Source: Escherichia coli | Lineage (GTDB): Bacteria; Pseudomonadota; Gammaproteobacteria; Enterobacterales; Enterobacteriaceae | Length of the DNA stretch: 64,000 bases | Assembly: GCF_965641715.1 (NCBI RefSeq) | Contig: NZ_OZ282453.1 | Direction: 5' to 3' (one strand) | In this document: one piece after another, positions 1-64,000 of the stretch | Layout: each line of letters begins with the position of its first letter | Position numbering within the stretch: the stretch's first letter is position 1 | The notes under the pieces: model-generated | The model's database searches: none | The model's input: only the letters and a program-made list of their open reading frames with translations | What the model was told of the DNA's origin: nothing | Program-made: the position numbers and the translations under genes

Positions 1-1308
1 ATTGGCGCAGTGCTGCAAATGGATGATGACTACACCGTTATCAATTCGATGGTGGCAGGTGGTCCGGCAGCGAAGAGTAAAGCTATCAGCGTTGGTGACA
101 AAATTGTCGGTGTTGGTCAAACAGGCAAGCCGATGGTTGACGTGATTGGCTGGCGTCTTGATGATGTGGTTGCCTTAATTAAAGGGCCGAAGGGCAGTAA
201 AGTTCGTCTGGAAATTTTACCTGCTGGTAAAGGGACCAAGACCCGCACTGTAACATTGACCCGTGAACGTATTCGTCTCGAAGACCGCGCGGTTAAGATG
301 TCGGTGAAGACCGTCGGTAAAGAGAAAGTCGGCGTACTGGATATTCCGGGCTTCTATGTGGGTTTGACAGACGATGTCAAAGTACAACTGCAGAAACTGG
401 AAAAACAGAATGTCAGCAGTGTGATCATCGACCTGCGTAGCAATGGCGGTGGGGCGTTGACCGAAGCGGTATCGCTCTCAGGTCTGTTTATTCCTGCGGG
501 TCCTATTGTTCAGGTCCGTGATAACAACGGTAAAGTTCGTGAAGACAGCGATACCGACGGACAGGTTTTCTATAAAGGCCCGCTGGTGGTACTGGTTGAC
601 CGCTTCAGTGCTTCGGCTTCAGAAATCTTTGCCGCGGCAATGCAGGATTACGGTCGTGCGCTGGTTGTGGGTGAACCGACGTTTGGTAAAGGCACCGTTC
701 AGCAATACCGTTCATTGAACCGTATTTACGATCAGATGTTACGTCCTGAATGGCCAGCGCTGGGTTCTGTGCAGTACACGATCCAGAAATTCTATCGCGT
801 TAACGGCGGCAGTACGCAACGTAAAGGCGTAACGCCAGACATCATCATGCCGACGGGTAATGAAGAAACGGAAACGGGTGAGAAATTCGAAGATAACGCG
901 CTGCCGTGGGATAGCATTGATGCCGCGACTTATGTGAAATCAGGAGATTTAACGGCCTTTGAACCGGAGCTACTGAAGGAACATAATGCGCGTATCGCGA
1001 AAGATCCTGAGTTCCAGAACATCATGAAGGATATCGCGCGCTTCAACGCTATGAAGGACAAGCGCAATATCGTTTCTCTGAATTACGCTGTGCGTGAGAA
1101 AGAGAATAATGAAGATGATGCGACGCGTCTGGCGCGTTTGAACGAACGCTTTAAACGCGAAGGTAAACCGGAGTTGAAGAAACTGGATGATCTACCGAAA
1201 GATTACCAGGAGCCGGATCCTTATCTGGATGAGACGGTGAATATCGCACTCGATCTGGCGAAGCTTGAAAAAGCCAGACCCGCGGAACAACCCGCACCCG
1301 TCAAGTAA
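1..1308 (+). CDS. prc: Tail-specific protease Prc, C-terminal part (5' end lies upstream of window)
   Basis: Frame 1 is open from base 1; translation ...IGAVLQMDDDYTVINSMVAGGPAAKSK... matches Prc C-terminal region as I recall it; followed by a strong terminator. Confidence 0.9.
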   Translation: MGAVLQMDDDYTVINSMVAGGPAAKSKAISVGDKIVGVGQTGKPMVDVIGWRLDDVVALIKGPKGSKVRLEILPAGKGTKTRTVTLTRERIRLEDRAVKMSVKTVGKEKVGVLDIPGFYVGLTDDVKVQLQKLEKQNVSSVIIDLRSNGGGALTEAVSLSGLFIPAGPIVQVRDNNGKVREDSDTDGQVFYKGPLVVLVDRFSASASEIFAAAMQDYGRALVVGEPTFGKGTVQQYRSLNRIYDQMLRPEWPALGSVQYTIQKFYRVNGGSTQRKGVTPDIIMPTGNEETETGEKFEDNALPWDSIDAATYVKSGDLTAFEPELLKEHNARIAKDPEFQNIMKDIARFNAMKDKRNIVSLNYAVREKENNEDDATRLARLNERFKREGKPELKKLDDLPKDYQEPDPYLDETVNIALDLAKLEKARPAEQPAPVK

Positions 1309-1312
1309 TATC

Positions 1313-1344
1313 AATCAGGCACAAGAAATTGTGCCTGATTTTTT
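1313..1344 (+). terminator. Rho-independent terminator of prc
   Basis: 12-bp perfect stem AATCAGGCACAA/TTGTGCCTGATT with GAAA loop, followed by T-run. Confidence 0.8.
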
Positions 1345-1499
1345 AACAGCGGCAAGATGCCGTAAATCAGATGCTACAAAATGTAAAGTTGTGTCTTTCT
1401 GGTGACTTACGCACTATCCAGACTTGAAAATAGTCGCGTAACCCATACGATGTGGGTATCGCATATTGCGTTTTGTTAAACTGAGGTAAAAAGAAAATT

Positions 1500-2381
1500 A
1501 TGATGCGAATCGCGCTCTTCCTGCTAACGAACCTGGCCGTAATGGTCGTTTTCGGGCTGGTACTGAGCCTGACAGGGATACAGTCGAGCAGCGTTCAGGG
1601 GCTGATGATCATGGCCTTGCTGTTCGGTTTTGGTGGTTCCTTCGTTTCGCTTCTGATGTCCAAATGGATGGCATTACGATCTGTTGGCGGGGAAGTGATC
1701 GAGCAACCGCGTAACGAAAGGGAACGTTGGCTGGTCAATACTGTAGCAACCCAGGCTCGTCAGGCGGGGATCGCTATGCCGCAAGTGGCTATCTACCATG
1801 CACCGGACATCAACGCTTTTGCAACCGGTGCGCGCCGTGATGCCTCTCTGGTTGCTGTCAGCACCGGTTTGCTGCAGAACATGAGCCCGGATGAAGCCGA
1901 GGCGGTAATTGCTCACGAAATCAGCCACATCGCCAATGGCGATATGGTCACCATGACGCTGATTCAGGGCGTGGTGAACACCTTCGTTATCTTTATTTCC
2001 CGTATTCTGGCGCAGCTTGCCGCGGGTTTTATGGGCGGAAATCGTGATGAAGGTGAAGAGAGCAACGGCAACCCGCTGATCTACTTTGCGGTTGCAACGG
2101 TTCTGGAACTGGTGTTTGGTATTCTGGCGAGCATTATCACCATGTGGTTCTCGCGTCATCGTGAATTCCATGCTGATGCCGGTTCGGCAAAACTGGTTGG
2201 TCGCGAGAAAATGATTGCCGCGCTGCAGCGCCTGAAAACCAGCTATGAACCGCAAGAAGCAACCAGCATGATGGCTTTCTGCATTAACGGTAAGTCGAAA
2301 TCGCTCAGTGAGTTGTTCATGACTCACCCGCCGCTGGATAAACGTATTGAAGCTCTGCGTACGGGTGAATACCTGAAGTAA
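1500..2381 (+). CDS. htpX: Heat-shock membrane zinc metalloprotease HtpX
   Basis: 293-aa ORF; N-terminal TM segments; HEISH zinc motif (HEXXH); recognised as E. coli HtpX. Confidence 0.95.
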
Positions 2382-2400
2382 TATTATGAAGTAAACACTA

Positions 2401-2431
2401 AAAAGCGCGTCCTGATCGACGCGCTTTTTTT
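2401..2431. terminator. Bidirectional intrinsic terminator between convergent htpX and yebQ
   Basis: Stem GCGCGTC/GACGCGC with 6-nt loop, A-run upstream and T-run downstream. Confidence 0.7.
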
Positions 2432-3803
2432 ATGCCCTGGATCGTGGCTGAGTGATACGTAAACCACTGACACAGGCAGCAATCACTGCCAGAATAGCCG
2501 CAGCCATCAGCGAGACGTGTGTACCATTATCTCCAAACTGATTTAGCATCAGCGCCACCAGCGCCGCGCCGCTACTCTGACCCAGTAGACGAGCCGTTCC
2601 TAACATGCCACTGGCTCCACCGCTACGTTCGCGAGGAGCGGAGGTAATAATGGTGTGGTTATTGGGTGACTGGAACAAGCCAAATCCAGCGCCACATAAG
2701 ATCATCGGCCAGATAATATTGATATCCGCAGGTGACGCGGGCAGCAGAACTAGGGAAAAAAGCCCCGCAGCCATGATGAATAATCCTAAAGCACCCAGCA
2801 ATCCTGCATGTACGCGTTCAATCAAATAGCCTGCCAACGGAGCCATCACCATCGTTGCTAACGGCCACGGTGTCAGAAGTAAACCTGTTTCGACTTCACT
2901 ACGCCCGAGCACGGTTTGCAGGTAAAAGGGCAGGGAAACCATTGCCAGCATTTGTGCGCAGAAAGAGCAAACAGATGTGCAAATAGAAAGTGAAAACAGC
3001 GGGATACGCAGTAAATCCACCGGTAGCAGCGGTACGGGAAGAGAAAGCTGGCGGCGAATAAAGAAAATACCAACAACAACCATTACCACCAGTTCCGCAG
3101 CAATTAACGTCAGCGATTGCCCCTGAGCGAAACCACTCAACGCAGTGATAAGCAGGCCGAAGGTTAACGCGTTCATCACGGCGCTGGGAAGGTCGAAACG
3201 GGGTTTACTGGCGCGAGAACCATTGGGTGGCAGAAAACGCATCGCCAGAAGCAGGGCGATAATACCTAACGGTACGTTGATTAAAAATAACCATTTCCAG
3301 GATGCGATGGAGAGGATTGCTGCAGCAATTGTCGGCCCGGCAGCAGAAGAGACGGCAACAATAAACGAGTTTATGCCCATCCCTCTACCCAGAAAACGTT
3401 GTGGATAGATCAGGCGGATAAGTGCGGTATTAACGCTCATCAACGCTGCACCGCCGAAACCTTGTATGACACGCGCAAGGGTGAGCATTTGCAGCGAATC
3501 AGAAAGGGCGCAGAACAGTGAAGACAACAGAAAAACGACCAGACCGCATTTATAAATACGTCGATAGCCAAACATATCGCCCAGAAACGAAAACGAGAGC
3601 AGGGAGATGACAATGGCGATTTGATAGGCGTTCACTACCCAGATGGAACTGGCTGGCGTGGCATGAAGGTCCGTGGCGATTGTTGGCAGGGCGACGTTGG
3701 CGATTGCGCCGTCAAGGACAGCCATCGAAATACCAATCACAATGGTTAATATCGCACCGTATCGCTGGGGCAATGGCAGGCCGTCGGCCTGAACTTTTGG
3801 CAT
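2430..3803 (-). CDS. yebQ: MFS-family efflux transporter YebQ
   Basis: Long hydrophobic ORF (track 2430..3914); start placed at MPKVQADGLPLPQRY (457 aa) from recollection of YebQ; the upstream 37 codons are probably an ORF-track extension. Confidence 0.8.
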   Translation of the reverse strand: MPKVQADGLPLPQRYGAILTIVIGISMAVLDGAIANVALPTIATDLHATPASSIWVVNAYQIAIVISLLSFSFLGDMFGYRRIYKCGLVVFLLSSLFCALSDSLQMLTLARVIQGFGGAALMSVNTALIRLIYPQRFLGRGMGINSFIVAVSSAAGPTIAAAILSIASWKWLFLINVPLGIIALLLAMRFLPPNGSRASKPRFDLPSAVMNALTFGLLITALSGFAQGQSLTLIAAELVVMVVVGIFFIRRQLSLPVPLLPVDLLRIPLFSLSICTSVCSFCAQMLAMVSLPFYLQTVLGRSEVETGLLLTPWPLATMVMAPLAGYLIERVHAGLLGALGLFIMAAGLFSLVLLPASPADINIIWPMILCGAGFGLFQSPNNHTIITSAPRERSGGASGMLGTARLLGQSSGAALVALMLNQFGDNGTHVSLMAAAILAVIAACVSGLRITQPRSRA

Positions 3804-3979
3804 AGGAATTTTAAATCTTTGGTGAATAATCAACAGGGGTATGATTCTAGCACTGATATTCACGGTGGATGTCGCAGAATTGTAACTAACCGGCAAAAGA
3901 TGGATTGCGACCACCCTGGTGCGAAATTATAATAAAAAACAGTTCTGATTTTTATAAAACACTCGCAATGAGGTGATAA

Positions 3980-4771
3980 ATGGCTAACGCAGATCTGGAT
4001 AAACAGCCTGATTCTGTATCTTCCGTGCTAAAAGTTTTTGGCATTTTGCAGGCGCTGGGTGAAGAGCGCGAAATAGGGATAACCGAGCTGTCACAGCGCG
4101 TCATGATGTCAAAAAGCACCGTTTATCGCTTTTTACAGACCATGAAAACCCTGGGTTATGTAGCGCAGGAAGGGGAGTCGGAGAAATATTCGCTGACCCT
4201 GAAATTGTTTGAACTGGGCGCTCGCGCGTTACAAAACGTTGATTTAATTCGTAGCGCAGATATCCAGATGCGTGAGATCTCCCGCCTGACCAAAGAAACT
4301 ATCCACCTCGGCGCACTGGACGAAGACAGTATTGTTTACATCCATAAAATTGACTCTATGTACAATTTGCGCATGTATTCACGGATTGGGCGTCGTAATC
4401 CACTGTACAGCACCGCGATTGGTAAGGTACTGCTGGCATGGCGCGATCGCGATGAAGTGAAGCAAATTCTTGAGGGCGTGGAGTATAAACGCAGTACCGA
4501 GCGGACCATCACCAGTACAGAAGCGTTATTACCGGTTCTGGACCAGGTGCGCGAGCAGGGGTATGGCGAAGATAACGAAGAGCAGGAAGAAGGGCTGCGA
4601 TGCATTGCGGTTCCGGTATTTGATCGCTTTGGCGTGGTCATTGCCGGTTTGAGCATCTCCTTCCCGACGTTGCGTTTCTCTGAAGAGCGTTTAAAGGAAT
4701 ATGTCGCAATGTTGCATACTGCAGCGCGCAAAATTTCTGCACAAATGGGTTATCACGACTATCCGTTCTGA
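3980..4771 (+). CDS. kdgR: IclR-family transcriptional repressor KdgR
   Basis: 263-aa ORF with N-terminal HTH and IclR effector domain; recognised as KdgR. Confidence 0.9.
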   Translation: MANADLDKQPDSVSSVLKVFGILQALGEEREIGITELSQRVMMSKSTVYRFLQTMKTLGYVAQEGESEKYSLTLKLFELGARALQNVDLIRSADIQMREISRLTKETIHLGALDEDSIVYIHKIDSMYNLRMYSRIGRRNPLYSTAIGKVLLAWRDRDEVKQILEGVEYKRSTERTITSTEALLPVLDQVREQGYGEDNEEQEEGLRCIAVPVFDRFGVVIAGLSISFPTLRFSEERLKEYVAMLHTAARKISAQMGYHDYPF

Positions 4772-4780
4772 TGAGAGTAA

Positions 4781-4818
4781 GAACCTGTCGGAATATCAAA
4801 CAGACAGGTTCTTTATTT
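4781..4818 (+). terminator. Intrinsic terminator after kdgR
   Basis: 9-bp stem GAACCTGTC/GACAGGTTC, 13-nt loop, followed by TTTATTT. Confidence 0.65.
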
Positions 4819-4914
4819 AGCATGAGAAAAATAAAGTTGAAGGTGGCGTTATATTAAACGCGCTTGCTATAAGAGTATTTTACTCATGAGTGAGAATCTG
4901 GTTATTTATTACAC

Positions 4915-5154
4915 TTAACCATTATCGACCACGATATTGCTTTTGCGTAACAGCGGGCAATCTGTTATCCCCAAAAAACCACTTTTAGTGTGCAAGTATT
5001 GTACCGTGCTGGTGCCTCTGGCAGTCAGATAGGTACATTGCAAACCTAATCCTGCGGCATTCTCTTTGCTTCCAATCAAAACGCCATATCCGCTGAGTAA
5101 TAATCCTATCCATACCAGTGCTATCAGCATAACTGTGCGAATGATGAATCGCAT
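4915..5154 (-). CDS. yobH: Small membrane protein YobH
   Basis: 79-aa ORF MRFIIRTVMLIALVWIGLL... with signal/TM segment; matches position between kdgR and mgrB. Confidence 0.75.
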   Translation of the reverse strand: MRFIIRTVMLIALVWIGLLLSGYGVLIGSKENAAGLGLQCTYLTARGTSTVQYLHTKSGFLGITDCPLLRKSNIVVDNG

Positions 5155-5312
5155 TACAACCTCTTCTCTTTTTATGTTCGCTTAATCGTAGCGGCAATAT
5201 GCGCTGAAGCAAGCGACTCATTCCGAAAAAGCACGAATATCGACATAGTTAGGCGCTGTTTAACTAACGCATGCTAGTTTAATGACATAAGGTAGGTGAA
5301 ACGGAGATTGGA

Positions 5313-5456
5313 GTGAAAAAGTTTCGATGGGTCGTTCTGGTTGTCGTGGTGTTGGCTTGCTTGCTGCTTTGGGCGCAGGTATTCAACATGATGTGCGATC
5401 AGGATGTACAATTTTTCAGCGGAATTTGTGCCATTAACCAGTTTATCCCGTGGTGA
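5313..5456 (+). CDS. mgrB: PhoQ-inhibitory small membrane protein MgrB (47 aa, GTG start)
   Basis: Manual translation from GTG at 5313: [47 protein letters not shown]; below the 60-aa cutoff of the ORF track. Confidence 0.85.
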
Positions 5457-5530
5457 TATCATTTTTTCAGCACTAGATTTTCTTCCTCTCCAGCAGTGGT
5501 AGAATAGCGCCTCTACTCAGAGGTGGTGAA

Positions 5531-5818
5531 ATGAACGAAGTTGTAAATTCAGGCGTGATGAACATTGCGTCTTTGGTTGTATCGGTGGTGGTTCTTCTTA
5601 TCGGGCTCATCTTGTGGTTTTTTATTAATCGTGCCAGTTCTCGGACTAACGAACAGATTGAACTGCTTGAGGCGTTGCTGGATCAGCAAAAACGTCAAAA
5701 TGCACTGTTACGTCGTTTGTGCGAAGCAAACGAACCAGAGAAAGCAGATAAAAAGACCATTGAGAGTCAAAAATCGGTTGAAGACGAAGATATTATTCGC
5801 CTGGTCGCCGAACGATAA
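5531..5818 (+). CDS. yebO: Small membrane protein YebO
   Basis: 95-aa ORF with one N-terminal TM helix and charged C-terminus. Confidence 0.8.
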   Translation: MNEVVNSGVMNIASLVVSVVVLLIGLILWFFINRASSRTNEQIELLEALLDQQKRQNALLRRLCEANEPEKADKKTIESQKSVEDEDIIRLVAER

Positions 5819-6487
5819 TCCTTCCTCAATCTTGAGTAACCCCGTCGTTGAAGGGTTACTCAATTCATCCTGATTATACGCACTGTCATGGTGCAATTGC
5901 TTCAAATTAAAACTCTGGTCTGACTTCAAATAATTATCATATTATTTATTTGCGTAACGGGATATCAGAAAAAGATATTTACCTCATTAATTTATTAGGA
6001 TGTTTACATCGGATTTGTGATTAAGCGTGGTATTATTTATTAGCGAAACGTTTCTCTCTTGATTTTTTTGCTCACTCATCAATTTTTCTTATTTTAAATT
6101 TACAATCCCTTTGGGGATTGACTTCTCTTTAGGGTAATTGATAGCCGTTAACTGACTGTTTTATGAGAAAAAGTGATATAACTTTTTATTCATTGCATAG
6201 CAGAAAATGTGATATTGCACGCACTATGTAATAACTTCTCCCACTGGCCTGGAACAACTGAACTTATTGAACTATGTTAGAAACTACGCCAGTTTAAGTA
6301 TCTGCCTGAACTGGCAAGGTTAAGCACAATGATATATCGGCGCGTATTCCGTTGCATAAGTGTGCAAAAAAAGTGGAAGACGTATCGAGATTTGTGCGTC
6401 TGATCGAGACATGTTTAAAAATGGCTTGCCATAATTAACGTTGTATGTGATAACAGATTTCGGGTTAAACGAGGTACAGTTCTGTTT

Positions 6488-6631
6488 ATGTGTGGCATTT
6501 TCAGTAAAGAAGTCCTGAGTAAACACGTTGACGTTGAATACCGCTTCTCTGCCGAGCCTTATATTGGTGCCTCATGCAGTAATGTGTCAGTTTTATCTAT
6601 GTTATGCCTGCGGGCGAAGAAAACAATCTAA
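6488..6631 (+). CDS. yobF: Small protein YobF (47 aa), co-transcribed with cspC
   Basis: Manual translation [47 protein letters not shown], ends 12 bp before cspC start. Confidence 0.75.
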
Positions 6632-6643
6632 GGAATTTTTCAA

Positions 6644-6853
6644 ATGGCAAAGATTAAAGGTCAGGTTAAGTGGTTCAACGAGTCTAAAGGTTTTGGCTTC
6701 ATTACTCCTGCTGATGGCAGCAAAGATGTGTTCGTACACTTCTCCGCTATCCAGGGTAATGGCTTCAAAACTCTGGCTGAAGGTCAGAACGTTGAGTTCG
6801 AAATTCAGGACGGCCAGAAAGGTCCGGCAGCTGTTAACGTAACAGCTATCTGA
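6644..6853 (+). CDS. cspC: Cold-shock-domain protein CspC
   Basis: 69-aa [40 protein letters not shown]... with RNP1/RNP2 motifs. Confidence 0.95.
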
Positions 6854-6898
6854 TCGAATCCACTGATCTGAAGTGTGAATACGCTTCAATCTCGCTAT

Positions 6899-6925
6899 AA
6901 AGCCTCGTCGAATGCGAGGCTTTTT
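6899..6925 (+). terminator. Intrinsic terminator after cspC
   Basis: Stem AAAGCCTCG/CGAGGCTTT, 7-nt loop, followed by TTTTT. Confidence 0.8.
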
Positions 6926-7018
6926 ACTATGCTTTATCTTCGCTCCTGGCGTTCGGATATTTGCCCGCCGCGTGATTCGCGTTACACTTGCGGCCTTTAG
7001 TATCCTGCCGGAGTTGTC

Positions 7019-7828
7019 ATGTCGTTTTCCTGTCCACTTTGCCATCAGCCTCTTTCGCGTGAAAAAAACAGCTATATCTGTCCCCAACGACATCAGTTTG
7101 ATATGGCGAAAGAAGGGTATGTCAATCTGCTGCCCGTTCAGCATAAACGGTCTCGTGATCCGGGCGACAGCGCGGAAATGATGCAAGCACGCCGCGCATT
7201 CTTAGATACCGGACATTATCAGCCGCTGCGTGATGCAATTGTCGCCCAACTGCGGGAACGGCTTGATGAAAAGGCCACGGCGGTGCTGGATATTGGCTGT
7301 GGTGAAGGGTATTACACACACGCATTTGCCGATGCGTTGCCCGAAATCACCACGTTTGGTCTGGATGTTTCGAAGGTAGCGATAAAAGCGGCGGCGAAAC
7401 GCTATCCGCAGGTCACTCTTTGTGTCGCTTCCAGCCACCGTTTGCCGTTTTCCGATACCAGTATGGACGCCATAATACGTATTTACGCGCCGTGTAAAGC
7501 AGAAGAATTAGCACGAGTAGTGAAGCCCGGCGGCTGGGTCATTACTGCCACGCCGGGACCGCGACATTTGATGGAGCTGAAGGGGCTGATTTACAATGAA
7601 GTACATCTTCATGCACCTCATGCAGAACAACTGGAAGGTTTTACATTACAGCAGAGTGATGAGTTGTGTTATCCGATGCGTCTTCGCGGTGATGAAGCCG
7701 TCGCATTATTGCAGATGACGCCGTTTGCCTGGCGTGCGAAGCCAGAAGTCTGGCAAACACTGGCAGCAAAAGAAGTGTTCGACTGCCAGACGGACTTTAA
7801 TATTCACCTCTGGCAGCGTTCTTATTAA
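7019..7828 (+). CDS. rlmA: 23S rRNA m1G745 methyltransferase RlmA
   Basis: 269-aa ORF with N-terminal Cys4 zinc ribbon (CPLC...CPQRH) and SAM-binding motif DIGCGEGYY. Confidence 0.9.
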
Positions 7829-8391
7829 CCGTGGAAGTGCGTCCAGAGGATCTGGACGCCGATGCCGATCAGCACCAGCCCGCCGAGAATTTCCGCTTTT
7901 TTCCCAATAATTGAGCCGATAAAGCGACCAACCATCATCCCTAATGTCGACATAATCAAGGTTGCACAACCAATGGCCAATGCGGTCGCGATAATGTTGA
8001 CCTGAAGGAAAGCAAGACCAACACCCACAGCCATGGCATCCAGGCTGGTGGCAATCGCGGTGGTTACCAGTAGCCAGAAACCGTGCCGACGGCGCGGCTC
8101 TTCATCTTCATCATCTGCGCCACGAAAACCCTCAATAATCATTCGCCCGCCGAGGAATATCAGCAGCACAAACGCAATCCAGTGATTCCATTCAAGGACA
8201 AACCGGCTGGCTAACATGCCCATTCCCCAGCCGATCAGCGGTGTCAGGGTTTCGACGGCACCAAAAATAAGGCCGGTTCGCAATGCTTCAGAAAATTTCG
8301 GTTTATGGAGGGTGGCACCTTTACCGATTGATGCAGCAAATGCATCCATCGACATACCAAACGCAAGAAGAACAGTAGCAGTGATATTCAT
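7825..8391 (-). CDS. mntP: Manganese efflux pump MntP
   Basis: 188-aa membrane protein starting [18 protein letters not shown]...; the ORF track extends 81 codons further upstream (to 8634) across the leader and is not part of the gene. Confidence 0.9.
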
Positions 8392-8394
8392 GAC

Positions 8395-8625
8395 AACGTC
8401 CTGACCGGGGTATCCATAAAACACATCATCGCCCCCAGCAAACATGCATACATGAACAACAAGCCGCGATGGTTTTTCGCGTTCATGCAGGCATAGCGAT
8501 TGATGTGCATATGGTCTCGCCTGACTGAAAGTCTTCAGTCCGTACGTGCCACGTTTTGCAACGAGTATGTTGACACGTACATTTCCGGAATCTGGAAATT
8601 GGCTACTCCCCAAATGAGGGCGCAA
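8395..8625 (-). promoter_or_regulatory. mntP 5' leader, probable yybP-ykoY (manganese) riboswitch
   Basis: Long leader upstream of mntP; minus-strand RNA contains GGGGAGUAGCC (8601-8611 on plus strand as GGCTACTCCCC) and GAGACC (8513-8518) consistent with conserved riboswitch elements as I recall them; E. coli mntP is known to carry this riboswitch. Confidence 0.55.
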
Positions 8626-8820
8626 CCTTAACATATTTTGAGAATATAAAACAACTGTTGGAATATATTATTTTATTGCTTTGTTGATAACGATTTTCAT
8701 TTAGATTTATATATCAATGAAACGTTAAAATAAATAACAAATAAGGGAAGAGGTAATATAGCCTAAGCTATGTCTGATTATTAAAAATACACTAAACATA
8801 GCTTTGGCTAAATTAATAAC

Positions 8821-9279
8821 TCATTGAGTTGAAACGAGAAGTTTATAAATTCTTTCCAGATCGTCGATATTTCGAACGCGGATTAACAGCCGACGCTGTT
8901 CTAATTGCATCACCAACACGCCATCTTCCGACAAGTTCATCGCTTTGATTCGGCTATATTCAATCCAGACATTGGCGAAGAAAAAACCTTTTTGTTTAAA
9001 GATGATCTTCGGAACGCGGATCCAGAATATATAAAAACCCATCAGAGCCAGTGCGCTTAATAACCATGTCGTTATTAACGCACCATGATTCGTGACGTTG
9101 TTATAGATAAGAATGACAATCAATCCGACGAAGATAACGCTATCGATGCGACCACGCCGGAGCAAAGGAATTGCCAGCAGGGTGGGGCCGTTACGGCGGG
9201 GCATGATGAACTGATCGTAGATCGCGAAGGCCAGGAGTGCGGCGATGAAAAGAATCAGTACCAGGTCCGTGATTGTCAT
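8821..9279 (-). CDS. yobD: Inner-membrane protein YobD (DUF986)
   Basis: 152-aa hydrophobic ORF in the expected position between mntP and manZ. Confidence 0.8.
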
Positions 9280-9333
9280 TAATCCTCCAGATAAAAAAAC
9301 GGGGCCAAAAGGCCCCGGTAGTGTACAACAGTC

Positions 9334-10194
9334 TTACAGTCCCAGCAGGCCGCAAGCGTAACCAGCGATACCGATGACGAAGAAGCCAACGATGATCCAC
9401 AGCGGGTTAACTTTTTTGCGCAGTAGCCACATACAAGCAAAGGTCAGCAGCAGTGGTACCAGGCCTGGCATTAACTGGTCCAGAATAGTCTGGACAGTAG
9501 TAACGTGTTCTTTGCCCGTCTGGTCAGTAATGCGAGAGACAACCAGCGGGATGTTGACATGTGTCCACTTGTTAACCAATGCCCCCATGACAAACAGGCC
9601 GAGGATAGACGCCCCTTCCGTCAGTTTTTGCAGGAAGCCACCACCCATATCTTTAACGATATCGATACCTTTGGAGTAACCATACGCTACGCCGTAGTAA
9701 CGGGTTGCCAGACGCACCAGGTTAAACAGGATGAAGAACAGCAGCGGACCTAACAGGCTGCCGCTCATCGCGATACCGGCACCCAGTGCTGCAAATACCG
9801 GACGTACGGTTCCCCAGAAGATCGGGTCGCCTACACCAGCCAGCGGCCCCATCAAACCGACTTTGATACCGTTGATAGCACCGTCGTCGATCTCTGCGCC
9901 ATTAGCACGCTGTTCTTCCAGCGCCAGGGTTACGCCGAGAATCGGCGCAGCCACGAACGGCTGGGTGTTAAAGAACTCCAGGTGACGGCGAATAGCTTGT
10001 TTACGAGCTTCGTTGTTCTCAGGGTAGAGGCGACGAATTGCCGGTACCATAGAGAAGCAGAAACCCAGTGCCTGCATACGTTCGAAGTTCCATGAACCCT
10101 GGAAGAGGTTAGAACGCAGGAAGACGCCACGAATATCACTTTGAGTGAGTTTTTTCTCGGTGGTAGTTTGAGTTGTATCAACCATTTCGCTCAC
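9334..10194 (-). CDS. manZ: Mannose PTS EIID component ManZ
   Basis: 286-aa membrane ORF; last gene of the manXYZ operon, 4 bp after manY. Confidence 0.9.
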   Translation of the reverse strand: MSEMVDTTQTTTEKKLTQSDIRGVFLRSNLFQGSWNFERMQALGFCFSMVPAIRRLYPENNEARKQAIRRHLEFFNTQPFVAAPILGVTLALEEQRANGAEIDDGAINGIKVGLMGPLAGVGDPIFWGTVRPVFAALGAGIAMSGSLLGPLLFFILFNLVRLATRYYGVAYGYSKGIDIVKDMGGGFLQKLTEGASILGLFVMGALVNKWTHVNIPLVVSRITDQTGKEHVTTVQTILDQLMPGLVPLLLTFACMWLLRKKVNPLWIIVGFFVIGIAGYACGLLGL

Positions 10195-10197
10195 CTG

Positions 10198-10998
10198 TTA
10201 GTCCAGTTCGTTATCGAGATCGTTGTTACCAGCTGCCTGAGTAGGCGCACCGGCTACGCGGTTGTATTTCGGGCTAAGTTGGATGTAGAGCACTGCCATA
10301 ACAGTACCAATCACACCCAGAGCAACCAGGTTAAAGTTGGTGAATGCTGCGGTTACGAAGCCGAGGTAGAAGAACGGCATCAGGTAGCCAGCACGCATCA
10401 TGTTGATAACCATCGCATAACCAACCACCACGATCATGCCACCGGCGATATTCAGACCATTGGTCACCACTTCCGGAATCGCATTCAGCATGTTCTGTAC
10501 TTCGCTGGTACCAACAGACAGCGCAACGATGACGGCCGGAATAGCCACACGCATTGCTTGCAGGAACAGAGAAGAAACGTGGATCCAGGAAATCGCTGTC
10601 AGGTTGCCGTTATCAGCAGCCTTATCCGCAGCGTGCTGGAAAGCAACGGTAATAGTACGAACGATGATGGTCAGTACCTGGCCCGCAGCGGCCAGAGGGA
10701 TTGCCAGTGCGATACCTGCACCAATGCTCTGATGACCTGCGATAACCAGAATGGTAGAAATGATAGAAGCCAGAGCGGCGTCAGGCGCAACTGCAGCACC
10801 GATGTTCATCCAGCCCAGCGCGATCATTTCCAGCGTACCACCGATAATAATACCGGTTTTCATATCCCCAAGAACGATACCCACCAGGGTACACGCGATT
10901 AGCGGACGGTGAAACTGAAATTCATCGAGGATTGATCCCATACCTGCGATACAGGCTACGATAAATACCAGCACAATTTGAAGAGTGGTAATCTCCAT
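10198..10998 (-). CDS. manY: Mannose PTS EIIC component ManY
   Basis: 266-aa polytopic membrane ORF. Confidence 0.9.
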   Translation of the reverse strand: MEITTLQIVLVFIVACIAGMGSILDEFQFHRPLIACTLVGIVLGDMKTGIIIGGTLEMIALGWMNIGAAVAPDAALASIISTILVIAGHQSIGAGIALAIPLAAAGQVLTIIVRTITVAFQHAADKAADNGNLTAISWIHVSSLFLQAMRVAIPAVIVALSVGTSEVQNMLNAIPEVVTNGLNIAGGMIVVVGYAMVINMMRAGYLMPFFYLGFVTAAFTNFNLVALGVIGTVMAVLYIQLSPKYNRVAGAPTQAAGNNDLDNELD

Positions 10999-11060
10999 TG
11001 TACTTCTCCTGTTTACGTAAGACTAAAGTGTGAAAACTGAGTGATAATCAACACAATACG

Positions 11061-12032
11061 TTACTTATCGATTTTGCTGATCAGATCCATCATTTTCAGT
11101 TTCGGATCGGTGGAAACCTTACGGACTTCCAGCTCAATACCGCGTGCATTCAGTTTTTTGAACGCCTCGATATCTTTTTCATCAACCGAAACCGCGTTAT
11201 TCACCTGGGTTTTACCCTGACGGAATGCCATACCACCGACGTTAACAGAGGTGATTTTCACGCCGCCTTCAACGAGACGCTCTACATCTGTTGGGTTGGT
11301 AAATAACAGCATTACACGTTCGCCAGCATATTTCGGGTTGTTGTAGACGCGAATCATTTTGGCAACATCAACTACGTGTGCTGTTACGCCCGGAGGTGCA
11401 ACCTGGGTGAGCAGTGTCTTACGAACGGTATCCGCAGCCACTTCATCACTAACAACAATAATACGGGAGACATTGGTTTCTTTGGTCCAGCGGGTGGCGA
11501 CCTGACCGTGAATCAGACGGTCGTCGATACGCGCAAGGCCAATAACCATGTAGTCGTTTGGCCCCATTGGTTTTGCCGGAGTTGGAGCCGCTTTGGGTGC
11601 TGCGGCAGCGGGTGCTGGCGCGGCTTTTTCAACCGGTTTGGCTTTCAGCGCTTTCACGCCTTCACGGCCTGTTTCTACTGCCAGCGCAACCAGTTCATCA
11701 AAGCTTGGGTCATCATCACGGGCCATTAACGTTTCCACGAGCATTGGAATGTTAACGCCTGCAATGACTTCATAATGCTCTTTGTCGACGACAATGCGGC
11801 TGGCAGCATTGAACGGGCTGCCTCCCCATGTATCAACGAGAAACAGCACGCCTTTAGTGGTGTCGAGTTTTGCCAACTGAGCGTTGTACTTTTCAATCAG
11901 CGTTTCGGCATTTTCACCTGGAACGAAATCGATCCAGCCGACGTTTTCCTGCTCGCCTAACAGCATTTCTGCCGTTTTAAGCAACTGCTCTGCAGCCCAA
12001 CCATGTGTGCCTATAACAATAGCAATGGTCAC
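11061..12032 (-). CDS. manX: Mannose PTS EIIAB component ManX
   Basis: 323-aa ORF with two domains joined by an Ala/Pro-rich linker (KAKPVEKAAPAPAAAAPKAAPTPAKP). Confidence 0.9.
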   Translation of the reverse strand: MTIAIVIGTHGWAAEQLLKTAEMLLGEQENVGWIDFVPGENAETLIEKYNAQLAKLDTTKGVLFLVDTWGGSPFNAASRIVVDKEHYEVIAGVNIPMLVETLMARDDDPSFDELVALAVETGREGVKALKAKPVEKAAPAPAAAAPKAAPTPAKPMGPNDYMVIGLARIDDRLIHGQVATRWTKETNVSRIIVVSDEVAADTVRKTLLTQVAPPGVTAHVVDVAKMIRVYNNPKYAGERVMLLFTNPTDVERLVEGGVKITSVNVGGMAFRQGKTQVNNAVSVDEKDIEAFKKLNARGIELEVRKVSTDPKLKMMDLISKIDK

Positions 12033-12494
12033 TTGCTACCTCCTTTATTATCGTTAACACCTCAACGTGCCAGATGTATTTTTGAATCGTCGTCCACAAT
12101 CGAATCGATTCAGATAAGGGCTACAACCAAAAACCCCTGCGTTTCGCGATTTATTTTAGATATCGAAAAAATTATTTTATGTGATGAAGATCCGTAATTT
12201 AACTTTCGATTAGCAGAAATTTCGAAAGGTAAAATATCCTTGTCACATTCGTTTGCAAAGGAAGGTAAATCTTTGCCAAATCAGAGGCGTCTCTGATATG
12301 TTTAACTCCCGTTTAACAACCATGGAGTATAGGGCAGTAGCCCGCAGTATGGATCGTCACCGACGTCATTTCAGCATCAGGCCTTTTAACGCCTGCCTTT
12401 CTGGCACTCTATGCCGCACCTTTCGTTTGCATTTTGTCGTTACGCCTGCATTATTTCTGGCGTCGAATAGCTATTCCTTAAGCAGGAGCTTGTC

Positions 12495-14051
12495 ATGGAA
12501 TTCTTAATGGACCCCTCAATTTGGGCGGGGCTACTCACGCTTGTTGTTCTCGAAATTGTGCTGGGTATCGATAACCTGGTCTTCATCGCCATTCTTGCTG
12601 ACAAACTGCCGCCAAAACAACGCGATAAAGCGCGTTTGCTGGGGTTATCACTGGCGCTGATTATGCGTCTGGGGCTGCTGTCGCTGATTTCATGGATGGT
12701 CACGCTGACCAAACCGCTATTTACCGTCATGGATTTCTCCTTCTCCGGACGCGACCTGATTATGTTGTTCGGGGGGATATTCTTGCTGTTCAAAGCAACA
12801 ACCGAACTGCATGAACGGTTGGAAAACCGTGATCATGATTCCGGCCACGGTAAAGGCTACGCCAGTTTCTGGGTAGTCGTCACACAGATTGTCATCCTTG
12901 ACGCCGTCTTCTCGTTGGATGCGGTAATTACTGCAGTAGGGATGGTTAACCATCTGCCGGTGATGATGGCGGCGGTAGTGATTGCGATGGCGGTTATGTT
13001 GCTGGCATCCAAACCGCTGACGCGATTTGTTAACCAGCACCCCACGGTGGTGGTGCTCTGTCTGAGCTTCCTGTTAATGATTGGTCTGAGTCTGGTGGCA
13101 GAAGGTTTCGGTTTCCACATTCCGAAAGGTTACCTGTATGCCGCGATTGGCTTCTCGATCATCATCGAAGTGTTTAACCAGATTGCGCGTCGCAACTTTA
13201 TTCGTCACCAGTCGACTTTGCCGCTGCGAGCGCGTACTGCCGATGCCATCCTGCGTTTGATGGGCGGGAAACGTCAGGCCAATGTTCAGCACGATGCCGA
13301 TAACCCGATGCCGATGCCGATCCCGGAAGGTGCATTTGCCGAAGAAGAACGTTACATGATTAACGGCGTACTGACGCTGGCGTCGCGTTCTCTGCGCGGG
13401 ATCATGACGCCGCGCGGTGAAATAAGCTGGGTTGACGCTAATCTCGGGGTAGATGAAATCCGCGAGCAGCTGCTCTCCTCACCGCACAGCCTGTTCCCGG
13501 TATGTCGCGGTGAACTGGATGAAATCATCGGAATCGTACGTGCTAAAGAACTGCTGGTGGCGCTGGAAGAGGGCGTTGATGTGGCGGCGATTGCTTCGGC
13601 GTCTCCGGCGATTATCGTCCCTGAAACCCTCGATCCGATCAACCTGCTGGGCGTGCTGCGTCGTGCTCGCGGGAGCTTTGTTATCGTGACCAACGAGTTT
13701 GGTGTGGTACAAGGCTTGGTCACGCCGCTGGATGTGCTGGAAGCCATTGCGGGTGAATTCCCGGACGCTGACGAAACGCCGGAGATCATTACTGATGGTG
13801 ACGGCTGGCTGGTAAAAGGCGGTACAGATTTGCATGCCTTGCAGCAGGCGCTTGATGTTGAGCACCTTGCCGATGACGATGATATCGCGACGGTCGCGGG
13901 CCTCGTGATCTCGGCAAATGGTCACATTCCCCGTGTGGGCGATGTGATTGATGTAGGGCCACTGCATATCACCATCATTGAAGCCAATGATTATCGTGTT
14001 GATCTGGTTCGCATTGTTAAAGAGCAACCGGCGCACGATGAAGATGAGTAA
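12495..14051 (+). CDS. yoaE: TerC-family membrane protein fused to CBS/CorC domains, YoaE
   Basis: 518-aa ORF: N-terminal TerC-like integral membrane domain, C-terminal CBS pair plus CorC-like domain. Confidence 0.85.
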
Positions 14052-14054
14052 GCG

Positions 14055-15653
14055 TTAACGTAACGGCATAATGGGCGTGATATGTCCATTATGCCGGGCG
14101 GGCGGCGGTTGGCTGCCCGCCAGCCATTTGGGAAAATCACGTAGCGGCATCGGCTGTGCGTACAAATACCCTTGCAAAATATGCACGCCATGACGGCGCA
14201 AATATTTCGCCTGTTCTTGCGTTTCCACACCCTCCGCCACCAGTTCAATATTCAGTCTTTGCCCCAGTGCGATGATGATATCGGTCACCGTCGAGTTAAC
14301 CGCGTCAGAACCTATAGCTGCGGTAAATGACTTATCAATTTTCAGCACGTCAGGACGTAATGTTTCAAGCCAGGAAAACGAGCTGTTGCCGGTGCCGAAG
14401 TCATCAATCGCCAGTTTGACGTTTTTACGATGCAGCTCGCGGGCAATCCGATAATCAACATCCAGTAAGGCATCGCGTTCGGTGATTTCGAGGATCAGTT
14501 GCTGAATCGGGTGAGCACTAAACCAGTACTGATTGAGATCTTTTATCAGCACACCACGGCGAAAATGGCTGGGTGCGACGTTAATGCCAACATGAAACTG
14601 ACTACTCATTGGGAAAACATGGCGCTGACGAATGGTTTCTGCCATCACATAGCGGGTCAGTGGCACAATTAAATGATGTTCTTCCGCGATAGGAATAAAC
14701 ACATCCGGTGAAATCCAGCCCTGACGCGGATTGTTCCAGCGCAGCAAAATCTCTACACCAATACATTGCTGGCTGCGCGCATTAAGCAAAGGCTGACAGA
14801 ACAATTCGAACTCATGTTGCGCCAGGCCCAGATTGATTTCGCGGGAAAAGCTCATCCGGTAAGCGGTCGCCAGCCAGGCGATGTAGCCCACCAGTAAACT
14901 TAGCAGCACCGCCAGCGGTAATTGTGTTGGAAGATAGTGCCATGCCAGCGCCGTAGCCCCCGGACCATTAACGTTAATGGTAAAAGGAAAGCGTTGCGAA
15001 GAAACCTGATAGTTTTCATTGTCTTCAGGTTGCGGAAGGGAATCTACCAGCCCATTACCATAGAGCAAATGCCGTTTGTCCACCGTCAGGCTGGCGCTAC
15101 TGATTTGCGGCAGTTGTGGCTCAAGGAGCATTGCCGTCAGTAAGTCGATGTTAATCATCTCCATGACCCCAGCATTGCTACTGCCCGCTGCAGGCGTCCA
15201 TTGAATCAAAACCGGACTGCCTTTAATCAGGGCACGGTCGATCGTCAGGCGTAAAAGTGGTTGCGGTGCAGGAAGTTCAGCCAGAATGTCCACGACGGGC
15301 ACATTGCGATAACCAAAAATGCTGGAGCAATAGAGTGTGCCGTCTTGCACCAGGCCAATGGATCGCACAGTTTGGAGTTTTGCCGCCTGTTTACGTAATG
15401 GCAAATGGGCGACAGAGCAGGGCAGACCAATCAGCGGAAGCAAGACTTCGCTACCTGCCTGTAGGGGAAGCAGTACTTTATCTAATTCCTCTACAGCATG
15501 ATTGGCGAATTGTACTACCCGTTGTTGATTTAAGTTACGCTGTGAAATAAATCGCACGCTCAGGGTCGAAGCGAGCGTAACGAGTGCGCAAATCGTACAA
15601 ACAATCATTCGATTACGGCGATAGGTTTTAATGATCCGTTGTGCTTTTTGCAT
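14055..15653 (-). CDS. pdeD: c-di-GMP phosphodiesterase PdeD (YoaD), CSS-EAL type
   Basis: Membrane-anchored periplasmic domain followed by EAL domain; start chosen at MQKAQRIIKTYRR (532 aa) from recollection, the track ORF begins 10 codons earlier. Confidence 0.8.
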   Translation of the reverse strand: MQKAQRIIKTYRRNRMIVCTICALVTLASTLSVRFISQRNLNQQRVVQFANHAVEELDKVLLPLQAGSEVLLPLIGLPCSVAHLPLRKQAAKLQTVRSIGLVQDGTLYCSSIFGYRNVPVVDILAELPAPQPLLRLTIDRALIKGSPVLIQWTPAAGSSNAGVMEMINIDLLTAMLLEPQLPQISSASLTVDKRHLLYGNGLVDSLPQPEDNENYQVSSQRFPFTINVNGPGATALAWHYLPTQLPLAVLLSLLVGYIAWLATAYRMSFSREINLGLAQHEFELFCQPLLNARSQQCIGVEILLRWNNPRQGWISPDVFIPIAEEHHLIVPLTRYVMAETIRQRHVFPMSSQFHVGINVAPSHFRRGVLIKDLNQYWFSAHPIQQLILEITERDALLDVDYRIARELHRKNVKLAIDDFGTGNSSFSWLETLRPDVLKIDKSFTAAIGSDAVNSTVTDIIIALGQRLNIELVAEGVETQEQAKYLRRHGVHILQGYLYAQPMPLRDFPKWLAGSQPPPARHNGHITPIMPLR

Positions 15654-15783
15654 GCGGGCCACCCTGTAAGCGTATGGCGACAAACGCCTGACGCAACAGT
15701 GGAAGTGTAGTGGGGAATATTACAGCAGACGAGAAAGCGGGGATAAATTCGCCCATCCGTTGCAGATGGGCGAGTAAGAAGTA

Positions 15784-17148
15784 TTAGTCACACTGGACTT
15801 TGATTGCCAGACCACCGCGTGAGGTTTCGCGGTATTTGGCGTTCATGTCCTTACCGGTTTCGTACATCGTTTCGATGACCTTATCCAGCGAGACGCGCGG
15901 TGCACTGGTGCGGCGCAGAGCCATCCGTGCGGCGTTAATCGCCTTCACAGAGGCAATGGCATTACGCTCAATGCACGGCACCTGAACCTGCCCTGCAACC
16001 GGGTCGCAGGTTAAACCAAGGTTGTGTTCCATGCCAATTTCCGCCGCCACGCAAACCTGTTCCGGGCTACCGCCCAGCAGTTCTGCAAGACCCGCAGCAG
16101 CCATTGAACAGGCAACACCCACTTCGCCCTGGCAACCAACTTCCGCACCGGAAATAGAGGCGTTCATTTTATACAATGCACCAATCGCGCCCGCTGCCAT
16201 AAAGTAACGGGTATAGATGTCCGGGCTGACCGATTCAATAAAGTGGTCATAGTAAGCCAGCACTGCCGGAACGATACCGCAGGCACCGTTGGTTGGCGCA
16301 GTTACCACACGACCACCGGCGGCGTTTTCTTCGTTAACTGCCAGCGCAAACATGTTTACCCAGTCAATGACATTCATCGGATCGTTAGACAGTTTATCGC
16401 TGGAAACCATCATCCGGCGCAGGGCAGACGCACGACGTGGCACGCGCAGCGGGCCTGGCAGTACACCTTCGGTGTTCATCCCGCGATCGATACATGCCTG
16501 CATGGTTTGCCAGACATGCGCGAAATACTCGTCGATCTCTTTCTTGCTGTGCAGCGCCAGTTCGTTCTGCATAGCGAGACCAGACAGCGAATAGCCGGTT
16601 TCATTACAGTACGCGAGCAGTTCGGTGGCAGATTTGAACGGATACGGCACGCTCACTTCGTTGGCAGCATCCTGACCAAAGTGTTCTTCATCGACGATAA
16701 AACCGCCGCCGATGGAATAATAAGTTTTGCTGTAGACGACTTCATCGCCGTTATAGGCGTGGATTTGCATACCGTTTTCATGCAGCGGCAGGTTGCCGTT
16801 ATGAAAACGCATCCCGTTGTTGCGCGGGAAATCCACTTCATGCCGTCCCTGTGCCAGCAGCAGACGTTCGCGCACTTCTACGTCGCGAATAAAACCGGGA
16901 ATACTGTCGATATCCACGGTGGCAGGTTCGTTACCTGCAAGACCCATAATAATGGCGATATCGGTGTGGTGGCCTTTACCCGTCAGCGACAGTGAACCAT
17001 AAACGTCCACGGCAACGCGAGTAACGCTATCCAGTAAGCCTTTTTCGACCAGATCATCGACGAACTGTTTACCCGCCTTCATAGGCCCTACGGTATGGGA
17101 AGATGAGGGACCAATCCCCACCTTAAACATGTCGAATAGACTAATCAC
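15784..17148 (-). CDS. sdaA: L-serine dehydratase 1
   Basis: 454-aa [29 protein letters not shown]..., Fe-S serine dehydratase family. Confidence 0.95.
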
Positions 17149-17331
17149 GATAATACTCCTGACAAGGTGACTGGACTTCCAGTAACGAACTAATAACAGC
17201 GCATAGTGTAAGAGGGAACGCGGCGACTGGCTTAACTATTCACATGAATTAAACTAATCAAAAACCGCGATTTAACTAATATTGCGATGATTGTCTCAAG
17301 TAGTGTTTTGTAGATGTAAAGATAAGTATAG

Positions 17332-17910
17332 TCAGGGTTTCACACCAATTTGCAGCGCCAGCTCACGAATTATGCCTGCGGTCATTCCCCATACAAAATA
17401 CTGTTCGTACCAGGACAGCCATACCCGATGTGAATCGCCACGGCGGTAGATATCTAAAGGGTGATAACGACCCAGATGTAATGCCTGGGCGAGCGGCATT
17501 TCAAACACCGCCGAGACTTCATCTTCACTGGCGCGATACGGCAGATCGGGCGGGATAATGCCGACCACTGGGGTTACCTGATAGCCAGTTACGCTATCGA
17601 CGGGCGGCAGCACGCCGATAACTTCAACGGCGGAAGGCGGTATAGCGACCTCTTCTTCAGCTTCGCGCAGCGCGGCGGCGATAACTGATGCGTCCGTGTC
17701 ATCGACTGCACCTCCAGGGAATGCCACTTGTCCAGCGTGTTTACGCAGATGAATTGAACGCTGAGTCAGCAACAACCCCGGTTGCGGTCGACGGACGATG
17801 GGGATTAACACGGCAGCCTGACGATGATTTAGGGTTTCCCGGTTAATTTGCGGGCGCAAAAGTTGAAAGCGCGATAAAAAATCATCAAGCGTCAGGCTAC
17901 GGTATTCCAC
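17332..17910 (-). CDS. nudL: Nudix hydrolase NudL (YeaB)
   Basis: 192-aa ORF with Nudix box ([25 protein letters not shown]); 3 bp downstream of pabB. Confidence 0.85.
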
Positions 17911-17913
17911 GTC

Positions 17914-19275
17914 TTACTTCTCCAGTTGGCGTAATATCTTATTAACTTTATCAAAAGTTTCCTGATATTCCGCTTCTTCCTGGCTATCGGCGACAATTCC
18001 ACCGCCCGCAGAGCAGAAAATTTGTCCGTTAATGGCAGTCAGCGTGCGGATAGTAATGCTGGTATCCATGTTGCCGCAAAAGCTCAAATAGCCAATGCTG
18101 CCGCACCAGGCATTACGTCGCTGCGGTTCCAGTTCGTCGATAATTTCCATAGCCCGTACTTTCGGAGCCCCGGTTATTGAGCCACCAGGAAAAGCTGCGC
18201 GCAGCAGATCGCTGGCGTGTAACTGTTCTGGTAGTTGCGCCGTTATGGTGCTGACCAGATGATGCACGGCAGGGAAGGGTTCCACCACGAACAGCTCTGG
18301 TACTTTTACCGAACCTGCTACGGCAACACGACCGATATCATTACGCATTAAATCGACAATCATCAGATTTTCGGCACGATCTTTCGCTGAGTTCGCCAGT
18401 TTTTCCGCTTGTTTGCTATCTTCCTGAGGATCGGGCAGGCGTGGTAGCGTGCCTTTAATCGGGCGGGTCTGGATTTCACAATTATCACAAAGAATAAACC
18501 GCTCTGGCGAAAGGCTTAAAATTGCACCCTGTTCAAGACGTAAAAAAGCGCTAAATGGCGCGCGGTTGGCCTGATTAAGCTGAAGGAATGCCTGCCATTC
18601 ATCGCCAGAATAGGTCGCATGAAAACGCTGGGCGAGATTCACCTGATAGCAATCACCGCTGTGCAGATATTCCTGTACCTGGCGAAATTTTTCGCCGTAC
18701 TGCTCGCGGGTCATATTGGATTGCCAGTCGGAAGTGAGCGTGAAATCTTCCTGCGGCGAGAATTGCTGGCTTTCCAGCCAGGCCCGACGGGCATTGACAT
18801 CATTATGACTCAGCAAAGAAACTGTATGACGCTGGTGGTCGACAATGAGCGCCCAATCGTAGATACCCACTGCCATATCCGGCAGAACGATATCTTGTTC
18901 CGCAATTTCTGGCAGTAACTCAAAACGGCGGCCCAGATCGTAGCCAAACAACCCCAGTGCGCCGCCCTGAAATGGCAAATCTTCGTTATGCGTTGGGCGA
19001 ATGTCTGCGCGATCCAGCACCTGCTGGAGCACCTGTAGCGGGTCATCAGTGGTCGTTGTGCGTTTTTCGCTTTCACTAACAACGGTTTCTTTACCTAAAG
19101 TGGTTAAAGTGCAAATCGGATCGGCGACCACAATATCAAAGCGGCTATACGGATGATCGGCATAGCCGGAGTGTAAAAGCATCGCCCACGGCAGGTGGCT
19201 TAAGCGGGAGAAATAAAATTCAGCGGCGTCCTGACGCCAGGGTAAAGTAATCACAACGGGAGATAACGTCTTCAT
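17914..19275 (-). CDS. pabB: Aminodeoxychorismate synthase component I
   Basis: 453-aa ORF, anthranilate-synthase-like chorismate-binding domain. Confidence 0.9.
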   Translation of the reverse strand: MKTLSPVVITLPWRQDAAEFYFSRLSHLPWAMLLHSGYADHPYSRFDIVVADPICTLTTLGKETVVSESEKRTTTTDDPLQVLQQVLDRADIRPTHNEDLPFQGGALGLFGYDLGRRFELLPEIAEQDIVLPDMAVGIYDWALIVDHQRHTVSLLSHNDVNARRAWLESQQFSPQEDFTLTSDWQSNMTREQYGEKFRQVQEYLHSGDCYQVNLAQRFHATYSGDEWQAFLQLNQANRAPFSAFLRLEQGAILSLSPERFILCDNCEIQTRPIKGTLPRLPDPQEDSKQAEKLANSAKDRAENLMIVDLMRNDIGRVAVAGSVKVPELFVVEPFPAVHHLVSTITAQLPEQLHASDLLRAAFPGGSITGAPKVRAMEIIDELEPQRRNAWCGSIGYLSFCGNMDTSITIRTLTAINGQIFCSAGGGIVADSQEEAEYQETFDKVNKILRQLEK

Positions 19276-19348
19276 CAGTCCTGACTCTACTGGCTATGTG
19301 CCGGGTAGCATGAAATAATTAGCGCCAACAATTTAGCAGGAGTTAACA

Positions 19349-19528
19349 ATGTTTGCAGGTTTACCTTCACTCACCCATGAACAGCAGCAAAAAGCTGTCG
19401 AGCGGATCCAGGAACTGATGGCACAAGGGATGAGCAGCGGCCAGGCAATCGCGCTGGTGGCAGAAGAGCTGCGTGCCAACCACTCCGGCGAGCGAATCGT
19501 GGCGCGTTTTGAGGATGAAGACGAGTAA
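19349..19528 (+). CDS. yoaH: Small protein YoaH (UPF0181, 59 aa)
   Basis: Manual translation [59 protein letters not shown]; not in the ORF track because shorter than 60 aa. Confidence 0.75.
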
Positions 19529-19647
19529 CACACTAATCCGTATCGATTTCGTTATAGAAGCCGATGATCATTTGATTGTGAGAAAAAGGACGCTTTTTAT
19601 ATGTGATTAAAAGCGTCCTGACCCATTTATGCTGATATAAATTTAAC

Positions 19648-19947
19648 TCAGACCAGTGCTTTTAGTTCTTCCTGCATATATGTTGAAAAGTATTCAGGAT
19701 TTTTAATCACAGAGCGTTCACCTGTCTCCATTTTTTTTGCCCATCCAACCATTTTTTCCGTGAACCCAGGGTTCCAGCCTTCCTGGTCAGCTCGCGCCGT
19801 AATATCAGCGGCACTCGCGGGTACTCCCAGTTCTTTTAAATATTTAAAGATTCCCTTCGCCGTGCTTTCATTCATCGAACTTGGTGTTGGCGCTGATACA
19901 TCCATGGCACCAATGAAATCCAGGGCTTTATCTATTACAGCAGGCAT
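19648..19947 (-). CDS. yoaC: DUF1889 protein YoaC
   Basis: Track ORF 19648..20007; start set at MPAVIDKALDF (99 aa) from recollection; start uncertain. Confidence 0.7.
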   Translation of the reverse strand: MPAVIDKALDFIGAMDVSAPTPSSMNESTAKGIFKYLKELGVPASAADITARADQEGWNPGFTEKMVGWAKKMETGERSVIKNPEYFSTYMQEELKALV

Positions 19948-20368
19948 ATTCTTATCCTTAAAATTAACCATGTTATCGATAAGGCTATATATGACCTTAA
20001 TTTGCATCTAATATCAAAGGGATTATAACGATATGGCACGAGTTAACCTGTTGACATTCAGGTGTTTTAAAGGTAGCAGCTCATGGTGTGTTATCCAGTA
20101 AGATGGAGAAAATTAACGGTCAGTCCGCACGCTATAACCAGATTGTTCAGCTAAGAAAGAAAACCAGAGTTGCTAATCAAAGGGCGAACACAACGGCATG
20201 GTTATGTTTATTTATATAGTTAGTTTTATAGATAAAATTGAAATTATAAAAATAAATAATGAATTAGCAGAAGCATCAACAGTAATATCTTATTCTCTGG
20301 TCGATTTATGTAAAACCGACCAGTATTATCGATAAATTATCGTCTGACTTATTTTGCTTCGATAAAGC

Positions 20369-20713
20369 TTACACCGCAGCCACAATCTTAATTTCAACTT
20401 TATACTTCGGGTTCATCAAACCCGCTTGTACCGTGCAGCGCACCGGCGCATGACCCGCGACAACCCAGGCATCCCACGCTTTATTCATCGCCGCGAAGTC
20501 GTTTTTATCGGCCAGGAAAATGGTGGCATCCAGAATACTCGATTTATTGCTGCCCTGTTTTTCCAGCACGGCGTCAATCTGCGCCAGCGTGTTGGCGGTT
20601 TGCTCAAAGGCATCGGCGTCGAGGTTTTCCGGTACACCAGTGTAGTAGAGCGTGTTGTTGTGGATTACTACATCAGACCAGCGGGCTTCAGCATCGATAC
20701 GAACGATAGTCAT
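20369..20713 (-). CDS. yoaB: RidA/YjgF-family protein YoaB
   Basis: YjgF/RidA-like fold; start set at MTIVRIDAEARW (114 aa), track ORF begins 16 codons earlier. Confidence 0.8.
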   Translation of the reverse strand: MTIVRIDAEARWSDVVIHNNTLYYTGVPENLDADAFEQTANTLAQIDAVLEKQGSNKSSILDATIFLADKNDFAAMNKAWDAWVVAGHAPVRCTVQAGLMNPKYKVEIKIVAAV

Positions 20714-20844
20714 CATTTTGTCCTCATTATCCTTCCATTTTCGTGCTGCAAAGACTGCCACAATGTGAGGTCGCCGTCACCACTTCAACTGGCGAAAGCG
20801 CCCTCATCCTGACATAATCCCTGTTCAAATCAACAGGGGGTAGT

Positions 20845-22755
20845 GTGACGGACGATTTTGCACCAGACGGTCAGCTGGCGAAAGCGATACCAGGCTTTAA
20901 GCCGCGAGAACCACAGCGACAGATGGCGGTAGCCGTCACCCAGGCGATAGAAAAAGGCCAGCCGCTGGTGGTGGAAGCAGGAACCGGTACGGGCAAAACC
21001 TACGCTTACCTGGCTCCTGCGCTGCGGGCGAAAAAGAAAGTCATTATCTCGACCGGCTCAAAAGCGTTGCAGGATCAGCTCTACAGCCGCGATTTGCCAA
21101 CAGTCTCAAAGGCATTGAAATATACGGGCAATGTGGCGCTGCTGAAAGGGCGCTCAAACTACCTCTGCCTCGAGCGTCTCGAACAGCAGGCGCTGGCGGG
21201 GGGCGATCTGCCGGTACAAATCTTAAGCGATGTGATCCTGCTGCGCTCCTGGTCTAATCAAACAGTCGATGGTGATATCAGCACCTGCGTCAGCGTGGCG
21301 GAAGATTCACAGGCGTGGCCGCTGGTCACCAGCACCAACGACAACTGTCTTGGCAGCGACTGCCCGATGTATAAAGATTGCTTTGTGGTCAAAGCACGTA
21401 AAAAAGCGATGGACGCCGATGTGGTGGTGGTAAACCATCATCTCTTTCTGGCGGATATGGTGGTTAAAGAGAGTGGATTTGGCGAGTTGATCCCGGAAGC
21501 GGACGTCATGATCTTCGACGAAGCCCACCAGCTACCGGACATTGCCAGCCAGTATTTTGGTCAGTCACTCTCCAGTCGACAACTGCTCGACCTGGCAAAA
21601 GACATCACCATCGCCTACCGCACCGAATTAAAAGACACCCAGCAGTTACAAAAGTGCGCTGATCGTCTTGCCCAGAGTGCGCAGGATTTTCGTCTGCAAC
21701 TCGGTGAACCAGGTTATCGCGGTAACCTGCGTGAGCTGTTAGCTAATCCGCAAATTCAGCGGGCATTTTTACTGCTCGATGACACCCTGGAACTTTGTTA
21801 TGACGTGGCGAAACTGTCACTGGGGCGTTCCGCCTTGCTGGATGCGGCATTTGAGCGCGCCACGTTGTATCGCACACGGCTGAAGCGGCTAAAAGAGATC
21901 AATCAGCCGGGCTACAGCTACTGGTACGAATGCACTTCGCGCCATTTTACTCTGGCTCTCACGCCGCTCAGCGTGGCGGATAAATTCAAAGAGTTAATGG
22001 CGCAAAAGCCCGGTAGCTGGATCTTCACCTCAGCAACGCTGTCGGTGAACGACGATCTGCATCATTTCACCTCGCGGCTTGGGATAGAACAGGCGGAGTC
22101 GTTGCTATTGCCAAGCCCGTTTGATTACAGCCGCCAGGCGTTACTCTGTGTGCCGCGCAACCTGCCGCAAACCAATCAACCGGGTTCAGCGCGGCAACTG
22201 GCGGCAATGCTGCGACCGATCATTGAAGCGAACAATGGTCGCTGCTTTATGCTCTGTACCTCGCACGCCATGATGCGCGATCTGGCTGAGCAGTTCCGCG
22301 CTACCATGACGCTTCCCGTATTATTGCAGGGGGAAACCAGCAAAGGGCAACTGTTGCAGCAATTTGTCAGTGCCGGTAACGCGCTTCTTGTGGCAACCAG
22401 CAGTTTCTGGGAAGGGGTGGACGTGCGTGGCGATACGCTGTCATTGGTGATTATCGACAAATTGCCGTTTACCTCTCCTGATGATCCACTGTTAAAAGCG
22501 CGCATGGAAGATTGCCGTTTGCGCGGTGGCGACCCGTTCGATGAAGTACAACTGCCGGATGCGGTGATTACTCTCAAGCAGGGAGTCGGGCGACTGATTC
22601 GCGACGCCGACGATCGCGGGGTTTTGGTAATTTGCGACAATCGGCTAGTAATGCGTCCTTACGGCGCGACGTTTCTCGCCAGTCTGCCGCCCGCGCCACG
22701 CACCCGTGACATTGCCCGTGCGGTTCGTTTCCTTGCGATACCATCCTCCAGGTAA
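20845..22755 (+). CDS. yoaA: DinG-family ATP-dependent DNA helicase YoaA
   Basis: 636-aa ORF with Walker A (AGTGTGKT), DEAH box (FDEAHQL) and Fe-S cysteine cluster. Confidence 0.9.
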   Translation: MTDDFAPDGQLAKAIPGFKPREPQRQMAVAVTQAIEKGQPLVVEAGTGTGKTYAYLAPALRAKKKVIISTGSKALQDQLYSRDLPTVSKALKYTGNVALLKGRSNYLCLERLEQQALAGGDLPVQILSDVILLRSWSNQTVDGDISTCVSVAEDSQAWPLVTSTNDNCLGSDCPMYKDCFVVKARKKAMDADVVVVNHHLFLADMVVKESGFGELIPEADVMIFDEAHQLPDIASQYFGQSLSSRQLLDLAKDITIAYRTELKDTQQLQKCADRLAQSAQDFRLQLGEPGYRGNLRELLANPQIQRAFLLLDDTLELCYDVAKLSLGRSALLDAAFERATLYRTRLKRLKEINQPGYSYWYECTSRHFTLALTPLSVADKFKELMAQKPGSWIFTSATLSVNDDLHHFTSRLGIEQAESLLLPSPFDYSRQALLCVPRNLPQTNQPGSARQLAAMLRPIIEANNGRCFMLCTSHAMMRDLAEQFRATMTLPVLLQGETSKGQLLQQFVSAGNALLVATSSFWEGVDVRGDTLSLVIIDKLPFTSPDDPLLKARMEDCRLRGGDPFDEVQLPDAVITLKQGVGRLIRDADDRGVLVICDNRLVMRPYGATFLASLPPAPRTRDIARAVRFLAIPSSR

Positions 22756-22812
22756 TTTGTTACGGAGTATGGTATGATGCGCGCCTTTTTATTGATCTAA
22801 GCACGAAGACCC

Positions 22813-23508
22813 ATGCGAATTCTGGCTATCGATACCGCGACAGAGGCCTGCTCTGTCGCCCTGTGGAACGACGGTACTGTCAACGCTCATTTTGAGCTTT
22901 GCCCTCGTGAACATACTCAACGAATCTTACCGATGGTGCAGGATATCCTGACCACCAGCGGTACCTCCCTCTCTGATATTGATGCTCTGGCCTACGGGCG
23001 CGGCCCCGGTAGTTTTACCGGCGTGCGCATTGGTATAGGCATTGCGCAGGGGCTGGCACTTGGCGCGGCGCTGCCGATGATTGGCGTCTCCACGCTCATG
23101 ACGATGGCGCAGGGGGCGTGGCGCAAAAACGGCGCAACGCGCGTGCTGGCTGCCATTGATGCGCGGATGGGCGAAGTTTACTGGGCCGAATATCAGCGTG
23201 ATGAAAACGGCGTCTGGCACGGCGAAGAAACCGAAGCCGTACTCAAACCCGAACTCGTTCATGAACGGATGCAACAGCTTTCCGGGGAATGGGTGACGGT
23301 AGGTACAGGCTGGCAAGCCTGGCCGGATCTCGGTAAAGAGAGCGGACTGGTTTTGCGCGACGGAGAAGTTTTACTGCCCGCTGCAGAAGATATGCTGCCG
23401 ATTGCTTGTCAGATGTTTGCCGAGGGTAAAACGGTGGCGGTGGAACATGCCGAACCGGTTTATTTACGTAACAACGTCGCATGGAAGAAACTTCCGGGCA
23501 AAGAATGA
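22813..23508 (+). CDS. tsaB: tRNA t6A biosynthesis protein TsaB (YeaZ)
   Basis: 231-aa [21 protein letters not shown]..., inactive Kae1/YgjD paralog. Confidence 0.9.
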
Positions 23509-23547
23509 ATCTTAAGAGTATGCCCTGAGAAAAAAAGGAGTCGCATC

Positions 23548-24129
23548 ATGGCGGTTCAAAAGAATGTTATCAAAGGCATACTGGCAGGTACGTTTGCGCT
23601 AATGCTGAGCGGTTGTGTCACTGTGCCGGACGCCATTAAAGGCAGTAGTCCCACGCCGCAACAAGATTTAGTTCGGGTGATGAGTGCGCCGCAGCTGTAC
23701 GTTGGTCAGGAGGCACGCTTTGGTGGCAAAGTGGTTGCGGTACAAAACCAGCAAGGGAAAACCCGCCTGGAGATTGCTACCGTACCGCTGGACAGCGGAG
23801 CCAGACCGACGCTGGGAGAACCTTCTCGCGGTCGCATTTATGCCGATGTGAACGGTTTTCTGGACCCGGTGGATTTCCGTGGACAACTGGTTACGGTAGT
23901 CGGGCCAATCACTGGTGCGGTTGACGGCAAAATCGGCAATACGCCCTATAAATTTATGGTGATGCAAGTAACGGGTTACAAACGTTGGCATTTAACCCAG
24001 CAGGTGATTATGCCGCCTCAGCCGATTGATCCATGGTTTTATGGCGGTCGTGGCTGGCCCTATGGCTACGGCGGATGGGGCTGGTATAATCCCGGCCCCG
24101 CGAGAGTACAAACAGTTGTAACTGAATAA
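23548..24129 (+). CDS. yeaY: Slp-family outer-membrane lipoprotein YeaY
   Basis: 193-aa ORF with lipoprotein signal peptide and lipobox (LSGC). Confidence 0.8.
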
Positions 24130-24333
24130 TTGCTTGTTTTTAAAGAAAAAGAAACAGCGGCTGGTCCGCTGTTTCTGCATTCTTACGGTAAAGATAAAAA
24201 TAAATAGTGACGCGCTTCGCAACCTTTTCGTTGGGTAATTATCAAGCTGGTAAGATGAGTTAATATTATGTTAACAACATGTTTATCACTTGGGGTTGCG
24301 ATGACGACGAACACGCATTTTAGAGGTGAAGAA

Positions 24334-26019
24334 TTGAAGAAGGTTTGGCTTAACCGTTATCCCGCGGACGTTCCGACGGAGATCAACCCTGACCGTTATC
24401 AATCTCTGGTAGATATGTTTGAGCAGTCGGTCGCGCGCTACGCCGATCAGCCTGCGTTTGTGAATATGGGGGAGGTGATGACCTTCCGCAAGCTGGAAGA
24501 ACGCAGTCGCGCGTTTGCCGCTTATTTGCAACAAGGGTTGGGGCTGAAGAAAGGCGATCGCGTTGCGTTGATGATGCCTAACTTATTGCAATATCCGGTG
24601 GCGCTGTTTGGCATTTTGCGTGCCGGGATGATCGTCGTAAACGTTAACCCGTTGTATACCCCGCGTGAACTTGAGCATCAGCTTAACGATAGCGGCGCAT
24701 CGGCGATTGTTATCGTGTCTAACTTTGCTCACACACTGGAAAAAGTGGTTGATAAAACCGCCGTTCAGCACGTAATTCTGACCCGTATGGGCGATCAGCT
24801 ATCTACGGCAAAAGGCACGGTAGTCAATTTCGTTGTTAAATACATCAAGCGTCTGGTGCCGAAATACCATCTGCCAGATGCCATTTCATTTCGTAGCGCC
24901 CTGCATAACGGCTACCGGATGCAGTACGTCAAACCCGAACTGGTGCCAGAAGATTTAGCCTTCCTGCAATACACCGGCGGCACCACAGGTGTGGCGAAAG
25001 GCGCGATGCTGACTCACCGCAATATGCTGGCGAACCTGGAACAGGTCAACGCCACCTATGGGCCGTTGCTGCATCCAGGTAAAGAACTGGTAGTAACGGC
25101 ACTGCCGCTGTATCACATTTTTGCCCTGACCATTAACTGCCTGCTGTTTATCGAACTGGGTGGGCAGAACCTGCTTATCACTAACCCGCGTGATATTCCA
25201 GGGTTGGTAAAAGAGTTAGCGAAATATCCGTTTACCGCTATCACTGGCGTTAACACCTTGTTCAATGCGTTGCTGAACAATAAAGAGTTCCAGCAGCTGG
25301 ATTTCTCCAGTCTTCATCTTTCCGCAGGCGGTGGGATGCCAGTGCAGCAAGTGGTGGCAGAGCGTTGGGTGAAACTGACAGGACAGTATCTGCTGGAAGG
25401 CTATGGCCTTACCGAGTGTGCGCCGCTGGTCAGCGTTAACCCATATGATATTGATTATCATAGTGGTAGCATCGGTTTGCCGGTGCCGTCGACGGAAGCC
25501 AAACTGGTGGATGATGATGATAATGAAGTACCACCGGGTCAACCGGGTGAGCTTTGTGTCAAAGGACCGCAGGTGATGCTGGGTTACTGGCAGCGTCCGG
25601 ATGCTACCGATGAGATCATCAAAAATGGCTGGTTACACACCGGCGACATCGCGGTGATGGATGAAGAAGGGTTCCTGCGCATTGTCGATCGTAAAAAAGA
25701 CATGATTCTGGTTTCCGGTTTTAACGTCTATCCCAACGAGATTGAAGATGTCGTCATGCAGCATCCTGGCGTACAGGAAGTCGCGGCTGTTGGCGTACCT
25801 TCCGGCTCCAGTGGTGAAGCGGTAAAAATCTTTGTAGTGAAAAAAGATCCATCGCTTACCGAAGAGTCACTGGTGACTTTTTGCCGCCGTCAGCTCACGG
25901 GCTACAAAGTACCGAAGCTGGTGGAGTTTCGTGATGAGTTACCGAAATCTAACGTCGGAAAAATTTTGCGACGAGAATTACGTGACGAAGCGCGCGGCAA
26001 AGTGGACAATAAAGCCTGA
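24334..26019 (+). CDS. fadD: Long-chain fatty acid-CoA ligase FadD
   Basis: Acyl-CoA synthetase motifs ([22 protein letters not shown]); start placed at TTG giving [14 protein letters not shown] (561 aa) as I recall it; the track ORF starts 22 codons upstream at ATG. Confidence 0.85.
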
Positions 26020-26038
26020 GCGTTAAGTCAGTCGTCAG

Positions 26039-26064
26039 ACGCCGGTTAATCCGGCGTTTTTTTT
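26039..26064 (+). terminator. Intrinsic terminator after fadD
   Basis: Stem ACGCCGG/CCGGCGT with TTAAT loop, followed by 8 T. Confidence 0.8.
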
Positions 26065-26088
26065 GACGCCCACTAAAGAGAATACAAT

Positions 26089-27216
26089 TTGAATTACCAA
26101 ATGATTACCACGGACGATGCGCTGGCTTCTTTGTGTGAAGCCGTCCGTGCCTTTCCGGCGATAGCCCTGGATACTGAATTTGTTCGTACGCGCACTTATT
26201 ACCCGCAGCTGGGGTTGATTCAACTTTTCGATGGCGAGCATCTGGCGCTAATTGATCCTCTCGGGATCACCGACTGGTCACCGCTGAAAGCGATCCTGCG
26301 CGATCCGTCCATCACAAAATTTCTCCATGCAGGCAGTGAAGATCTGGAAGTGTTCCTCAATGTCTTTGGCGAATTACCACAACCCCTGATTGACACGCAA
26401 ATCCTTGCTGCCTTCTGCGGACGCCCGATGTCATGGGGTTTTGCTTCCATGGTGGAAGAGTATTCCGGCGTTACGCTGGACAAGAGTGAATCGCGCACCG
26501 ACTGGCTGGCCAGACCGCTGACCGAACGTCAGTGTGAATATGCAGCGGCGGATGTCTGGTATCTGTTACCGATCACCGCCAAGCTTATGGTAGAAACGGA
26601 GGCCTCCGGCTGGCTACCAGCGGCGCTGGATGAATGCCGCCTGATGCAAATGCGTCGTCAGGAAGTCGTTGCGCCGGAAGATGCCTGGCGTGATATCACC
26701 AATGCCTGGCAATTACGCACACGCCAACTGGCCTGTCTGCAACTGTTAGCCGACTGGCGACTGCGCAAGGCGCGAGAGCGCGATCTGGCGGTGAACTTTG
26801 TCGTGCGTGAAGAGCATTTGTGGTCGGTAGCGCGTTATATGCCGGGAAGTTTAGGCGAACTGGACAGCCTGGGTTTATCCGGTAGCGAAATCCGCTTTCA
26901 CGGTAAAACGCTGCTGGCGCTGGTGGAAAAAGCGCAGACATTGCCGGAAGAGGCCTTACCGCAGCCGATGCTTAACCTGATGGACATGCCGGGTTATCGT
27001 AAAGCGTTTAAAGCGATTAAGTCGCTGATTACTGACGTGAGCGAAACGCACAAGATCAGCGCCGAATTGCTGGCATCGCGTCGGCAAATCAACCAACTGC
27101 TGAACTGGCACTGGAAACTGAAACCGCAGAACAATTTGCCGGAGCTGATTTCCGGCTGGCGTGGTGAGCTGATGGCGGAAGCATTACACAATTTATTGCA
27201 GGAATATCCGCAGTAA
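26089..27216 (+). CDS. rnd: Ribonuclease D
   Basis: 375-aa ORF, DEDDy 3'-5' exonuclease domain plus HRDC domains. Confidence 0.9.
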   Translation: MNYQMITTDDALASLCEAVRAFPAIALDTEFVRTRTYYPQLGLIQLFDGEHLALIDPLGITDWSPLKAILRDPSITKFLHAGSEDLEVFLNVFGELPQPLIDTQILAAFCGRPMSWGFASMVEEYSGVTLDKSESRTDWLARPLTERQCEYAAADVWYLLPITAKLMVETEASGWLPAALDECRLMQMRRQEVVAPEDAWRDITNAWQLRTRQLACLQLLADWRLRKARERDLAVNFVVREEHLWSVARYMPGSLGELDSLGLSGSEIRFHGKTLLALVEKAQTLPEEALPQPMLNLMDMPGYRKAFKAIKSLITDVSETHKISAELLASRRQINQLLNWHWKLKPQNNLPELISGWRGELMAEALHNLLQEYPQ

Positions 27217-27222
27217 AATTTT

Positions 27223-27265
27223 CCGAAGCCGGACTGGGCGCGCTCAGCGCCACATCCGGCTTCGG
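27223..27265. repeat. REP-like extended palindrome between convergent rnd and yeaX
   Basis: 11-bp perfect stem CCGAAGCCGGA/TCCGGCTTCGG enclosing a GC-rich inner palindrome; GCCGGA/TCCGGC cores typical of REP elements. Confidence 0.6.
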
Positions 27266-27269
27266 CAAA

Positions 27270-28235
27270 CTACAAATCCAACACCAGGCGTTTACCCTTC
27301 GCACGCGAACAACAGATCAACATACTTTGCTGGCTGGCACGCTCTTCATCGCTAAAATACTGATCCCGATGGTCAGCTTCACCTTCCAGTATTGCCGTTT
27401 CGCAGGTTCCGCATACCCCTTCACGACATAAACATTCCACTTTCGCGGCTTTATTATTTTCAATAACCTGCAAAATAGTCATCTCTTCCGGCACCACAAA
27501 CTCTTTTCCGGAACGGGCAAGCACCAGGGTAAATGCATCGCCGGTTTTGTCTTCGATAGCAAATTGCTCAAAGTGCAGCGTATCGGCAGCGATGTCCAGA
27601 CGCGCAGCTTCACTTCTTACCGCTTCAATTAGCGCCTCGGGGCCACAGGTATAAACGTGTGTGCCAGGTTCGATATCCGCCAATAATCGCGCTAATTCCA
27701 GTCGTGTTCCGGTTGATGAATGATGCAAATGGACTTTCTCAGCCTGCGGATGCTGGACTAGCTCATCACGAAATGCGCATCTTTCTGGATTTCGCGAGCA
27801 GTAATGTAGCTGCCAGTCGACGTCGCTGTGTTGCAACTCTGCCATGTGCGACAGGAAAGGGGTGATACCAATACCGCCCGCGATAAACAGATGCTTTCTG
27901 GCTGAGGGAATTAGCGCAAACAGGTTATTAGGCGTTGAGATCGTTAACCGATCGCCCACTTTTACCTGCTGATGCAAAAAGCGGGAACCGCCGCGCGAGT
28001 TTTCTTCCAGTCGAACGGCAATCTGATAACTAGAGGTGTTATGCGGTGAACTCAGTAGTGAATACGCATTGCTGTACTGGTTATCACCATCGCTCATCTG
28101 CACTATGATGTGACTTCCTCCGGTGAACGCAGGCAGCGGTTTGCCATCGGTTGCCACCAGCGTGAAGCGTTTCACCTGTTCGGTAAGCGGTTCCACCTGA
28201 CTCACCTGTACTTCAAACATTTGATAGTCTGACAT
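27270..28235 (-). CDS. yeaX: Oxygenase reductase subunit YeaX (FNR-like flavin domain plus 2Fe-2S ferredoxin)
   Basis: 321-aa ORF; C-terminal plant-type ferredoxin cysteines (CREGVCGTC...C); reductase partner of the adjacent Rieske oxygenase. Confidence 0.85.
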   Translation of the reverse strand: MSDYQMFEVQVSQVEPLTEQVKRFTLVATDGKPLPAFTGGSHIIVQMSDGDNQYSNAYSLLSSPHNTSSYQIAVRLEENSRGGSRFLHQQVKVGDRLTISTPNNLFALIPSARKHLFIAGGIGITPFLSHMAELQHSDVDWQLHYCSRNPERCAFRDELVQHPQAEKVHLHHSSTGTRLELARLLADIEPGTHVYTCGPEALIEAVRSEAARLDIAADTLHFEQFAIEDKTGDAFTLVLARSGKEFVVPEEMTILQVIENNKAAKVECLCREGVCGTCETAILEGEADHRDQYFSDEERASQQSMLICCSRAKGKRLVLDL

Positions 28236-28290
28236 TGCTGTACTCCATCAAAAATCAGCCCGGCGGCGGAAAATACCGCCGCCGATGTCA

Positions 28291-29415
28291 TTAGTCCTTA
28301 AATACCTGCGCCAGCAGATTATGGAAATGGGCGATACCATGTTCGGAAATGCCGCTACCGCTACTGTCGGCCATGATGCGCCCCTGACCACGATAGCCAC
28401 GCGATTTCAGCCCTTTCTGTACGCTTTCAACCAGACGTAAATCTTCCGGACGGAACACATCGCGATACCACTCAATCAGCGATTTTTGCTCGTCGGTTAA
28501 CTCTTCATTGGTGAAGTAAATATCGTAGTTTTGCAGGGTAGTTTCAGAATCCACCGGGAATTCATAAATGACCGTCATCATCCCTTTGATCGGGGTGACG
28601 TTCAGCATCGTGCACGGCCACAGCCAGAAACCGTGGAATGCCGCATCCGTACCCTCTTCAAATTTAAACGACTGTTCGGACGGTTTGGCGAAACCGTATT
28701 GCAGCGTCCAGTTACCGTGCATGGTGTGCCAGTAACGATCAACCTGAACGGAGTCGGAGAAACCTGGATGCGCCGGACCACAGTGATAGCACTCGAGATA
28801 GTTATCGACAATGTTCTTCCAGTTGGCAGGCGTGCGGGTGGTAAAGCGGGCCGCCAGTTTCAGGTCGTGGACTTCCGGGCAGGCTTCCAGCACTTTCGCC
28901 CCCAGACCGGGTAACTGATCTTCTACGCTGGAGGCGTTGGGGTCCATGTTGATGAAGACGAATCCGGCATATTCTTCCAGACGTACTGGAACCAGTTGCG
29001 CTTTGTCGCTATCGAAATTGGCGACGTTTTCGCAGTTACGTGCATGGGCCAGATTGCCATCGAGTTTGAATGCCCATGCGTGATATGGGCAGGTAATCAC
29101 ATTTTTTGCTTTTCCTTCACCGCTCAACAACTGATGACCACGGTGCGGACACACGTTATAGAACGCGCGCAAAACCTTATCACGACCGCGTACCAGCACG
29201 ATGCTTTCGCCAATGATCTCACGCGTCACATAATCATTGGCATTCGCCAGTTCGCTGCTGTGAGCGACGCAAATCCAGCTTTTGGCGAAGACGTTCTCTT
29301 TTTCGTGTTCAAAGGCGTTCTGATCGGTATAAAAACGGGCAGGAATGGTCCACGCCTCTTGCGGGTTAGCGCAAAAATTTTCGGGTAGTACAAAGTCAGG
29401 GCTCAGATTGCTCAT
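28291..29415 (-). CDS. yeaW: Rieske 2Fe-2S non-heme iron oxygenase YeaW (carnitine monooxygenase-like)
   Basis: Rieske motif CPHRG...CPYHAW; start set at MSNLSPDF (374 aa), track ORF extends 40 codons upstream. Confidence 0.85.
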   Translation of the reverse strand: MSNLSPDFVLPENFCANPQEAWTIPARFYTDQNAFEHEKENVFAKSWICVAHSSELANANDYVTREIIGESIVLVRGRDKVLRAFYNVCPHRGHQLLSGEGKAKNVITCPYHAWAFKLDGNLAHARNCENVANFDSDKAQLVPVRLEEYAGFVFINMDPNASSVEDQLPGLGAKVLEACPEVHDLKLAARFTTRTPANWKNIVDNYLECYHCGPAHPGFSDSVQVDRYWHTMHGNWTLQYGFAKPSEQSFKFEEGTDAAFHGFWLWPCTMLNVTPIKGMMTVIYEFPVDSETTLQNYDIYFTNEELTDEQKSLIEWYRDVFRPEDLRLVESVQKGLKSRGYRGQGRIMADSSGSGISEHGIAHFHNLLAQVFKD

Positions 29416-29446
29416 AGGGATACCTTTATCGTTAGGATGATGGCGC

Positions 29447-31057
29447 TCAGTTGTCGCCTTTGAATACGGTTCCCGCAGGGAGCACTGGTGTTTTTTCCAG
29501 GGCTTCAACCGGTGTCTGCGGGAGATAATGTTCAACTTGATGAGCCGGAATGTCGGCGTAATCCTGTTTCAGCCAGCGAATAAATCCGCCGACTTTCACC
29601 AGTAAAATGACGAGGAAGGGAAGGGCTGTGAGCACGACGGTGGTTTTCATCGTTTCCAGCGAAGCACCGGTAAACAAGATGGAAAGCGGGATCAGAGTGA
29701 TCACCACGCACCAGAAAAGACGCAGCCCACGGTCAGGATCGTCACCTTCCTGGAGATTACGCGTACTGGTCGCCGCCATGGTGTAGGCCACTGCATCCAT
29801 ATGCGAGGCAAGGAAAATAATCATTACGCCCAGGTATGCGGCGAGGAACAATTTACCGGCTGGCAACGACATCAGAACTTGCTGTACAGCTGTTTCGCCG
29901 CCCAGTGTTTCCAGCACCTGTGGGACGTTGATTACGCCATTGATAAACTGATGAATGGCATAGCTTTCCATTACGCCGAAGAAGAACCAGCAACCGACGG
30001 TGCTGCCGAGGATCAGTCCCCAGATAACTTCTTTAATCTTACGACCGCGGGAAACGCGGGTGACAAACATTGCTACGCCAGGGGGGTATGAGATCCACCA
30101 CAGCCAGTAGAAAACGGTCCAGTTGCGGGTAAATGAACCATCGCCAAGCGGATCGGTGAATAAGCTCATTTGCAGGAAGTTTTGCGTGGTCAGACCGATG
30201 GCATTGATGATGCTGTTGGTAATAAATTCGGTTGGACCGACAATCAGCACCAGTAATGTCAGCAGGAACGCGCCCCAGCCAACCATTTTGCTCAGACGTT
30301 GCAAACCGTTGTTGATACCAATCCATGAGCTTAGGCAAAAAATGCCGCCGGAAAGCAGGATCACAAATGCCTGCACGGTGAAGTTATCGGGTAAACCGGT
30401 CAGTGCGGAAAGTCCGCGAGTAAAGGTTGCTGCGGTGACAACAAGGGAAATAGTCAGTGCGCCGACAGTGGCGATCAGGAACATCAAATCAACCAGTTTT
30501 CCCCATGGGCCTTGCGGGCGAACGCCGGTAATCGCGGCAATAATGCCGGAAAGACTCAGACCTTTGTTTTTCCGCACATGAAAGTGATAAGCCATGATTA
30601 ATGAGGCCAGCGTATAAGTTGCCCAGGCGCTGATGCCCCAGTGGAAGAAGGAGTAAGGGACGCTAAATTCGAGTGCCTGTTGTGAACGCGGTGCGATATT
30701 TAATCCAGGCGTTTGATAATAATAGGCCCATTCAGCAACCCCCCAATAAAGCGTAGAAGAACCTAAACCGGCACAAATAAACATAAACAGCCAGGAGAGC
30801 GTGCTGTATTCCGGTTTTCCTTCGCCAAGACGAATATTGCCGTATTTACTGGTGGCTAAATAAATCACCAGTCCCATTGCCAGCAAAACCAATACCTGTA
30901 CGGCGGAACCTAACGTACGCGTAACAAAAGTGTATATTGCGTTGGCCGCGTCGGCCGATTGTTGTGGGAAAAGGCTTAATGCAGCTGCGATGAAAAGAAT
31001 GGCCACCAGGCTGATGCTTATCAGCGGCACATCTTTTTTCTTAACATTGCTCATCAT
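29447..31057 (-). CDS. yeaV: BCCT-family (betaine/carnitine/choline) transporter YeaV
   Basis: Polytopic membrane ORF with Trp-rich BCCT signature region ([14 protein letters not shown]); true start codon uncertain, full track ORF given. Confidence 0.8.
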
Positions 31058-31261
31058 GAGTCATCTCCTGGGCATAAAAGCCCGTCTCTGGCTTTTGCCA
31101 GTTGTAATTATTTGCAGGGTAATGAGTTGTATGTTGTGTTTAACAAATTGATTATTTGCATGTTACATAAATTAAACAATTAAGAATACGGAAAGCCATA
31201 AAACACGAAACGGAAACAATAAAAGGTGAAATGACGCAGGTTATTAACTGCAAAGAACGAA

Positions 31262-31288
31262 TAAAAAAACCGCGTCAGTGACGCGGTT
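31262..31288 (-). terminator. Intrinsic terminator after dmlA
   Basis: Minus-strand hairpin CCGCGTC/GACGCGG followed by U-run (A-run 31263-31269 on plus strand). Confidence 0.7.
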
Positions 31289-31307
31289 CAAATAAACTGG
31301 TTTGACC

Positions 31308-32393
31308 TTAACGCAAAATAATTTTGCAAATCGCGTCGGCAACCTGTGGCGTGGTGGCACTGCCTTTCATATCCGGTGTTTTCGGCCCGTGAGCAATCAC
31401 TTCTTCAATCGCTGCCAGAATACCGTTATGCGCTTGCTGGAAACGCTCATCGCCATTGCCGAGAAAATCGAGCATCATTGCACCGGCCCAAATTGTGGCG
31501 ATAGGGTTAGCAATATTTTTCCCGTAGATATCCGGCGCGGAACCGTGGACAGGCTCGAAGAGCGACGGGAAAGTGCGTTCCGGATTCAGGTTGGCGGATG
31601 GGGCAATGCCAATGGTGCCGGTGCAGGCCGGGCCAAGATCGGAAAGGATATCGCCAAACAAATTGGACGCCACCACCACATCGAAGCGTTCCGGCTGCAT
31701 CACAAAACGCGCGCAGAGAATATCAATATGCTGCTTGTCCCAGCGGATCTCCGGGTAATTCTCGGCCATTGCTTCCACTCGCTCATCCCAGTACGGCATG
31801 CAGATGGCTAAACCGTTTGATTTAGTGGCAGAAGTTAGCGTCTTACGTGGGCGGCTTTGCGCAAGTTCGAAGGCATAACGCAAAATGCGATCGACACCAC
31901 GACGCGTAAATACCGATTCCTGAATGACGACTTCATGCTCTGTACCTTCATTCACTCTACCGCCGAGCGAGGAATATTCGCCTTCGGTGTTTTCCCTGAC
32001 CACGTAAAAATCGATGTCGCCAGGCTGTTTTCCCGCCAGCGGGCAGGGAACGCCAGGAAAGAGACGAACCGGGCGCAGGTTGACGTACTGGTCGAATTCA
32101 CGACGAAATTTCAGCAGCGAACCCCACAACGAAATATGGTCCGGAACGGTGTCCGGCCAGCCGACGGCACCAAAATAGATGGCGTCGAAACGGCTAAGTT
32201 GCTCATGCCAGTCGTCCGGCATCATTTTACCGTGATGGCTGTAATACTCGCAGCTCGCCCACTCCATTTGCTCAAAACTCAAGGCGAAGCCCCAGCGCTC
32301 AGCGGCAGCCTGTAACACGCGAATCCCTTCAGGAAGGACTTCTTTGCCAATCCCGTCTCCCGGGATCGCAGCAATACGCATCGTTTTCATCAT
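31308..32393 (-). CDS. dmlA: D-malate dehydrogenase (decarboxylating) DmlA (YeaU)
   Basis: 361-aa ORF of the isocitrate/isopropylmalate/tartrate dehydrogenase family. Confidence 0.9.
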   Translation of the reverse strand: MMKTMRIAAIPGDGIGKEVLPEGIRVLQAAAERWGFALSFEQMEWASCEYYSHHGKMMPDDWHEQLSRFDAIYFGAVGWPDTVPDHISLWGSLLKFRREFDQYVNLRPVRLFPGVPCPLAGKQPGDIDFYVVRENTEGEYSSLGGRVNEGTEHEVVIQESVFTRRGVDRILRYAFELAQSRPRKTLTSATKSNGLAICMPYWDERVEAMAENYPEIRWDKQHIDILCARFVMQPERFDVVVASNLFGDILSDLGPACTGTIGIAPSANLNPERTFPSLFEPVHGSAPDIYGKNIANPIATIWAGAMMLDFLGNGDERFQQAHNGILAAIEEVIAHGPKTPDMKGSATTPQVADAICKIILR

Positions 32394-32495
32394 TGGGTTC
32401 TCACTTCCTGACCATCAAAATTGACAACATCACCATCCTATAATTGACTGAAAAGGAATTAATCCCTGTAACTGGTGAAACATAAAACACGAATC

Positions 32496-33419
32496 ATGAA
32501 TAATTTACCGCTGCTGAATGATTTGCGCGTCTTTATGCTGGTGGCTCGCCGGGCTGGTTTTGCCGCCGTGGCGGAAGAACTGGGCGTTTCACCGGCGTTC
32601 GTCAGCAAGCGCATCGCCTTGCTGGAGCAAACGCTAAACGTGGTGTTGTTACACCGCACCACCCGCCGCGTCACCATTACCGAAGAAGGAGAGCGGATTT
32701 ATGAATGGGCGCAGCGGATTTTGCAGGATGTCGGTCAGATGATGGACGAACTTTCTGACGTGCGTCAGGTGCCACAGGGGATGCTGCGTATTATCAGCAG
32801 CTTTGGTTTTGGACGACAGGTGGTGGCTCCGGCGTTATCAGCGCTGGCGAAGGCGTATCCGCAACTGGAATTACGTTTTGATGTGGAAGACCGGCTGGTC
32901 GATTTGGTCAATGAAGGTGTCGATCTCGATATTCGCATTGGCGATGACATCGCCCCTAATTTAATCGCCCGCAAACTGGCGACCAATTACCGCATTCTCT
33001 GCGCGTCGCCGGAATTTATTGCGCAACATGGCACGCCGAAACATTTAACCGATCTTTCTGCATTGCCGTGCCTGGTCATTAAAGAGCGCGATCATCCTTT
33101 TGGTGTCTGGCAATTACGCAATAAAGAAGGCCACCATGCGATTAAAGTCACCGGCCCACTGTCGTCTAATCATGGAGAAATTGTCCATCAGTGGTGTCTC
33201 GATGGGCAGGGGATTGCTCTGCGTTCCTGGTGGGATGTTAGCGAAAACATTGCCAGTGGTCATTTAGTGCAAGTGCTACCGGAATATTACCAGCCAGCGA
33301 ACGTCTGGGCCGTTTATGTTTCAAGGCTGGCGACGTCAGCGAAAGTGCGGATAACGGTAGAATTTTTACGCCAGTATTTTGCCGAGCACTACCCGAATTT
33401 TTCACTGGAGCATGCCTGA
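32496..33419 (+). CDS. dmlR: LysR-family regulator DmlR (YeaT), divergent from dmlA
   Basis: N-terminal LysR HTH; start set at MNNLPLLNDLRVF (307 aa), track ORF begins 7 codons earlier. Confidence 0.85.
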   Translation: MNNLPLLNDLRVFMLVARRAGFAAVAEELGVSPAFVSKRIALLEQTLNVVLLHRTTRRVTITEEGERIYEWAQRILQDVGQMMDELSDVRQVPQGMLRIISSFGFGRQVVAPALSALAKAYPQLELRFDVEDRLVDLVNEGVDLDIRIGDDIAPNLIARKLATNYRILCASPEFIAQHGTPKHLTDLSALPCLVIKERDHPFGVWQLRNKEGHHAIKVTGPLSSNHGEIVHQWCLDGQGIALRSWWDVSENIASGHLVQVLPEYYQPANVWAVYVSRLATSAKVRITVEFLRQYFAEHYPNFSLEHA

Positions 33420-33476
33420 TTAATGATTCAATTATCGGGTTGATATCAGGTTAAAACCTGATTTTCTCCTTTCTAA

Positions 33477-34184
<708 letters not shown>

Positions 34185-34262
34185 TGCTTTCAGCCCGCGT
34201 TGTCGCGGGCTTCCCATCTATAATCCTCCCTGATTCTTCTCTGATATGGTGCTAAAAAGTAA

Positions 34263-34290
34263 CCAATAAATGGTATTTAAAATGCAAATT
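34263..34290 (+). promoter_or_regulatory. Putative NsrR operator in the yeaR promoter
   Basis: AT-rich imperfect palindrome CCAATAAATGGTATTTAAAATGCAAATT about 70 bp upstream of the yeaR start; the yeaR-yoaG operon is known to be NsrR/NarL regulated. Confidence 0.4.
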
Positions 34291-34356
34291 ATCAGGCGTA
34301 CCCTGAAACGGCTGGAATAAACCGTTTTCAGCGCATTCACCGAAGGAGGGAAAAGG

Positions 34357-34479
34357 ATGCTTCAAATCCCACAGAATTATATTCATACGCGCTCAACGCC
34401 TTTCTGGAATAAACAAACTGCACCTGCTGGAATATTCGAACGTCATCTTGATAAAGGAACGCGCCCGGGGGTTTACCCC
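34357..34479 (+). pseudogene. yeaR: yeaR 5' fragment (codons 1-41), interrupted by IS186
   Basis: MLQIPQNYIHTRSTPFWNKQTAPAGIFERHLDKGTRPGVYP then reads into the IS and stops after 13 foreign codons. Confidence 0.85.
34468..34478. repeat. Left target-site duplication of IS186 (GGGGTTTACCC)
   Basis: Identical 11-mer recurs at 35817-35827 immediately after the right end of the IS. Confidence 0.8.
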
Positions 34480-35816
34480 ATAAGCGCTAACTTAAGGGTT
34501 GTGGTATTACGCCTGATATGATTTAACGTGCCGATGAATTACTCTCACGATAACTGGTCAGCAATTCTGGCCCATATTGGTAAGCCCGAAGAACTGGATA
34601 CTTCGGCACGTAATGCCGGGGCTCTAACCCGCCGCCGCGAAATTCGTGATGCTGCAACTCTGCTACGTCTGGGGCTGGCTTACGGCCCCGGGGGGATGTC
34701 ATTACGTGAAGTCACTGCATGGGCTCAGCTCCATGACGTTGCAACATTATCTGACGTGGCTCTCCTGAAGCGGCTGCGGAATGCCGCCGACTGGTTTGGC
34801 ATACTTGCCGCACAAACACTTGCTGTACGCGCCGCAGTTACGGGTTGTACAAGCGGAAAGAGATTGCGTCTTGTCGATGGAACAGCAATCAGTGCGCCCG
34901 GGGGCGGCAGCGCTGAATGGCGACTACATATGGGATATGATCCTCATACCTGTCAGTTCACTGATTTTGAGCTAACCGACAGCAGAGACGCTGAACGGCT
35001 GGACCGATTTGCGCAAACGGCAGACGAGATACGCATTGCTGACCGGGGATTCGGTTCGCGTCCCGAATGTATCCGCTCACTTGCTTTTGGAGAAGCTGAT
35101 TATATCGTCCGGGTTCACTGGCGAGGATTGCGCTGGTTAACTGCAGAAGGAATGCGCTTTGACATGATGGGTTTTCTGCGCGGGCTGGATTGCGGTAAGA
35201 ACGGTGAAACCACTGTAATGATAGGCAATTCAGGTAATAAAAAAGCCGGAGCTCCCTTTCCGGCACGTCTCATTGCCGTATCACTTCCTCCCGAAAAAGC
35301 ATTAATCAGTAAAACCCGACTGCTCAGCGAGAATCGTCGAAAAGGACGAGTAGTTCAGGCGGAAACGCTGGAAGCAGCGGGCCATGTGCTATTGCTAACA
35401 TCATTACCGGAAGATGAATATTCAGCAGAGCAAGTGGCTGATTGTTACCGTCTGCGATGGCAAATTGAACTGGCTTTTAAGCGGCTCAAAAGTTTGCTGC
35501 ACCTGGATGCTTTGCGTGCAAAGGAACCTGAACTCGCGAAAGCGTGGATATTTGCTAATCTACTCGCCGCATTTTTAATTGACGACATAATCCAGCCATC
35601 GCTGGATTTCCCCCCCAGAAGTGCCGGATCCGAAAAGAAGAACTAACTCGTTGTGGAGAATAACAAAAATGGTCATCTGGAGCTTACAGGTGGCCATTCG
35701 TGGGACAGTATCCCTGACAGCCTACAAAACGCAATTGAAGAACGCGAGGCATCGTCTTAACGAGGCACCGAGGCGTCGCATTCTTCAGATGGTTCAACCC
35801 TTAAGTTAGCGCTTAT
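34479..35816 (+). mobile_element. Insertion sequence IS186 (IS4 family), about 1338 bp
   Basis: Perfect 22-bp terminal inverted repeats ATAAGCGCTAACTTAAGGGTTG (34480-34501) and its reverse complement (35795-35816); single transposase ORF; flanked by an 11-bp direct repeat; boundary uncertain by 1 bp on the left. Confidence 0.9.
34528..35646 (+). CDS. IS186 transposase (DDE, IS4 family)
   Basis: 372-aa ORF MPMNYSHDNWSAILAHIGKPEELDTSARNAGALTRRREIRDAATLLRLGLAYGPGG... recognised as the IS186 transposase. Confidence 0.9.
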   Translation: MPMNYSHDNWSAILAHIGKPEELDTSARNAGALTRRREIRDAATLLRLGLAYGPGGMSLREVTAWAQLHDVATLSDVALLKRLRNAADWFGILAAQTLAVRAAVTGCTSGKRLRLVDGTAISAPGGGSAEWRLHMGYDPHTCQFTDFELTDSRDAERLDRFAQTADEIRIADRGFGSRPECIRSLAFGEADYIVRVHWRGLRWLTAEGMRFDMMGFLRGLDCGKNGETTVMIGNSGNKKAGAPFPARLIAVSLPPEKALISKTRLLSENRRKGRVVQAETLEAAGHVLLLTSLPEDEYSAEQVADCYRLRWQIELAFKRLKSLLHLDALRAKEPELAKAWIFANLLAAFLIDDIIQPSLDFPPRSAGSEKKN

Positions 35817-35827
35817 GGGGTTTACCC
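35817..35827. repeat. Right target-site duplication of IS186 (GGGGTTTACCC)
   Basis: Direct repeat of 34468-34478. Confidence 0.8.
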
Positions 35828-36065
35828 ACGCCTTTCCGTTATGCATGGGGCGGTCAAATATCTCGGCTACGCTGATGAACACAGTGCAGAGCCTGATCAG
35901 GTGATCCTTATCGAAGCGGGGCAGTTTGCGGTGTTCCCTCCAGAAAAGTGGCACAACATTGAAGCCATGACTGACGATACTTATTTCAACATTGACTTCT
36001 TCGTGGCTCCTGAAATCCTGATGGAAGGTGCGCAACAACGGAAAGTCATTCATAACGGGAAATGA
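35817..36065 (+). pseudogene. yeaR: yeaR 3' fragment (DUF1971), in frame with the duplicated target
   Basis: GVYPRLSVMHGAVKYLGYADEHSAEPDQVILIEAGQFAVFPPEKWHNIEAMTDDTYFNIDFFVAPEILMEGAQQRKVIHNGK; the duplicated GVYP codons show the IS split one ORF. Confidence 0.85.
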
Positions 36066-36068
36066 ATC

Positions 36069-36251
36069 ATGGGCAAAGCAACGTATACCGTGACCGTCAC
36101 CAATAACAGCAATGGCGTTTCTGTCGATTATGAAACAGAGACGCCGATGACTTTGCTGGTGCCAGAAGTGGCGGCTGAAGTGATAAAAGATCTGGTGAAT
36201 ACCGTGCGTTCTTATGACACGGAAAACGAACATGATGTTTGTGGTTGGTAA
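36069..36251 (+). CDS. yoaG: Small protein YoaG (DUF1869)
   Basis: 60-aa ORF starting 4 bp after the yeaR stop; second gene of the yeaR-yoaG operon. Confidence 0.8.
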   Translation: MGKATYTVTVTNNSNGVSVDYETETPMTLLVPEVAAEVIKDLVNTVRSYDTENEHDVCGW

Positions 36252-36398
36252 TTATCACTGATCGTTGATGGCGCAATTTCTGCGCCATCGCAAAATAATC
36301 CTCCGTGATGCTCGTCACAAATCTTGCCCTCCCGATGTTGTGCTATGCTTTTTATCAGCGACTAACCCGCTAATGCAAAACAGATAAGTGAGGAAACA

Positions 36399-36647
36399 AT
36401 GGGCATTCTGTCATGGATTATTTTTGGGCTTATTGCCGGTATTCTGGCGAAGTGGATCATGCCAGGTAAAGATGGTGGTGGATTCTTTATGACTATCCTG
36501 CTGGGGATAGTCGGTGCCGTAGTCGGCGGATGGATCAGCACGCTGTTTGGCTTTGGTAAAGTTGATGGCTTCAATTTTGGCAGCTTCGTGGTTGCCGTTA
36601 TTGGTGCGATTGTCGTGCTATTTATCTACAGGAAGATTAAAAGTTAA
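36399..36647 (+). CDS. yeaQ: Transglycosylase-associated (GlsB/YeaQ/YmgE) small membrane protein YeaQ
   Basis: 82-aa Gly-rich two-TM ORF. Confidence 0.85.
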   Translation: MGILSWIIFGLIAGILAKWIMPGKDGGGFFMTILLGIVGAVVGGWISTLFGFGKVDGFNFGSFVVAVIGAIVVLFIYRKIKS

Positions 36648-36661
36648 CGCTTAAATTGCAC

Positions 36662-36695
36662 AAAGGCTGCACACAGGCAGCCTTTGCTATTTTTT
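36662..36695. terminator. Intrinsic terminator after yeaQ, possibly bidirectional
   Basis: Stem AAAGGCTGC/GCAGCCTTT with 6-nt loop, followed by T-run; convergent yoaJ ends at 36706. Confidence 0.7.
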
Positions 36696-36705
36696 AGAGG
36701 TGACG

Positions 36706-36780
36706 TTACCACCATCCCAGCTCAGTGCCGAGTACGACAATAATCGCCACACCCATCATAATAATCGTTGTTTTTTTCAT
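36706..36780 (-). CDS. yoaJ: Very small membrane protein YoaJ (24 aa)
   Basis: Manual translation MKKTTIIMMGVAIIVVLGTELGWW. Confidence 0.6.
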   Translation of the reverse strand: MKKTTIIMMGVAIIVVLGTELGWW

Positions 36781-36782
36781 CT

Positions 36783-36881
36783 TTATGCTCCCGGGGCAGC
36801 ATAGCCGCCAATAAAAAACCATGCTAAAAATACGACCGCTGTAATGAAGATTACAACCGGAAAAATAATACCGATTCGCAT
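36783..36881 (-). CDS. yoaK: Very small membrane protein YoaK (32 aa)
   Basis: Manual translation MRIGIIFPVVIFITAVVFLAWFFIGGYAAPGA, immediately upstream of yoaJ. Confidence 0.6.
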   Translation of the reverse strand: MRIGIIFPVVIFITAVVFLAWFFIGGYAAPGA

Positions 36882-36913
36882 GTTATCACCAATCAAAAGG
36901 ATGTGAATACGCC

Positions 36914-37939
36914 TCAGGAATGTAGCGCTGGATGCGTGACAAAAGGTGTTTTCTGTTTGTGTTTTTTCTCCTGATACATCGCGATATCGGCAGCATGCAG
37001 GGCACTGTCTGCATCGGTCGTTTCAGGATCGACTTCTACTATGCCAAGACTGGCACCGGGATAATACAAATCAACATCACCTAAGTGATATTCTCCACGT
37101 ATTTGCTGTTGAATACGTTCTCGCAGCGACGAAATATCCGCATTCTCGTTGTTTAGTGAAACAACCAAAAACTCATCACCACCGAGACGACCAATAACTT
37201 CGCCATTTTGCTGGAGCGTATTAAGGCGCTCGCCAACCTGAATGAGAAACAGATCGCCACTATTATGACCAAAACGATCATTGATTAATTTGAAGTTATC
37301 CAGATCGATAAACGCGATCATTATCTTATGGTTAAGATGCCGGGCGAGGGAAAACAGCGTCGTCAGATTTTCAAAAATCGCCCGCCGATTCGGTAGCCCG
37401 GTTAACGAGTCGGTATACGATTGCGCAATCAGCGCAGCATTGGCTTCGCGCAGCTGTTCAACCAGTGCCTCTTTTTGAATATATTGTGCAATCAGTCCGG
37501 CGAATAACTGTAAAACCTGTTCCGCGCGTTCACTCCACTGGCGCTTCTCACTGCTGGCGGCGCAAAGCGTGCCATAGAATGATCCATCCGGTAAGTGAAT
37601 TGGCGTGCTCAGAAATGTGGTGATGCCAAGATTGCGTGCCGCAATACAGTCGCCCCAACGGTCAGGGACTTCATCGCTGAAAAAGCAGTTTTCATCAATG
37701 GCGCGTTTGCATAACGAGTAATCCCACGAGACGGTAAAATTCTCCGGGATGTGCATTTTCTGGCTGTTACGGGCAAACATAATATGCTGCAGGCGCGCTT
37801 CGACATCCACTTTGGTCAGGTAGGTTGATTCCATATCAGTGACCATTTCCAGCATCTCCAGAAGCTGTCGGACCAGACTTTCCAGTGACTGTTCTTTGGC
37901 AAGGGATTGCGAGACGCGGGCGATAATCTGATCTGACAC
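36914..37939 (-). CDS. dgcP: Diguanylate cyclase DgcP (YeaP), GAF-GGDEF
   Basis: GGDEF active-site motif RLGGDEFLVV; start set at GTG giving MSDQIIARVSQ (341 aa), track ORF extends 43 codons upstream. Confidence 0.8.
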   Translation of the reverse strand: MSDQIIARVSQSLAKEQSLESLVRQLLEMLEMVTDMESTYLTKVDVEARLQHIMFARNSQKMHIPENFTVSWDYSLCKRAIDENCFFSDEVPDRWGDCIAARNLGITTFLSTPIHLPDGSFYGTLCAASSEKRQWSERAEQVLQLFAGLIAQYIQKEALVEQLREANAALIAQSYTDSLTGLPNRRAIFENLTTLFSLARHLNHKIMIAFIDLDNFKLINDRFGHNSGDLFLIQVGERLNTLQQNGEVIGRLGGDEFLVVSLNNENADISSLRERIQQQIRGEYHLGDVDLYYPGASLGIVEVDPETTDADSALHAADIAMYQEKKHKQKTPFVTHPALHS

Positions 37940-38121
37940 GGAACAACTCCAGGATACGGCGGGTAAATGCTGATTATTTAATCTTTGCAGGCATGATAAA
38001 ACATCATCAACAAAGATGAAACAAGACGTAATATGTTTTGAGTGAATGTAATAAAAATAGTGCTGCAAAACAAAACGATACCGCGATACTCTAAGCTTGG
38101 ATACATATGTGAGATCAATAA

Positions 38122-38376
38122 ATGAAAATTATCAGTTTTGTTCTGCCTTGCTTGCTGATCCTAGCTGGTTGTTCAACCCGTTCTCAGCCAGAAGCACCTA
38201 AACCGCCGCAGATTGGTATGGCAAATCCGGCGTCGGTCTATTGCCAGCAGAAGGGCGGGACGCTCATTCCAGTGCAGACAGCGCAAGGGGTCAGCAACAA
38301 TTGCAAATTACCGGGTGGTGAAACGATTGATGAATGGGCATTGTGGCGACGGGACCATCCGGCTGGTGAAAAATAA
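38122..38376 (+). CDS. yoaF: Lipoprotein YoaF (DUF333)
   Basis: 84-aa ORF with lipoprotein signal and lipobox LAGC. Confidence 0.8.
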   Translation: MKIISFVLPCLLILAGCSTRSQPEAPKPPQIGMANPASVYCQQKGGTLIPVQTAQGVSNNCKLPGGETIDEWALWRRDHPAGEK

Positions 38377-38397
38377 CCGCCGGATGCCGTACTAAAA

Positions 38398-38745
38398 TCA
38401 CAAGCTACGTAGCCAGTCGGCCAGCACCAGCGCATGGTTCTGCGTGGCGTTTTTTGCTGAGTAGAGCAGGGTCAGCGGCTGTTTTTTGGCGATGTCCGCT
38501 AGCCGCTTTCCTTCTTGCTCGTGTTGCGCCAGTTCTGCAAGATATTGCTCGCGAAAGGTTGCAAAATCGACGACTTCGCCGTGAAAGGCTTTGCGCAGTT
38601 CCGTTGACGGCGTGATTTCTTTATCCCACTCATCAAGGGCTAAATCGGTTTTTTTGATACCGCGCGGCCAGAGGCGGTCGACCAGTATGCGATAACCATC
38701 GCTCTGTTCTGCCGGATCATAAACGCGTTTGCACTGAATATTCAT
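38398..38745 (-). CDS. yeaO: DUF488 protein YeaO
   Basis: Start set at MNIQCKRVYDP (115 aa); track ORF begins 7 codons earlier. Confidence 0.8.
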   Translation of the reverse strand: MNIQCKRVYDPAEQSDGYRILVDRLWPRGIKKTDLALDEWDKEITPSTELRKAFHGEVVDFATFREQYLAELAQHEQEGKRLADIAKKQPLTLLYSAKNATQNHALVLADWLRSL

Positions 38746-38799
38746 CGTGTTTGTTCTCCCTTTCACGCATGATTTGTCACGTCACTATAGCACCGGATA

Positions 38800-39981
38800 T
38801 TAGCGAATTTCTTTGTCTCTTCCGGCGCAAAGTCCGAAAATCGCCATCAGTAGTGAAAGTATTGCAACACCCATCAGTGGTACGGACCAGTCACCGTTAG
38901 CATCGTGCATTTTACCCATCAGCGGCGGCCCACAGGCTGCCAGCAAATACCCGACGGATTGTGCCATCCCCGAGAGTGCCGCCGCCTGATGCGCAGAACT
39001 TGCCCGAAGACCAATGAACGTCAACCCCAGTATCATTGTTGCGCCGGAACCAAAACCGAAAAGCAGAGTCCAGGTGATCGCATGCGCTGGCATAAAGCAG
39101 AGCCCAACCGCGCCCACTGCGCACATCAAGGCAACGAACGCTGCAATACCACGCTGATCTTTCACATGATGTAAGAAAAGTGGGATCAGCAAACCGGGCG
39201 CTGCTGTGGCTAGTTGCAGCAAACCATGCAGTGAACCCGCCTGTGCTTCGCTATAGCCGTGACTGATGAGGATCGCCGGAAGCCAGCCAATAATCACGTA
39301 ATAGATCAGTGAGTTGATCCCAAGAAACAATGTTACCTGCCAGGCAAGCGGCGAACGCCAGATACCCCGAGTATGTAAGGCGCGCGAGGTACTCAAATTT
39401 GCATGTTGTTGGCTTCGCCACTGTGGCAGCCATAAAAAAAGAGCCAGCAGAGGAAAACACATCAGCATGAGCAACGCGCCTTGCCAGCCAAAACCGTTCA
39501 AAGCCAGCGGCACTACCATAGCCGATCCCAGAGCCGCCGCAGCTCCCATTGTCAGGGAATATGCGCCGGTAAGTCTGGCGACGGAATGAGGGAAATCGCG
39601 TTTAATTAATCCTGGCAGTAAGACATTACCTAATGCAATCCCACCGCCAATGACCGCTGTACCGCCAAATAATAAGTAAGGCGAAGGGAGAGAGCGAATT
39701 GCGATACCTGCACAGATCAAAAGTAACGCGGCAAACAGGCTACGTTCCATACCAAAACGTCGCGCCACCGGGGCAGCCAGAGGTGAGATTAGCGCAAAGG
39801 CCAATAATGGCAGGGTGGTCAATAAGCCGGTTTGCGCAGTCGTCAGCGAGTAAGCGGAACGAATCGTATCGAGTAACGGTGCTGCGCCGGTGAAGGTGAC
39901 GCGTAATGTAGTGGCAATCATCAGAATGCCAGCGATAAGGACAATCCTGTTTTTGCCGCTTAATGAAGTTGAACAGGTCAT
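38800..39981 (-). CDS. nimT: MFS transporter NimT (YeaN), 2-nitroimidazole exporter
   Basis: 393-aa 12-TM ORF, cyanate-permease-like MFS. Confidence 0.8.
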   Translation of the reverse strand: MTCSTSLSGKNRIVLIAGILMIATTLRVTFTGAAPLLDTIRSAYSLTTAQTGLLTTLPLLAFALISPLAAPVARRFGMERSLFAALLLICAGIAIRSLPSPYLLFGGTAVIGGGIALGNVLLPGLIKRDFPHSVARLTGAYSLTMGAAAALGSAMVVPLALNGFGWQGALLMLMCFPLLALFLWLPQWRSQQHANLSTSRALHTRGIWRSPLAWQVTLFLGINSLIYYVIIGWLPAILISHGYSEAQAGSLHGLLQLATAAPGLLIPLFLHHVKDQRGIAAFVALMCAVGAVGLCFMPAHAITWTLLFGFGSGATMILGLTFIGLRASSAHQAAALSGMAQSVGYLLAACGPPLMGKMHDANGDWSVPLMGVAILSLLMAIFGLCAGRDKEIR

Positions 39982-40077
39982 ATGCTTCTCATTGTTACAA
40001 ACGAGGCTGTACCTTACCGTTTTTATTGTTATGTTGAATCAAGCTAAAATGACAAATTATCGCTAAATTCGGACAAA

Positions 40078-40899
40078 ATGATGCACAGGTTGAATCTCAA
40101 TGGCTATGAACCCGACCGACACCATGAAGCCGCGGTCGCATTTTGTATTCACGCCGGAACGGATGAGTTAACCAGTCCTGTACATCAGCACCGCAAAGGA
40201 CAGCTGATACTGGCGCTACATGGTGCAATTACCTGTACGGTGGAAAATGCTTTGTGGATGGTGCCGCCACAATATGCGGTTTGGATACCGGGCGGGGTGG
40301 AACATAGCAATCAAGTGACAGCTAACGCTGAACTCTGTTTTCTGTTTATCGAACCCAGCGCAGTGACAATGCCGACAACATGTTGCACATTGAAAATATC
40401 GCCCTTATGCCGGGAATTGATTTTAACCCTGGCAAACAGGACGACGACTCAGCGTGCTGAGCCGATGACCCGCAGATTAATTCAGGTCCTGTTTGATGAA
40501 CTCCCTCAGCAGCCACAACAACAGCTGCACCTGCCCGTTTCTTCTCATCCTAAAATCCGCACGATGGTGGAGATGATGGCGAAAGGGCCCGTCGAGTGGG
40601 GGTCATTGGGGCAATGGGCTGGCTTTTTTGCGATGAGTGAACGCAATCTTGCCCGACTGATAGTAAAAGAGACGGGGTTGAGTTTTCGCCAGTGGCGTCA
40701 GCAGTTACAGCTGATTATGGCGCTTCAGGGATTAGTGAAAGGCGATACTGTACAGAAAGTTGCTCATACGCTGGGGTATGATTCAACAACGGCCTTTATT
40801 ACTATGTTTAAGAAAGGCCTGGGGCAAACGCCAGGCCGATATATTGCGGGATTAACTACTGTTTCCCCACAATCAGCGAAACCAGACCCGCGGCAATAA
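40078..40899 (+). CDS. nimR: AraC-family regulator NimR (YeaM)
   Basis: 273-aa ORF: cupin-like N-terminal domain and C-terminal AraC HTH; divergent from nimT. Confidence 0.8.
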
Positions 40900-41302
40900 G
40901 CGGGCCAACCGGTACGCCGCGAAACAGCGCCACGCCTAAAACAGTGCCCACCAGCAGCCCGGCGACCAGTTGCGGCTGGCTGCCCATTAACGTCACGCCG
41001 CGCCCACCCAGCCAGGAGACAATAACGCCTACTGCAATTGCCACCAGCGATTTCCAGTTCAGAAACGAGTGAATCAGGGTTGAGGGTGGTAGCGTCCCGC
41101 TGGCGATGGGGGCCATAACGCCAATCGTCAGAATGATTATCCCGATACTTAGCCCCTGTTTTTCAATCCACGGGAAAAAGGTGCTTAACGGTGTGACGCG
41201 GACAATGATCAACACCAGAATTGAAACGGCGACAGTGGTGTTATGACTGATAAAGCCCAGCGCAGCTAACCCGAGCAGGATCAGCAAAGTGACATCAAAC
41301 AT
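40856..41302 (-). CDS. yeaL: UPF0756 inner-membrane protein YeaL
   Basis: 148-aa hydrophobic ORF; its 3' end overlaps the nimR 3' end by 44 bp on the opposite strand. Confidence 0.8.
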
Positions 41303-41471
41303 CGTGGTTTCCTTGCCAAAAAATAATAAGCCTGCTTACTTTACGCTTGCTGCAGGAAGGAAGTAGAAAATCTTTACGTTTTTTGCATAAAAAATCAGGC
41401 GAACTGTCATCAAACTGCCATTTGTGCACGCTAACAATAACGTGAAAACAGCTATCTCCCGGGGGCATACT

Positions 41472-41576
41472 ATGAACGATCAAATGTTCGTCGAGACACT
41501 GATTATCACGTCATCGTTTTTTGCCATTGCGGTTGTGCTGGTTTTGTCCGTTCTGCTTATTGAACGGACAGGCTAG
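41472..41576 (+). CDS. yoaI: Small membrane protein YoaI (34 aa)
   Basis: Manual translation [34 protein letters not shown]. Confidence 0.65.
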
Positions 41577-42080
41577 TTACGCAGTGCGGCGGAAATTGAT
41601 CAGTTCTGGTTGCGCAATGCGCAAATAATCCGCGGTTTTCAAAATAACGGATTTATCCAGCATCCCTGCATTGAAGGCGATTTCATCAAATCGTTCGAAG
41701 AGTAGGGGGTCGGCAACCAGTTTGAGTTTTGGATGGAAGCTGAAAGGGGGGATCGCGCCGAAGACACAGCCTGTGAGTTCATCGACTTCCGCCGGGCTGG
41801 CCAACGAAGCGCGTAATCCGCCTATATGGCTGGCGAGTTGGCTCAGATCGGCCTGTTGATCGGCAGCGAGGATCGCCAGAACATGTTGATTTACGCCATT
41901 GCCTTTGACTTTACATACCAGTGCCTTAGCACCCTGGCCTAGAGCGGTGCCACGAATTTCTGACACCGCTTCACATTTACCTACCGCTTCATGGGTAACG
42001 ACGCGGAAATCAGCACCTTCTTGTGATAATAAAGCGATTAACCGCTGATGCGTCACGCTTCCTTTAGCCATTTCAGTCAT
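41577..42080 (-). CDS. yeaK: YbaK/ProX-type aminoacyl-tRNA deacylase YeaK
   Basis: 167-aa ORF with YbaK-like domain. Confidence 0.85.
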   Translation of the reverse strand: MTEMAKGSVTHQRLIALLSQEGADFRVVTHEAVGKCEAVSEIRGTALGQGAKALVCKVKGNGVNQHVLAILAADQQADLSQLASHIGGLRASLASPAEVDELTGCVFGAIPPFSFHPKLKLVADPLLFERFDEIAFNAGMLDKSVILKTADYLRIAQPELINFRRTA

Positions 42081-42122
42081 TTCACGCTCCTGAGATTACA
42101 AGCAAACAACCACAGAAGGTTA

Positions 42123-43613
42123 TCATGAACGGCTGTTTTTGTTCTGCTTATTGACATATAAACGCTCATCGGAAGCTTTATACGCATCATGTAACGTATC
42201 GTTTTCTTTCATCGCGTAAATACCGGAAGAGAAGCCGATCTCTTTCTGCGGCGCGATATGTTGCAGACGTTTTTCGATACGTTCAGGCAGTTGTGCTGCA
42301 ATTTGCGGCGTCGAATCGACAAGAATGATGCAGAATTCATCGCCACCGAGTCGGATGGCATAATCACTTTTACGAATCGATTGTTTAATCGCCTGAGCTA
42401 ACAACGTAATCGCTAAATCCCCTTCCTGATGACCGAGGGTGTCATTTATTAGCTTTAACTTGTCCATGTCAATTGCAATAAACATCACCGAAGAACCGGA
42501 TTGCACCAGTTTCTGCAACCGCTGCTCCAGTTCAGGGGTTAAAATTTTGCGATTATACAGTCCAATCATCGCATCACTAATATTTTCTCGCGACACATTT
42601 TGGTATAAACGGAAGTGCATCCGGACCATATTCAGCAAAATTAACGCCGTCAAAATCCAGAACAGAACGCTTTTCCACGAAGACGTGATAAAGTAAAGAA
42701 TATCAATGGATAACGAGACACGAATGCCGCCCGGTAAGTCATGGACGTAACTGACATACTGGAACAGATTATCTTCGCTCTGGTTGATGATAATGTCGCG
42801 CCCCGAATCTGTATCGGTTAGCGTGACATTGAGAAAACGCCAGAGGAGAGGGCGGTCATGAGTGTAAAAGATATTCCGCAGATTGTTTTTGTTAATATCC
42901 AGCAGCACAATCCCTTTTAGCTGCCCTGCAACATACACCGGCGTCAGCAAACTCATCACGTTCTGTTTAGTACGCTGATCCTGGTAAATGCTCGACAATA
43001 CGGTACGCCCGGTAAATACCTTTTCAATATCTTTGCGATCGATGCCAATACTTCCTGACTGCAGGAAGGACCAGTTATTCATCGCAAAGTATTCAACATT
43101 AACCGGCTCATAAAAATAGACATAGCGGTCATTGAGATCGAGATAATAGTGAAATTTCTCTTCGGCCATCCCAAGACCTGAACCGTAATCATCCTGGTGG
43201 CGGTTGCCTTCCACTGCCTGATCAAAAGCGGGTAATAGTGCTGCAGCTTCCACAATTGTGTCGCAGTCAGTGGATGCGGTTTGTAGTGTGCCGCGTAAGC
43301 CCGGGTATTTATGGGCAGTCAGGTTTAAGCCATGGGTATTATTGGCAGACTCAAAAGCCTCGCAGATGGCGCGCCGCTGTTCTGGCGACACTTCCGACTG
43401 CTCAGCAGCGAGAGCGCGCATCACATGCGCGGCAATACTCTGATTCTGATACTTATCATAAAGAAAGGAGGAGTCTGCTTTCTGCACGATATAGCGCAGA
43501 TAGGCACTCATTGCTCTGTCGCTGGCGACAAGTTCAAAAATAAGGAAGGAAGATGTCAGCACAATGACACTTGCGGCGATAAAATGCCGGAGCATTCTAT
43601 GGTGCAATTTCAT
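42123..43613 (-). CDS. dgcJ: Diguanylate cyclase DgcJ (YeaJ), membrane-bound sensor GGDEF
   Basis: GGDEF motif RLGGDEFCIIL; start set at MKLHHRMLRHF (496 aa), track ORF extends 60 codons upstream. Confidence 0.8.
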   Translation of the reverse strand: MKLHHRMLRHFIAASVIVLTSSFLIFELVASDRAMSAYLRYIVQKADSSFLYDKYQNQSIAAHVMRALAAEQSEVSPEQRRAICEAFESANNTHGLNLTAHKYPGLRGTLQTASTDCDTIVEAAALLPAFDQAVEGNRHQDDYGSGLGMAEEKFHYYLDLNDRYVYFYEPVNVEYFAMNNWSFLQSGSIGIDRKDIEKVFTGRTVLSSIYQDQRTKQNVMSLLTPVYVAGQLKGIVLLDINKNNLRNIFYTHDRPLLWRFLNVTLTDTDSGRDIIINQSEDNLFQYVSYVHDLPGGIRVSLSIDILYFITSSWKSVLFWILTALILLNMVRMHFRLYQNVSRENISDAMIGLYNRKILTPELEQRLQKLVQSGSSVMFIAIDMDKLKLINDTLGHQEGDLAITLLAQAIKQSIRKSDYAIRLGGDEFCIILVDSTPQIAAQLPERIEKRLQHIAPQKEIGFSSGIYAMKENDTLHDAYKASDERLYVNKQNKNSRS

Positions 43614-43793
43614 GATAAATGGCACTCCTTCGGTTAGTGAAACGAGAAAACCAGATAAAGTTCGATTGCGGCCTGGCACAGGGGCGCTAATTATACTCAT
43701 CTCTGCGCCGCTGGGGAGGGGAAATTTAGGGGTAATAGTAATAAATTGTATGCAAAAGCCACGCAAAAAGCATGGCTCTGAATATTTTTGCAC

Positions 43794-45269
43794 TTAAATA
43801 TGATGAATAATCACTTTGTTGCCCCCCTCGCTTTTCGCTTCGCGTAAGGCTTTATCTGCTTCCGTCATGACAAGCGAGATATTACGCGTGTCACCCGTTG
43901 AAAAAACCGTGCCAATACTGATGGTCATTTGTTCAGGAACATCATATCTGTTACTAAAGCCGGTCAGGAGTTCGACATTTTTACGCATACGTTCCGCAAT
44001 GATTTTTGCCTGGGCACTATTGAGTTCGGTAAATAGCAAGCCAAACACCTCACCCTCCAGTCGCGCTAAAATATCATCGGGGCGGATGCTTTGCTGGATA
44101 ATATCGACAATTGAAACCAGCACTTTATCACCCACACGATGTCCCCATTGGGCATTGATGCGTTTGAACTGATTAATATCAACCAGCATGACACAGAAGT
44201 CCTTAACAACAGGTCGCGACAATAATGACTCTACGCTGTTGAAAAAGTAGCGCCGATTGTAAATATTGGTCAGCACATCATGAACTGCCAGTTTGCTGGA
44301 GAGTTGCAGCTCCTGAAAAATGTTATAAATCAGAAAAGACACAACAAACAGTTTACTGGAGACTTCAATCCCGCGACTGATATACCAGATGGTATAATTA
44401 TACTCATCCAGAGTCAGTAGAAGTAAGTTGCAGCATAGCGATGCCAGACATAATAATGCTATTAACGGCCATAGTTCGCTGGCTAATCGTGTACGCATGA
44501 TAATAAAGAACAGTAAAAATGCCCACAGACAAACCAATATTTTTGTATAGTTGATTCCCCAGGTCGCAGTATGGTTGTCCGGACAGTAATCGACGACATA
44601 CAAAGAATAGTCAGCGTTATAACTGCTCAGATTGTGTGCCAGAAGGGGAAAAACTAAAAAAGGAATCAGCGCCAGCAACAGAATGCCAGTTTTTTTCTTA
44701 TTGTTGTCAAGGATGTTGTCTTTTCCATAACAAAAGAGCGCCAGCGAGGTTAAACAAATAAAACTGAGTTGGCGGAAAATATAGAAAATAGAAACATCAT
44801 TCGACTTTGTCTGGATCAGTGTACTGCCGTTAATTGGTTTATGGATAATTACAATGGTTTCAACTAAATAGATAAGGCCACTTAAAAATGCAAGGCTTAA
44901 AATGAGTGTTGGTAAAATTTGTTTGTTAGTGAAATATTTCATTAACATGAAAAGAAAAATGACGGCGTTAAGGAAAAACAAAGCCACAACAACCATCAGG
45001 TAATTCATCTGTGGGATGAGTTTTACATTTGTGTTTTCGTTATATAAGGTAGTAATGCAAAATAAAATTAACGTCAGCAATAAACTGAAAATAAAAAAGC
45101 TTTGAGCTTTTAATTTTTGTGTACCCATAGAAACCATAAAAAGGAGAGCAATGTGAGTGCTGGATTTTATTGATGGCAGAGATATATGGTTTTGACCAGG
45201 ATCAATTTTCGTTAACGATAAAAAATATTTAAAGAATAACCCCATGGAAATACGTGTTGACTGAATCAT
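43794..45269 (-). CDS. yeaI: Degenerate GGDEF-domain membrane protein YeaI (CdgI)
   Basis: 491-aa ORF with multi-TM N-terminal domain; GGDEF signature degenerate to EGEVF (RLEGEVFGLLF). Confidence 0.8.
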   Translation of the reverse strand: MIQSTRISMGLFFKYFLSLTKIDPGQNHISLPSIKSSTHIALLFMVSMGTQKLKAQSFFIFSLLLTLILFCITTLYNENTNVKLIPQMNYLMVVVALFFLNAVIFLFMLMKYFTNKQILPTLILSLAFLSGLIYLVETIVIIHKPINGSTLIQTKSNDVSIFYIFRQLSFICLTSLALFCYGKDNILDNNKKKTGILLLALIPFLVFPLLAHNLSSYNADYSLYVVDYCPDNHTATWGINYTKILVCLWAFLLFFIIMRTRLASELWPLIALLCLASLCCNLLLLTLDEYNYTIWYISRGIEVSSKLFVVSFLIYNIFQELQLSSKLAVHDVLTNIYNRRYFFNSVESLLSRPVVKDFCVMLVDINQFKRINAQWGHRVGDKVLVSIVDIIQQSIRPDDILARLEGEVFGLLFTELNSAQAKIIAERMRKNVELLTGFSNRYDVPEQMTISIGTVFSTGDTRNISLVMTEADKALREAKSEGGNKVIIHHI

Positions 45270-45415
45270 TTTTCCGAATGATTGTTTTCTGGAACTAAAT
45301 TATGTAAAGGTTATGCTGTCATATTTAAAGCGATTGTAAGCTAATGTATGTAATAAATGAGATAATTTACAGTAAGCTAAAAATCAGCCAGGCGATAATG
45401 ACCCGGCTGATAGTT

Positions 45416-46711
<1,296 letters not shown>

Positions 46712-46811
46712 CTACATTTGCCAACTGTATGCTACGCCTGTGTTGCCGCTTCTCAGGCCCACGGTTCGCTGTCGTTGTAGGCCCGGTAGCATGTGTACCG
46801 GGCCAGGGTTG

Positions 46812-48746
46812 TTAAGACGATTTACGTACGCGCAAATACCATTCGCACAGTAAACGCACCTGTTTACGGGTGTAGCCTTTTTCCATCATACGGTCGACAA
46901 AGTCGTCGTGTTTCTTCTGCTCGTCGGTTGACGTTTTGGCGTTAAACGAGATAACCGGCAACAGCTCCTCGGTATTGGAGAACATTTTCTTCTCGATAAC
47001 CGTGCGCAGTTTTTCATAGCTGGTCCAGTTCGGATTGCGTCCGCTGTTATTCGCTCTGGCGCGCAGTACGAAGTTAACAATCTCGTTGCGGAAATCTTTT
47101 GGATTACTGATCCCCGCCGGTTTCTCGATTTTCTCCAGCTCGGCGTTAAGAGACTCGCGGTCAAACAGCTGCCCGGTATCCGGATCGCGATACTCCTGAT
47201 CCTGAATCCAGAAATCCGCGTAGGTAACATAACGGTCGAAAATGTTTTGCCCATATTCGGAATAGGATTCAAGGTAGGCCGTCTGGATCTCTTTGCCAAT
47301 AAACTCGGCATATTTCGGGATCAGATAACCTTTCAGGAACTCCAGATAGCGTTCTGCCTGCTCTTGTGGGAACTGCTCGCGCTCGATCTGCTGTTCCAGG
47401 ACGTAGAACAGATGGACCGGGTTTGCCGCCACTTCTACATGATCGAAGTTGAACACGCGGGAGAGGATCTTAAACGCAAAACGCGTCGACAGACCGTTCA
47501 TCCCTTCATCGACACCGGCGTAGTCACGATATTCCTGATACGACTTGGCTTTGGGATCGGTGTCTTTCAGACTTTCGCCATCATAAACCCGCATCTTTGA
47601 ATAAATGCTGGAGTTTTCTGGCTCTTTCAGGCGCGAAAGAATGGAAAAACGTGACAGTGTTTCGAGCGTGCCAGGGGCGCATGGGGCGTGAGTCAATTCA
47701 CTGTGATTAAGCAATTTCTCGTAGATTTTGATCTCTTCGGAAATGCGCAAGCAATACGGCACCTTCACGATGTAAACACGATCGAGGAAGGCTTCGTTGT
47801 TTTTGTTATTACGGAAAGTGACCCATTCGGACTCGTTCGAGTGGGCAAGAATAATCCCGTTGAACGGCAGGGCGGAGATACCTTCCGTCCCGTTGTAGTT
47901 ACCTTCCTGAGTGGCGGTTAACAAGGGATGCAGCACTTTAATCGGTGCTTTAAACATCTCAACGAATTCCATGATCCCCTGGTTGGCGCGGCACAGTGCG
48001 CCGGAATAGCCATAGGCGTCTGGGTCATTCTGCGCGTAGTGTTCGAGTTTACGAATATCCACTTTCCCTACCAGCGCGGAGATGTCCTGGTTGTTCTCAT
48101 CACCGGGCTCTGTTTTGGCGATGGCAATTTGTTGCAGAATTGACGGCCAGACCTTCACTACCCGGAACTTAGTGATATCGCCACCAAATTCATGCAGGCG
48201 TTTTGCCGCCCACGGCGACATGATGGTGCCGAGATAACGGCGAGGAATGCCATACTCTTTTTCCAGAATCTGCGCATCTTCCTGCGGATTGAAAAGACAG
48301 AACGGATGATCGTTGACCGGGCTACGCTCACCGTTGGCGCTCAATACATAAATCGGTACGAGCTGCATTAATGATTTCAGTCGCTCAGCAAGCGATGATT
48401 TACCCCCACCCACAGGCCCCAGCAGATACAGGATTTGTTTCTTCTCTTCCAGCCCCTGAGCCGCGTGTTTCAGATAAGAGACAATCTGTTCAATCGCGTC
48501 TTCCATGCCGTAAAACTCTTCAAACGCCGGATAACGTGCAATGACCCGGTTAGAAAAGAGTCGAGAAAGTCTGGGTTCCTGGGCTGTATCGACCATGACA
48601 GGCTCACCGATAGCCATCAATAGCCGCTCAGCCGCGTTGGCATAAGCACTGCGATCTTGCCGACAAGTGGTAAGAAACTCCTGCAGTGTGAACTCTTCGT
48701 CCTTGGCAGCTTCATATCGCTGGCGATAGTGATCGAATATATTCAT
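46812..48746 (-). CDS. yeaG: PrkA-family Ser/Thr protein kinase YeaG
   Basis: 644-aa ORF with Walker A (GPVGGGKSS) and PrkA-type domain. Confidence 0.9.
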   Translation of the reverse strand: MNIFDHYRQRYEAAKDEEFTLQEFLTTCRQDRSAYANAAERLLMAIGEPVMVDTAQEPRLSRLFSNRVIARYPAFEEFYGMEDAIEQIVSYLKHAAQGLEEKKQILYLLGPVGGGKSSLAERLKSLMQLVPIYVLSANGERSPVNDHPFCLFNPQEDAQILEKEYGIPRRYLGTIMSPWAAKRLHEFGGDITKFRVVKVWPSILQQIAIAKTEPGDENNQDISALVGKVDIRKLEHYAQNDPDAYGYSGALCRANQGIMEFVEMFKAPIKVLHPLLTATQEGNYNGTEGISALPFNGIILAHSNESEWVTFRNNKNNEAFLDRVYIVKVPYCLRISEEIKIYEKLLNHSELTHAPCAPGTLETLSRFSILSRLKEPENSSIYSKMRVYDGESLKDTDPKAKSYQEYRDYAGVDEGMNGLSTRFAFKILSRVFNFDHVEVAANPVHLFYVLEQQIEREQFPQEQAERYLEFLKGYLIPKYAEFIGKEIQTAYLESYSEYGQNIFDRYVTYADFWIQDQEYRDPDTGQLFDRESLNAELEKIEKPAGISNPKDFRNEIVNFVLRARANNSGRNPNWTSYEKLRTVIEKKMFSNTEELLPVISFNAKTSTDEQKKHDDFVDRMMEKGYTRKQVRLLCEWYLRVRKSS

Positions 48747-49181
48747 GGTATGCCGTCCTTTCGTTTTTTAGCACAGGTTAAGAGCCGTTCATATGAATAG
48801 TAGAGGCTCCCGGAAGAGGTAAACTGAACGACGTCTCTTGCTAAAACACAGCAACTCTCATGCCATTTTATCGACGATGAGAACAACGTGCCCGGTGATA
48901 CACCTTCAAAATTAAGCGTAGATGGCAAATGGAAAACTTGCCTACACGGCTTTCTTAATTTCAATGGCATATCAACAACTCATCCATACATTTTGCATAA
49001 TTAATGTAAAGACTAGGCTCGCCAGTAACGCTAAATTCATTTGGCTGTAAGCGCGGTGTCATCCGCGTCAGGAAAATTAAACAGTTACTTTAAAAAATGA
49101 AAACGTAAAAAGGTTGGGTTTCGATGTATTGACGGGTAAACTTTGTCGCCCGCTAAACATTTGTTTAAGGAATGATTAATT

Positions 49182-49928
49182 GTGACCAAACTCAAACTTC
49201 TGGCACTTGGAGTGCTTATCGCAACGTCTGCAGGCGTAGCGCACGCTGAAGGTAAATTTTCCCTGGGCGCAGGCGTAGGTGTCGTTGAACACCCATATAA
49301 AGATTACGATACCGATGTTTACCCAGTACCGGTAATCAACTATGAAGGCGATAACTTCTGGTTCCGTGGCTTAGGTGGTGGTTACTACCTGTGGAATGAC
49401 GCAACGGATAAACTTTCAATTACCGCTTACTGGTCGCCGCTTTACTTCAAAGCTAAAGACAGTGGCGATCACCAAATGCGTCACCTGGATGACCGTAAGA
49501 GCACCATGATGGCTGGTCTGTCTTATGCTCACTTTACCCAGTACGGTTACCTGCGTACCACCCTGGCTGGCGATACCCTGGATAACAGCAACGGCATCGT
49601 CTGGGATATGGCCTGGTTGTATCGTTACACCAACGGTGGCCTGACCGTGACTCCGGGTATTGGTGTGCAGTGGAACAGCGAAAACCAGAACGAATACTAT
49701 TATGGCGTATCGCGCAAAGAGTCCGCTCGCAGCGGTCTGCGTGGCTATAATCCGAACGACAGCTGGAGCCCTTACCTGGAGCTGAGCGCCAGCTACAACT
49801 TCCTCGGCGACTGGAGTGTTTACGGTACCGCGCGCTATACCCGTCTGTCTGATGAAGTTACTGACAGCCCGATGGTGGATAAATCCTGGACTGGCCTGAT
49901 TTCTACCGGGATCACCTACAAATTCTGA
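49182..49928 (+). CDS. mipA: MltA-interacting outer-membrane protein MipA
   Basis: 248-aa ORF with signal peptide and C-terminal aromatic beta-barrel signature (TYKF). Confidence 0.9.
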   Translation: MTKLKLLALGVLIATSAGVAHAEGKFSLGAGVGVVEHPYKDYDTDVYPVPVINYEGDNFWFRGLGGGYYLWNDATDKLSITAYWSPLYFKAKDSGDHQMRHLDDRKSTMMAGLSYAHFTQYGYLRTTLAGDTLDNSNGIVWDMAWLYRYTNGGLTVTPGIGVQWNSENQNEYYYGVSRKESARSGLRGYNPNDSWSPYLELSASYNFLGDWSVYGTARYTRLSDEVTDSPMVDKSWTGLISTGITYKF

Positions 49929-50017
49929 TAATGCATCTTTCCAGGGCATTTTGTGCATAAAAACAGGGCGTCACGCCCTGTTTTGCATTACGGTGGTGCA
50001 ATACCTGGGAGGAAACA

Positions 50018-50872
50018 ATGCAACAAAAAATGATTCAATTTAGTGGCGATGTCTCACTGCCAGCCATAGGGCAGGGAACATGGTATATGGGCGAAGATGC
50101 CAGTAAGTGTAAAACAGAAGTTGCTGCACTACGCGCGGGCATTGAGCTCGGTTTAACCCTCATTGATACCGCCGAAATGTATGCCGATGGTGGTGCCGAA
50201 AAGGTGGTTGGGGAAGCATTAACCGGTCTGCGTGATAACGTCTTTCTCGTCTCTAAAGTCTATCCGTGGAATGCTGGCGGGCAAAAAGCGATAAATGCAT
50301 GCGAAGCCAGTTTACGCCGTCTCAATACTGATTATCTCGATCTCTACTTATTACACTGGTCTGGCAGTTTCGCTTTTGAAGAGACTGTCGCAGCGATGGA
50401 AAAATTGATCGCCCAGGGAAAAATCCGCCGCTGGGGCGTTTCGAACCTTGATTATGCTGATATGCAGGAACTCTGGCAGCTGCCGGGGGGAAATCAGTGT
50501 GCCACTAATCAGGTGCTTTACCATCTCGGTTCACGAGGGATTGAGTACGATCTACTCCCCTGGTGCCAGCAACAGCAGATGCCGGTGATGGCTTACAGTC
50601 CGTTAGCCCAGGCCGGGCGGTTGCGCAATGGACTGTTAAAAAACGCGGTAGTCAACGAAATTGCACATGCTCACAATATCAGCGCGGCACAAGTATTGTT
50701 GGCGTGGGTAATCAGCCATCAGGGTGTGATGGCGATTCCAAAAGCGGCCACGATTGCCCATGTCCAACAGAATGCGGCTGTGCTTGAGGTCGAACTTTCG
50801 TCAGCGGAATTAGCCATGCTGGATAAAGCGTATCCGGCACCAAAAGGAAAAACTGCGCTGGATATGGTGTGA
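50018..50872 (+). CDS. yeaE: Aldo-keto reductase YeaE
   Basis: 284-aa AKR-family ORF. Confidence 0.85.
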   Translation: MQQKMIQFSGDVSLPAIGQGTWYMGEDASKCKTEVAALRAGIELGLTLIDTAEMYADGGAEKVVGEALTGLRDNVFLVSKVYPWNAGGQKAINACEASLRRLNTDYLDLYLLHWSGSFAFEETVAAMEKLIAQGKIRRWGVSNLDYADMQELWQLPGGNQCATNQVLYHLGSRGIEYDLLPWCQQQQMPVMAYSPLAQAGRLRNGLLKNAVVNEIAHAHNISAAQVLLAWVISHQGVMAIPKAATIAHVQQNAAVLEVELSSAELAMLDKAYPAPKGKTALDMV

Positions 50873-50888
50873 TGTTGATACGTGCCGG

Positions 50889-50915
50889 ATGCATCGCACC
50901 CGGCACACAACATTA
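50889..50915. repeat. REP-like palindrome between convergent yeaE and yeaD
   Basis: GTGCCGGATG...CACCCGGCAC imperfect inverted repeat with GCCGGATG core. Confidence 0.5.
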
Positions 50916-50922
50916 ACGCAAA

Positions 50923-51807
50923 TTAACGTTTCGCAACGCGAATGGATTGCGCCAGATGTGCAGGTTTCTCTTTGGTCACTTTTTGCGTTTCTGAAGCGTA
51001 AGCCGTTTCTACACAAACAAATGTTTTGTAGCCATCATCCGGCATATCGCCCATGCTAACTGAAAGCGCCGGTCCCGGGTTCCAGCCTACAACGTTCAGA
51101 TGATGCTGGTGGCCTACGGCGATAATACGATTCAGCGCTTCATCATTAATCACGCTGCAATCTTGCGGATTCAGATACACGCGATCGGTACGGTCAGGGA
51201 AGGTCTGAATACCGTCGGTCAGTACATCTTCTTTCGCGTCATTTACTTTATCAATGAAGCGATAGCCCAGCCCACTGACGCTTACCTTAGCGATATCACC
51301 CACGTTAAAGTAGGTATGCAGGGCAGAGGTGGTTTCAAATTCGCCATGTGATTCAAGATCGATTTCACAGGTTTTACCCACGCGGAAATGCGCTAACAGC
51401 GTAAAGTCGTGCGGCCAGAATTTTTTCGTCTCTTCGCTTTGTGTCAATTCAAAAGTCAGCGCTACGCCATCAGCATCTTCATGATGTGATTTCAGCGTCC
51501 ACGGCAGGTTGCGGGCAAAACCGTGCGCAGGCAGACCTTGTTGTGCAGCCGGACCAAACCACGGCCAGCAAACCGGTACGCCACCGCGAATAGCGACGCC
51601 ATTTTTGAACGGTGTGTTGTTGCTCAACCACAGAACTTCTTCTTCACCCGCAGGTTTCCACGAGAGAAGGTGTGCGCCCTGTAATGCAAAAGAGGCTTTT
51701 ACCTGGGGATGATCGACCACAATGAGGTCCAGTTCATCCAGTTTACGACGGGAGAGGACAGGGGAGATTTGTTCGATGACCGGAAGGGCAAAAATTTTCT
51801 TAATCAT
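50923..51807 (-). CDS. yeaD: Glucose-6-phosphate 1-epimerase YeaD
   Basis: Aldose-1-epimerase-like fold; start set at MIKKIFALPVIEQ (294 aa). Confidence 0.85.
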   Translation of the reverse strand: MIKKIFALPVIEQISPVLSRRKLDELDLIVVDHPQVKASFALQGAHLLSWKPAGEEEVLWLSNNTPFKNGVAIRGGVPVCWPWFGPAAQQGLPAHGFARNLPWTLKSHHEDADGVALTFELTQSEETKKFWPHDFTLLAHFRVGKTCEIDLESHGEFETTSALHTYFNVGDIAKVSVSGLGYRFIDKVNDAKEDVLTDGIQTFPDRTDRVYLNPQDCSVINDEALNRIIAVGHQHHLNVVGWNPGPALSVSMGDMPDDGYKTFVCVETAYASETQKVTKEKPAHLAQSIRVAKR

Positions 51808-51840
51808 GACGCAGTCCTTTAACTTCATTTTATCAGGTAA

Positions 51841-51870
51841 AAAAAAGAGCGACCGAAGTCGCTCTTTTTA
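51841..51870. terminator. Intrinsic terminator after gapA (A-run/stem/T-run, bidirectional form)
   Basis: Stem AGAGCGAC/GTCGCTCT with CGAA loop, 7 A upstream and 5 T downstream. Confidence 0.8.
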
Positions 51871-51890
51871 GATCACAGTGTCATCTCAAC

Positions 51891-52898
<1,008 letters not shown>

Positions 52899-53227
52899 CT
52901 ATTTGTTAGTGAATAAAAGGTTGCCTGTAAAATTACAAAAACCTTACGCAGCGTCAAGCGGAATCGTGTCAATCATTGCGACAAATCAATCCTGTGCCTA
53001 AGCATTACGCGACTGACTCGCCTCACTCTTCCTTTGGGCTTGAGACCACATGGGGTCGGCGCCCCGAATTTTAAAGGGCAATTACGATAAAAATGTGATT
53101 TTCATCACGATTTAGGTGCAGCCATTTCGTCGAGATCAAGTTTAGGACAAAATTTTGCCAGTTGGTGTTAATGTTTTGTTAGAATCAGTCACGTAATGTG
53201 AGCACGATTAAAGTGAGATGTGAGCAA

Positions 53228-53641
53228 ATGGCTAATAAACCTTCGGCAGAAGAACTGAAAAAAAATTTGTCCGAGATGCAGTTTTACGTGACGCAGAATC
53301 ATGGGACAGAGCCGCCATTTACGGGTCGTTTACTGCATAACAAGCGTGACGGCGTATATCACTGTTTGATCTGCGATGCCCCGCTGTTTCATTCCCAAAC
53401 CAAGTATGATTCCGGCTGTGGCTGGCCCAGTTTCTACGAACCGGTAAGTGAAGAATCCATTCGTTATATCAAAGACTTGTCACATGGAATGCAGCGCATA
53501 GAAATTCGTTGCGGTAACTGTGATGCCCATCTGGGGCATGTCTTCCCTGATGGGCCGCAGCCAACGGGCGAACGTTATTGTGTTAACTCTGCCTCTTTAC
53601 GCTTTACCGATGGCGAAAACGGCGAAGAAATCAACGGTTGA
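53228..53641 (+). CDS. msrB: Peptide methionine-(R)-sulfoxide reductase MsrB
   Basis: SelR domain with two CxxC pairs ([19 protein letters not shown]); start set at [10 protein letters not shown] (137 aa). Confidence 0.9.
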
Positions 53642-53682
53642 AAAAACGATTCAGCAACTTATTCCACAGGAGCGGAAAAATT

Positions 53683-53955
53683 ATGAATCTTGATGACATT
53701 ATCAACAGCATGACGCCTGAGGTATACCAGCGTTTGTCGACCGCCGTTGAACTGGGGAAATGGCCTGATGGCGTTGCGTTGACCGAGGAACAAAAAGAGA
53801 ACTGCCTGCAACTGGTGATGCTATGGCAAGCCCGCCATAATACCGAAGCACAGCATATGACAATTGACACAAATGGTCAGATGGTCATGAAGAGCAAACA
53901 GCAGTTAAAAGAAGATTTTGGTATCTCAGCAAAGCCTATTGCTATGTTTAAGTAA
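53683..53955 (+). CDS. yeaC: DUF1315 protein YeaC
   Basis: Start set at MNLDDIINSM (90 aa); track ORF begins 15 codons earlier and overlaps msrB. Confidence 0.8.
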   Translation: MNLDDIINSMTPEVYQRLSTAVELGKWPDGVALTEEQKENCLQLVMLWQARHNTEAQHMTIDTNGQMVMKSKQQLKEDFGISAKPIAMFK

Positions 53956-54193
53956 GTGGTTTATCCCCTTTTTGCCGCGGCTATGAAGGGGATAGCCAAC
54001 AATGACCCCACGACTCATCTCAATTATCTCGCCATGACCTGGCTAAGTCCCAGTCCGATCTCTTGCCGTCGCGTTCACGCCTGAATGACTTCTCCTGAAC
54101 TTAAGTCTCAGACCTATTTGGCCGGTAATCCCTCTCAAATTTGCTCATTTTGCGTTCCGCCTTCCATCAACCTGTAACAGAACCAGCCATTTT

Positions 54194-54249
54194 CTGCGTA
54201 ATTGTGATCTGAGTTGTAAAACGCAGATCATTATCTGTGTTTTACAGAT
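54194..54249. promoter_or_regulatory. Candidate operator array upstream of ydjL (repeated ATCTG/CAGAT inverted repeats)
   Basis: CTGCGT(54194)/ACGCAG(54221), TGATCTG(54204)/CAGATCA(54224), ATCTGT(54233)/ACAGAT(54244), 75-130 bp upstream of the ydjL start. Confidence 0.35.
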
Positions 54250-54324
54250 TTAATGTTGACCTCAAAAATCATGTGGGTAAGTATGATGACCATCTAAGCA
54301 AAACAAAACACAGAGGATGACGCA

Positions 54325-55401
54325 ATGAAAGCACTGGCTCGGTTTGGCAAAGCCTTTGGCGGCTACAAGATGATCGATGTGCCACAACCCATTTGTGGCC
54401 CGGAAGATGTAGTGATTGAAATTAAAGCCGCGGCAATCTGCGGCGCAGACATGAAGCACTACAATGTCGATAGCGGTTCTGATGAGTTTAACTCTATCCG
54501 CGGCCATGAGTTCGCAGGTTGTATTGCGCAGGTTGGTGAAAAAGTCAAAGACTGGAAAGTGGGGCAACGCGTCGTGTCGGATAACAGCGGTCACGTCTGC
54601 GGTGTTTGTCCGGCCTGTGAACAAGGTGATTTTCTGTGTTGTACAGAAAAAGTAAACCTTGGTCTGGATAACAATACCTGGGGCGGTGGTTTTTCCAAAT
54701 ATTGTCTGGTTCCTGGTGAAATTCTCAAAATTCATCGTCATGCGTTGTGGGAAATCCCTGATGGTGTTGATTATGAGGACGCAGCCGTACTTGACCCTAT
54801 CTGTAATGCCTACAAATCCATCGCGCAGCAATCGAAATTCCTTCCTGGTCAGGATGTGGTCGTCATCGGCACTGGCCCACTCGGGCTGTTCTCCGTACAA
54901 ATGGCGCGGATTATGGGGGCGGTAAATATCGTTGTCGTTGGTCTGCAAGAAGATGTGGCGGTCCGCTTCCCGGTTGCAAAAGAACTGGGTGCGACGGCAG
55001 TAGTAAATGGTTCTACCGAAGATGTGGTGGCGCGCTGCCAGCAAATTTGTGGCAAAGACAATCTGGGACTGGTGATTGAATGCTCCGGTGCCAATATCGC
55101 ACTTAAACAAGCCATCGAAATGCTCCGCCCAAACGGGGAAGTGGTACGCGTTGGAATGGGCTTCAAACCTCTTGATTTCTCGATTAATGACATTACCGCC
55201 TGGAACAAAAGCATCATTGGGCATATGGCCTATGACTCAACCTCATGGCGTAACGCTATCAGGCTATTAGCCAGCGGCGCTATCAAAGTCAAACCGATGA
55301 TCACGCATCGTATCGGCCTGTCGCAATGGCGCGAAGGGTTTGATGCGATGGTCGATAAAACCGCAATCAAAGTGATCATGACTTACGACTTTGATGAATA
55401 A
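54325..55401 (+). CDS. ydjL: Zn-dependent medium-chain alcohol/polyol dehydrogenase YdjL
   Basis: 358-aa MDR-family ORF with catalytic and structural zinc Cys ligands (GHE...CGVCPACEQGDFLCC). Confidence 0.85.
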   Translation: MKALARFGKAFGGYKMIDVPQPICGPEDVVIEIKAAAICGADMKHYNVDSGSDEFNSIRGHEFAGCIAQVGEKVKDWKVGQRVVSDNSGHVCGVCPACEQGDFLCCTEKVNLGLDNNTWGGGFSKYCLVPGEILKIHRHALWEIPDGVDYEDAAVLDPICNAYKSIAQQSKFLPGQDVVVIGTGPLGLFSVQMARIMGAVNIVVVGLQEDVAVRFPVAKELGATAVVNGSTEDVVARCQQICGKDNLGLVIECSGANIALKQAIEMLRPNGEVVRVGMGFKPLDFSINDITAWNKSIIGHMAYDSTSWRNAIRLLASGAIKVKPMITHRIGLSQWREGFDAMVDKTAIKVIMTYDFDE

Positions 55402-55427
55402 CAACTTTCCTGAAGGAACGTTATCGC

Positions 55428-56807
55428 ATGGAACAGATAACAAAACCGCATTGTGGTGCACGGCTGGATCGCTTACCGGATTGCCGCTGGCATTCGTCAA
55501 TGTTTGCCATCGTCGCGTTTGGCTTGCTTGTCTGCTGGAGTAATGCCGTTGGTGGCTTGATCCTCGCGCAGCTGAAAGCGTTGGGCTGGACAGATAATTC
55601 CACCACAGCCACATTCTCAGCAATCACGACCGCCGGAATGTTTCTCGGTGCGCTGGTGGGCGGCATCATTGGCGACAAAACCGGTCGCAGAAATGCGTTC
55701 ATCCTCTATGAGGCCATTCATATTGCCTCGATGGTTGTCGGTGCTTTCTCACCGAATATGGATTTCCTTATTGCCTGCCGTTTTGTGATGGGAGTTGGGC
55801 TGGGAGCTTTACTGGTTACGCTGTTTGCTGGTTTCACCGAATATATGCCCGGTAGAAATCGTGGAACGTGGTCAAGTCGGGTTTCCTTTATTGGCAACTG
55901 GTCATATCCGCTCTGTTCATTGATAGCGATGGGACTCACGCCGCTGATTAGTGCAGAGTGGAACTGGCGGGTACAACTGCTTATCCCTGCAATATTGTCG
56001 CTTATCGCTACGGCGCTGGCCTGGCGCTACTTTCCTGAATCCCCGCGCTGGCTGGAATCGCGCGGACGGTATCAGGAAGCCGAGAAAGTCATGCGGAGTA
56101 TAGAAGAAGGCGTCATACACCAGACGGGTAAACCTTTGCCGCCCGTGGTTATTGCTGATGACGGTAAAACGCCACAAGCGGTGCCGTATTCAGCCTTACT
56201 GACAGGAGTATTACTGAAACGCGTGATATTAGGCTCTTGTGTGCTGATTGCCATGAACGTTGTGCAGTACACACTAATTAACTGGTTGCCAACGATATTC
56301 ATGACCCAGGGGATTAATTTAAAAGACTCGATTGTTTTAAATACCATGAGTATGTTTGGCGCGCCATTTGGCATTTTTATTGCCATGCTGGTGATGGATA
56401 AAATTCCGCGTAAAACAATGGGTGTGGGGCTATTAATCCTGATTGCGGTGCTCGGATATATCTATTCACTGCAAACCAGTATGTTGCTCATAACGTTGAT
56501 TGGTTTCTTCCTGATTACTTTTGTCTATATGTACGTTTGCTATGCCTCGGCAGTGTATGTCCCTGAGATCTGGCCGACAGAGGCCAAACTCCGTGGCTCC
56601 GGTCTGGCGAATGCGGTAGGGCGAATCAGTGGTATTGCCGCACCTTATGCCGTTGCAGTGCTGCTCAGTAGTTATGGCGTTACGGGAGTCTTTATTCTTC
56701 TGGGGGCGGTTTCAATTATTGTCGCAATTGCTATCGCCACTATTGGAATCGAAACCAAAGGTGTCTCCGTTGAAAGTTTAAGTATTGATGCAGTAGCCAA
56801 TAAATAA
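55428..56807 (+). CDS. ydjK: MFS sugar/metabolite transporter YdjK
   Basis: 459-aa 12-TM ORF with MFS signature (GDKTGRR). Confidence 0.85.
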   Translation: MEQITKPHCGARLDRLPDCRWHSSMFAIVAFGLLVCWSNAVGGLILAQLKALGWTDNSTTATFSAITTAGMFLGALVGGIIGDKTGRRNAFILYEAIHIASMVVGAFSPNMDFLIACRFVMGVGLGALLVTLFAGFTEYMPGRNRGTWSSRVSFIGNWSYPLCSLIAMGLTPLISAEWNWRVQLLIPAILSLIATALAWRYFPESPRWLESRGRYQEAEKVMRSIEEGVIHQTGKPLPPVVIADDGKTPQAVPYSALLTGVLLKRVILGSCVLIAMNVVQYTLINWLPTIFMTQGINLKDSIVLNTMSMFGAPFGIFIAMLVMDKIPRKTMGVGLLILIAVLGYIYSLQTSMLLITLIGFFLITFVYMYVCYASAVYVPEIWPTEAKLRGSGLANAVGRISGIAAPYAVAVLLSSYGVTGVFILLGAVSIIVAIAIATIGIETKGVSVESLSIDAVANK

Positions 56808-56822
56808 TACGGTGGATTCAAA

Positions 56823-57866
56823 ATGAAAAATTCAAAAGCAATATTGCAGGTGCCGGGCACAATGAAAATTATTTCAGCAGAAATACCAGTGCCTAAAGAA
56901 GATGAAGTTTTGATTAAAGTAGAATATGTCGGTATTTGTGGTTCAGATGTACATGGTTTTGAATCAGGTCCGTTTATTCCGCCTAAAGACCCAAATCAAG
57001 AAATTGGCCTGGGTCATGAATGCGCCGGGACGGTTGTGGCTGTGGGAAGCCGCGTGCGCAAATTTAAACCGGGGGATCGGGTAAATATCGAACCTGGCGT
57101 TCCTTGCGGTCACTGTCGTTACTGTCTGGAAGGCAAATATAACATCTGCCCGGACGTTGATTTTATGGCGACACAACCCAACTACCGCGGCGCATTAACG
57201 CACTATCTGTGTCATCCGGAGAGCTTTACTTACAAACTGCCCGACAATATGGACACGATGGAAGGGGCGCTGGTGGAGCCTGCCGCAGTCGGGATGCATG
57301 CCGCGATGCTGGCAGATGTTAAACCGGGTAAGAAGATAATTATTCTGGGAGCAGGTTGTATTGGTTTGATGACGTTGCAAGCGTGCAAATGCCTGGGAGC
57401 AACGGAAATTGCCGTCGTTGATGTGCTGGAAAAACGTCTGGCAATGGCGGAACAGCTTGGTGCGACAGTGGTTATTAACGGCGCAAAAGAAGACACTATT
57501 GCACGCTGTCAGCAATTTACCGAAGACATGGGCGCAGATATTGTTTTCGAAACAGCGGGTTCTGCGGTCACCGTTAAACAGGCACCTTATCTGGTAATGC
57601 GCGGCGGTAAAATTATGATTGTTGGTACTGTACCCGGCGATTCGGCAATCAATTTCCTCAAAATAAATCGCGAAGTTACTATCCAGACGGTATTCCGCTA
57701 CGCCAATCGTTATCCGGTCACGATTGAAGCTATTTCTTCAGGGCGATTCGATGTGAAATCGATGGTGACGCATATTTACGATTATCGGGATGTACAACAG
57801 GCATTTGAAGAGTCAGTTAACAATAAACGCGACATTATTAAAGGCGTTATTAAGATTAGCGATTAA
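56823..57866 (+). CDS. ydjJ: Zn-dependent sorbitol/threonine-dehydrogenase-like enzyme YdjJ
   Basis: 347-aa MDR ORF (CGSDVHGF..., CGHCRYCLEGKYNIC). Confidence 0.85.
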   Translation: MKNSKAILQVPGTMKIISAEIPVPKEDEVLIKVEYVGICGSDVHGFESGPFIPPKDPNQEIGLGHECAGTVVAVGSRVRKFKPGDRVNIEPGVPCGHCRYCLEGKYNICPDVDFMATQPNYRGALTHYLCHPESFTYKLPDNMDTMEGALVEPAAVGMHAAMLADVKPGKKIIILGAGCIGLMTLQACKCLGATEIAVVDVLEKRLAMAEQLGATVVINGAKEDTIARCQQFTEDMGADIVFETAGSAVTVKQAPYLVMRGGKIMIVGTVPGDSAINFLKINREVTIQTVFRYANRYPVTIEAISSGRFDVKSMVTHIYDYRDVQQAFEESVNNKRDIIKGVIKISD

Positions 57867-57886
57867 TTAATACGGGAGAACAGAAC

Positions 57887-58723
57887 ATGCTCGCAGATAT
57901 CAGATATTGGGAAAACGATGCCACAAATAAACGTTATGCTATTGCCCATTTTAATGTATGGAATGCAGAAATGTTGATGGGCGTTATCGACGCAGCCGAA
58001 GAAGCGAAATCACCGGTTATTATTTCTTTTGGCACAGGTTTTGTCGGCAACACCTCATTTGAAGATTTCTCTCACATGATGGTATCAATGGCACAAAAAG
58101 CAACGGTGCCGGTAATAACTCATTGGGATCATGGTCGGAGTATGGAGATTATTCATAACGCCTGGACTCATGGGATGAATTCATTAATGCGTGATGCTTC
58201 CGCATTTGATTTCGAAGAAAATATTCGTTTAACCAAAGAGGCTGTTGATTTTTTCCATCCGCTGGGTATTCCGGTAGAGGCGGAATTAGGGCATGTCGGT
58301 AATGAAACCGTTTATGAGGAAGCTCTGGCGGGCTATCACTATACCGATCCTGACCAGGCGGCTGAATTTGTTGAACGTACGGGCTGTGACTCATTGGCTG
58401 TCGCCATCGGCAACCAGCATGGGGTTTATACGTCAGAGCCACAATTGAACTTTGAGGTCGTCAAACGCGTACGCGATGCCGTGTCTGTTCCGCTGGTTTT
58501 GCATGGCGCATCGGGGATCAGTGATGCCGACATTAAAACTGCAATTTCGTTGGGTATCGCGAAAATCAACATCCATACGGAGCTCTGTCAGGCCGCAATG
58601 GTCGCAGTGAAAGAAAACCAGGATCAGCCTTTCCTGCATTTAGAACGTGAAGTACGTAAAGCTGTAAAAGAACGGGCATTGGAAAAAATTAAACTGTTCG
58701 GTTCTGATGGCAAAGCGGAATAA
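57887..58723 (+). CDS. ydjI: Class II (metal-dependent) fructose-bisphosphate-aldolase-family protein YdjI
   Basis: 278-aa ORF of the FbaA/GatY/KbaY family. Confidence 0.85.
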   Translation: MLADIRYWENDATNKRYAIAHFNVWNAEMLMGVIDAAEEAKSPVIISFGTGFVGNTSFEDFSHMMVSMAQKATVPVITHWDHGRSMEIIHNAWTHGMNSLMRDASAFDFEENIRLTKEAVDFFHPLGIPVEAELGHVGNETVYEEALAGYHYTDPDQAAEFVERTGCDSLAVAIGNQHGVYTSEPQLNFEVVKRVRDAVSVPLVLHGASGISDADIKTAISLGIAKINIHTELCQAAMVAVKENQDQPFLHLEREVRKAVKERALEKIKLFGSDGKAE

Positions 58724-58727
58724 TGAT

Positions 58728-59675
58728 ATGGATAATCTCGACGTTATTTGTATAGGTGCCGCTATTGTTGATATTCCATTGCAACCGGTCAGTAAAAATA
58801 TCTTTGATGTGGATTCTTATCCTCTTGAAAGAATCGCAATGACCACCGGGGGTGATGCAATAAATGAAGCAACAATTATTTCTCGTCTGGGCCATCGCAC
58901 AGCATTAATGAGTCGTGTTGGTAAAGATGCCGCAGGGCAGTTTATTCTCGACCATTGCCGCAAAGAGAATATTGATATTCAAAGCCTGAAACAGGACGTC
59001 AACATAGATACCTCTATTAACGTAGGACTGGTGACGGAGGATGGCGAGCGGACGTTTGTCACAAACCGTAACGGCAGTCTGTGGAAATTGAATATTGACG
59101 ATGTTGATTTTGCGCGGTTTTCTCAGGCGAAATTATTATCACTGGCCAGTATTTTCAACAGTCCACTATTAGATGGTAAAGCGCTAACAGAAATTTTTAC
59201 GCAAGCTAAAGCCCGGCAGATGATTATCTGTGCCGATATGATCAAACCGCGGTTGAATGAAACGCTGGATGATATTTGCGAAGCATTGAGTTATGTCGAT
59301 TATCTGTTTCCTAATTATGCCGAGGCAAAATTACTCACCGGGAAAGAGACACTGGATGAAATTGCTGACTGCTTTCTTGCGTGCGGCGTAAAAACGGTGG
59401 TGATTAAAACGGGTAAAGACGGCTGCTTTATCAAGCGTGGTGACATGACGATGAAGGTGCCGGCGGTCGCAGGAATAACCGCCATCGACACCATTGGCGC
59501 GGGCGATAACTTTGCTTCAGGTTTTATTGCGGCACTGTTAGAAGGCAAAAATCTGCGTGAATGCGCACGCTTTGCCAATGCAACGGCGGCTATCTCGGTT
59601 CTAAGCGTCGGTGCCACCACCGGCGTAAAAAACAGAAAGCTGGTCGAACAATTGCTGGAAGAATACGAAGGATAA
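58728..59675 (+). CDS. ydjH: PfkB/ribokinase-family sugar kinase YdjH
   Basis: PfkB C-terminal motif (GAGDNFASGF); start set at MDNLDVICIG (315 aa). Confidence 0.85.
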   Translation: MDNLDVICIGAAIVDIPLQPVSKNIFDVDSYPLERIAMTTGGDAINEATIISRLGHRTALMSRVGKDAAGQFILDHCRKENIDIQSLKQDVNIDTSINVGLVTEDGERTFVTNRNGSLWKLNIDDVDFARFSQAKLLSLASIFNSPLLDGKALTEIFTQAKARQMIICADMIKPRLNETLDDICEALSYVDYLFPNYAEAKLLTGKETLDEIADCFLACGVKTVVIKTGKDGCFIKRGDMTMKVPAVAGITAIDTIGAGDNFASGFIAALLEGKNLRECARFANATAAISVLSVGATTGVKNRKLVEQLLEEYEG

Positions 59676-59684
59676 TGAAGGCAA

Positions 59685-60665
59685 ATGAAAAAGATACCTT
59701 TAGGCACAACGGATATAACGCTTTCGCGAATGGGTTTGGGGACATGGGCCATTGGCGGCGGTCCTGCATGGAATGGCGATCTCGATCGGCAAATATGTAT
59801 TGATACGATTCTTGAAGCCCATCGTTGCGGCATTAATCTGATTGATACTGCGCCAGGATATAACTTTGGCAATAGTGAAGTTATCGTCGGTCAGGCGTTA
59901 AAAAAACTGCCCCGTGAACAGGTTGTAGTAGAAACCAAATGCGGCATTGTCTGGGAACGAAAAGGGAGTTTATTCAACAAAGTTGGCGATCGGCAGTTGT
60001 ATAAAAACCTTTCCCCGGAATCTATCCGCGAAGAGGTAGAAGCCAGCTTGCAACGTCTGGGTATTGATTACATCGATATCTACATGACGCACTGGCAGTC
60101 GGTGCCGCCATTTTATACGCCGATCGCTGAAACTGTCGCAGTGCTTAATGAGTTAAAGGCTGAAGGGAAAATTCGCGCTATAGGCGCTGCTAACGTCGAT
60201 GCTGACCATATCCGCGAGTATCTGCAATATGGTGAACTGGATATTATTCAGGCGAAATACAGTATCCTCGACCGGGCAATGGAAAACGAACTGCTGCCGC
60301 TATGTCGTGATAATGGCATTGTGGTTCAGGTTTATTCCCCGCTAGAGCAGGGATTGTTGACCGGCACCATCACTCGTGATTACGTTCCGGGCGGCGCTCG
60401 GGCAAATAAAGTCTGGTTCCAGCGTGAAAACATGCTGAAAGTGATTGATATGCTTGAACAGTGGCAGCCACTTTGTGCTCGTTATCAGTGCACAATTCCC
60501 ACTCTGGCACTGGCGTGGATATTAAAACAGAGTGATTTAATCTCCATTCTTAGTGGGGCTACTGCACCGGAACAGGTACGCGAAAATGTCGCGGCACTGA
60601 ATATCAACTTATCGGATGCAGACGCAACATTGATGAGGGAAATGGCAGAGGCCCTGGAGCGTTAA
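59685..60665 (+). CDS. ydjG: Aldo-keto reductase YdjG
   Basis: 326-aa AKR-family ORF. Confidence 0.85.
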   Translation: MKKIPLGTTDITLSRMGLGTWAIGGGPAWNGDLDRQICIDTILEAHRCGINLIDTAPGYNFGNSEVIVGQALKKLPREQVVVETKCGIVWERKGSLFNKVGDRQLYKNLSPESIREEVEASLQRLGIDYIDIYMTHWQSVPPFYTPIAETVAVLNELKAEGKIRAIGAANVDADHIREYLQYGELDIIQAKYSILDRAMENELLPLCRDNGIVVQVYSPLEQGLLTGTITRDYVPGGARANKVWFQRENMLKVIDMLEQWQPLCARYQCTIPTLALAWILKQSDLISILSGATAPEQVRENVAALNINLSDADATLMREMAEALER

Positions 60666-60687
60666 ATACTCAACACGATTCACCTCT

Positions 60688-60722
60688 GTTTCTGTGAAAA
60701 CTGTGATGAAAATCTGTGATTC
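60688..60722. promoter_or_regulatory. Three direct CTGTGA repeats upstream of ydjF (candidate DeoR/CRP-type operator)
   Basis: CTGTGA at 60692, 60701 and 60714 in the ydjG-ydjF intergenic region, 80-110 bp upstream of the ydjF GTG start. Confidence 0.3.
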
Positions 60723-60801
60723 AAACAGGTTATTTTGAAAGTAAACATCGGTTATGCGATAATCGTGCTAATGTGATGTAAAAAGATACAGGGGTGTAAT
60801 C

Positions 60802-61560
60802 GTGGCGGCAAAAGACAGGATTCAGGCAATTAAGCAAATGGTTGCCAACGATAAAAAGGTGACAGTCTCAAATTTGAGTGGGATTTTTCAGGTAACCGAA
60901 GAAACCATTCGCCGCGATCTTGAGAAGCTGGAAGATGAAGGCTTTTTGACCAGAACTTATGGTGGTGCTGTTTTAAATACAGCGATGTTGACGGAGAATA
61001 TTCATTTTTATAAGCGCGCTTCATCGTTTTATGAAGAGAAGCAGCTTATTGCACGCAAGGCACTACCCTTTATCGACAATAAAACCACCATGGCAGCCGA
61101 TTCCAGTAGTACCGTAATGGAATTGCTCAAATTGTTACAGGACCGTAGTGACCTGACGTTGCTAACCAACTCGGCGGAAGCGATTCATGTTCTGGCTCAG
61201 TCAGAAATTAAAGTCGTTTCAACGGGTGGGGAACTAAACAAAAATACACTTTCACTGCAAGGAAGAATTACTAAAGAGATCATCAGCCGCTATCATGTCG
61301 ATATCATGGTAATGAGTTGTAAAGGTCTTGATATTAACAGCGGCGCGCTGGACTCTAATGAAGCGGAAGCTGAAATCAAAAAGACAATGATCCGTCAGGC
61401 GACAGAAGTTGCGTTATTGGTTGATCACTCTAAGTTTGATCGCAAAGCTTTTGTCCAGTTAGCTGACTTTAGTCATATTAATTACATAATAACTGATAAA
61501 TCACCGGGTGCAGAGTGGATAGCATTTTGCAAAGACAATAATATCCAGCTGGTGTGGTAA
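60802..61560 (+). CDS. ydjF: DeoR-family transcriptional regulator YdjF (GTG start)
   Basis: 252-aa ORF with N-terminal DeoR HTH and C-terminal sugar-phosphate-binding domain. Confidence 0.85.
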   Translation: MAAKDRIQAIKQMVANDKKVTVSNLSGIFQVTEETIRRDLEKLEDEGFLTRTYGGAVLNTAMLTENIHFYKRASSFYEEKQLIARKALPFIDNKTTMAADSSSTVMELLKLLQDRSDLTLLTNSAEAIHVLAQSEIKVVSTGGELNKNTLSLQGRITKEIISRYHVDIMVMSCKGLDINSGALDSNEAEAEIKKTMIRQATEVALLVDHSKFDRKAFVQLADFSHINYIITDKSPGAEWIAFCKDNNIQLVW

Positions 61561-61677
61561 TTTAAGCACACGTTGTCAATATTATTTGTTCCTGCGCCTG
61601 GAAATAAAATGATGATAAAGATGCGGCAAGTGAATTTGCCGCAATTGCTACCTTTTTTAGCAAATCCGAGGCACCCA

Positions 61678-63036
61678 ATGGAACAATATGATCAAATTGG
61701 CGCAAGACTGGACCGCTTGCCTTTGGCCCGGTTTCATTATCGTATATTTGGTATTATAAGCTTTAGTCTGTTATTAACAGGGTTTTTGAGTTACTCCGGT
61801 AATGTCGTCTTAGCAAAGCTGGTAAGCAATGGATGGTCAAATAATTTCCTCAATGCCGCCTTTACCTCGGCATTAATGTTTGGTTATTTCATCGGCTCTC
61901 TTACCGGTGGGTTCATCGGTGATTACTTTGGGCGGCGCAGGGCGTTTCGCATAAATCTTCTCATCGTCGGTATTGCTGCAACAGGGGCCGCTTTTGTCCC
62001 TGATATGTACTGGCTCATCTTCTTTCGCTTCCTGATGGGAACAGGAATGGGGGCGCTGATTATGGTTGGCTATGCCTCATTTACGGAGTTTATCCCCGCG
62101 ACGGTGCGTGGAAAATGGTCCGCGCGGCTCTCATTTGTTGGTAACTGGTCGCCCATGCTGTCTGCGGCGATAGGTGTGGTGGTTATCGCTTTTTTTAGTT
62201 GGCGGATAATGTTTCTGTTGGGTGGTATTGGCATACTGTTAGCCTGGTTTCTCTCAGGTAAATACTTTATCGAGTCGCCACGATGGCTGGCAGGGAAAGG
62301 GCAAATCGCAGGTGCAGAATGCCAACTTCGTGAAGTAGAGCAGCAAATTGAAAGAGAGAAGAGTATTCGTTTACCCCCGCTTACTTCGTATCAGAGCAAC
62401 AGCAAGGTTAACGTAATCAAGGGTACTTTCTGGCTCCTGTTTAAAGGTGAAATGTTACGACGTACATTAGTCGCGATTACTGTTTTAATTGCAATGAACA
62501 TTTCGCTTTATACCATCACCGTATGGATACCGACCATATTTGTTAACTCCGGCATTGATGTCGATAAATCAATATTAATGACCGCTGTTATTATGATTGG
62601 CGCTCCGGTAGGAATATTTATTGCGGCATTAATTATTGATCATTTTCCTCGTCGGTTATTTGGCTCCACCTTACTTATTATTATTGCCGTGTTAGGCTAT
62701 ATCTATTCAATTCAGACTACAGAGTGGGCGATTTTAATCTATGGCCTGGTGATGATCTTCTTTTTATACATGTATGTTTGCTTCGCGTCGGCGGTTTATA
62801 TCCCGGAGCTTTGGCCAACGCATTTACGCCTGCGCGGTTCGGGTTTCGTTAATGCCGTCGGACGGATCGTCGCAGTCTTCACGCCCTATGGCGTTGCGGC
62901 ATTATTAACACATTATGGGTCGATCACGGTGTTTATGGTGCTTGGTGTTATGTTAGTGCTCTGTGCGCTGGTTCTCTCTATTTTTGGCATCGAAACGCGG
63001 AAGGTGTCGTTGGAAGAGATTTCTGAGGTGAATTAA
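61678..63036 (+). CDS. ydjE: MFS transporter YdjE
   Basis: 12-TM MFS paralogous to YdjK (same GDxxGRR motif); start set at MEQYDQIGARL (452 aa), track ORF begins 35 codons earlier. Confidence 0.8.
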   Translation: MEQYDQIGARLDRLPLARFHYRIFGIISFSLLLTGFLSYSGNVVLAKLVSNGWSNNFLNAAFTSALMFGYFIGSLTGGFIGDYFGRRRAFRINLLIVGIAATGAAFVPDMYWLIFFRFLMGTGMGALIMVGYASFTEFIPATVRGKWSARLSFVGNWSPMLSAAIGVVVIAFFSWRIMFLLGGIGILLAWFLSGKYFIESPRWLAGKGQIAGAECQLREVEQQIEREKSIRLPPLTSYQSNSKVNVIKGTFWLLFKGEMLRRTLVAITVLIAMNISLYTITVWIPTIFVNSGIDVDKSILMTAVIMIGAPVGIFIAALIIDHFPRRLFGSTLLIIIAVLGYIYSIQTTEWAILIYGLVMIFFLYMYVCFASAVYIPELWPTHLRLRGSGFVNAVGRIVAVFTPYGVAALLTHYGSITVFMVLGVMLVLCALVLSIFGIETRKVSLEEISEVN

Positions 63037-63128
63037 ATCTTTCGTTGATGGCATCAATTGCCAGATGTGCCACTGACGTGTTTTATTTGGCCTACAATGC
63101 CAGTACAGAATTGTAGGCCAGCGTAAAA

Positions 63129-63770
63129 TTACCCCTGCGTCTCTTCCCAGTCTGCCAGCGTATATAGCGTTGCCCCAGCTGCTGACATCTCCATAAACGC
63201 GTGCGCACTGTCCTGTGGCTGAATATTCACGCCACGACAACCATCGGTAATCACGTTCACCTTATAACCTAACTGTAACGCATCCAGCACGGTAAACTTC
63301 ACGCAATAGTCAGTAGCCAGGCCCATAACGATCAATTCATCGATTTCATGATCGCGTAACCAGTCATCGAGCGTGGTTTTCTGCCGACGGCCGTTATCAA
63401 AAAAGGCACTGTAACTGTCAACTAAAGGATTTTCGCCTTTATGGAACACCGCTGCGATCGCTTTTTGGTTCAGTAACGGATGTAATTGTGCGCCTTCACT
63501 GTTCTGCACACAGTGATCTGGCCAGAAGGTTTGTGGCAAACCGTCGAGTTGACCTGGCGTATAAGGCTCGACACTGTGCTGACTGGCAAAACTGCCGTGA
63601 TTCGCCGGGTGCCAGTCCTGACTGGCGATAACCGCTTCACCGCGCGACTGGCACCAGTCAATCAGGCGGTTAGCGACATCCACCGTACTGTCACCTTCCG
63701 GCACGGCGAGCGCGCCACCAGCACAGAAATCATTTTGTAAATCGACCAGTAACAGGGCGCGAGGGGGCAT
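63129..63770 (-). CDS. pncA: Nicotinamidase/pyrazinamidase PncA
   Basis: Isochorismatase-like fold; start set at MPPRALLLVDLQNDF (213 aa). Confidence 0.9.
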   Translation of the reverse strand: MPPRALLLVDLQNDFCAGGALAVPEGDSTVDVANRLIDWCQSRGEAVIASQDWHPANHGSFASQHSVEPYTPGQLDGLPQTFWPDHCVQNSEGAQLHPLLNQKAIAAVFHKGENPLVDSYSAFFDNGRRQKTTLDDWLRDHEIDELIVMGLATDYCVKFTVLDALQLGYKVNVITDGCRGVNIQPQDSAHAFMEMSAAGATLYTLADWEETQG

Positions 63771-63780
63771 TGCAGTCTCC

Positions 63781-64000
63781 TTAATCATCCGGCGTCAGTT
63801 CGCCGCGCAGGTTTTGGCTCATGGCCTTGCGAATGGTTTCAGTATCCAGTTCCTGGCTAAGCAGGTAATGCAGTTTGGTTAGCGTGGCTTCTACAGTCAT
63901 ATCTGCACCGCCAATAACGCCAGCATGGGCGAGGGCGTTACCGGTGGCATAACCACCCATATTCACTTTACCGGACATACATTGTGTCAGGTTGACCACC
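63781..64000 (-). CDS. ansA: L-asparaginase 1 AnsA, C-terminal part (5' end beyond window)
   Basis: ORF open to the window edge; C-terminal sequence ...TLTKLHYLLSQELDTETIRKAMSQNLRGELTPDD. Confidence 0.8.
   Translation of the reverse strand, partial: VVNLTQCMSGKVNMGGYATGNALAHAGVIGGADMTVEATLTKLHYLLSQELDTETIRKAMSQNLRGELTPDD

Follow-up and report, generated by a model that had tools for sequence, protein, structure and literature searches.

Gene layout of the two loci

The window, i.e., the entire 64,000-nucleotide stretch of DNA that was analysed, is a part of the Escherichia coli chromosome with approximately 98.9% identity to K-12, and the 6.5-kb region of interest was found in 5403 of 5426 complete E. 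coli genomes. The segment from 36706 to 41576, delimited by the stop codons of yoaJ and yoaI, respectively, contains three very small genes, each of them single-copy. On the minus strand, the GGDEF diguanylate cyclase gene dgcP (yeaP; 36914..37939, by annotation) is followed by yoaK (36783..36881), encoding a 32-aa single-pass inner-membrane protein (MRIGIIFPVVIFITAVVFLAWFFIGGYAAPGA), and, 2 nt further, by yoaJ (36706..36780), encoding another single-pass inner-membrane protein, of 24 aa (MKKTTIIMMGVAIIVVLGTELGWW). Facing them on the plus strand is yeaQ (36399..36647), which encodes a membrane protein of the GlsB/YeaQ/YmgE family, and the 58-nt gap between the yoaJ and yeaQ stops harbors a bidirectional intrinsic terminator (36661..36686), CAAAGGCTGC-N6-GCAGCCTTTG, with flanking A-run and T-run. 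The third gene, yoaI (41472..41576, plus strand), codes for a 34-aa membrane protein; its stop codon abuts that of yeaK (41577..42080, minus strand; TAG/TTA), a mischarged aminoacyl-tRNA deacylase gene, and on its other side a 169-nt spacer separates it from yeaL (DUF441; 40856..41302, minus strand), which overlaps the convergent nimR by 44 nt. The initial annotation had portrayed both loci as convergent genes packed almost stop to stop; this is true of yoaI and yeaK, with 0 nt between them, and yeaQ and yoaJ are indeed convergent, but yoaK and yoaJ are arranged in tandem, and yeaL and yoaI are divergent.

Comparison with K-12 yoaJ (b4675), yoaK (b4676) and yoaI (b1788) revealed identical peptides, confirmed the gene names, and showed that the genes are arranged and spaced alike, with the same Pho box and terminator, the nucleotide differences at these genes being only synonymous or intergenic, including six in yoaI that were all synonymous. 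The respective NCBIfam equivalog models scored above their cut-offs, namely 60.4 bits against 54 for yoaJ (NF011343), 69.1 against 32 for yoaK (NF033821), and 79.8 against 45 for yoaI (NF041475). Since the longest ORFs that enclose them are only 38, 37 and 50 aa, respectively, all three are hidden by a 60-aa ORF cut-off, as had been noted; the added remark that such genes could be found only by manual translation was mistaken, as all the small genes named are included in the K-12 and PGAP/RefSeq annotations.

Three other small genes of the window, all on the plus strand, likewise encode the K-12 peptides and were found at or near the places assigned to them: mgrB (47 aa; 5313..5456); yobF (47 aa; 6488..6631), which is upstream of cspC and inside an Rfam match of the cspA-thermoregulator type; and yoaH (59 aa, UPF0181; 19349..19528). 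Collectively, these six had been described as single-helix or tiny proteins of the membrane, and a TM-grade hydrophobic helix was indeed found in the yoaJ, yoaK, yoaI and mgrB products; YoaH, however, with a best 15-aa hydropathy window of 1.07, is soluble, and is ruled out as a membrane protein. The list had also missed the previously annotated yoaL (12349..12507, plus strand), a 52-aa upstream ORF that overlaps the start of yoaE, and in which a stop codon strongly reduces yoaE-lacZ expression. Two small-ORF screens produced no further convincing candidate and thus lent no support to the idea that the intergenic regions could hold additional unannotated genes of this kind.

Conservation and coding status of yoaJ, yoaK and yoaI

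ORFs of this length are abundant by chance alone, 123 ORFs of at least 20 aa overlapping the 6.5-kb region; thus, the size of yoaJ, yoaK and yoaI is within chance expectation, while their conservation is beyond it. In a sample of 80 Enterobacteriaceae loci, YoaJ was present in 61, YoaK in 47 and YoaI in 43, and yoaI was absent from the C. freundii complex, Klebsiella, Raoultella and Kluyvera. ORF length was conserved among the orthologues (yoaJ was 24 aa in 60 of 61 loci, and yoaK was 32-34 aa across 47 loci), the start codon was ATG or GTG, and every orthologue possessed a TM-grade hydrophobic window. The codon-periodicity check that the initial annotation had called for was affirmative for all three genes: diversity by codon position followed the order 3 > 1 > 2, and the in-frame pN/pS ratio was 0.33 for yoaJ, 0.16 for yoaK and 0.42 for yoaI, as opposed to 0.98-3.15 in the shifted frames.

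Apart from the sheer abundance of 24-34-codon ORFs, there is little room for the idea that these are chance reading frames within conserved non-coding DNA. The codon periodicity, the low in-frame pN/pS, the published detection of the proteins, and the retention of length, start and Shine-Dalgarno (SD) sequence across genera all argue against it; chance frames were in fact rejected on the conservation tests, and we consider their probability to be practically nil. A further reading, in which the small ORFs would encode type I toxins or leader peptides with a regulatory role, and not stable membrane proteins that function in their own right, is very improbable too. In their small size and hydrophobicity the peptides do recall Hok, Ibs, Ldr or TisB, overexpression of YoaI lengthens the lag phase, and one upstream ORF of the window, yoaL, is truly regulatory. 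Nonetheless, no antisense or sRNA family was detected in the region, the three genes are single-copy, and the yoaK-yoaJ pair is located downstream, not upstream, of a large gene, while yoaI is followed by a convergent one. Moreover, purifying selection acts on the peptide sequences and not merely on the ORFs, and the tagged proteins accumulate in membranes. We therefore hold with high confidence that yoaJ, yoaK and yoaI are genuine, previously catalogued genes for single-helix inner-membrane peptides, and that they belong to two unrelated transcription units. As genes, there is nothing new about them, and in this respect the finding is ordinary.

Two transcription units and their products

The minus-strand unit runs from dgcP through yoaK to yoaJ and ends at the bidirectional terminator that it has in common with the convergent yeaQ; an operon yeaP-yoaK-yoaJ defined by RNA-seq has been reported. 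The yoaK ATG is located 33 nt past the dgcP stop and is preceded, 4 nt ahead, by the SD-like sequence GGTGA (36886..36890, minus strand), a purine-rich motif that has a weak duplex energy (-2.8 kcal/mol) and is retained in nearly all orthologous loci. At the next junction, TAA-AG-ATG, the yoaJ SD sequence GGGAG (36788..36792, minus strand) is embedded within the last yoaK codons (P-G-A). Because of this placement and the 2-nt gap, YoaK and YoaJ are most likely made by translational coupling, as far as can be judged from the junction sequence. A similar junction is seen in 45 of the 46 orthologous loci: the gap between yoaK stop and yoaJ start is -4, -1, 0, +2 or +3 nt, and a GGAG or GGGG motif closely precedes it on the 5' side. 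Comparable yoaJ/yeaQ spacers, 47-64 nt in length, nearly all contained a GC hairpin between A and T runs, the stem sequences of which differed between genera; one locus with an 850-nt spacer was left out of the folding.

The gene order dgcP-yoaK-yoaJ is retained in most genera. Salmonella and Citrobacter amalonaticus have kept yoaK-yoaJ without dgcP, and Kosakonia and Phytobacter have kept yoaJ while yoaK decayed; thus, the three genes are not an obligate functional set. In some Enterobacter and Leclercia loci, a terminator-like hairpin is found between dgcP and yoaK.

In the YoaJ orthologues, the invariant residues are K3, T5, A12, G22 and W23, and YoaK has 13 invariant columns besides the start methionine; the most conserved residues are near or just past the C-terminal end of the helix, namely GWW in YoaJ and WF..GGYA.PG in YoaK. 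The positively charged N-terminus of both peptides suggests an N-in/C-out topology, which has been experimentally demonstrated for YoaJ only. Membrane association and co-immunoprecipitation with RseP have been published for YoaJ, and SPA-tagged YoaK has been seen by western blot. RseP cleaves both peptides in vitro, but the results conflict between tags, and chromosomal RseP did not cleave either. Deletion of the whole yeaJ-yeaV region has been treated as fitness-neutral in M9 glucose. Relatives of YoaK are also encoded in many lambdoid prophages, where their ORFs come directly after the gene for a CI-type repressor; phages HK106 and mEp234 are among the examples.

The second unit consists of yoaI alone, transcribed on the plus strand from a PhoB-dependent promoter. 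A Pho box (PhoB binding site; TGTCATCAAACTGCCATT; 41405..41422, plus strand) lies in the divergent yeaL-yoaI intergenic region, 67 nt ahead of the start codon, and is identical to the K-12 PhoB ChIP-seq site. Of 37 orthologous loci, 35 have such a box, with up to two mismatches, between -60 and -75, compared to 3.8% of shuffled controls; in K-12, the published yoaI RNA level fell from 12,266 in the wild type to 28 upon phoB deletion, i.e., more than 400-fold PhoB dependence. The SD sequence GGGGG (41461..41465, plus strand), 6 nt ahead of the yoaI ATG, has a duplex energy of -8.6 kcal/mol, and a G-rich SD is retained in the orthologues. The distance between the yoaI and yeaK stops ranged from -4 to +28 nt in 30 of 33 loci; since they directly abut in the window, the 3' ends of the two transcripts must overlap, as inferred from this arrangement.

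Published studies of YoaI include a Ribo-RET start peak and localization of the SPA-tagged protein to membranes. They have shown that it is a PhoB-induced activator of EnvZ: YoaI builds up when phosphate or Mg2+ is limiting, binds to this sensor kinase via E31, a conserved glutamate in the C-terminal part of the peptide, and promotes signalling through EnvZ-OmpR; the evidence comprises a two-hybrid interaction, effects on omrB, ompC and ompF reporters, and tests of the E31A and E31Q variants. In our set, E31 was retained in 34 of 36 distinct orthologues and replaced by D in the other two. The earlier statement that most of these small proteins, MgrB excepted, have no defined function is therefore out of date, the more so as a growth defect specific to low Mg2+ is reported upon loss of YobF. 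YoaI resembles the MgrB-PhoQ and MzrA-EnvZ systems, in which a sensor kinase is bound and tuned by a small membrane protein: the induction of the YoaI peptide comes from one two-component system and its target is the kinase of a second. Of these relatives in function, mgrB is even located in the same window. However, MgrB inhibits PhoQ whereas YoaI activates EnvZ, MzrA is much larger (127 aa), and neither is related to YoaI in sequence.

Possible roles of YoaK and YoaJ

AcrZ, CydX and MgtS are small inner-membrane proteins that bind larger complexes, namely AcrB, cytochrome bd and MgtA, respectively. YoaJ and YoaK resemble them in size, single helix and conservation limited to the Enterobacterales, although only RseP binding and cleavage have been reported for these two. 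By this analogy, the most likely mode of action of YoaJ and YoaK would be to bind and tune a larger inner-membrane protein.

Gene context invites two alternative proposals. The first concerns DgcP, a cytoplasmic cyclase that YoaK and YoaJ might tether or regulate at the membrane as accessory subunits in diguanylate cyclase signalling. The prevalent gene order and the reported operon are in its favor, as is a distant YoaK homologue at the 3' end of a cyclase gene of another architecture, MASE5-GGDEF; nevertheless, we regard it as unlikely, given that the pair persists without dgcP in Salmonella and C. amalonaticus and that many YoaK-family members occur in prophages with no GGDEF gene nearby. 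Somewhat less doubtful, though still tentative, is the proposal that the original or main role of the YoaK family is in prophage lysogeny, where a peptide co-expressed with the repressor would act on a host inner-membrane protein, e.g., by excluding a superinfecting phage or modulating induction, and that the chromosomal yoaK is a host-resident copy that would act alike, independently of DgcP, as its presence in dgcP-less Salmonella would allow. A YoaK profile search of 1.84 billion representatives retrieved no more than 53 clusters, which consisted of short proteins throughout. The context was read for eight distant members, and five of these were 0-48 nt past the gene for a CI-type repressor, in prophages of lambdoid or Rac-like type. 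In the cultured phages HK106, mEp234 and mEp506, the ORF is unannotated and lies between cI and hicAB, i.e., in the lambda rexAB slot. In 45 of 54 phage-type IMG/VR loci, the YoaK-like ORF was preceded by one of 128-255 aa that terminated 12-172 nt ahead of it, and the ten most diverse of these upstream ORFs all contained HTH_3, Peptidase_S24 and/or Phage_CI_repr domains; the context was different in the other nine loci. The phage copies also evolve as coding sequences, with pN/pS of 0.27 in frame and 1.2-1.9 out of frame. Against this proposal, the family matched no PHROG or PADLOC family, the chromosomal yoaK is a core-genome gene, syntenic with dgcP and probably coupled to yoaJ, and yoaJ has no phage relatives.

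Genes in a comparable position are known from other phages. The lambda rexA/rexB genes and the lactococcal phage superinfection-exclusion gene sie2009 adjoin the repressor gene of a temperate phage and are expressed in lysogens, and the phage YoaK-family ORFs, whose product is a membrane protein, similarly occupy the slot directly behind the repressor gene. They differ in that there is no sequence similarity, the YoaK-like peptides have only about 32 aa and a single helix, and the yoaK of the window is chromosomal and follows dgcP rather than a repressor gene. It is to be noted that the slot indicates likely expression in lysogens and not the action of the peptide; at this level, the position of its relatives in prophages offers a hint at the job of YoaK.

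Identity and coding status of yoaJ, yoaK and yoaI

The window is colinear with K-12 MG1655 (~1851.7-1915.7 kb, reverse orientation, ~98.9% identity), this otherwise full colinearity being interrupted by two window stretches that have no K-12 counterpart; the 6.5 kb around yoaJ-yoaI was searched in 5426 complete E. coli genomes, of which 5420 gave a match and 5403 contain 80% or more of it. The three small genes of this region, namely yoaJ (36706-36780, minus strand, 24 amino acids), yoaK (36783-36881, minus strand, 32 amino acids) and yoaI (41472-41576, plus strand, 34 amino acids), are annotated in K-12, where their ATG codons lie at 1878874, 1878773 and 1874182 (the last on the minus strand), respectively, as well as by PGAP/RefSeq. 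The YoaJ, YoaK, YoaI, MgrB, YobF and YoaH peptides of the window are all identical to those of K-12, and the six bases (of 105) at which yoaI differs are all synonymous. NCBIfam equivalog models exist for the three peptides and were matched over their full length by YoaJ (NF011343, 60.4 bits, cutoff 54, residues 1-24 of 24), YoaK (NF033821, a 32-residue model, 69.1 bits, cutoff 32) and YoaI (NF041475, a 34-residue model, 79.8 bits, cutoff 45). The Pfam copy searched had no family for any of them, and PF28021:YoaK of the newer Pfam was encountered as a precomputed label on YoaK homologues. Since the longest ORFs enclosing yoaJ, yoaK and yoaI are only 38, 37 and 50 amino acids, a 60-amino acid cutoff indeed hides them, as the initial annotation had claimed. 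Its reading was therefore right as to gene identity, the peptides being real, annotated and above the model cutoffs, and wrong or outdated in several details; in particular, the genes are not found by manual translation only, because reference annotation and curated models already include them. As genes, they are already known and ordinary.

Chance ORFs are plentiful here, 123 of at least 20 amino acids overlapping the 6.5 kb, and conservation was therefore tested in 80 loci across Enterobacteriaceae, fetched around the neighboring gene yeaL. By tblastn, YoaJ was retrieved from 61 of these loci, YoaK from 47 and YoaI from 43. YoaJ is 24 amino acids long in 60 of its 61 loci and starts with ATG or GTG in all of them, and YoaK is 32-34 amino acids long in 46 of 47. 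Codon periodicity, which the initial annotation had proposed as a check, was present, nucleotide diversity being highest at position 3 in each gene (positions 1/2/3: yoaJ 0.27/0.15/0.52, yoaK 0.20/0.06/0.50, yoaI 0.35/0.19/0.55). The in-frame pN/pS was 0.33 for yoaJ, 0.16 for yoaK and 0.42 for yoaI, against 0.98-3.15 for shifted frames over the same bases, it being noted that the ratio is biased downward by the choice of matches on protein similarity. No such bias affects the conserved length, start codon, Shine-Dalgarno sequence and promoter, which are independent of how the matches were chosen.

A hydrophobic window of transmembrane grade is kept in every orthologue of the three peptides. 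The best 15-residue hydropathy window of YoaJ scores 2.5, and no orthologue falls below 2.1; its invariant residues include K3, T5, A12, G22 and W23, the conserved (K/R)K(T/S)T N-terminus and GWW C-terminus are both present in the window copy, and its gene lies directly after yoaK and before the convergent yeaQ. Over 29 distinct chromosomal orthologues of YoaK, the invariant residues were G4, F7, P8, F12, A15, F18, L19, W21, F22, G26, Y27, P30 and G31, and the window copy carries the motif G4, F7-P8, A15, W21-F22, G26-Y27, P30 in a single hydrophobic helix. In YoaI, I12 and V27 are invariant, and residue 31, E in the window, is E in 34 of 36 orthologues and D in the other two. Sequence data by themselves thus provide independent proof that the three frames are coding and that their expression signals are conserved, and also correct the gene geometry.

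Organization and expression of the two transcription units

The operon yeaP(dgcP)-yoaK-yoaJ has been published from RNA-seq, and dgcP is expressed in stationary phase. On the minus strand of the window, the yoaK ATG lies 33 nt past the dgcP stop and is preceded by a GGTGA Shine-Dalgarno-like motif, while the yoaK/yoaJ junction reads TAA-AG-ATG, with GGGAG 7 nt upstream, within the yoaK codons P-G-A. Of 46 loci, 45 have a gap of -4, -1, 0, +2 or +3 nt between the two genes, preceded by GGAG or GGGG. This layout is classic for translational coupling, from which we infer that yoaJ translation is probably coupled to that of yoaK. Downstream of yoaJ, a hairpin at 36661-36686 has an A-run on one side and a T-run on the other; such a hairpin is present in nearly all comparable yoaJ/yeaQ spacers (47-64 nt), its stem sequence differing between genera, and is thus a conserved bidirectional terminator. 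The order dgcP-yoaK-yoaJ is maintained in most genera, yoaK-yoaJ occurs without dgcP in Salmonella (loci L021 and L046) and Citrobacter amalonaticus, and yoaJ lies beside a decayed or frameshifted yoaK in Kosakonia and Phytobacter (loci L037-L047) and in locus L023. As yoaJ outlives yoaK, and yoaK-yoaJ outlive dgcP, the three genes are separable in evolution.

In Enterobacter, Leclercia and related genera (loci L032, L034, L052, L053, L062, L063, L067, L077, L078 and L081), a terminator-like hairpin was observed between dgcP and yoaK, 20-45 nt before yoaK, e.g., CCCGT-N7-ACGGG with a T-run behind it; Escherichia lacks this hairpin, and its presence elsewhere suggests a lineage-specific uncoupling of yoaK-yoaJ from dgcP transcription.

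In the second unit, yoaI and yeaL are divergent and 169 nt apart, and the spacer contains a Pho box, TGTCATCAAACTGCCATT, at 41405-41422. This 18-mer is identical to the PhoB ChIP-seq site of K-12, in which deletion of phoB lowers yoaI RNA from 12,266 to 28. Of 37 orthologous loci, 35 have such a box at -60 to -75 with no more than two mismatches, as compared with 3.8% of shuffled controls, and the orthologues also retain a G-rich Shine-Dalgarno sequence. The TAG of yoaI directly adjoins the yeaK stop (in 30 of 33 loci, the gap ranges from -4 to +28 nt), leaving no room for separate terminators, so that the two transcripts would have to overlap at their 3' ends. The proposal that both loci pack convergent genes almost stop-to-stop therefore applies to yoaI/yeaK, and not to yeaL/yoaI, which diverge, or to yoaK/yoaJ, which share a strand. 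A 9-bp hairpin at the 3' end of yoaI (~41547-41570) was considered as a terminator or regulatory stem; it is unconserved even within Escherichia, RNAalifold gave no consensus structure for it, and it was rejected as lineage-specific. It is also to be noted that nimR and yeaL are convergent, their 3' ends overlapping by 44 nt (40856-40899), which adds a third closely packed convergent pair to the region, and that Escherichia shares this overlap with several other genera (in locus positions, the nimR match ends at ~10407 and yeaL at 10444).

Published experiments bear on all three peptides. YoaI shows a start peak in Ribo-RET; YoaI-SPA is found in the membrane fraction and rises at low Mg2+ independently of PhoQ and transcription. 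YoaI interacts with EnvZ by two-hybrid and activates EnvZ-OmpR reporters; the C-terminal E31 is reported to be needed for EnvZ binding, and E31A and E31Q variants were tested. This work has also been treated in a review. The initial statement that, MgrB excepted, most of these peptides have no defined function is accordingly outdated for YoaI. YoaK-SPA has been seen by western blot. YoaJ is integral to the membrane, with an experimentally confirmed N-in/C-out topology, and RseP co-precipitates with it (PMC4597795); its induction by diamide has been reported. Both YoaJ and YoaK are among the class II RseP substrates and are cleaved in vitro. In one published study, deletion of the whole yeaJ-yeaV region was treated as neutral in M9 glucose. 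None of the three genes is mentioned in PMC11188072.

Small hydrophobic peptides may also be type I toxins or regulatory leaders, and the gene context speaks to both. Toxins such as Hok, Ldr, Ibs and TisB have an antisense or adjacent sRNA and are often multicopy; in contrast, yoaJ, yoaK and yoaI show neither feature, being present in one copy per genome, and an Rfam search of 36.3-42.2 kb found no family. A leader ORF, as in yoaL-yoaE, lies upstream of the gene that it regulates and in the same orientation, whereas yoaK and yoaJ follow dgcP and are themselves followed by a terminator, and yoaI is followed by the convergent yeaK. A promoter-like match at 36907-36880 (minus strand) was disregarded, as its -10 element overlaps the yoaK ATG; promoter-like matches were also fewer than in shuffled sequence.

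Search for further small ORFs and other features of the window

The initial annotation also raised the possibility of more unannotated small ORFs, and neither of two screens yielded a convincing one. The sole further small gene that K-12 annotates in the range of the window is yoaL (12349-12507), a 52-amino acid upstream ORF that overlaps the yoaE start and whose translation is required for yoaE expression; it was missing from the initial list of small genes. In the comparative screen, all ORFs of 12-75 amino acids in 31-51.3 kb (about a third of the window) were compared with 74 non-Escherichia loci. This screen picked up yoaK and yoaJ, and missed yoaI solely on account of an unconserved N-terminal extension in the longest ORF of that gene. 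No intergenic candidate in 31-51.3 kb withstood inspection: the three best, at 48961-49062 (minus), 36305-36373 (plus) and 39982-40047 (plus) have in-frame stops in relatives and are hence non-coding, their conservation being limited to short DNA blocks. The low pN/pS of antisense ORFs is a known frame artefact and was therefore left uninterpreted. In the intrinsic screen of the whole window, among 401 intergenic ORFs of 10-62 amino acids, only mgrB, yoaJ and yoaI combined a strong Shine-Dalgarno sequence with a helix of transmembrane grade; yoaK has such a helix and a weaker Shine-Dalgarno sequence. These screens are blind to soluble or leaderless peptides, and it is for membrane-peptide genes with a strong ribosome-binding site that further members in the intergenic regions appear unlikely.

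Several other features of the window were observed. An IS4-family element of 1338 bp (34479-35816) lies inside yeaR, at a site where K-12 has none; it has terminal inverted repeats CATAAGCGCTAACTTAAGGGTT and duplicated GGGTTTACCC on its flanks, and the repeats look IS186-like. At 30930-31153 there are 224 bp not found in K-12, with which the yeaV ORF (31057..29447, minus strand) is 536 amino acids long, compared to 481 in K-12, whose yeaV would thus appear to have undergone a 5' deletion. An Rfam match of the cspA-thermoregulator type (6468-6928, 136.7 bits) covers both yobF and cspC, which places yobF within a structured, leader-like region of the cspC transcript, and the sroD sRNA was located at 25978-26063 (RF00370, 115 bits). 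Upstream of yeaG (region 48851-48985, minus strand) there is a sigma-54-like TGGCAT-N5-TTGCT motif and, ~100 nt farther upstream, a ~21-nt block, GATGAGTTGTTGATATGCCAT, that is conserved across genera; the block is non-coding, since the overlying ORF has stops in relatives.

The YoaK family in prophages and phages

When a profile of YoaK orthologues was searched against 1.84 billion representative proteins, only 53 clusters were obtained, all of them short. The context of eight distant members was examined. Five belong to immunity regions of lambdoid or Rac-like prophages, each located 0-48 nt past a CI-type repressor gene; a sixth overlaps the 3' end of a MASE5-GGDEF cyclase gene (locus L086, 1883-3135), and the remaining two had an unrelated context and a contig too short to tell. 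L086 is in itself a second, differently built case of a diguanylate cyclase followed by a YoaK-type peptide. The apparent YoaK-YoaJ fusion proteins P0001, P0003 and P0024 look like homopolymer frameshift artefacts.

By tblastn, a Klebsiella phage and the cultured phages HK106, mEp234 and mEp506 were also found to have YoaK-like ORFs, which in the latter three lie directly downstream of the repressor gene and on its strand. The HK106 ORF (2501-2599 of its locus, L091) lies between a cI-like repressor and hicAB, the slot that in lambda is occupied by rexAB. Neither this ORF nor that of mEp234 is annotated in the GenBank and RefSeq entries examined, and the Klebsiella phage record names its ORF 'CI transcriptional regulator'. 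A scan of IMG/VR gave 80 YoaK loci, of which 26 (L137 and L153-L177) are not phage genes and were rejected, as they represent chromosomal dgcP-yoaK caught at the margins of predicted prophages, and 54 were phage-type. In 45 of these 54, an ORF of 128-255 amino acids on the same strand ends 12-172 nt upstream, the other nine having other contexts; the ten most diverse of the 45 upstream ORFs all have HTH_3, Peptidase_S24 and/or Phage_CI_repr domains. In the phage copies, substitution follows the pattern of a coding sequence under purifying selection, with a diversity of 0.22/0.15/0.56 by codon position and a pN/pS of 0.27 in frame and 1.2-1.9 out of frame. In a 12-sequence alignment of YoaK with phage-type members, P8, A15, W21-F22 and Y27 were still invariant, and G4, F7, G26 and P30 at least 90% conserved.

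Among the 5426 E. coli genomes, 6 have such copies under the PGAP name 'YoaK family small membrane protein', and no PHROG or PADLOC family covers the YoaK-type phage ORFs. A limited literature search found no paper linking the YoaK family with prophage repressor genes. Annotated YoaK-family ORFs were also seen in several Klebsiella pneumoniae plasmid records (H45-H49, 60-275 kb), three times at record positions 330-407; these plasmids may be phage-plasmids.

YoaK-type ORFs of lambdoid and Rac-like prophages and phages (related loci L085, L087, L088, L091, L092, L094-L152 and L178) lie directly behind the repressor gene, where lambda has rexAB. Taken together, these observations suggest a possible action of YoaK-type peptides, in lysogens, on a target in the host membrane. 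The window yoaK itself follows the chromosomal dgcP and not a repressor gene, and no phage relatives of YoaJ or YoaI were found. A more specific role, which we consider possible though doubtful, is that YoaK is a host-resident member of a phage peptide family of ~32 amino acids, the phage and chromosomal forms sharing an inner-membrane host target through which, for instance, entry of phage DNA would be blocked or induction altered. The original small-gene finding matters little, given the reference annotation, the curated models and the published mechanism of yoaI; further work is warranted only on the link between the YoaK family and prophages. This link gives YoaK a concrete, testable lead: many prophages, and cultured lambdoid phages too, have in their repressor operon a homologue that current phage annotation misses.

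Follow-up and report, generated by a model that had tools for sequence, protein, structure and literature searches.

Two convergent gene overlaps in Escherichia coli, nimR/yeaL and rlmA/mntP, are probably ordinary products of stop-codon drift with termination signals inside the partner genes

Introduction

Tail-to-tail overlaps between genes on opposite strands are the closest described relatives of the two loci considered here. Such convergent overlaps usually originate by the mutation of a stop codon, and 58 of them were counted in E. coli, of which 21 contain a rho-independent terminator inside a CDS (Lillo and Krakauer 2007, PMC2174442). The tetramers TTAA, CTAA, CTAG and TTAG lead to a jump at length 4, and 4 bp is the modal convergent overlap in prokaryotes; among convergent overlaps of at least 5 nt, phase 123:132 is the most frequent (PMC2174442). 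As far as the account of Rogozin et al. 2002 is given in PMC2478687, the overlaps that it attributes to stop mutation, like those of PMC2174442, resemble the present ones in that they join real opposite-strand genes with common 3' ends.

Two further categories bear on such loci. The first comprises the convergent excludons, of which ExcludonFinder reported 165 in MG1655 (PMC12288877). In 146 of these 165, predicted terminators overlap the partner gene, which makes a terminator inside the partner the common arrangement. The yeaL-nimR pair is itself one of the 165, and three more pairs from the DNA analysed here (yeaK-yoaI, yeaO-yoaF and pdeD-yoaE) are in the same list; rlmA-mntP is absent from the published list of convergent excludons (PMC12288877). 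The second category consists of Rho-dependent 3' ends from which the RNA is shortened as far as a stem-loop that protects it (Dar and Sorek 2018, as cited in PMC7815308).

Here, we analyse the overlaps of nimR with yeaL and of rlmA with mntP in a stretch of E. coli DNA of 64,000 nucleotides, hereafter the window. We consider it likely that both are ordinary tail-to-tail overlaps that arose by stop-codon drift, with no dedicated regulatory device and with termination signals that lie inside the partner genes.

Results

The window is a part of the E. coli chromosome, reversed with respect to K-12 MG1655, where it corresponds to approximately 1.85-1.914 Mb. According to the ORF list and RefSeq, nimR (40078..40899, + strand) encodes an AraC-family repressor of 273 aa and converges on yeaL (40856..41302, - strand), which encodes a DUF441 inner-membrane protein of 148 aa. 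Read from the sequence, the two CDSs share 44 bp (40856..40899, both strands) in phase 123:132, with nimR codon position 1 opposite yeaL codon position 1. The shared stretch spans NimR T260-Q273 with its stop and YeaL L135-Q148 with its stop. On the NimR side it falls in a tail of residues 257-273 beyond the helix-turn-helix (HTH) domain, which was identified as Pfam HTH_18 (residues 180-255, E 1.5e-18) and ends around residue 255-256. On the YeaL side it lies inside a conserved domain, as Pfam DUF441 covers residues 7-145 of 148 (E 2.7e-44). The nimR stop codon TAA (40897..40899, + strand) is antisense to the junction of yeaL Leu135 (CTT) and Ile136 (ATT), within the motif PLIAAG that was invariant when YeaL C-termini were compared across species.

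The second pair consists of rlmA (7019..7828, + strand), encoding the 269-aa 23S rRNA m1G745 methyltransferase, and mntP (7825..8391, - strand), encoding a Mn2+ exporter of 188 aa, both defined by the ORF list, RefSeq and Pfam (Zn_ribbon_RlmA, 6.2e-26; Mntp, 1.7e-55). A TTAA tetramer at 7825..7828 (both strands) carries both stops in phase 123:213: the mntP stop TAA is the reverse complement of 7825-7827, the rlmA TAA occupies 7826-7828, and bases 7826-7827 are common to the two. The interlocking of two stops in TTAA places this junction in the commonest class of convergent overlaps. The TTAA junction was kept in all eight genera examined, and seven of them have the 4-bp overlap. In Lelliottia, a shifted rlmA frame gives a 48-bp rlmA/mntP overlap.

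To place both pairs among their neighbours, the K-12 annotation was mapped onto the window, which yielded 12 convergent pairs with gaps of -44, -4, 0, 3, 21, 48, 50, 53, 58, 92, 119 and 143 bp. The gap is 21 bp or less in five of the 12, and an intergenic terminator therefore has no space there. Set against the tail-to-tail class (PMC2174442), the two overlaps fall into its commonest kinds, the 4-bp TTAA class and phase 123:132. Nothing essential differs from that class: 44 bp exceeds the modal 4 bp and stays well below the suspect length of 60 bp. Neither overlap is unusual or goes beyond chance or the norm, and both are of ordinary, known kinds, with yeaL-nimR already catalogued.

We next determined how the 44-bp overlap varies and where it came from. 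For this, yeaL loci were collected from 80 Enterobacteriaceae species, and nimR was translated from its conserved HTH motif to the first stop. In roughly 55 of the 80 species nimR adjoins yeaL convergently, and 49 of these 55 have an overlap. Its length lies between -5 and 45 bp and is most often 17 bp. The 17-bp form was found in 28 species, including Klebsiella, Enterobacter, Raoultella, Kluyvera, Leclercia and one divergent E. coli lineage, and the 44-bp form in 14 species, which represent the state of this window and of most Citrobacter. The remaining species with nimR beside yeaL have overlaps of 20, 21, 6, 0, -4, -5 or 45 bp. In several lineages yeaL is unchanged although its neighbour nimR has been deleted, has become a pseudogene or is missing altogether. 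For Enterobacter, Lelliottia, Kluyvera and others, tblastn had aligned through the true stop and thereby suggested overlaps of 119-281 bp; these lengths were rejected, as direct translation gave 17 bp.

A single site fixes the overlap length (40868..40872, both strands), where the yeaL Val145 codon GTG (40868-40870, - strand) lies opposite the nimR Gln265 codon CAA (40870-40872). An isoleucine (ATx) at position -4 of YeaL creates an antisense nimR stop, TAA or TGA, and with it the 17-bp overlap of the 28 species; with a valine at this position nimR reads on and reaches 44 bp, as in the 14 species. The nimR stop thus became Gln265 because YeaL Ile145 changed to Val, by a single A to G transition, and the stop-loss origin described for the class is visible here in the correspondence of Ile/Val at YeaL 145 with stop/Gln at NimR 265. 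The 44-bp case is a read-on of nine codons after the loss of one stop and is unremarkable. We suggest the following course of events. The convergent nimR/yeaL layout would be old in the Enterobacteriaceae, and the NimR tail past the HTH would run antisense to the last, constrained helix of YeaL as far as a chance stop. In most genera this stop would lie opposite the YeaL Ile codon, giving 17 bp. In E. coli and most Citrobacter, the Ile-to-Val change would have turned it into Gln265, followed by nine further codons up to the TAA opposite Leu135-Ile136, giving 44 bp.

In the E. coli population the 44-bp allele is essentially fixed. Of 5426 complete E. coli genomes, 5408 contain a 60-mer across the overlap, 3570 of them in identical form; in a representative with one mismatch the gene models were unchanged. 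The 17-bp allele, in the form of strain E69, gave no megablast match among the complete E. coli genomes.

A probable intrinsic terminator of yeaL is located at 40810..40837 (- strand), as judged from a terminator scan, folding and synonymous-site conservation. It consists of the stem-loop GGCCUGG-CGUUUGCC-CCAGGCC (40837..40816) followed by UUUCUU (40815..40810), all on the - strand. The 7-bp stem has six G-C pairs and an 8-nt loop, starts 18 nt past the yeaL stop and folds with an energy of -14.1 kcal/mol (z -2.1). The arrangement is that of an intrinsic terminator, a GC-rich stem-loop and then a U-tract, downstream of the yeaL stop. The nimR codons that contain it, K245-R254, belong to the most conserved part of the AraC-type HTH, and its sequence is identical in K-12. 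The terminator scan of the region gave two sites versus 2.6 expected in shuffled sequence, i.e., no excess, and the argument for a yeaL terminator is one of position and conservation, not of the scan.

The conservation was first seen in the stem codons of 23 Escherichia/Citrobacter/Salmonella species. Gly247 is GGC in 21 of the 23, Leu248 is CTG in all 23, and Pro252 (CCA) and Gly253 (GGC) each keep their codon in 22; the same species show free variation in the loop codons Gly249, Gln250 and Thr251. A gene-wide entropy test of nimR used 22 species, the C. koseri pseudogene being excluded, and took in 66 four-fold sites at which the amino acid does not vary. The four stem sites were the four lowest in entropy of all 66, at no more than 0.27 bits, and all the remaining 62 sites exceeded 0.52 bits. 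The stem sites differ from the other four-fold sites with p = 4.5e-4 (Mann-Whitney), and drawing exactly these four by chance has a probability of 1 in 720,720. Pro252 is CCA in 21 of the 22 species and is the sole proline column in nimR that prefers A at the third position. Conservation beyond the coding constraint was thus found, and only in the Escherichia/Citrobacter/Salmonella clade.

The predicted structure follows the same boundary. Hairpins of -12 to -20 kcal/mol were obtained for nearly all members of Escherichia, Citrobacter and Salmonella, and Klebsiella, Enterobacter and Kluyvera have a weak hairpin or none. Because it is degenerate outside the clade, the hairpin is not a general requirement of the gene pair. 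Covariation was also considered as support and rejected: across 41 species only one pair had two-sided changes, and 77% of the cells were paired. On this sequence evidence the hairpin is clade-specific, and the case for it is one of conservation, not covariation. Taken together, the hairpin and the UUUCUU tract most likely represent the intrinsic terminator of yeaL, as a prediction. The Term-seq tables of PMC7815308 list no 3' end at K-12 18746xx-18749xx, for which low expression in the media is the likely reason.

The conserved synonymous sites at 40816-40837 might instead serve another purpose, such as a structure for nimR mRNA stability or translation, a site that acts at the DNA level, or Dcm (CCWGG) sites maintained through very-short-patch repair. 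The inverted repeat folds in the nimR sense RNA too, CCWGG is present in both arms of the hairpin, and the missing 3' end in the tables of PMC7815308 would fit such a role. Still, we find this explanation unlikely. The two CCWGG sites in the arms are kept in 21-22 of 22 species, against 1-7 of 22 for the remaining nimR CCWGG sites, which is why repair bias does not explain the stem pattern and why we rejected it as the cause of the conserved stem sites. From its mechanism, moreover, very-short-patch repair acts on the inner C and cannot fix W (Pro252 CCA) or the third positions of the flanking Gly codons. A further point against these other functions is that the U-tract after the hairpin exists only on the yeaL strand, 18 nt past the yeaL stop, as the terminator reading would have it.

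The predicted yeaL terminator may also be compared with bidirectional intrinsic terminators, which Ju et al. 2019 reportedly described between convergent genes. The likeness lies in the part that hairpins at such junctions play in forming 3' ends on both strands. The yeaL hairpin differs in that only one of its sides carries a U-tract, the sequence after it on the nimR strand being GAUAUAUUG. Because of this one-sided U-tract and of its position upstream of the nimR stop, the hairpin is unidirectional and cannot terminate nimR.

At the rlmA/mntP junction, published data define where transcription ends. Term-seq in two growth conditions placed the primary rlmA 3' end at K-12 1906214 (-), which is 7865 (+ strand) in the window (PMC7815308); the K-12 sequence around this end is identical to window 7815-7875. 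Adams et al. annotated it as antisense to mntP (supplementary file 1, PMC7815308). It lies 37 nt past the rlmA CDS, 41 nt into the mntP CDS and 6 nt past a hairpin. This stem-loop in the rlmA 3' UTR (7839..7859, + strand) has a perfect stem of 9 bp, GCGUCCAGA-GGA-UCUGGACGC, inside the mntP codons G-V-Q-I-L-W-T-H. It folds with -15.2 kcal/mol (z -2.8) and is followed by CGAUGC, without a U-tract. The inverted repeat is perfect, and the mntP mRNA therefore forms the hairpin as well. Compensatory changes preserve the hairpin in Enterobacter, Trabulsiella and C. koseri; it is weak in Cedecea, Kluyvera and Lelliottia.

Several lines of evidence connect this end to Rho. A Rho termination region peaks at K-12 1906268 (-), or 7811 (+ strand) in the window (supplementary file 2 of PMC7815308), with a Rho score of 10.2 and p 1.3e-31. 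Reads upstream and downstream numbered 145 and 22 without treatment, and 342 and 530 with bicyclomycin (PMC7815308). The + strand from 7800 to 8300 is C-rich and G-poor, with a GC skew of -0.09 to -0.38. Read-through with bicyclomycin (PMC7815308), a C-rich RNA and a 3' end at a hairpin that lacks a U-tract were therefore all found at rlmA. From the published Term-seq and bicyclomycin data, rlmA termination is strongly Rho-dependent: transcription enters mntP in the antisense direction, and Rho then stops it quickly (PMC7815308). The rlmA RNA would be trimmed to, or protected by, the 9-bp hairpin inside mntP. To the extent that PMC7815308 describes the ends of Dar and Sorek 2018, the rlmA end is alike in lying 6 nt past a stable hairpin without a U-tract and within a strongly bicyclomycin-sensitive region, and differs in that its hairpin is inside the CDS of the convergent gene mntP.

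For nimR and mntP, the terminator scan revealed no intrinsic terminator-like site downstream of nimR on the + strand and no consensus terminator downstream of mntP on the - strand. The tables of PMC7815308 list no 3' end for yeaL, nimR or mntP, and the TERMITe supplements hold no entries for them. A candidate Rho loading region is found at 40900..41050 (+ strand), where the RNA past the nimR stop, antisense to yeaL, is C-rich, G-poor and weakly structured. Its GC skew is -0.18 to -0.24, and with a fold z-score of +1.37 it is less structured than shuffled sequence. These properties would fit the loading of Rho on untranslated antisense RNA, and nimR and mntP would probably both end in this way.

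Having considered the four 3' ends, we asked what they mean for antisense effects. The sequence-only reading had held that the overlaps leave no room for terminators, that transcription of each gene must run into its antisense partner, and that interference or antisense regulation is implied. The first of these statements is wrong, as the predicted yeaL hairpin with UUUCUU lies inside nimR and the 9-bp rlmA hairpin and Rho region lie inside mntP. The second is correct in part: each mRNA does reach the CDS of its partner, as the excludon listing (PMC12288877) and the rlmA Term-seq data (PMC7815308) show, but termination signals limit the read-through. Because each mRNA must extend into the partner CDS, the 3' ends are complementary; given the predicted yeaL terminator, those of nimR and yeaL would be so over at least about 90 nt (40810-40899), and the rlmA mRNA continues for at least 37 nt beyond its stop. 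The third statement found no support, considering that the overlap length drifts, that nimR is lost with yeaL unchanged, and that the conserved elements limit read-through.

A stronger form of the regulatory idea is that the overlaps are selected devices, i.e., true excludons, in which transcription of one gene represses its partner, either because RNA polymerases collide or because RNase III cleaves the 3' duplex. On this view, yeaL would be tied to nitroimidazole efflux through the nimR/nimT module, and rlmA to Mn-induced mntP. The yeaL-nimR pair passes the ExcludonFinder threshold in half or more of 58 RNA-seq data sets, and synteny is higher for excludon pairs than for other pairs (PMC12288877). 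The convergent nimR-yeaL layout is kept in about 55 of 80 species and the rlmA-mntP junction in 8/8 genera; the complementarity of at least 90 nt between the nimR and yeaL mRNAs and the 41 nt of rlmA mRNA within the mntP CDS would supply the duplex. Some antisense effect under selection would agree with both the conserved synteny and the excludon listing.

Yet other observations make selected regulatory devices improbable. The overlap length is not conserved, varying from -5 to 45 bp, and several lineages have an absent, deleted or pseudogenised nimR beside an unchanged yeaL. The elements that are conserved, the embedded terminator and the Rho site, stop antisense read-through, as the 22 downstream versus 145 upstream reads at rlmA without bicyclomycin illustrate (PMC7815308). 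A functional excludon would require mutually exclusive expression and RNase III processing, beyond the transcript overlap reported for yeaL-nimR, and rlmA-mntP is not in the list (PMC12288877). Capture of double-stranded RNA with p19 could not validate convergent pairs (PMC12288877), and we found no anticorrelated expression data for either pair. A more specific version, to which we give very little weight, is that the yeaL terminator may belong to a tuned 3' duplex of at least 90 nt, through which yeaL transcription lowers NimR and de-represses the nitroimidazole exporter NimT, or the reverse. If true, this would be a working excludon that links a DUF441 membrane protein to drug efflux.

Finally, the overlaps could be annotation artefacts of genes whose true C-termini are shorter. 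Many long overlaps in databases are misannotations (PMC2478687), and the last 17 NimR residues lie outside any domain. However, misannotation is mainly a matter of start codons and of overlaps beyond 60 bp (PMC2478687), whereas a C-terminus is set by the first in-frame stop, and the stops are unambiguous in the sequence, which is unchanged in thousands of genomes. Pfam supports the frames right to the ends of YeaL and MntP, and the strong Pfam matches show that all four ORFs are real genes. The RefSeq models are the same for this DNA in NT1F31, PapRG-06-5, O55:H7 DEC5D and K-12 MG1655, where the coordinates are 1874352-1874798 for yeaL, 1874755-1875576 for nimR, 1905688-1906254 for mntP and 1906251-1907060 for rlmA. 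An artefact is already refuted, barring a frameshift error common to all assemblies. The two overlaps claimed in the sequence-only reading are hence real, the 44-bp one being borne out by the ORF list, the sequence and the RefSeq models, and the overlapping stops at 7825-7828 by the TTAA shared in the sequence. Revised models with shorter C-termini, which that reading had offered as a refutation, are inapplicable to C-termini that are fixed by unambiguous stops and concordant in RefSeq; as stop codons set the 3' ends, re-annotation cannot remove either overlap.

Discussion

Our preferred reading, which we hold with good but not full confidence, is that of two ordinary overlaps produced by stop-codon drift. 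At both junctions, termination would come from inside the partner gene. yeaL would end at an intrinsic terminator within the HTH codons of nimR, an arrangement that resembles the CDS-embedded terminators in 21 of the 58 convergent overlaps of E. coli (PMC2174442). Any mutual repression would be a by-product.

Two points are new, both of them modest and both read from sequence comparison. One is the single-nucleotide origin of the 44-bp state in E. coli. The other is the clear selection on the synonymous sites of the predicted terminator hairpin within the HTH codons of nimR.

Beyond housekeeping, the significance of these overlaps is slight. For annotation pipelines, the consequence is that both should stay as annotated. 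For E. coli, a one-nucleotide account is now available of why nimR and yeaL share 44 bp instead of the commoner 17 bp. More generally, convergent genes with little or no space between them need not lack terminators. Terminators can be written in the codons of the partner gene and held there by synonymous-site selection, and the predicted yeaL terminator within nimR would be a small, clean example of such dual coding.

Other convergent pairs, RNA elements and strain-specific sequence in the window

Three more of the window's convergent gene pairs lie 21 bp or less apart. The coding sequences of yoaI (+) and yeaK (-) have 0 bp separating them (41472-41577), those of yoaE (+) and pdeD (-) are 3 bp apart (14051-14055), and those of yoaF (+) and yeaO (-) are 21 bp apart (about 38376-38398). 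All three pairs are included in the convergent-excludon list of the MG1655 ExcludonFinder map (PMC12288877).

Searches with Rfam models placed a Mn2+ (yybP-ykoY) riboswitch aptamer 5' of mntP (8523-8619, -) with 40.1 bits (E-value of 1.7e-9). As the gathering score for yybP-ykoY is 45, the default threshold misses this aptamer. Gathering scores were reached by a cspA-type thermoregulator (6468-6928, +; 136.7 bits), whose match spans the yobF-cspC leader and gene region, and by the sRNA SroD (25978-26063, +; 115.2 bits).

Compared with K-12, the window contains a 1338-bp insertion (34479-35816) that MG1655 lacks at the same site. It codes for a 372-aa transposase, which we take to be IS186 InsL-like. 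About 224 bp upstream of yeaV (30930-31153) are also missing in K-12 MG1655, near K-12 position 1883151.

Variation at the two overlapping junctions

At the rlmA/mntP junction of Lelliottia amnigena (locus L087, 2814-2861), the conserved TTAA is out of register with a shifted rlmA frame, resulting in an RlmA of 286 aa and a 48-bp overlap with mntP. The E. coli-type rlmA 3' hairpin (7839-7859, +, in the window) is lost in Lelliottia.

The presence of nimR varies within the genus (loci L004 and L006-L009; also L035, from C. koseri). In E. albertii and E. whittamii, as in some others, yeaL has no nimR beside it. The C. koseri nimR has a frameshift and stop codons. In Escherichia sp. MOD1-EC7003 (L004, 2473-2616), yeaL is adjoined only by an N-terminal nimR remnant, and the deletion starts inside the arm of the predicted yeaL terminator hairpin that lies within nimR codons (40810-40837, -, in the window).

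The nimR/yeaL overlap region is interrupted by IS1 in E. coli strain 23CRST051 (L092, NZ_AP045826.1, locus positions 1577-2303). Both C-termini are changed and lengthened by the element, giving a nimR of 840 bp and a DUF441 gene (yeaL) of 501 bp, which suggests that replacement of the tail is tolerated in both nimR and yeaL.

Follow-up and report, generated by a model that had tools for sequence, protein, structure and literature searches.

Conserved tandem palindromes upstream of ydjL in Escherichia coli form a candidate binding array for the DeoR-type regulator YdjF

The stretch of DNA analysed here (hereafter the window) comprises 64 000 nucleotides of an Escherichia coli genome (assembly GCF_965641715.1, contig NZ_OZ282453.1) and includes the ydj cluster, whose genes and control elements are collected in Table 1. 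The ydj operon specifies an orphan pathway of sugar-acid type, and the cluster as a whole is a mobile island that is missing from ~20% of E. coli genomes. One of its genes, ydjF, encodes a genuine DeoR-family protein (HTH_DeoR PF08220, 2.9e-17; DeoRC PF00455, 2.4e-49), whose sole match among solved structures is the deoxyribose operon repressor (7l6l, E 4.6e-10) and which is catalogued among the uncharacterised transcription factors of E. coli K-12. The ydjL promoter shows no activity in culture but becomes active in the mouse gut, and a ydj promoter was among the most consistent ‘healthy gut’ triggers in a biosensor screen (PMC6561318). Within the spacer between yeaC and ydjL, a 56-bp block of inverted repeats (54194–54249) lies 76–131 bp upstream of the ydjL start codon (ATG at 54325); over 54183–54288 the sequence of K-12 is the same as that of the window, and the O78 strain NZ_CP084096 matches the region at 100% identity.

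Table 1. Genes, repeats and predicted control elements of the ydjL and ydjF regions in window coordinates. Bits are scores of the position weight matrix (PWM) described in the text; pi is the mean pairwise diversity of 31 proteobacterial promoters (30 and the window).
Feature	Position	Strand	Sequence	pi	Remarks
msrB, yeaC	yeaC ends at 53955	+			followed by a 369-bp spacer before ydjL
Candidate O3	54191–54209		TTTCTGCG-TAA-TTGTGATC		possible fourth and weakest register; -1.5 bits, local PWM maximum; left half 5.7 bits
Leftmost repeat	54193–54199 and 54221–54227		TCTGCGT/ACGCAGA		7 of 7 complementary
CRP-like 22-mer	54200–54221		AATTGTGATCTGAGTTGTAAAA		overlaps left half of O2; GATC at 54206–54209
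11-nt repeat	54205–54215 and 54220–54230		TGATCTGAGTT/AACGCAGATCA		10 of 11 complementary
Candidate O2	54211–54229		GAGTTGTAAAACGCAGATC	0.32	weak candidate operator; 2.5 bits, local PWM maximum; 21 bp upstream of O1; GATC at 54226–54229
14-nt repeat	54215–54228 and 54233–54246		TGTAAAACGCAGAT/ATCTGTGTTTTACA		13 of 14 complementary; 4-nt gap
Candidate O1	54232–54250		TATCTGTGTTTTACAGATT	0.14	main candidate operator; core ATCTGTG-TTT-TACAGAT at 54233–54249
Rightmost repeat	54233–54238 and 54244–54249		ATCTGT/ACAGAT		inverted repeat
Candidate O0	54252–54270		AATGTTGACCTCAAAAATC		weak register over the -35; 8.1–8.3 bits; 20 bp downstream of O1
ydjL -35	54256–54261	+	TTGACC	0.11	predicted
ydjL -10	54279–54284	+	AAGTAT	0.19	predicted; 17-bp spacer
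ydjL	54325–55401	+			followed by ydjK, ydjJ, ydjI, ydjH and ydjG
Candidate O_int	54631–54649		TTTCTGTGTTGTACAGAAA		ydjL codons 103–109; second-best PWM match in 64 kb, 15.9 bits
Candidate O1F	60711–60729		AATCTGTGATTCAAACAGG		ydjF promoter; 10.6 bits
Candidate O0F	60731–60749		TATTTTGAAAGTAAACATC		ydjF promoter; 10.5 bits; covers the -35; 20 bp from O1F
ydjF -35	60735–60740		TTGAAA		
ydjF -10	60758–60763		GATAAT		
ydjF	60802–61560				DeoR family; + strand; 136-bp gap after ydjG; ydjE next

The block was first picked out in an initial annotation, which read three nested inverted repeats with a shared ATCTG/CAGAT core as an array of operators where YdjF might bind. All of these repeats are present upstream of ydjL, and four copies of the core itself alternate in orientation (at 54207, 54224, 54233 and 54245). 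Judged from dinucleotide shuffles, 64 kb should hold ~0.58 clusters in which some 5-mer and its reverse complement make up four alternating copies within 56 bp, and two are seen in the window, so that the 5-mer cluster pattern is by itself not significant. Inverted repeats with 14-nt arms number two in the window as against none in 12 shuffles. As a bare pattern, then, the repeats are weakly above chance.

To compare the region across genomes, we fetched ydjL loci from 58 of them; the alignment with the window took in 24 proteobacterial upstream regions at first and 30 later. An unseeded EM motif search went to poly-A runs, and k-mer enrichment and a seeded, symmetrised PWM were used instead. 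In an unbiased k-mer count, the top hexamer was TCTGTG/CACAGA, present in 13 of 26 non-Escherichia upstream regions versus 1.5 expected (z 9.6). When these regions were aligned on one half alone, the mirrored half CACAGAT appeared, giving the consensus ATCTGTG-WWW-CACAGAT, a palindrome that is perfect in Serratia, Enterobacillus and an actinobacterial locus (L037) and whose two-fold symmetry would suit a dimeric helix-turn-helix protein.

This motif accompanies YdjF. Orthologues of the protein were found at 56–88% identity, and eight of them (59–88%) were traced to contigs, from Salmonella, Citrobacter, Serratia, Enterobacillus, Agarivorans, a proteobacterium, Caproiciproducens and Anaerostipes. 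Each contig has a ydjL...ydjG-ydjF cluster in unrelated genomic surroundings, and all eight carry AATCTGTG(A/T)-type sequences ahead of both ydjL and ydjF. The motif stands at both upstream regions in nine of the nine genomes in which both could be read, all of them with YdjF-bearing clusters, and further Firmicute ydjL loci and one Atopobiaceae locus likewise carry it. Exact-protein look-ups in Anaerococcus and Enterococcus for ydjL clusters free of the motif gave none. Across 19 taxa, 19 of 29 pairs of adjacent sites have a spacing of 20 or 21 bp, compared with ~0.1 pairs per set in shuffles. Firmicutes share a layout of two upstream sites and a third over the -35, the third site of Anaerostipes (AATGTTTGACTCACAGAAA) scoring 16.9 bits, and the ydjF site of Caproiciproducens directly adjoins TATAAT. 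Such phasing, close to two helical turns, is best explained by a tandem array for a dimeric helix-turn-helix protein. Tandem palindromes spaced by 20–21 bp are thus found upstream of ydjL and ydjF in every YdjF-bearing cluster examined, in three phyla, and both suggestions of the initial annotation, that the block is an operator array and that YdjF is the candidate to bind it, gain considerably from the comparison.

The sites of one locus (L040) read ATGTTTA...TAAACAT, and a Megamonas YdjF orthologue (P0108) appears to come from that contig. The YdjF recognition helix, TEETIRRDL, is invariant in 12 of 12 orthologues, P0108 included. We considered the helix as a possible link to variants of the motif, and it was uninformative, being the same in P0108 despite the variant sites of L040.

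For scanning the window, we used a consensus-seeded PWM from whose training set Escherichia had been left out, although the training promoters may share ancestry with the E. coli promoter. O1 is its top match in the 64 kb (20.7 bits versus 15.9 for the runner-up) and is also the sole match in the window to ATCTGTGNNNCACAGAT at two or fewer mismatches. The core TCTGTG-N3-CACAGA, with at most one mismatch allowed, is matched twice in the window, by O1 and by a site inside ydjL, versus 0.13 matches expected, and two or more matches were seen in 0 of 100 shuffles. The neighbouring registers are much weaker. O2 has a good right half (CGCAGAT) and a poor left half, and sites in its register elsewhere reach 7–13 bits (Klebsiella, Serratia and locus L065). 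The score of O0 may partly reward the TTGA of the -35 itself; the Klebsiella equivalent scores 12.5 bits and has the same right half as O1 (TAAAGATT), so that the Klebsiella registers O2, O1 and O0 stand at 7, 20 and 12.5 bits. Finally, O3, 20 bp upstream of O2, is motif-like in its left half only and is confined to Escherichia, apart from a partial resemblance in C. farmeri and C. amalonaticus. The scores of O2, O0 and the sites at the ydjF promoter (2.5, 8 and ~10.5 bits) are individually unremarkable, and only O1 is strong in E. coli.

These registers account for the repeats as first described. Tandem palindromes with one shared half-site produce extra inverted repeats between neighbours: the 14-nt and 11-nt repeats arise because half-sites of adjacent elements complement each other, the former because O2 amounts to O1 in inverted form (by eye, 14 of 17 positions match). 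The rightmost repeat thus appears to be a complete operator, O1, whereas the others are by-products of neighbouring half-sites, and the functional unit would be the 17-bp palindrome ATCTGTG-N3-CACAGAT rather than three nested repeats. The repeats do lie where the initial annotation placed them, but the array seems to reach past the 56-bp block, over the -35 and to a site inside ydjL.

We predict a proximal sigma-70 promoter for ydjL, TTGACC-17-AAGTAT, with a transcription start near 54291 (about position 1861366 in K-12), which would put the repeat block at roughly -97 to -42 and the centre of O1 at about -50. TTGAC is nearly invariant among the 31 proteobacterial promoters, and distant taxa have AATTAT, AATGAT or GATAAT at a spacing of 17–18 bp from the -35. 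A consensus scan missed AAGTAT because only three of its six bases match. In the literature, the sole ydjL start that has been used lies far upstream, inside yeaC (Adams et al.). A main site near -50 is in a position common among activator sites, a point that we counted against a repression model.

Conservation in this promoter is discrete. The sequence from TTTGTGATCT onward is conserved, although not uniformly, and upstream of ~54200 the genera cannot be aligned (pi 0.67) because the neighbouring genes differ. The most conserved promoter element is TTGTGATC (pi 0.02), and the values for the -35, O1, the -10 and O2 (Table 1) may be set against 0.42 for the promoter spacer, 0.40 for the leader and 0.46 for third codon positions of ydjL. 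Only TGTGATC and the -35 leave a stronger phylogenetic footprint in this promoter than the motif does. The phylogenetic footprinting proposed in the initial annotation thus found O1 conserved (pi 0.14), but not the leftmost CTGCGT/ACGCAG pair outside Escherichia. Among seven E. coli strains, 5 of the 56 block positions vary versus 29 of 369 across the spacer; variation is not reduced, and polymorphism within E. coli therefore gives no support. In O157:H7, the right half of O1 is altered at two neighbouring positions.

The TGTGATC element looks like a CRP half-site. Compared with the CRP consensus TGTGA-N6-TCACA, the left half of the 22-mer (TGTGATCT) is perfect, and the right half, TTGTA, matches at two of five positions; elsewhere the right half reads TTGTG, CTGTG or CTGCG. 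Second halves of similar weakness occur in functional CRP sites, among them those of malT and araBAD. Of 30 proteobacterial promoters, 29 have TGTGATC and the remaining one TGTGACC, and none of 16 non-proteobacterial ones has the element; its distance to the -35 is 53 bp in all but one of the 29 promoters in which it can be measured (54 bp). If transcription starts at the predicted 54291–54292, the CRP-like site would be centred at about -80.5 to -81.5, the canonical position being -82.5. The putative CRP and YdjF sites contain two GATC sequences between them (Table 1), the second only partly conserved. There are reports of unmethylated GATCs both in CRP sites and where the DeoR-family regulator GutR binds, and the two GATCs here are, judged by their sequence, placed similarly to those that bound regulators protect from Dam at gut/srl and at CRP sites.

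A similar pair of sites stands at the ydjF promoter, where ATCTGTG is 23 nt from the -35, the same distance as at ydjL. Their scores rank 11–12 in the 64 kb and are not significant alone, but the motif is kept ahead of ydjF in eight other taxa, and this conservation in other genomes suggests autoregulation.

The second-best match in the window lies within ydjL, 399 bp from O1, centre to centre. We scanned 31 proteobacterial ydjL orthologues (76–90% nucleotide identity) for synonymous diversity. Of 349 windows of seven codons along the gene, O_int falls in the two lowest (ranks 1 and 2), with a summed third-position pi of 0.51 and 0.69 versus a gene mean of ~3.2. The sole synonymous change tolerated there, TGT to TGC, perfects the palindrome. 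O_int is absent from Firmicute ydjL. On its sequence match and its low synonymous diversity, we regard it as a candidate auxiliary operator through which a loop to O1 might form. A further sequence inside ydjL, at 54436–54452 (three mismatches), is under no synonymous constraint and was treated as a chance match.

Taken together, the 56-bp block is best explained as the upstream portion of the region that controls the ydjLKJIHG operon, and the conserved array most likely serves as the binding region of the cluster's own DeoR-type regulator, YdjF. Literature searches outside RegPrecise, RegulonDB and EcoCyc found no YdjF sites, ChIP-exo data, ydjL regulation or CRP control of ydjL, and no description of the motif, which the initial annotation had also presented as undescribed. 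We think it probable, from the arrangement of the elements, that ydjL is controlled by GlpR-like cooperative repression by YdjF together with activation by CRP. When no inducer is present, YdjF would occupy the strong O1, centred near -50, and spread cooperatively to the weak O2 (about -71) and O0 (over the -35), so that the array would shut out RNA polymerase and compete with CRP, while a loop to the site within ydjL (about +350) may make the complex more stable. A pathway intermediate, by analogy with the family a sugar phosphate, would free YdjF, whereupon cAMP-CRP at the TGTGATC half-site (about -81) could activate the intrinsically weak TTGACC-17-AAGTAT promoter. YdjF would also regulate its own gene via the similar site pair at the ydjF promoter. 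Activity of the ydjL promoter in the gut but not in culture fits an inducible repressed operon, and fits an activator model equally.

We therefore weighed the possibility that YdjF binds the same sites as an activator, recruiting RNA polymerase from about -50 and -71 when inducer is present. FucR is an activator within the DeoR family, O1 is centred just upstream of the -35, and the weak -10 (three of six bases) makes it plausible that the promoter needs help; the expression pattern suits either sign of control. On the other hand, the weaker registers overlap the -35 at both the ydjL and the ydjF promoters, the Caproiciproducens ydjF site abuts the -10 and the 16.9-bit Anaerostipes site covers the -35, these last two being typical repressor positions. 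An intragenic auxiliary site also suits a repression loop, and most characterised members of the DeoR family are repressors. On balance, we consider activation by YdjF unlikely. Still less likely, in our view, is occupation of the block by a global regulator, CRP or another, with the ATCTG/CAGAT repeats as degenerate halves of its site, even though the perfect CRP left half belongs to the most conserved element and, with a single exception among the promoters, keeps its 53-bp distance from the -35. The motif is found equally in Firmicutes and an actinobacterium, where TGTGATC is missing, its half-sites are separated by N3 and not by the N6 of CRP, and it recurs at the ydjF promoter, whose TGTGA is not kept from one species to another. 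The outer ATCTG...CAGAT in a 17-bp frame also recalls the FadR box (ATCTGGTACGACCAGAT), but the inner bases are TGTG/CACA and not the FadR-defining TGGT/ACCA, the motif travels with YdjF in Firmicutes and no fatty-acid genes are adjacent, so that FadR was rejected. Fur was rejected as well, since the 9-nt partial match to its site (ATCATTATC, 54227–54235) sits at variable positions between O2 and O1.

Two further readings would deny the block a role as a protein-binding site. The repeats might act in RNA, as a terminator or attenuator hairpin or as a stem hiding the ribosome-binding site, in a leader transcribed from within yeaC. A leader of this kind, beginning inside yeaC at window position 53848, has been cloned, and strong Rho-dependent termination was observed at K-12 position 1861188, which corresponds to about 54469 in the window, 144 nt into ydjL (Adams et al.). 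Moreover, a scan called 54214–54247 terminator-like, and in E. coli 54228–54243 can pair with 54305–54320, over the Shine–Dalgarno sequence. Yet G-C pairs make up only 4 of the 15 in the stem, the U tract is poor, the fold is ordinary (z -1.67; 14 of 200 shuffles fold as well), Rfam gave no match and no Term-seq 3' end was found at ydjL. In the 30 orthologues, broken pairs far exceed compensatory ones in each of three stems (79 versus 6, 70 versus 5 and 168 versus 17); with the ordinary fold and the missing Rfam match, this marks the element as one of conserved sequence and not of conserved pairing. The block would, besides, be untranscribed from the conserved proximal promoter, and we hold an RNA role to be highly improbable. 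Hardly credible at all is the view that the repeats are functionless, through chance or as the residue of recent horizontal transfer. The ~0.6 four-copy clusters of alternating 5-mers expected per 64 kb, the mobility of the ydj island and the unreduced polymorphism of the block within the species would each be in keeping with it. Against it, conservation is confined to discrete elements while the spacer and leader are near the neutral level, the motif recurs with strict 20–21 bp phasing in unalignable promoters of other phyla, and it is found again at the second promoter of the cluster, that of ydjF.

Cooperative repression by YdjF with activation by CRP remains our preferred reading. A more elaborate version of it, which we find possible but on the whole doubtful, would combine an operator code shared across phyla, from Firmicutes to E. 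coli, and carried by a mobile island, with a proteobacterial O_int loop held by synonymous constraint and with a stem, likewise proteobacterial, masking the ydjF Shine–Dalgarno sequence (upstream arm at 60677–60692). The O_int loop would then enclose the zone in which Rho stops read-through from yeaC, and the stem would silence translation of ydjF on read-through operon mRNA, so that the supply of repressor would be uncoupled from induction.

These proposals extend the GlpR/DeoR paradigm to another member and overturn no current idea: the switch is of an ordinary sugar-operon type, although we have not found it described for the orphan, gut-induced ydj pathway of E. coli. With a named operator sequence, a predicted promoter and defined bases to mutate, the question of the ydj inducer and regulator becomes experimentally direct, and a motif shared across phyla permits regulon prediction in gut Firmicutes. 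The intragenic candidate site, in turn, would show plainly how regulatory information can limit the choice of synonymous codons.

Several known systems resemble this arrangement in part. The FadR box, a 17-bp palindrome bound by a GntR-family protein, has the same outer bases (ATCTG...CAGAT) as the ydj motif and differs in the inner ones. The deo operators (O1, O2 and OE) are palindromic and are bound by a member of the same protein family as YdjF, DeoR, whose operator is TGTTAGAA-TTCTAACA; distant deo operators cooperate through looping and are co-regulated with CRP, but they lie hundreds of base pairs apart, whereas the ydjL array is tandem at 20–21 bp. In lac, looping to an auxiliary operator inside lacZ, at +401, raises the local concentration of repressor. 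The likeness there is a second palindrome ~400 bp downstream within the first structural gene (399 bp here); LacI belongs to another family than YdjF, and O_int is a candidate by virtue of its sequence match and synonymous constraint. GlpR binds ~20-bp palindromes in head-to-tail repeats, with a half-site of the ATGTTCG type where the ydj motif has ATCTGTG, and extra operators within the coding region of glpD reportedly act by looping. The closest known design is that of glpFK, with four tandem GlpR operators: CRP sites overlap two of these, and the operator nearest the promoter covers its core (PMC4117983). A DeoR/GlpR-family regulator, a catabolic operon, tandem operators and overlap with CRP are the points of likeness, the overlap being paralleled by the putative CRP site over O2; the ydjL promoter differs in having, as far as its sequence tells, one strong site in E. 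coli, placed upstream of the -35 and not over the -10 or +1.

The whole ydjLKJIHGFE cluster (53956-63100) is an accessory island. Approximately 1094 of the 5422 complete E. coli genomes matched the query at its yeaC end only, and in the one such genome inspected (locus L068) pncA lies directly 3' of yeaC. YdjL itself shares 76-85% identity with proteins from gut Firmicutes and from an actinobacterium, which implies horizontal transfer. In Citrobacter and Klebsiella (loci L004-L018 and L061), yeaC and ydjL are about 2 kb apart, and in C. farmeri (L061, 1408-3171) the intervening DNA carries genes encoding an HNH protein and a GH18 glycosyl hydrolase. In E. coli, the species-specific 245 bp at 53956-54200 could be what is left of this region.

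Downstream of that segment, the ydjL promoter block contains two Dam sites spaced 20 bp apart, the first of which is nearly invariant, and it is conceivable that a bound protein shields them from methylation. The O157:H7 lineage (L073) has diverged here, with C changed to T at the equivalent of 54229 and GA changed to TG at the equivalent of 54247-54248, so that the right half of O1, the putative main YdjF operator (54232-54250), reads ACATGT rather than ACAGAT; judged by these substitutions, O1 may be weakened in that lineage.

Features of the ydjL and ydjF regulatory regions
Feature	Position	Location	Basis
Two Dam GATC sites	54206-54209 and 54226-54229	Within putative CRP and YdjF sites	
AAAACACAGAGGATGA	54305-54320	Spans ydjL Shine-Dalgarno sequence	
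Operator palindrome copy	54631-54649	ydjL codons 103-109	Sequence match to operator motif
Anti-Shine-Dalgarno-like arm CACCTCTGTTT and partner arm	60677-60692 and 60786-60802	ydjG-ydjF spacer	
CTGTGA direct repeats (n = 3)	60692, 60701, 60714	5' of ydjF promoter in E. coli	

Two further elements recall O1. The repeat AAAACACAGAGGATGA is an inverted copy of the O1 left half, TCTGTGTTTT, and its AAACACA is kept in most enterics; covariation was looked for in this repeat across orthologues and none was seen. It could serve as an extra half-site; alternatively, in the long ydjL leader, it could hide the ribosome-binding site. The palindrome within ydjL, some 399 bp from O1, coincides with the minimum of synonymous-site diversity among 31 proteobacterial orthologues of the gene and is missing from Firmicutes, and it is a possible auxiliary operator. 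Besides the repeat of the promoter block whose arms lie at 54215-54228 and 54233-54246, the 64-kb window has a single inverted repeat whose 14-nt arms pair with no more than one mismatch, AGGACGCTTTTTATATGTGATTAAAAGCGTCCT (19587-19619), which is probably a terminator.

At the distal end of the operon, the ribosome-binding site of ydjF and its GTG start codon have their complement in the CACCTCTGTTT arm, immediately 3' of the ydjG stop codon. RNAalifold predicted the stem from seven proteobacterial sequences, with compensatory change at five pairs. Because the ydjF promoter lies between both arms, the predicted stem would silence ydjF on read-through operon mRNA only. Of the three CTGTGA repeats found in E. 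coli, only the third, within the putative operator register O1F (60711-60729), is kept in other genera.

The ydjL leader cloned by Adams et al. starts inside yeaC at 53848, and a CATAAT is present 7 nt upstream of this start (53836-53848). The same authors mapped strong Rho-dependent termination (score 20.7) to a region at approximately 54469, about 144 nt into ydjL. The operon seems to be insulated from upstream transcription.

Follow-up and report, generated by a model that had tools for sequence, protein, structure and literature searches.

Identity and gene content of the ydj locus

The window, a stretch of 64,000 nucleotides of Escherichia coli DNA, contains at positions 54325-63036 the known E. 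coli ydjLKJIHG-ydjF-ydjE cluster, consisting of eight intact genes, all on the + strand, flanked by yeaC and pncA. The gene order from ydjL to ydjE between yeaC and pncA was found both in the ORF list and in the RefSeq annotation of strain A30, which is 99.6% identical, and the locus, its flanks and its gene order are the same as those of the K-12 cluster (b1776-b1769; Huddleston & Raushel 2019). The ydj DNA is about 98.9% identical to that of K-12 strains, with strain-level sequence differences only, and the proteins gave full-length matches to the K-12 structures 6OFU (E=6e-187), 3H49 (E=2e-205) and 5VM2 (E=6e-235). Of 5426 complete E. coli genomes, 5425 gave a megablast match to the region. 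A sequence-only reading had described eight co-oriented genes here, and the ORF list gave identical outer coordinates and the same strand; since the cluster is the already-known ydj locus, that finding is correct but not new. The reading's assignment of an aldolase, a PfkB kinase, an aldo-keto reductase and a DeoR regulator was upheld by family matches, and the catalytic and metal-binding motifs of the ydj enzymes were all present.

Two zinc-dependent MDR dehydrogenases, which are only 28% identical to each other, are encoded by ydjL (54325-55401, + strand; threonine-dehydrogenase-like) and ydjJ (56823-57866, + strand; resembling the sorbitol/polyol dehydrogenase type). Both contain the catalytic zinc ligands (Cys, GHE), the structural-zinc motif CxxCxxCx7C and the GxGxxG nucleotide fold, represented in YdjL by Cys39/His61/Glu62, a structural-zinc Cys4 motif and GTGPLG. 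YdjJ corresponds to PDB 5VM2, and its next best match was the ketose reductase 1E3J (E 8e-75), followed by human sorbitol dehydrogenase, with E-values for the ketose reductase and sorbitol dehydrogenases of 8e-75 to 2e-66. The sole PDB match of YdjL below 1e-40 was a threonine dehydrogenase, and its Firmicutes counterparts are 70-87% identical. Both had been described as zinc polyol dehydrogenases; we found that the zinc MDR assignment holds for both, but that only YdjJ resembles polyol dehydrogenases, YdjL being closest to threonine-dehydrogenase-like MDRs. The resemblance of YdjJ to neutral polyol dehydrogenases is an observation that speaks against an anionic substrate.

The ydjI gene (57887-58723, + strand) encodes a class II (zinc) DHAP-dependent aldolase, with a score of 324 bits against TIGR00167 (cut-off 215.6), the metal-ligand motifs DHG, GNQHG and LHGASG, and a structure titled 'YdjI aldolase' (PDB 6OFU). 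YdjI could not be assigned as an equivalog of FbaA, GatY or KbaY, as the best score was 247 bits against a cut-off of 343 (TIGR01859), and the GatY and KbaY models likewise scored below their cut-offs. The PfkB/ribokinase-family sugar kinase gene ydjH (58728-59675 from the RefSeq start, with a longer ORF from 58707; + strand) encodes the GAGD catalytic motif (DTIGAGD, residue 254) and is represented by PDB 3H49/3IN1, of which 3H49 was deposited as 'ribokinase / YdjH'. Its top NCBIfam match was the IolC-like 5-dehydro-2-deoxygluconokinase model, at 143 bits (cut-off 300), and assignment as an IolC equivalog was rejected.

The two MFS transporter genes are ydjK (55428-56807, + strand) and ydjE (61678-63036 from the RefSeq start, with a longer TTG ORF from 61573; + strand). 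Their description as paralogues was borne out by the family matches and by the 44% identity of the two proteins. The best family of YdjK was aromatic-acid/H+ symporter-like, with a score under the curated cut-off.

The aldo-keto reductase encoded by ydjG (59685-60665, + strand), annotated as an NADH-dependent methylglyoxal reductase, scored 629 bits against NF049922 (cut-off 550), contains the Asp-Tyr-Lys-His tetrad motifs, and has B. subtilis YhdN and IolS as its nearest structures. The enzyme owes its name to the reduction of methylglyoxal in vitro, and the name reflects this activity rather than a physiological role. From the same activity one might read the cluster as a stress or detoxification module, in which YdjG clears methylglyoxal or reactive aldehydes and the transporters aid osmotic or acid tolerance; methylglyoxal activity is, however, common among promiscuous aldo-keto reductases. 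Better growth at high salt on ydjK overexpression, as cited in a passage of PMC6561318, and the over-representation of ydj genes in lactic-acid-resistant meat-plant E. coli (PMC9602453) are in line with such a module. However, the acid-resistance link follows phylogroup, with carriage of 96.6% in group A versus 29.9% in B1 (PMC9602453), and a kinase, a DHAP aldolase and two dehydrogenases in a fixed order across phyla represent a catabolic design; we consider the stress reading very unlikely.

Transcription units and candidate regulation by YdjF

The spacers from ydjL to ydjG are 4-26 bp long, and none of them contains a terminator-like site. The ydjG-ydjF gap of 136 bp holds a conserved extended -10 promoter (60713-60763, + strand), composed of the -35 hexamer TTGAAA at 60735, a 17-bp spacer and the extended -10 TGcGATAAT, with an operator-like site TCTGTGATTCAAACA at 60713-60727. 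This TTGAAA-17-GATAAT arrangement was the best sigma-70 match in the region, its block, including the 22-bp offset of the operator-like site, is kept in enteric bacteria, and the same hexamers were listed as an RpoD 'constitutive promoter' of ydjF on the basis of RNA polymerase binding in genomic SELEX (PMC3946193). The ydjF-ydjE gap of 117 bp holds a conserved GC-rich hairpin (61622-61643, + strand) followed by a T-tract (61653-61658). Of the 10 base pairs predicted for this hairpin, 4 showed compensatory changes (RNAalifold, 12 enteric sequences); the hairpin matched no Rfam family, and is possibly a terminator or attenuator. On this sequence evidence, the internal ydjF promoter and the hairpin argue against a single operon, and the cluster is probably not transcribed as one unit. 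The cluster had been taken as one operon; since ydjF has its own promoter, it is better described as one module, and this weakens the single transcript but leaves the single functional module untouched.

The promoter of ydjL, PydjL, is off in culture and on during mouse gut passage, and levels of YdjG protein are raised in the caecum (PMC6561318). The cluster, which had been called 'cryptic', is not fully silent. The yeaC-ydjL spacer (53954-54324, + strand), the regulatory region of ydjLKJIHG, is kept across Enterobacterales in its final ~130 bp and not farther upstream. It contains a -35-like TTGACC (54256-54261) and a putative weak -10 AAGTAT (54279-54284). Starting 22 bp before the -35-like hexamer is a palindrome, TCTGTGTTTTACAGA (54234-54248), which falls in a longer inverted repeat (54214-54247) and is a candidate YdjF operator. 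When up to 2 mismatches were allowed, 45 of 78 loci had the 15-bp pattern TCTGTG-N3-CACAGA upstream of ydjL, a density of 2.56 per kb versus a background of 0.10 per kb (25-fold). In most of the ydjL loci carrying it, the palindrome lies 21-23 bp before a TTGAnn hexamer, in enteric bacteria as well as in Firmicutes, and the 17-nt version gave 3 matches in the window versus 0.09 expected. Firmicutes do not possess CRP.

The ydjF gene (60802-61560, GTG start, + strand) encodes a regulator with an N-terminal HTH and a C-terminal DeoR sugar-phosphate-binding sensor. Residues 1-250 align over the full length of the GlpR, AgaR and SrlR models, as does the protein with the FucR model, and the scores were under every equivalog cut-off tested (GlpR, AgaR, SrlR and FucR); we therefore place YdjF in the DeoR/GlpR family without an assigned specificity. 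In 46 of 58 non-enteric loci ydjF adjoins the enzyme genes. We infer from the sequence patterns that TCTGTG-N3-CACAGA may be the YdjF operator, at which YdjF would act as a repressor. YdjF could instead be an activator, since the palindrome is centred near -50, which is not a classic repressor position; the DeoR-family activator FucR is a precedent. CRP dependence has also been proposed for ydj (PMC8085971; PMC3105977).

Block inheritance, selection and conservation across phyla

Among 5,426 complete E. coli genomes, about 21% lack the cluster together with its promoter region (53954-63070) as one clean block of 9.1 kb. At least 80% of the block was present in 4265 of the 5426 genomes, and the remainder showed a clean yeaC|pncA junction, homology ending at the yeaC stop (53953) and restarting at 63071. 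A REP-like palindrome between the convergent ydjE and pncA (63071-63121) marks the right edge of the block; its single Rfam match was sub-threshold and is put down to chance. The absence of the block from about a fifth of the genomes, IS insertions in the cluster of several strains and silence in laboratory media (PMC6561318) might suggest an evolutionary relic, that is, cryptic genes heading for loss and without current function. However, none of the eight ORFs is disrupted here or in most genomes, the promoter, operator-like and ribosome-binding regions are conserved, PydjL fires in the mouse gut (PMC6561318), and strong purifying selection acts on every one of the eight genes (dN/dS 0.008-0.06). 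The selection data already largely refute the relic reading, to which we give almost no credence.

A genome-neighbourhood comparison, suggested along with the sequence-only reading, showed that 58 non-enteric loci, drawn from at least four phyla, keep the L-(K)-J-I-H-G-F order. The hosts of this core include Lachnospiraceae, Clostridium, Veillonella, Atopobiaceae, Synergistaceae and Gilliamella, with protein identities of 50-87%. ydjK is found in 35 of these 58 loci. ydjE is present in all enteric loci, and elsewhere a DAACS or ABC transporter is usually found in its place; ydjE is the Enterobacterales-specific part of the cluster.

A proposed pathway and its nearest known systems

The cluster had been read as a pathway that oxidises or reduces, phosphorylates and cleaves its substrate, and the gene content, protein families and intact motifs agree with this architecture. 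The statement that the substrate is not established also stands, as no paper defining a growth substrate or inducer was found within the full-text collection searched, and the database names of the ydj proteins are still generic. Nor is loss of a ydj gene known to cause a phenotype. For L-glycero-L-galacto-octuluronate, the reported kcat/Km is said to be modest. According to secondary citations of Huddleston & Raushel 2019 in passages of PMC9602453, YdjH and YdjI accept carboxylate-terminated 2-keto sugars of C7-C9 in vitro, in agreement with the in vitro results on long-chain keto-sugars mentioned in the sequence-only reading. There, and in PMC11194214, the substrate that suits YdjI best is given as L-glycero-L-galacto-octuluronate-1-phosphate, made from DHAP and L-arabinuronate. 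PMC9602453 also describes the octuluronate as having 'no natural abundance'; in view of this, and of the modest kcat/Km mentioned above, it may only mimic the real substrate.

We propose, with a probability of roughly 60%, that the cluster works as a horizontally mobile module for the catabolism of a carbohydrate associated with the gut, most likely an anionic, carboxylate-bearing higher-carbon sugar or its aldonate or polyol form. YdjK and YdjE would import the sugar as MFS symporters, and the NAD-dependent zinc dehydrogenases YdjJ and YdjL, with YdjG, would interconvert aldehyde, alcohol and ketone to give a 2-ketose with a free C1 hydroxymethyl; alternatively, YdjG may reduce the aldehyde released after cleavage. 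YdjH would then phosphorylate the ketose at C1, and YdjI would cleave the ketose-1-phosphate to DHAP and an acid aldehyde. YdjF would keep the genes off by binding TCTGTG-N3-CACAGA beside the -35 of PydjL and at its own promoter, until, by analogy, a phosphorylated pathway intermediate relieved this control, with CRP co-activating. In this scheme we infer which redox step precedes which, what the substrate is and what kind of inducer acts. Our own analysis supplied the set of genes with their intact active sites, the evidence of selection and of inheritance as a block, the synteny across phyla, and the conservation of promoter and palindrome. Others have shown the kinase and aldolase reactions in vitro, the activation of the promoter during mouse gut passage, and the binding of RNA polymerase to PydjF.

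Alternatively, the same enzymes could degrade a rare ketose or polyol that is neutral, by a pathway resembling the fructose-1-phosphate route. A hexitol or heptitol would be oxidised to a 2-ketose by YdjJ or YdjL and phosphorylated at C1 by YdjH, YdjI would yield DHAP and a neutral aldose such as glyceraldehyde, and YdjG would reduce the aldose; on this view, the preference for carboxylates observed in vitro would be an artefact arising from the choice of compounds tested. In passages of PMC9602453, however, both YdjH and YdjI prefer a negatively charged terminus. YdjJ is closest to sorbitol, xylitol and L-arabinitol dehydrogenases. In 29 of the 58 non-enteric loci, ydjL and ydjK are separated by a gene of the AlsE-like D-allulose-6-phosphate 3-epimerase family (254 bits, slightly under the 271-bit cut-off), and a few loci contain CUT1 sugar ABC transporters and an FGGY kinase. 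The epimerase gene, present in half of the Firmicutes clusters, and the few CUT1 systems thus pull towards neutral sugars. Against this, the accessory transporters of the non-enteric loci are mostly of types typical for acids or amino acids (DAACS in 28 and Liv-type ABC in 12 of 58). YdjK and YdjE are grouped with sugar porters in UniProt-style annotation and match TIGR00879 weakly, but both score two to three times higher with aromatic-acid/H+ symporter models than with sugar-porter models. Moreover, E. coli has been phenotyped on common polyols and ketoses for decades, and to our knowledge this has not implicated ydj. We regard a neutral substrate as rather unlikely, and prefer the anionic higher-carbon sugar.

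In the late steps of myo-inositol catabolism in B. subtilis, IolC phosphorylates the hydroxymethyl beside the keto group of a keto sugar acid and IolJ yields DHAP and an acid semialdehyde; the system also includes the aldo-keto reductase IolS and a repressor that senses a phosphorylated intermediate. Similarly, ydj pairs a PfkB kinase with a class II aldolase, the best NCBIfam model for YdjH is IolC, and IolS is near YdjG. In contrast, ydj has no IolG, IolE, IolD or IolB-type genes, YdjH scores far under the IolC cut-off, and the chain-length preference given for ydj in passages of PMC9602453 is C7-C9, not C6.

The E. coli tagatose-bisphosphate pathways for galactitol (gat) and N-acetylgalactosamine (aga), with GatY/KbaY, GatD and GatR/AgaR, resemble ydj in that an aldolase of the class II ketose-bisphosphate type is clustered with a zinc MDR dehydrogenase and a DeoR-family regulator. 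With YdjI, the models for GatY and KbaY gave 186-240 bits, and with YdjF the AgaR model gave 153 bits, all under the cut-offs. Unlike these systems, ydj has neither PTS components nor a GatZ/KbaZ partner subunit, and uptake and phosphorylation are assigned to MFS transporters and a soluble PfkB kinase.

In the L-idonate and L-galactonate routes, the zinc MDR dehydrogenases IdnD and LgoD oxidise aldonates at C5 to keto-uronates, a precedent for making carboxylate-ended 2-keto sugars. YdjJ and YdjL belong to the same enzyme family, although their scores with the L-idonate 5-dehydrogenase model (176 and 117 bits, respectively) are under the 469-bit cut-off. Whereas the IdnD and LgoD routes go on by reduction or dehydration, the ydj pathway would go on by C1 phosphorylation and aldol cleavage.

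Gene content, carriage and selection in E. coli

The eight co-oriented genes that the sequence-only reading had placed at 54325-63036 extend from the start codon of ydjL to the stop codon of ydjE, and all of their open reading frames are intact. On the + strand, ydjL (54325-55401) and ydjJ (56823-57866) encode zinc MDR dehydrogenases, ydjK (55428-56807) and ydjE (61678-63036) MFS transporters, ydjI (57887-58723) a class II aldolase, ydjH (58728-59675) a PfkB kinase, ydjG (59685-60665) an aldo-keto reductase with an NCBIfam equivalog of its own, and ydjF (60802-61560) a DeoR/GlpR regulator. NCBIfam matches and motifs support the families first claimed (aldolase, PfkB kinase, aldo-keto reductase, two MFS transporters, two zinc dehydrogenases and DeoR regulator), and a complete set of catalytic and metal-binding motifs was found in the ydj proteins. 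YdjI scored above the cut-off of the class II ketose-bisphosphate aldolase subfamily and YdjG above that of its equivalog, while none of YdjL, YdjJ, YdjH, YdjK, YdjE and YdjF passed the cut-off of any functionally defined NCBIfam equivalog. Structures of the K-12 proteins exist for YdjI (6OFU), YdjH (3H49/3IN1) and YdjJ (5VM2). Of the two enzymes first described as polyol dehydrogenases, YdjJ is clearly related to sorbitol/polyol dehydrogenases, and YdjL looks threonine-dehydrogenase-like; the two share 28% identity. YdjK and YdjE are paralogues with 44% identity. In a 90%-identity protein collection, the group containing YdjL (358 aa) also includes 459-aa entries of YdjK length named 'MFS transporter', an apparent artefact of the clustering to which fused or mis-called genes may have given rise.

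A megablast search matched the ydj region in 5,425 of 5,426 complete E. coli genomes. The top match was strain A30 (99.6% identity), whose RefSeq annotation has the same eight genes, with gapA, msrB and yeaC to one side of them and pncA and ansA to the other. The region is cleanly absent from about 21% of complete E. coli genomes, in agreement with the phylogroup-dependent carriage reported previously, 29.9% in phylogroup B1 versus 96.6% in group A (PMC9602453). In cluster-negative genomes, homology stops at the yeaC stop codon (53953) and restarts at 63071, the missing block comprising the promoter region and all eight genes. The yeaC-pncA spacer of one such strain, E. coli E14, is 160 bp long (1457-1616 of locus L002, corresponding to window 53954-63123); about 95 bp of this spacer are unmatched in the cluster-positive allele, and the rest is a diverged copy of a REP-like element with 80% identity. 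Insertions of IS3, IS5, IS1 or IS903 inside the cluster were observed in several E. coli lineages, e.g., O145 (54000-63300; hits H2, H13, H14, H24-H26 and H42), and strain HeN100 has 64% of the region left.

The dN/dS values of every gene were 0.008-0.06 in comparisons with Escherichia whittamii, Citrobacter and Klebsiella oxytoca. Selection thus maintains the cluster, which is not in decay. An evolutionary relic would fit poorly with these values and with the architecture of the cluster, and we consider it scarcely credible; a role in detoxification or the stress response, which also agrees poorly with both, is very improbable.

Transcription units and candidate regulatory sites

The spacers between ydjL and ydjG are 4-26 bp long, and no terminator-like site was found in any of them, which fits a ydjLKJIHG transcript. 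The 136 bp ydjG-ydjF spacer contains the top sigma-70 match of the region (TTGAAA, 17 bp, GATAAT, with an extended -10 TG), a promoter that is conserved throughout Enterobacterales, and identical ydjF hexamers were obtained by genomic SELEX with RNA polymerase holoenzyme (PMC3946193). The ydjF-ydjE spacer (117 bp) has a conserved GC-rich hairpin, with some compensatory changes, followed by a T-tract. The ydjF promoter and this hairpin/T-tract suggest that the eight genes probably form two or three transcription units. The concept of an eight-gene cluster is upheld by the ties among the genes in population and comparative data, but a single transcript for all eight is improbable. Just 5' of the hairpin lies a conserved AATGATGAT(G/A) motif (61609-61677), whose ATGs share the ydjE frame in E. 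coli; in Citrobacter and Klebsiella, they start an ORF of about 19 codons ending within the T-tract, which could be a leader peptide or an attenuator for ydjE.

The last ~130 bp 5' of ydjL are conserved among enteric bacteria. A palindrome within this stretch, TCTGTGTTTTACAGA (54234-54248), starts 22 bp before the -35-like TTGACC of ydjL, and an operator-like site of the ydjF promoter, TCTGTGATTCAAACA (60713-60727), also starts 22 bp before its -35. A third match, at 47941, lies inside a 644-aa ORF and was taken as chance. With up to 2 mismatches allowed, the consensus TCTGTG-N3-CACAGA was found within 250 bp 5' of ydjL in 45 of the 78 loci scanned, at a density of 2.56 per kb 5' of ydjL versus 0.10 per kb in the remainder of those loci. 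It stands 21-23 bp before a TTGAnn hexamer in about 33 loci, among them those of Lachnospiraceae, Blautia and Erysipelotrichaceae. As the sequences had been inspected before the pattern was drawn up, the argument for an operator rests on the enrichment and the fixed spacing. Because Firmicutes, to our knowledge, lack CRP, and because YdjF is the sole regulator that travels with the cluster, we infer that the palindrome is a candidate YdjF operator. CRP as the source of the shared motif was rejected, as Firmicutes carry the same palindrome. By eye, no full CRP site was seen in the promoter regions of ydjL and ydjF, which contain only TGTGA half-sites; CRP control of ydj has been proposed (PMC8085971; PMC3105977). 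The ydjL promoter, silent in culture, turns a memory circuit on during mouse gut passage (PMC6561318). The predicted operator, together with this gut-responsive promoter, offers a direct handle for an inducer search.

The repression exerted by other members of the family, such as DeoR, GlpR and AgaR, is lifted by a phosphorylated intermediate. By analogy, this suggests that repression by YdjF may be relieved in the same manner; action as an activator is possible, given that the site is centred near -50. A long inverted repeat of 15 pairs, TTGTAAAACGCAGATCATTATCTGTGTTTTACAG (54214-54247), places alternating CAGAT and ATCTG units 5' of the main palindrome, and may be a second operator through which the regulator could bind cooperatively or form a loop. 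The 16-mer GGGAAAACGATGCCAC at the 5' end of ydjI (57909-57924) is listed as the in silico GalR operator candidate 'ydjI', with no regulation reported there (PMC5110547). In the Lachnospiraceae loci L025-L043, a conserved GC-rich palindrome, ACGTTTCCGGCCGGAAAACG, lies ~60-90 bp 5' of the ydjL start (e.g., L029 ~3470-3500). Part of the 5' leader in the Firmicutes operons and missing from the enteric ones, it may form an RNA hairpin or offer a second site for protein binding. An Rfam scan of 53500-63500 (E<=1) detected no known riboswitch or sRNA; its sole hit, a sub-threshold match to the microRNA family mir-2796 on the REP-like palindrome separating ydjE from pncA (63071-63145), was dismissed as spurious (24 bits versus a gathering score of 72).

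Conservation across phyla

A YdjI scan with one genome per species yielded 80 loci. In Escherichia, Citrobacter, the K. oxytoca group, Raoultella and Yokenella, the cluster occupies the same gapA-msrB-yeaC site. Outside Enterobacterales, YdjI proteins with 73-87% identity are found in Lachnospiraceae, Mediterraneibacter, Blautia, Clostridium puniceum, Veillonella, Megamonas, Anaerococcus, Atopobiaceae, Synergistaceae and Gilliamella, and the gene order L-(K)-J-I-H-G-F is retained. The genome-neighbourhood comparison suggested earlier thus reveals a core order conserved across phyla. Typical identities in Lachnospiraceae are ~83% for YdjL, ~79% for YdjJ, ~68% for YdjH, ~62% for YdjG and ~53% for YdjF. 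The ydjE gene was added in enteric bacteria. In a neighbour-joining tree of YdjL, YdjI and YdjG, Enterobacterales form a single tight clade among the Firmicutes; Gilliamella, Actinobacteria and Synergistaceae are scattered, which implies several transfers between phyla. Outside enteric bacteria, the GC content of the cluster tracks that of the host, from 0.31 to 0.64, and very recent horizontal transfer is accordingly an unlikely cause of the 85% cross-phylum identity for Firmicutes. In nearly all Enterobacterales loci, the cluster GC is 0-9 points below that of the flanks (here 0.464 versus 0.493), consistent with an older import.

In the 58 non-enteric loci, an AlsE-like ketose-phosphate 3-epimerase gene (D-allulose-6-phosphate 3-epimerase family) is located between ydjL and ydjK in 29, and a DAACS symporter gene lies 3' of ydjF in 28; locus L024 is an example of both (4304-4999 and 12516-13871), with 28 similar loci. 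The E. coli locus has neither gene. A Liv-type ABC system accompanies the cluster in 12 of the 58, and a CUT1 ABC system or an FGGY kinase occasionally. The non-enteric flanks were searched for substrate clues such as glycosidases and sialidase-like genes, and these five were the recurrent extras. The rest of the neighbours are either housekeeping genes (GlmS, GlmU, BipA-like) or a set of 5-oxoprolinase, aminotransferase and RraA-like genes that occurs in a few loci only.

The ydj cluster is therefore not a curiosity of E. coli: its enzyme set, gene order and promoter-operator layout recur in many gut Firmicutes, Actinobacteria, Negativicutes and the bee-gut Gilliamella, and the identity of the proteins is unusually high. 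This recurrence suggests that the substrate is likely a compound common in animal guts or in plants.

A proposed pathway and a speculative ulosonic acid route

A full-text search, limited to searchable papers, found no paper defining a growth substrate or inducer of ydj, and the source names of the ydj proteins in databases are still generic, so that the earlier statement that a physiological substrate is lacking stands. Its mention of in vitro work on long-chain keto-sugars also matches secondary citations. According to these citations, the substrates preferred by YdjH and YdjI are long-chain 2-keto sugars that end in a carboxylate, and YdjI interconverts DHAP plus L-arabinuronate and L-glycero-L-galacto-octuluronate-1-phosphate, a compound of 'no natural abundance' (PMC9602453; PMC11194214). 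The feature is real and was correctly read: ydj is a named, partly characterised and already recognised orphan cluster, among the few complete-looking catabolic clusters of E. coli K-12 still without a physiological substrate. This main finding restates a known open question, whose status the new data leave unchanged; the present analysis adds the conservation across phyla, a candidate operator and a substrate hypothesis that can be tested.

The enzyme families and the intact motifs bear out the architecture first proposed, in which a substrate is oxidised or reduced, phosphorylated and cleaved. We propose, with a probability of roughly 60%, that ydj is a catabolic module for a gut-associated, probably anionic, higher-carbon carbohydrate. 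After uptake, YdjJ, YdjL and YdjG would tune its oxidation state to give a 2-ketose, YdjH would phosphorylate C1, and YdjI would cleave the product to DHAP and an acid aldehyde, under the control of YdjF and CRP. Independently, the gene content favours a carboxylate-bearing substrate, since anion/amino-acid-type carriers predominate in the non-enteric loci, and since YdjK and YdjE fit aromatic-acid/H+ symporter models better than sugar-porter models. The same carriers argue against the main rival explanation, a pathway for a neutral rare ketose or polyol, although the AlsE-like epimerase of the non-enteric loci and the sorbitol-dehydrogenase-like YdjJ leave room for a neutral substrate; we regard this rival as unlikely.

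A speculative reading, which we offer as a long shot, is that ydj could be a new route trimming the glycol/glycerol tail of 2-ulosonic acids, for example Kdo or Kdn derived from LPS, pectin RG-II or glycoconjugates. The penultimate carbon would be oxidised by YdjJ or YdjL and the terminal hydroxymethyl phosphorylated by YdjH; YdjI would then free DHAP, leaving a 2-keto-3-deoxy-uronate semialdehyde that YdjG would reduce to a 2-keto-3-deoxy-aldonate. Such tail cleavage would employ every core enzyme. It agrees with the transporters of anion type, with induction in the gut, where LPS and pectin RG-II are found, and with the carriage of ydj by pectin degraders (Clostridium puniceum and Gilliamella) and many Lachnospiraceae. 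The Raushel laboratory may have tried Kdo/Kdn-type compounds already. No Kdo catabolic gene cluster was described in the literature searched, and Kdo derivatives were seen to boost the growth of E. coli in minimal medium; counting against the ulosonic acid route, Kdo uptake in K-12 is reported to depend on NanT (reference listed in PMC12199768). A likeness to an octulosonic acid of LPS has already been remarked (PMC9602453). In our comparison, made by hand from Fischer projections and not computed, 7-dehydro-Kdo (numbered from C8) and L-glycero-L-galacto-octuluronate, the best YdjI/YdjH substrate in vitro, are both eight-carbon compounds with a terminal carboxylate, and share their configuration from C3 to C5 (D-arabino), with 3S,4R at the cleaved bond. 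By the same reasoning, C3 to C6 of 8-dehydro-Kdn (numbered from C9) are exactly L-galacto, matching the octuluronate.

Follow-up and report, generated by a model that had tools for sequence, protein, structure and literature searches.

Operators of DeoR-family regulators are known from the tandem GlpR operators of the glp regulon, from the AgaR sites of the aga cluster, and from the O1, O2, and OE operators of DeoR. CRP recognizes a two-fold symmetric site of 16 to 22 bp, TGTGA-N6-TCACA, and acts from centers near -61.5, -71.5, -82.5, or -92.5 at class I promoters and from -41.5 at class II promoters; at lac P1, the CRP site is centered at -61.5. At the level of the mRNA, the infC-rpmI-rplT operon provides an example in which a ribosome-binding site is sequestered by long-range mRNA pairing. 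The spacer between ydjG and ydjF of Escherichia coli, which we analyze here, shows likenesses to all of these systems and differs from each of them in particular respects.

The window analyzed is a stretch of 64,000 nucleotides of E. coli DNA (GCF_965641715.1 NZ_OZ282453.1), and all coordinates count from its first letter, on the strand shown; they are converted to those of MG1655 (U00096.3) as 1915656 minus the window coordinate. RefSeq annotation of identical E. coli DNA places the ydj cluster on the plus strand in the order ydjL-K-J-I-H-G, followed by ydjF, of the DeoR/GlpR family, and ydjE. ydjG (59685 to 60665, stop codon at 60663 to 60665) is the last gene of ydjLKJIHG, and ydjF (60802 to 61560, with a GTG start codon at 60802 to 60804) encodes a protein of 252 amino acids with an N-terminal DeoR-type helix-turn-helix (Pfam HTH_DeoR, E = 2.9e-17) and a C-terminal sensor domain (DeoRC, E = 2.4e-49). 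The two genes are separated by 136 bp, as they are in MG1655, the spacer of which differs from that of the window by one substitution and no indels, and a scan of the spacer found no terminator-like site 3' of ydjG. Further downstream, the ydjF-ydjE spacer contains a hairpin, GCGGCAA-N6-TTGCCGC (61623 to 61642), with a run of T residues some bases later, which might act ahead of ydjE as an attenuator or a weak terminator. Two of the cluster enzymes are placed by EcoCyc-derived annotation in the catabolism of L-glycero-L-galacto-octuluronate. YdjF is listed as an uncharacterized transcription factor (PMC4797297), and we found no study of YdjF binding in the literature that mentions ydjF.

The cluster is not universal in the species. 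The ydjG-ydjF region (60300 to 61200 of the window) occurs in 4,329 of 5,426 complete E. coli genomes and is absent from about one-fifth of strains; strain A30 is 100% identical to the 901-bp query taken from it, and one copy of the region is plasmid borne. YdjL (ydjL, 54325 to 55401) is at least 80% identical to proteins labelled Mediterraneibacter/Ruminococcus, Brachyspira, Coriobacterium, and Vallitaleaceae, and 70 to 74% identical to those of lactobacilli and Actinomyces. These YdjL identities suggest a recent horizontal spread of ydj genes among gut bacteria.

A consensus scan identified a single sigma-70-like site in the spacer, TTGAAA-17-GATAAT, which matches the consensus at 10 of 12 positions and has the TG of an extended -10 element. 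The -35 hexamer TTGAAA occupies 60735 to 60740 and the extended -10 element TGcGATAAT occupies 60755 to 60763, with its hexamer GATAAT (60758 to 60763) 17 nt from the -35; the start of transcription predicted from the -10 is either of two adjacent A residues, 60770 or 60771 (1854886 or 1854885 in MG1655 U00096.3). A search of Cappable-seq and dRNA-seq tables, which may be incomplete, gave no mapped 5' end for ydjF. The same TTGAAA-17-GATAAT sequence, located between ydjG and ydjF, has been catalogued for ydjF by genomic SELEX as a promoter bound by RpoD holoenzyme alone (PMC3946193). About 20 orthologous spacers from enterobacteria preserve the -35, the extended -10, and the distance of 17 nt between the hexamers, and in them the promoter takes the form TTGAAA-17-GATACT with TG (TGaGATACT). 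An internal ydjF promoter, here called PydjF, had been anticipated by the original prediction, and the scan match, the conservation across genera, and the RpoD-holoenzyme SELEX listing all bear it out. Outside Escherichia, an additional CTGTGA overlaps the extended -10 (CCTGTGAGATACT) at the place that corresponds to 60758 to 60763, and Escherichia, which has lost this overlapping CTGTGA, has TTATGCGATAAT and with it a better -10. A fourth TGTGA lies at 60772 to 60776 (+2 to +7 from the predicted start); it is found in E. coli and Escherichia whittamii, and the third Escherichia sequence has CGTGA there. The consensus site of CpxR is GTAAA-N5-GTAAA. Between the -35 and -10 of PydjF, GTAAA is present at 60741 to 60745 and is followed 5 nt later by GTTAT. 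In a table of the CpxR regulon, ydjF is listed alone, with a 1.9-fold change (PMC2731931). That ydjF changed on its own in this transcriptome study fits a separate transcription unit.

Upstream of this promoter, inside 60688 to 60722, a triple CTGTGA direct repeat with spacings of 9 and 13 bp had been predicted, and both direct reading and a pattern search confirmed it. Copy 1 lies at 60692 to 60697 (-78 to -73 from the predicted start), copy 2 at 60701 to 60706 (-69 to -64), and copy 3 at 60714 to 60719 (-56 to -51), and together they span -78 to -51 of PydjF. CTGTGA as such is not enriched in the 64-kb window (17 matches, against 26 expected). Close clusters are another matter: a non-simple hexamer occurs three times within 30 bp at three loci in the 64 kb, against 0.46 per dinucleotide-shuffled window, and this test of cluster rarity, which was made after the fact, gives an expectation of about 0.001 per 136-bp spacer. 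The exact 52-mer from 60682 to 60733 is present in 3,924 of the 4,311 complete E. coli genomes that have the region (91%), and the sampled variants hit 60724 and 60729 to 60731 and not the three copies, with a single exception. This is E. coli LZYWN_4 (NZ_CP046416.1, 2142583 to 2142826), in which a natural 12-bp deletion has removed copy 2. In that strain, the boxes to either side of copy 2 come to lie about one helical turn nearer each other.

The origin and the neighborhood of the three copies were read from orthologous spacers. A scan of representative genomes gave 22 enterobacterial loci with ydjG and ydjF in the same arrangement, from Escherichia, Citrobacter, Klebsiella, Raoultella, Budvicia, Yokenella, Intestinirhabdus, Symbiopectobacterium, and Serratia, and their spacers were read and aligned. 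Copy 3 (AAATCTGTGATTCAgACA) is kept in 20 of the 22. Its CTGTG stands 21 bp upstream of the -35 in those 20 orthologues, and in 18 of them a second CTGTG follows 20 to 22 bp further upstream; overall, this distal CTGTG is kept in 19 of the 22 ydjF spacers. The place of copy 1, which is the E. coli form of the distal box, is CTGTGT in nearly all orthologues, including the other two Escherichia sequences, and belongs to a block that hardly varies, ACCTCTGTTTCTGTGTAAAA; the distal box reads CTGTGTAAAA in most of the other genera. In the E. coli sequence, the conserved block (ACCTCTGTTTCTGTGAAAAC, 60682 to 60701) has two parts, the 5' part being an anti-Shine-Dalgarno arm, discussed below, and the 3' part the distal CTGTG box. 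Copy 2, by contrast with copies 1 and 3, falls in the least conserved stretch of the spacer, the variable DNA between the two conserved boxes, and is CTATGA in E. whittamii.

Comparison with equal-length orthologues shows that copies 1 and 2 came about by single-base substitutions, TGTGT to TGTGA and CTATGA to CTGTGA, respectively. As judged from the alignment, the triple therefore exists in E. coli only, where two point substitutions created it. A tandem repeat made by duplication or slippage was considered and rejected, because the spacing is unequal (9 and 13 bp) and the equal-length orthologues differ by point changes. ArcA (TGTTA), PhoP (TGTTTA), and CpxR (GTAAA) were also considered as binders of direct repeats and set aside; judged by eye, the TGTGA boxes mismatch key bases of each. 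The three copies are three different things and not one repeat element.

The upstream region of ydjL, the first gene of the cluster, was compared in two Citrobacter assemblies, in one other contig, and in metagenome DNA by means of a pattern scan seeded on the ydjL 5' coding sequence. This yielded 43 more distinct upstream sequences, which together with the earlier contigs fall into four lineages. A search for additional ydjL promoters through YdjL protein clusters gave, in four look-ups, gene contexts unlike the ydj cluster. Nearly all of the sequences have three direct TGTG boxes, ATTTGTGATCT, GTTGTGAAAT, and AATCTGTGTTT, the second placed 12 bp downstream of the first and the third 21 bp downstream of the second, and a conserved TTGAC comes after them. 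In the window, this promoter region extends from 54203 to 54261, with the -35 hexamer TTGACC at 54256 to 54261. Box A (TGTGATC) begins at 54203, and box B (TTGTAAAA in E. coli and TTGTGAAA in most other lineages) begins at 54214; both are kept in nearly all sequences. Box C (TATCTGTGTTTT) begins at 54232, at a distance of 24 nt from the -35, and all four lineages have it.

The register of these boxes is the same at the two promoters. In PydjF as in PydjL, AATCTGTG begins 24 nt upstream of the -35, and each promoter has a distal TGTG box 21 to 22 bp upstream of it; at ydjF, AATCTGTGATT begins exactly 24 nt before TTGAAA. When the 24 nt beside the -35 are compared in this register between ydjF and ydjL across genera, 13 to 18 of 24 positions are identical, against 7.5 ± 2.2 in shuffles, and an identity of at least 16 of 24 is reached in 0.017% of shuffles, with the anchor having been chosen post hoc, after the match was seen. 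In an unanchored comparison of the E. coli ydjF and ydjL upstream regions, shared k-mers were not above shuffles, and the argument for a shared element is therefore based solely on the anchored comparison across genera. The corresponding 24-nt element of the ydjF spacer (AATCTGTGATTCAAACAGGTTATT, 60711 to 60734), which abuts the -35 and contains copy 3, is a candidate operator for YdjF.

Two further features of the ydjL region should be recorded. Boxes B and C of E. coli together make up a palindrome with 15-bp arms, TTGTAAAACGCAGAT-CATT-ATCTGTGTTTTACAG (54214 to 54247), just upstream of TTGACC, and our scan flagged it as terminator-like. We also considered a DNA inverted repeat flanking both promoters, with the upstream box as the reverse complement of the Shine-Dalgarno region. 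The only perfect match of this kind at ydjL is that of E. coli, and the other lineages show a degraded one; the idea was therefore dropped for ydjL and survives solely in the form of the RNA helix between ydjG and ydjF.

The original prediction had noted that TGTGA is also the CRP half-site, and a part of this idea finds support in published data. Shimada et al. 2011 report, in their Table S3, a SELEX-chip peak of cAMP-CRP at 'ydjF< <ydjG' with the box ACAGATTTTCATCACA, and the peaks of this in vitro study vanish without cAMP (PMC3105977). The reverse complement of the published box, TGTGATGAAAATCTGT, is the 16-bp sequence at 60702 to 60717, which comprises copy 2 and the start of copy 3. Its center, 60709.5, is at -60.5 or -61.5 from the predicted start. 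As in lac P1-type class I promoters, a TGTGA-containing 16-bp box at this distance thus lies upstream of a sigma-70 promoter, and cAMP-dependent CRP binding in vitro has been published for the spacer that contains it; the ydjF box differs from the lac type in its poor right half, in its rank in the lower quarter of SELEX boxes, and in its conservation only within E. coli. Its left half matches at 5 of 5 positions, and its right half, TCTGT, matches TCACA at 2 of 5. With a symmetrized position weight matrix built from the 149 other boxes of Table S3 (PMC3105977), it scores 8.2 bits, the 26th percentile of the 149 SELEX boxes, and 36 positions in the 64-kb window score as high or higher. The strongest CRP-like box of the window, TGTGATTTTCATCACG (53094 to 53109, 17.1 bits), is the known gapA/msrB site.

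The other TGTGA-anchored boxes score 2.6 bits (copy 1, from 60693), -1.8 bits (copy 3, from 60715), and 2.1 bits (the fourth TGTGA, from 60772). For copy 3 with a downstream partner, the partner half matches at 0 of 5 positions, and this combination was rejected as a CRP site. At the place of copy 2, the score is 8.2 bits in E. coli against 4.8 and 2.4 bits in the other two Escherichia sequences, the two substitutions that set E. coli apart having raised it, and a CRP-like site is absent from this place in the other 20 orthologous genomes. The half-site idea thus holds for the stretch formed by copy 2 and the start of copy 3, where the in vitro peak is recorded, with the qualification that the box is weak and is not retained in orthologous promoters. 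A search for CRP binding or CRP-dependent expression of ydjF in vivo gave no record; ydjF is missing from a list of 699 sigma-70 promoters that accompanies a Crp ChIP-exo study, which is uninformative and does not count as negative evidence. The comparison of orthologous intergenic regions gives a similarly divided answer, in that copy 3 and the distal box are conserved and copy 2 and the CRP box are confined to E. coli.

We consider it somewhat more probable than an even chance that the region is a composite, in which conserved boxes that would serve the local DeoR-family regulator, YdjF, are overlaid in E. coli by a weak and putatively activating class I CRP site. The three copies would belong to the control region of PydjF and make up its upstream portion, from -78 to -51; this promoter would transcribe ydjF independently of ydjLKJIHG. 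Copies 3 and 1 lie in the two conserved CTGTG boxes, 21 to 22 bp or about two helical turns apart, and these boxes are most economically read as the operator of YdjF, the cluster's own DeoR-family regulator, which may control both its own gene and the ydjL operon. Copy 2 is a point substitution of the E. coli lineage in the variable DNA between the boxes, which with the first bases of copy 3 makes a weak CRP box; from about -61, CRP may activate PydjF in E. coli by the class I route, overlapping the 5' edge of the proximal box. As a site for a DeoR-type regulator, which is how the direct repeats had originally been interpreted, the triple survives in two of its members: the comparative evidence suggests that copies 1 and 3 are in boxes that probably bind YdjF, while the triple as such is found only in E. 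coli and its copy 2 lies in the variable spacer.

The comparison with described DeoR-family systems is consistent with this composite reading in some respects and departs from it in others. As at the operators of GlpR, AgaR, and DeoR, a local regulator with HTH_DeoR and DeoRC domains is accompanied by repeated short boxes at the promoter of the operon and at its own promoter, and the local regulator may share its promoter with CRP, a situation also found in the deo and glp systems. What would be expected of autoregulation in this family is found, namely the same repeated box at both cluster promoters and the conservation of the boxes across genera. The ydj box, (A/T)TCTGTG(A/T)TT, is unlike the operators of GlpR, AgaR, and DeoR, and the candidate boxes lie upstream of the -35 and not over the -10 and -35. 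Simple repressors do not usually bind at such a position, clear of the core promoter, and an activator could occupy it as well. The ydjL promoter has been described as silent in vitro and in culture and as switched on in the mouse gut, in a cluster the regulation of which is described as largely uncharacterized; a promoter that is off in vitro and on in the gut fits a repressor-controlled cluster.

Among the alternatives, the one that holds up best dispenses with CRP. In this scheme, which we judge unlikely, all three repeats would be half-sites for YdjF, the third having been added in E. coli, and the CRP binding seen in vitro would be biologically irrelevant. The conserved direct CTGTG boxes at both cluster promoters speak for it, as does the ydjL promoter with its own set of three direct TGTG boxes, and numerous weak sites in SELEX lists have no proven function. 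AraC, MelR, GalS, FucR, and SrlR are sugar regulators that depend on CRP. In an expression-clustering study, YdjF fell outside the cluster that holds these regulators, a result that also favors a promoter governed by YdjF and not by CRP. A third YdjF half-site would nevertheless have to be accommodated at copy 2, in the part of the spacer that is least conserved, and its spacings of 9 and 13 bp do not agree with the 12 and 21 to 22 bp found elsewhere. Furthermore, both of the substitutions that distinguish E. coli act to raise the CRP score, and the E. coli box has 12 contiguous bases (GTGATGAAAATC) in common with the strong gapA CRP box.

It is distinctly improbable, in our estimation, that the triple has no function as such, copies 1 and 2 being neutral substitutions in A+T-rich promoter-upstream DNA that by chance repeat the hexamer of a conserved neighboring box. 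E. coli is only two single-base changes away from E. whittamii in this respect, the triple is found in E. coli alone, the hexamer is not enriched in the window, and one strain has lost copy 2 naturally in its 12-bp deletion. The persistence of the exact 52-mer in most genomes, with sampled variants outside the copies, argues against neutrality, although the low diversity of E. coli means that conservation within the species says little. The other objections are the rarity of triple-hexamer clusters in shuffled windows, the fact that both derived changes yield the same hexamer, and the binding of cAMP-CRP in vitro to the derived sequence.

At the opposite extreme, the triple might serve pure catabolite control, with all three TGTGA sequences acting as CRP half-sites and overlapping weak sites jointly recruiting cAMP-CRP, and with no role for YdjF. 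We give this little credence. TGTGA is the CRP half-site, there is a cAMP-dependent CRP peak in the spacer, and three weak overlapping sites could add up in SELEX enrichment; yet a CRP-like score is obtained for the copy-2 box alone, and the conserved copy 3 lacks any match in its partner half. The boxes are also retained in orthologues that have no CRP-like site there, and the boxes at ydjL score at most 1.7 bits as CRP sites, with no CRP peak listed at ydjL in Table S3 (PMC3105977).

The 5' part of the conserved block has a different candidate explanation, which concerns RNA. RNAalifold, applied to an alignment of 23 sequences, predicted a 12-bp helix of ACCTCTGTTTCT with GGAAACAGAGGT. Its 5' arm (60674 to 60693, beginning CACGATTCACCTCTGT) comes right after the ydjG stop codon and is present only in read-through ydjG-ydjF mRNA, and its 3' arm (60784 to 60804) covers the ydjF Shine-Dalgarno sequence AGGGGTG (60790 to 60796) and the GTG start codon. 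In the alignment, 97.8% of helix cells are paired, against 47 to 62% in slid controls; the two arms vary so little that there is next to no covariation. When the spacers were folded singly, 9 to 12 of the 12 bases of the Shine-Dalgarno region paired with the first 45 nt after the ydjG stop in 23 of 23 cases, and the E. coli read-through RNA folded at -42.2 kcal/mol (z-score, -4.1). The Shine-Dalgarno sequence is predicted to be unpaired with a probability of 0.00 in the read-through RNA and of 0.62 in the transcript from PydjF. On these folding predictions, the helix would mask translation of ydjF on operon read-through mRNA. The arrangement resembles the rpmI-rplT coupling of the infC-rpmI-rplT operon in its predicted pairing of post-stop sequence with a downstream Shine-Dalgarno sequence and start codon, and differs in that ydjF has its own promoter inside the loop, so that only the read-through mRNA would be masked.

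The helix explains the 5' part of conserved block 1 and not the CTGTGA copies. That pairing with the ydjF ribosome-binding site in read-through mRNA, and not DNA-binding proteins, accounts for the conservation is consequently the least probable of the readings considered: consistent pairing in every spacer, the z-score, and the masking of the Shine-Dalgarno sequence support the helix itself, whose pairing shows almost no covariation, but it reaches only the first two bases of copy 1 and leaves copies 2 and 3 and the box TGTG(T/A)AAAA outside, accounting for part of block 1 and not for the repeat.

Taken together with the composite reading preferred above, the helix raises a tentative idea, which we think rather doubtful in its full form. 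The spacer may be a two-level insulator for repressor synthesis, with the YdjF boxes (and, in E. coli, the CRP site) acting on the DNA and with masking of the ribosome-binding site and start codon acting on the read-through mRNA, and the TCTGTG boxes may define the YdjF operator and regulon. If this is true, the level of the repressor would rise upon induction of ydjLKJIHG only where the helix is opened by ribosomes that complete ydjG.

The CRP box and the ydjF promoter are already published in high-throughput lists and represent ordinary promoter wiring; the boxes shared within the ydj cluster and the anti-Shine-Dalgarno helix appear to be undescribed, yet they too are elements of ordinary kinds. 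The general picture of promoter function is unchanged by the ydjF control region. What the analysis offers is a concrete candidate operator, common to both cluster promoters and given with exact coordinates, which provides a handle for EMSA and ChIP and for an inducible gut biosensor. For E. coli, the gain of a CRP box in this species only would be a small, clean example of the lineage-specific rewiring of a local regulator.
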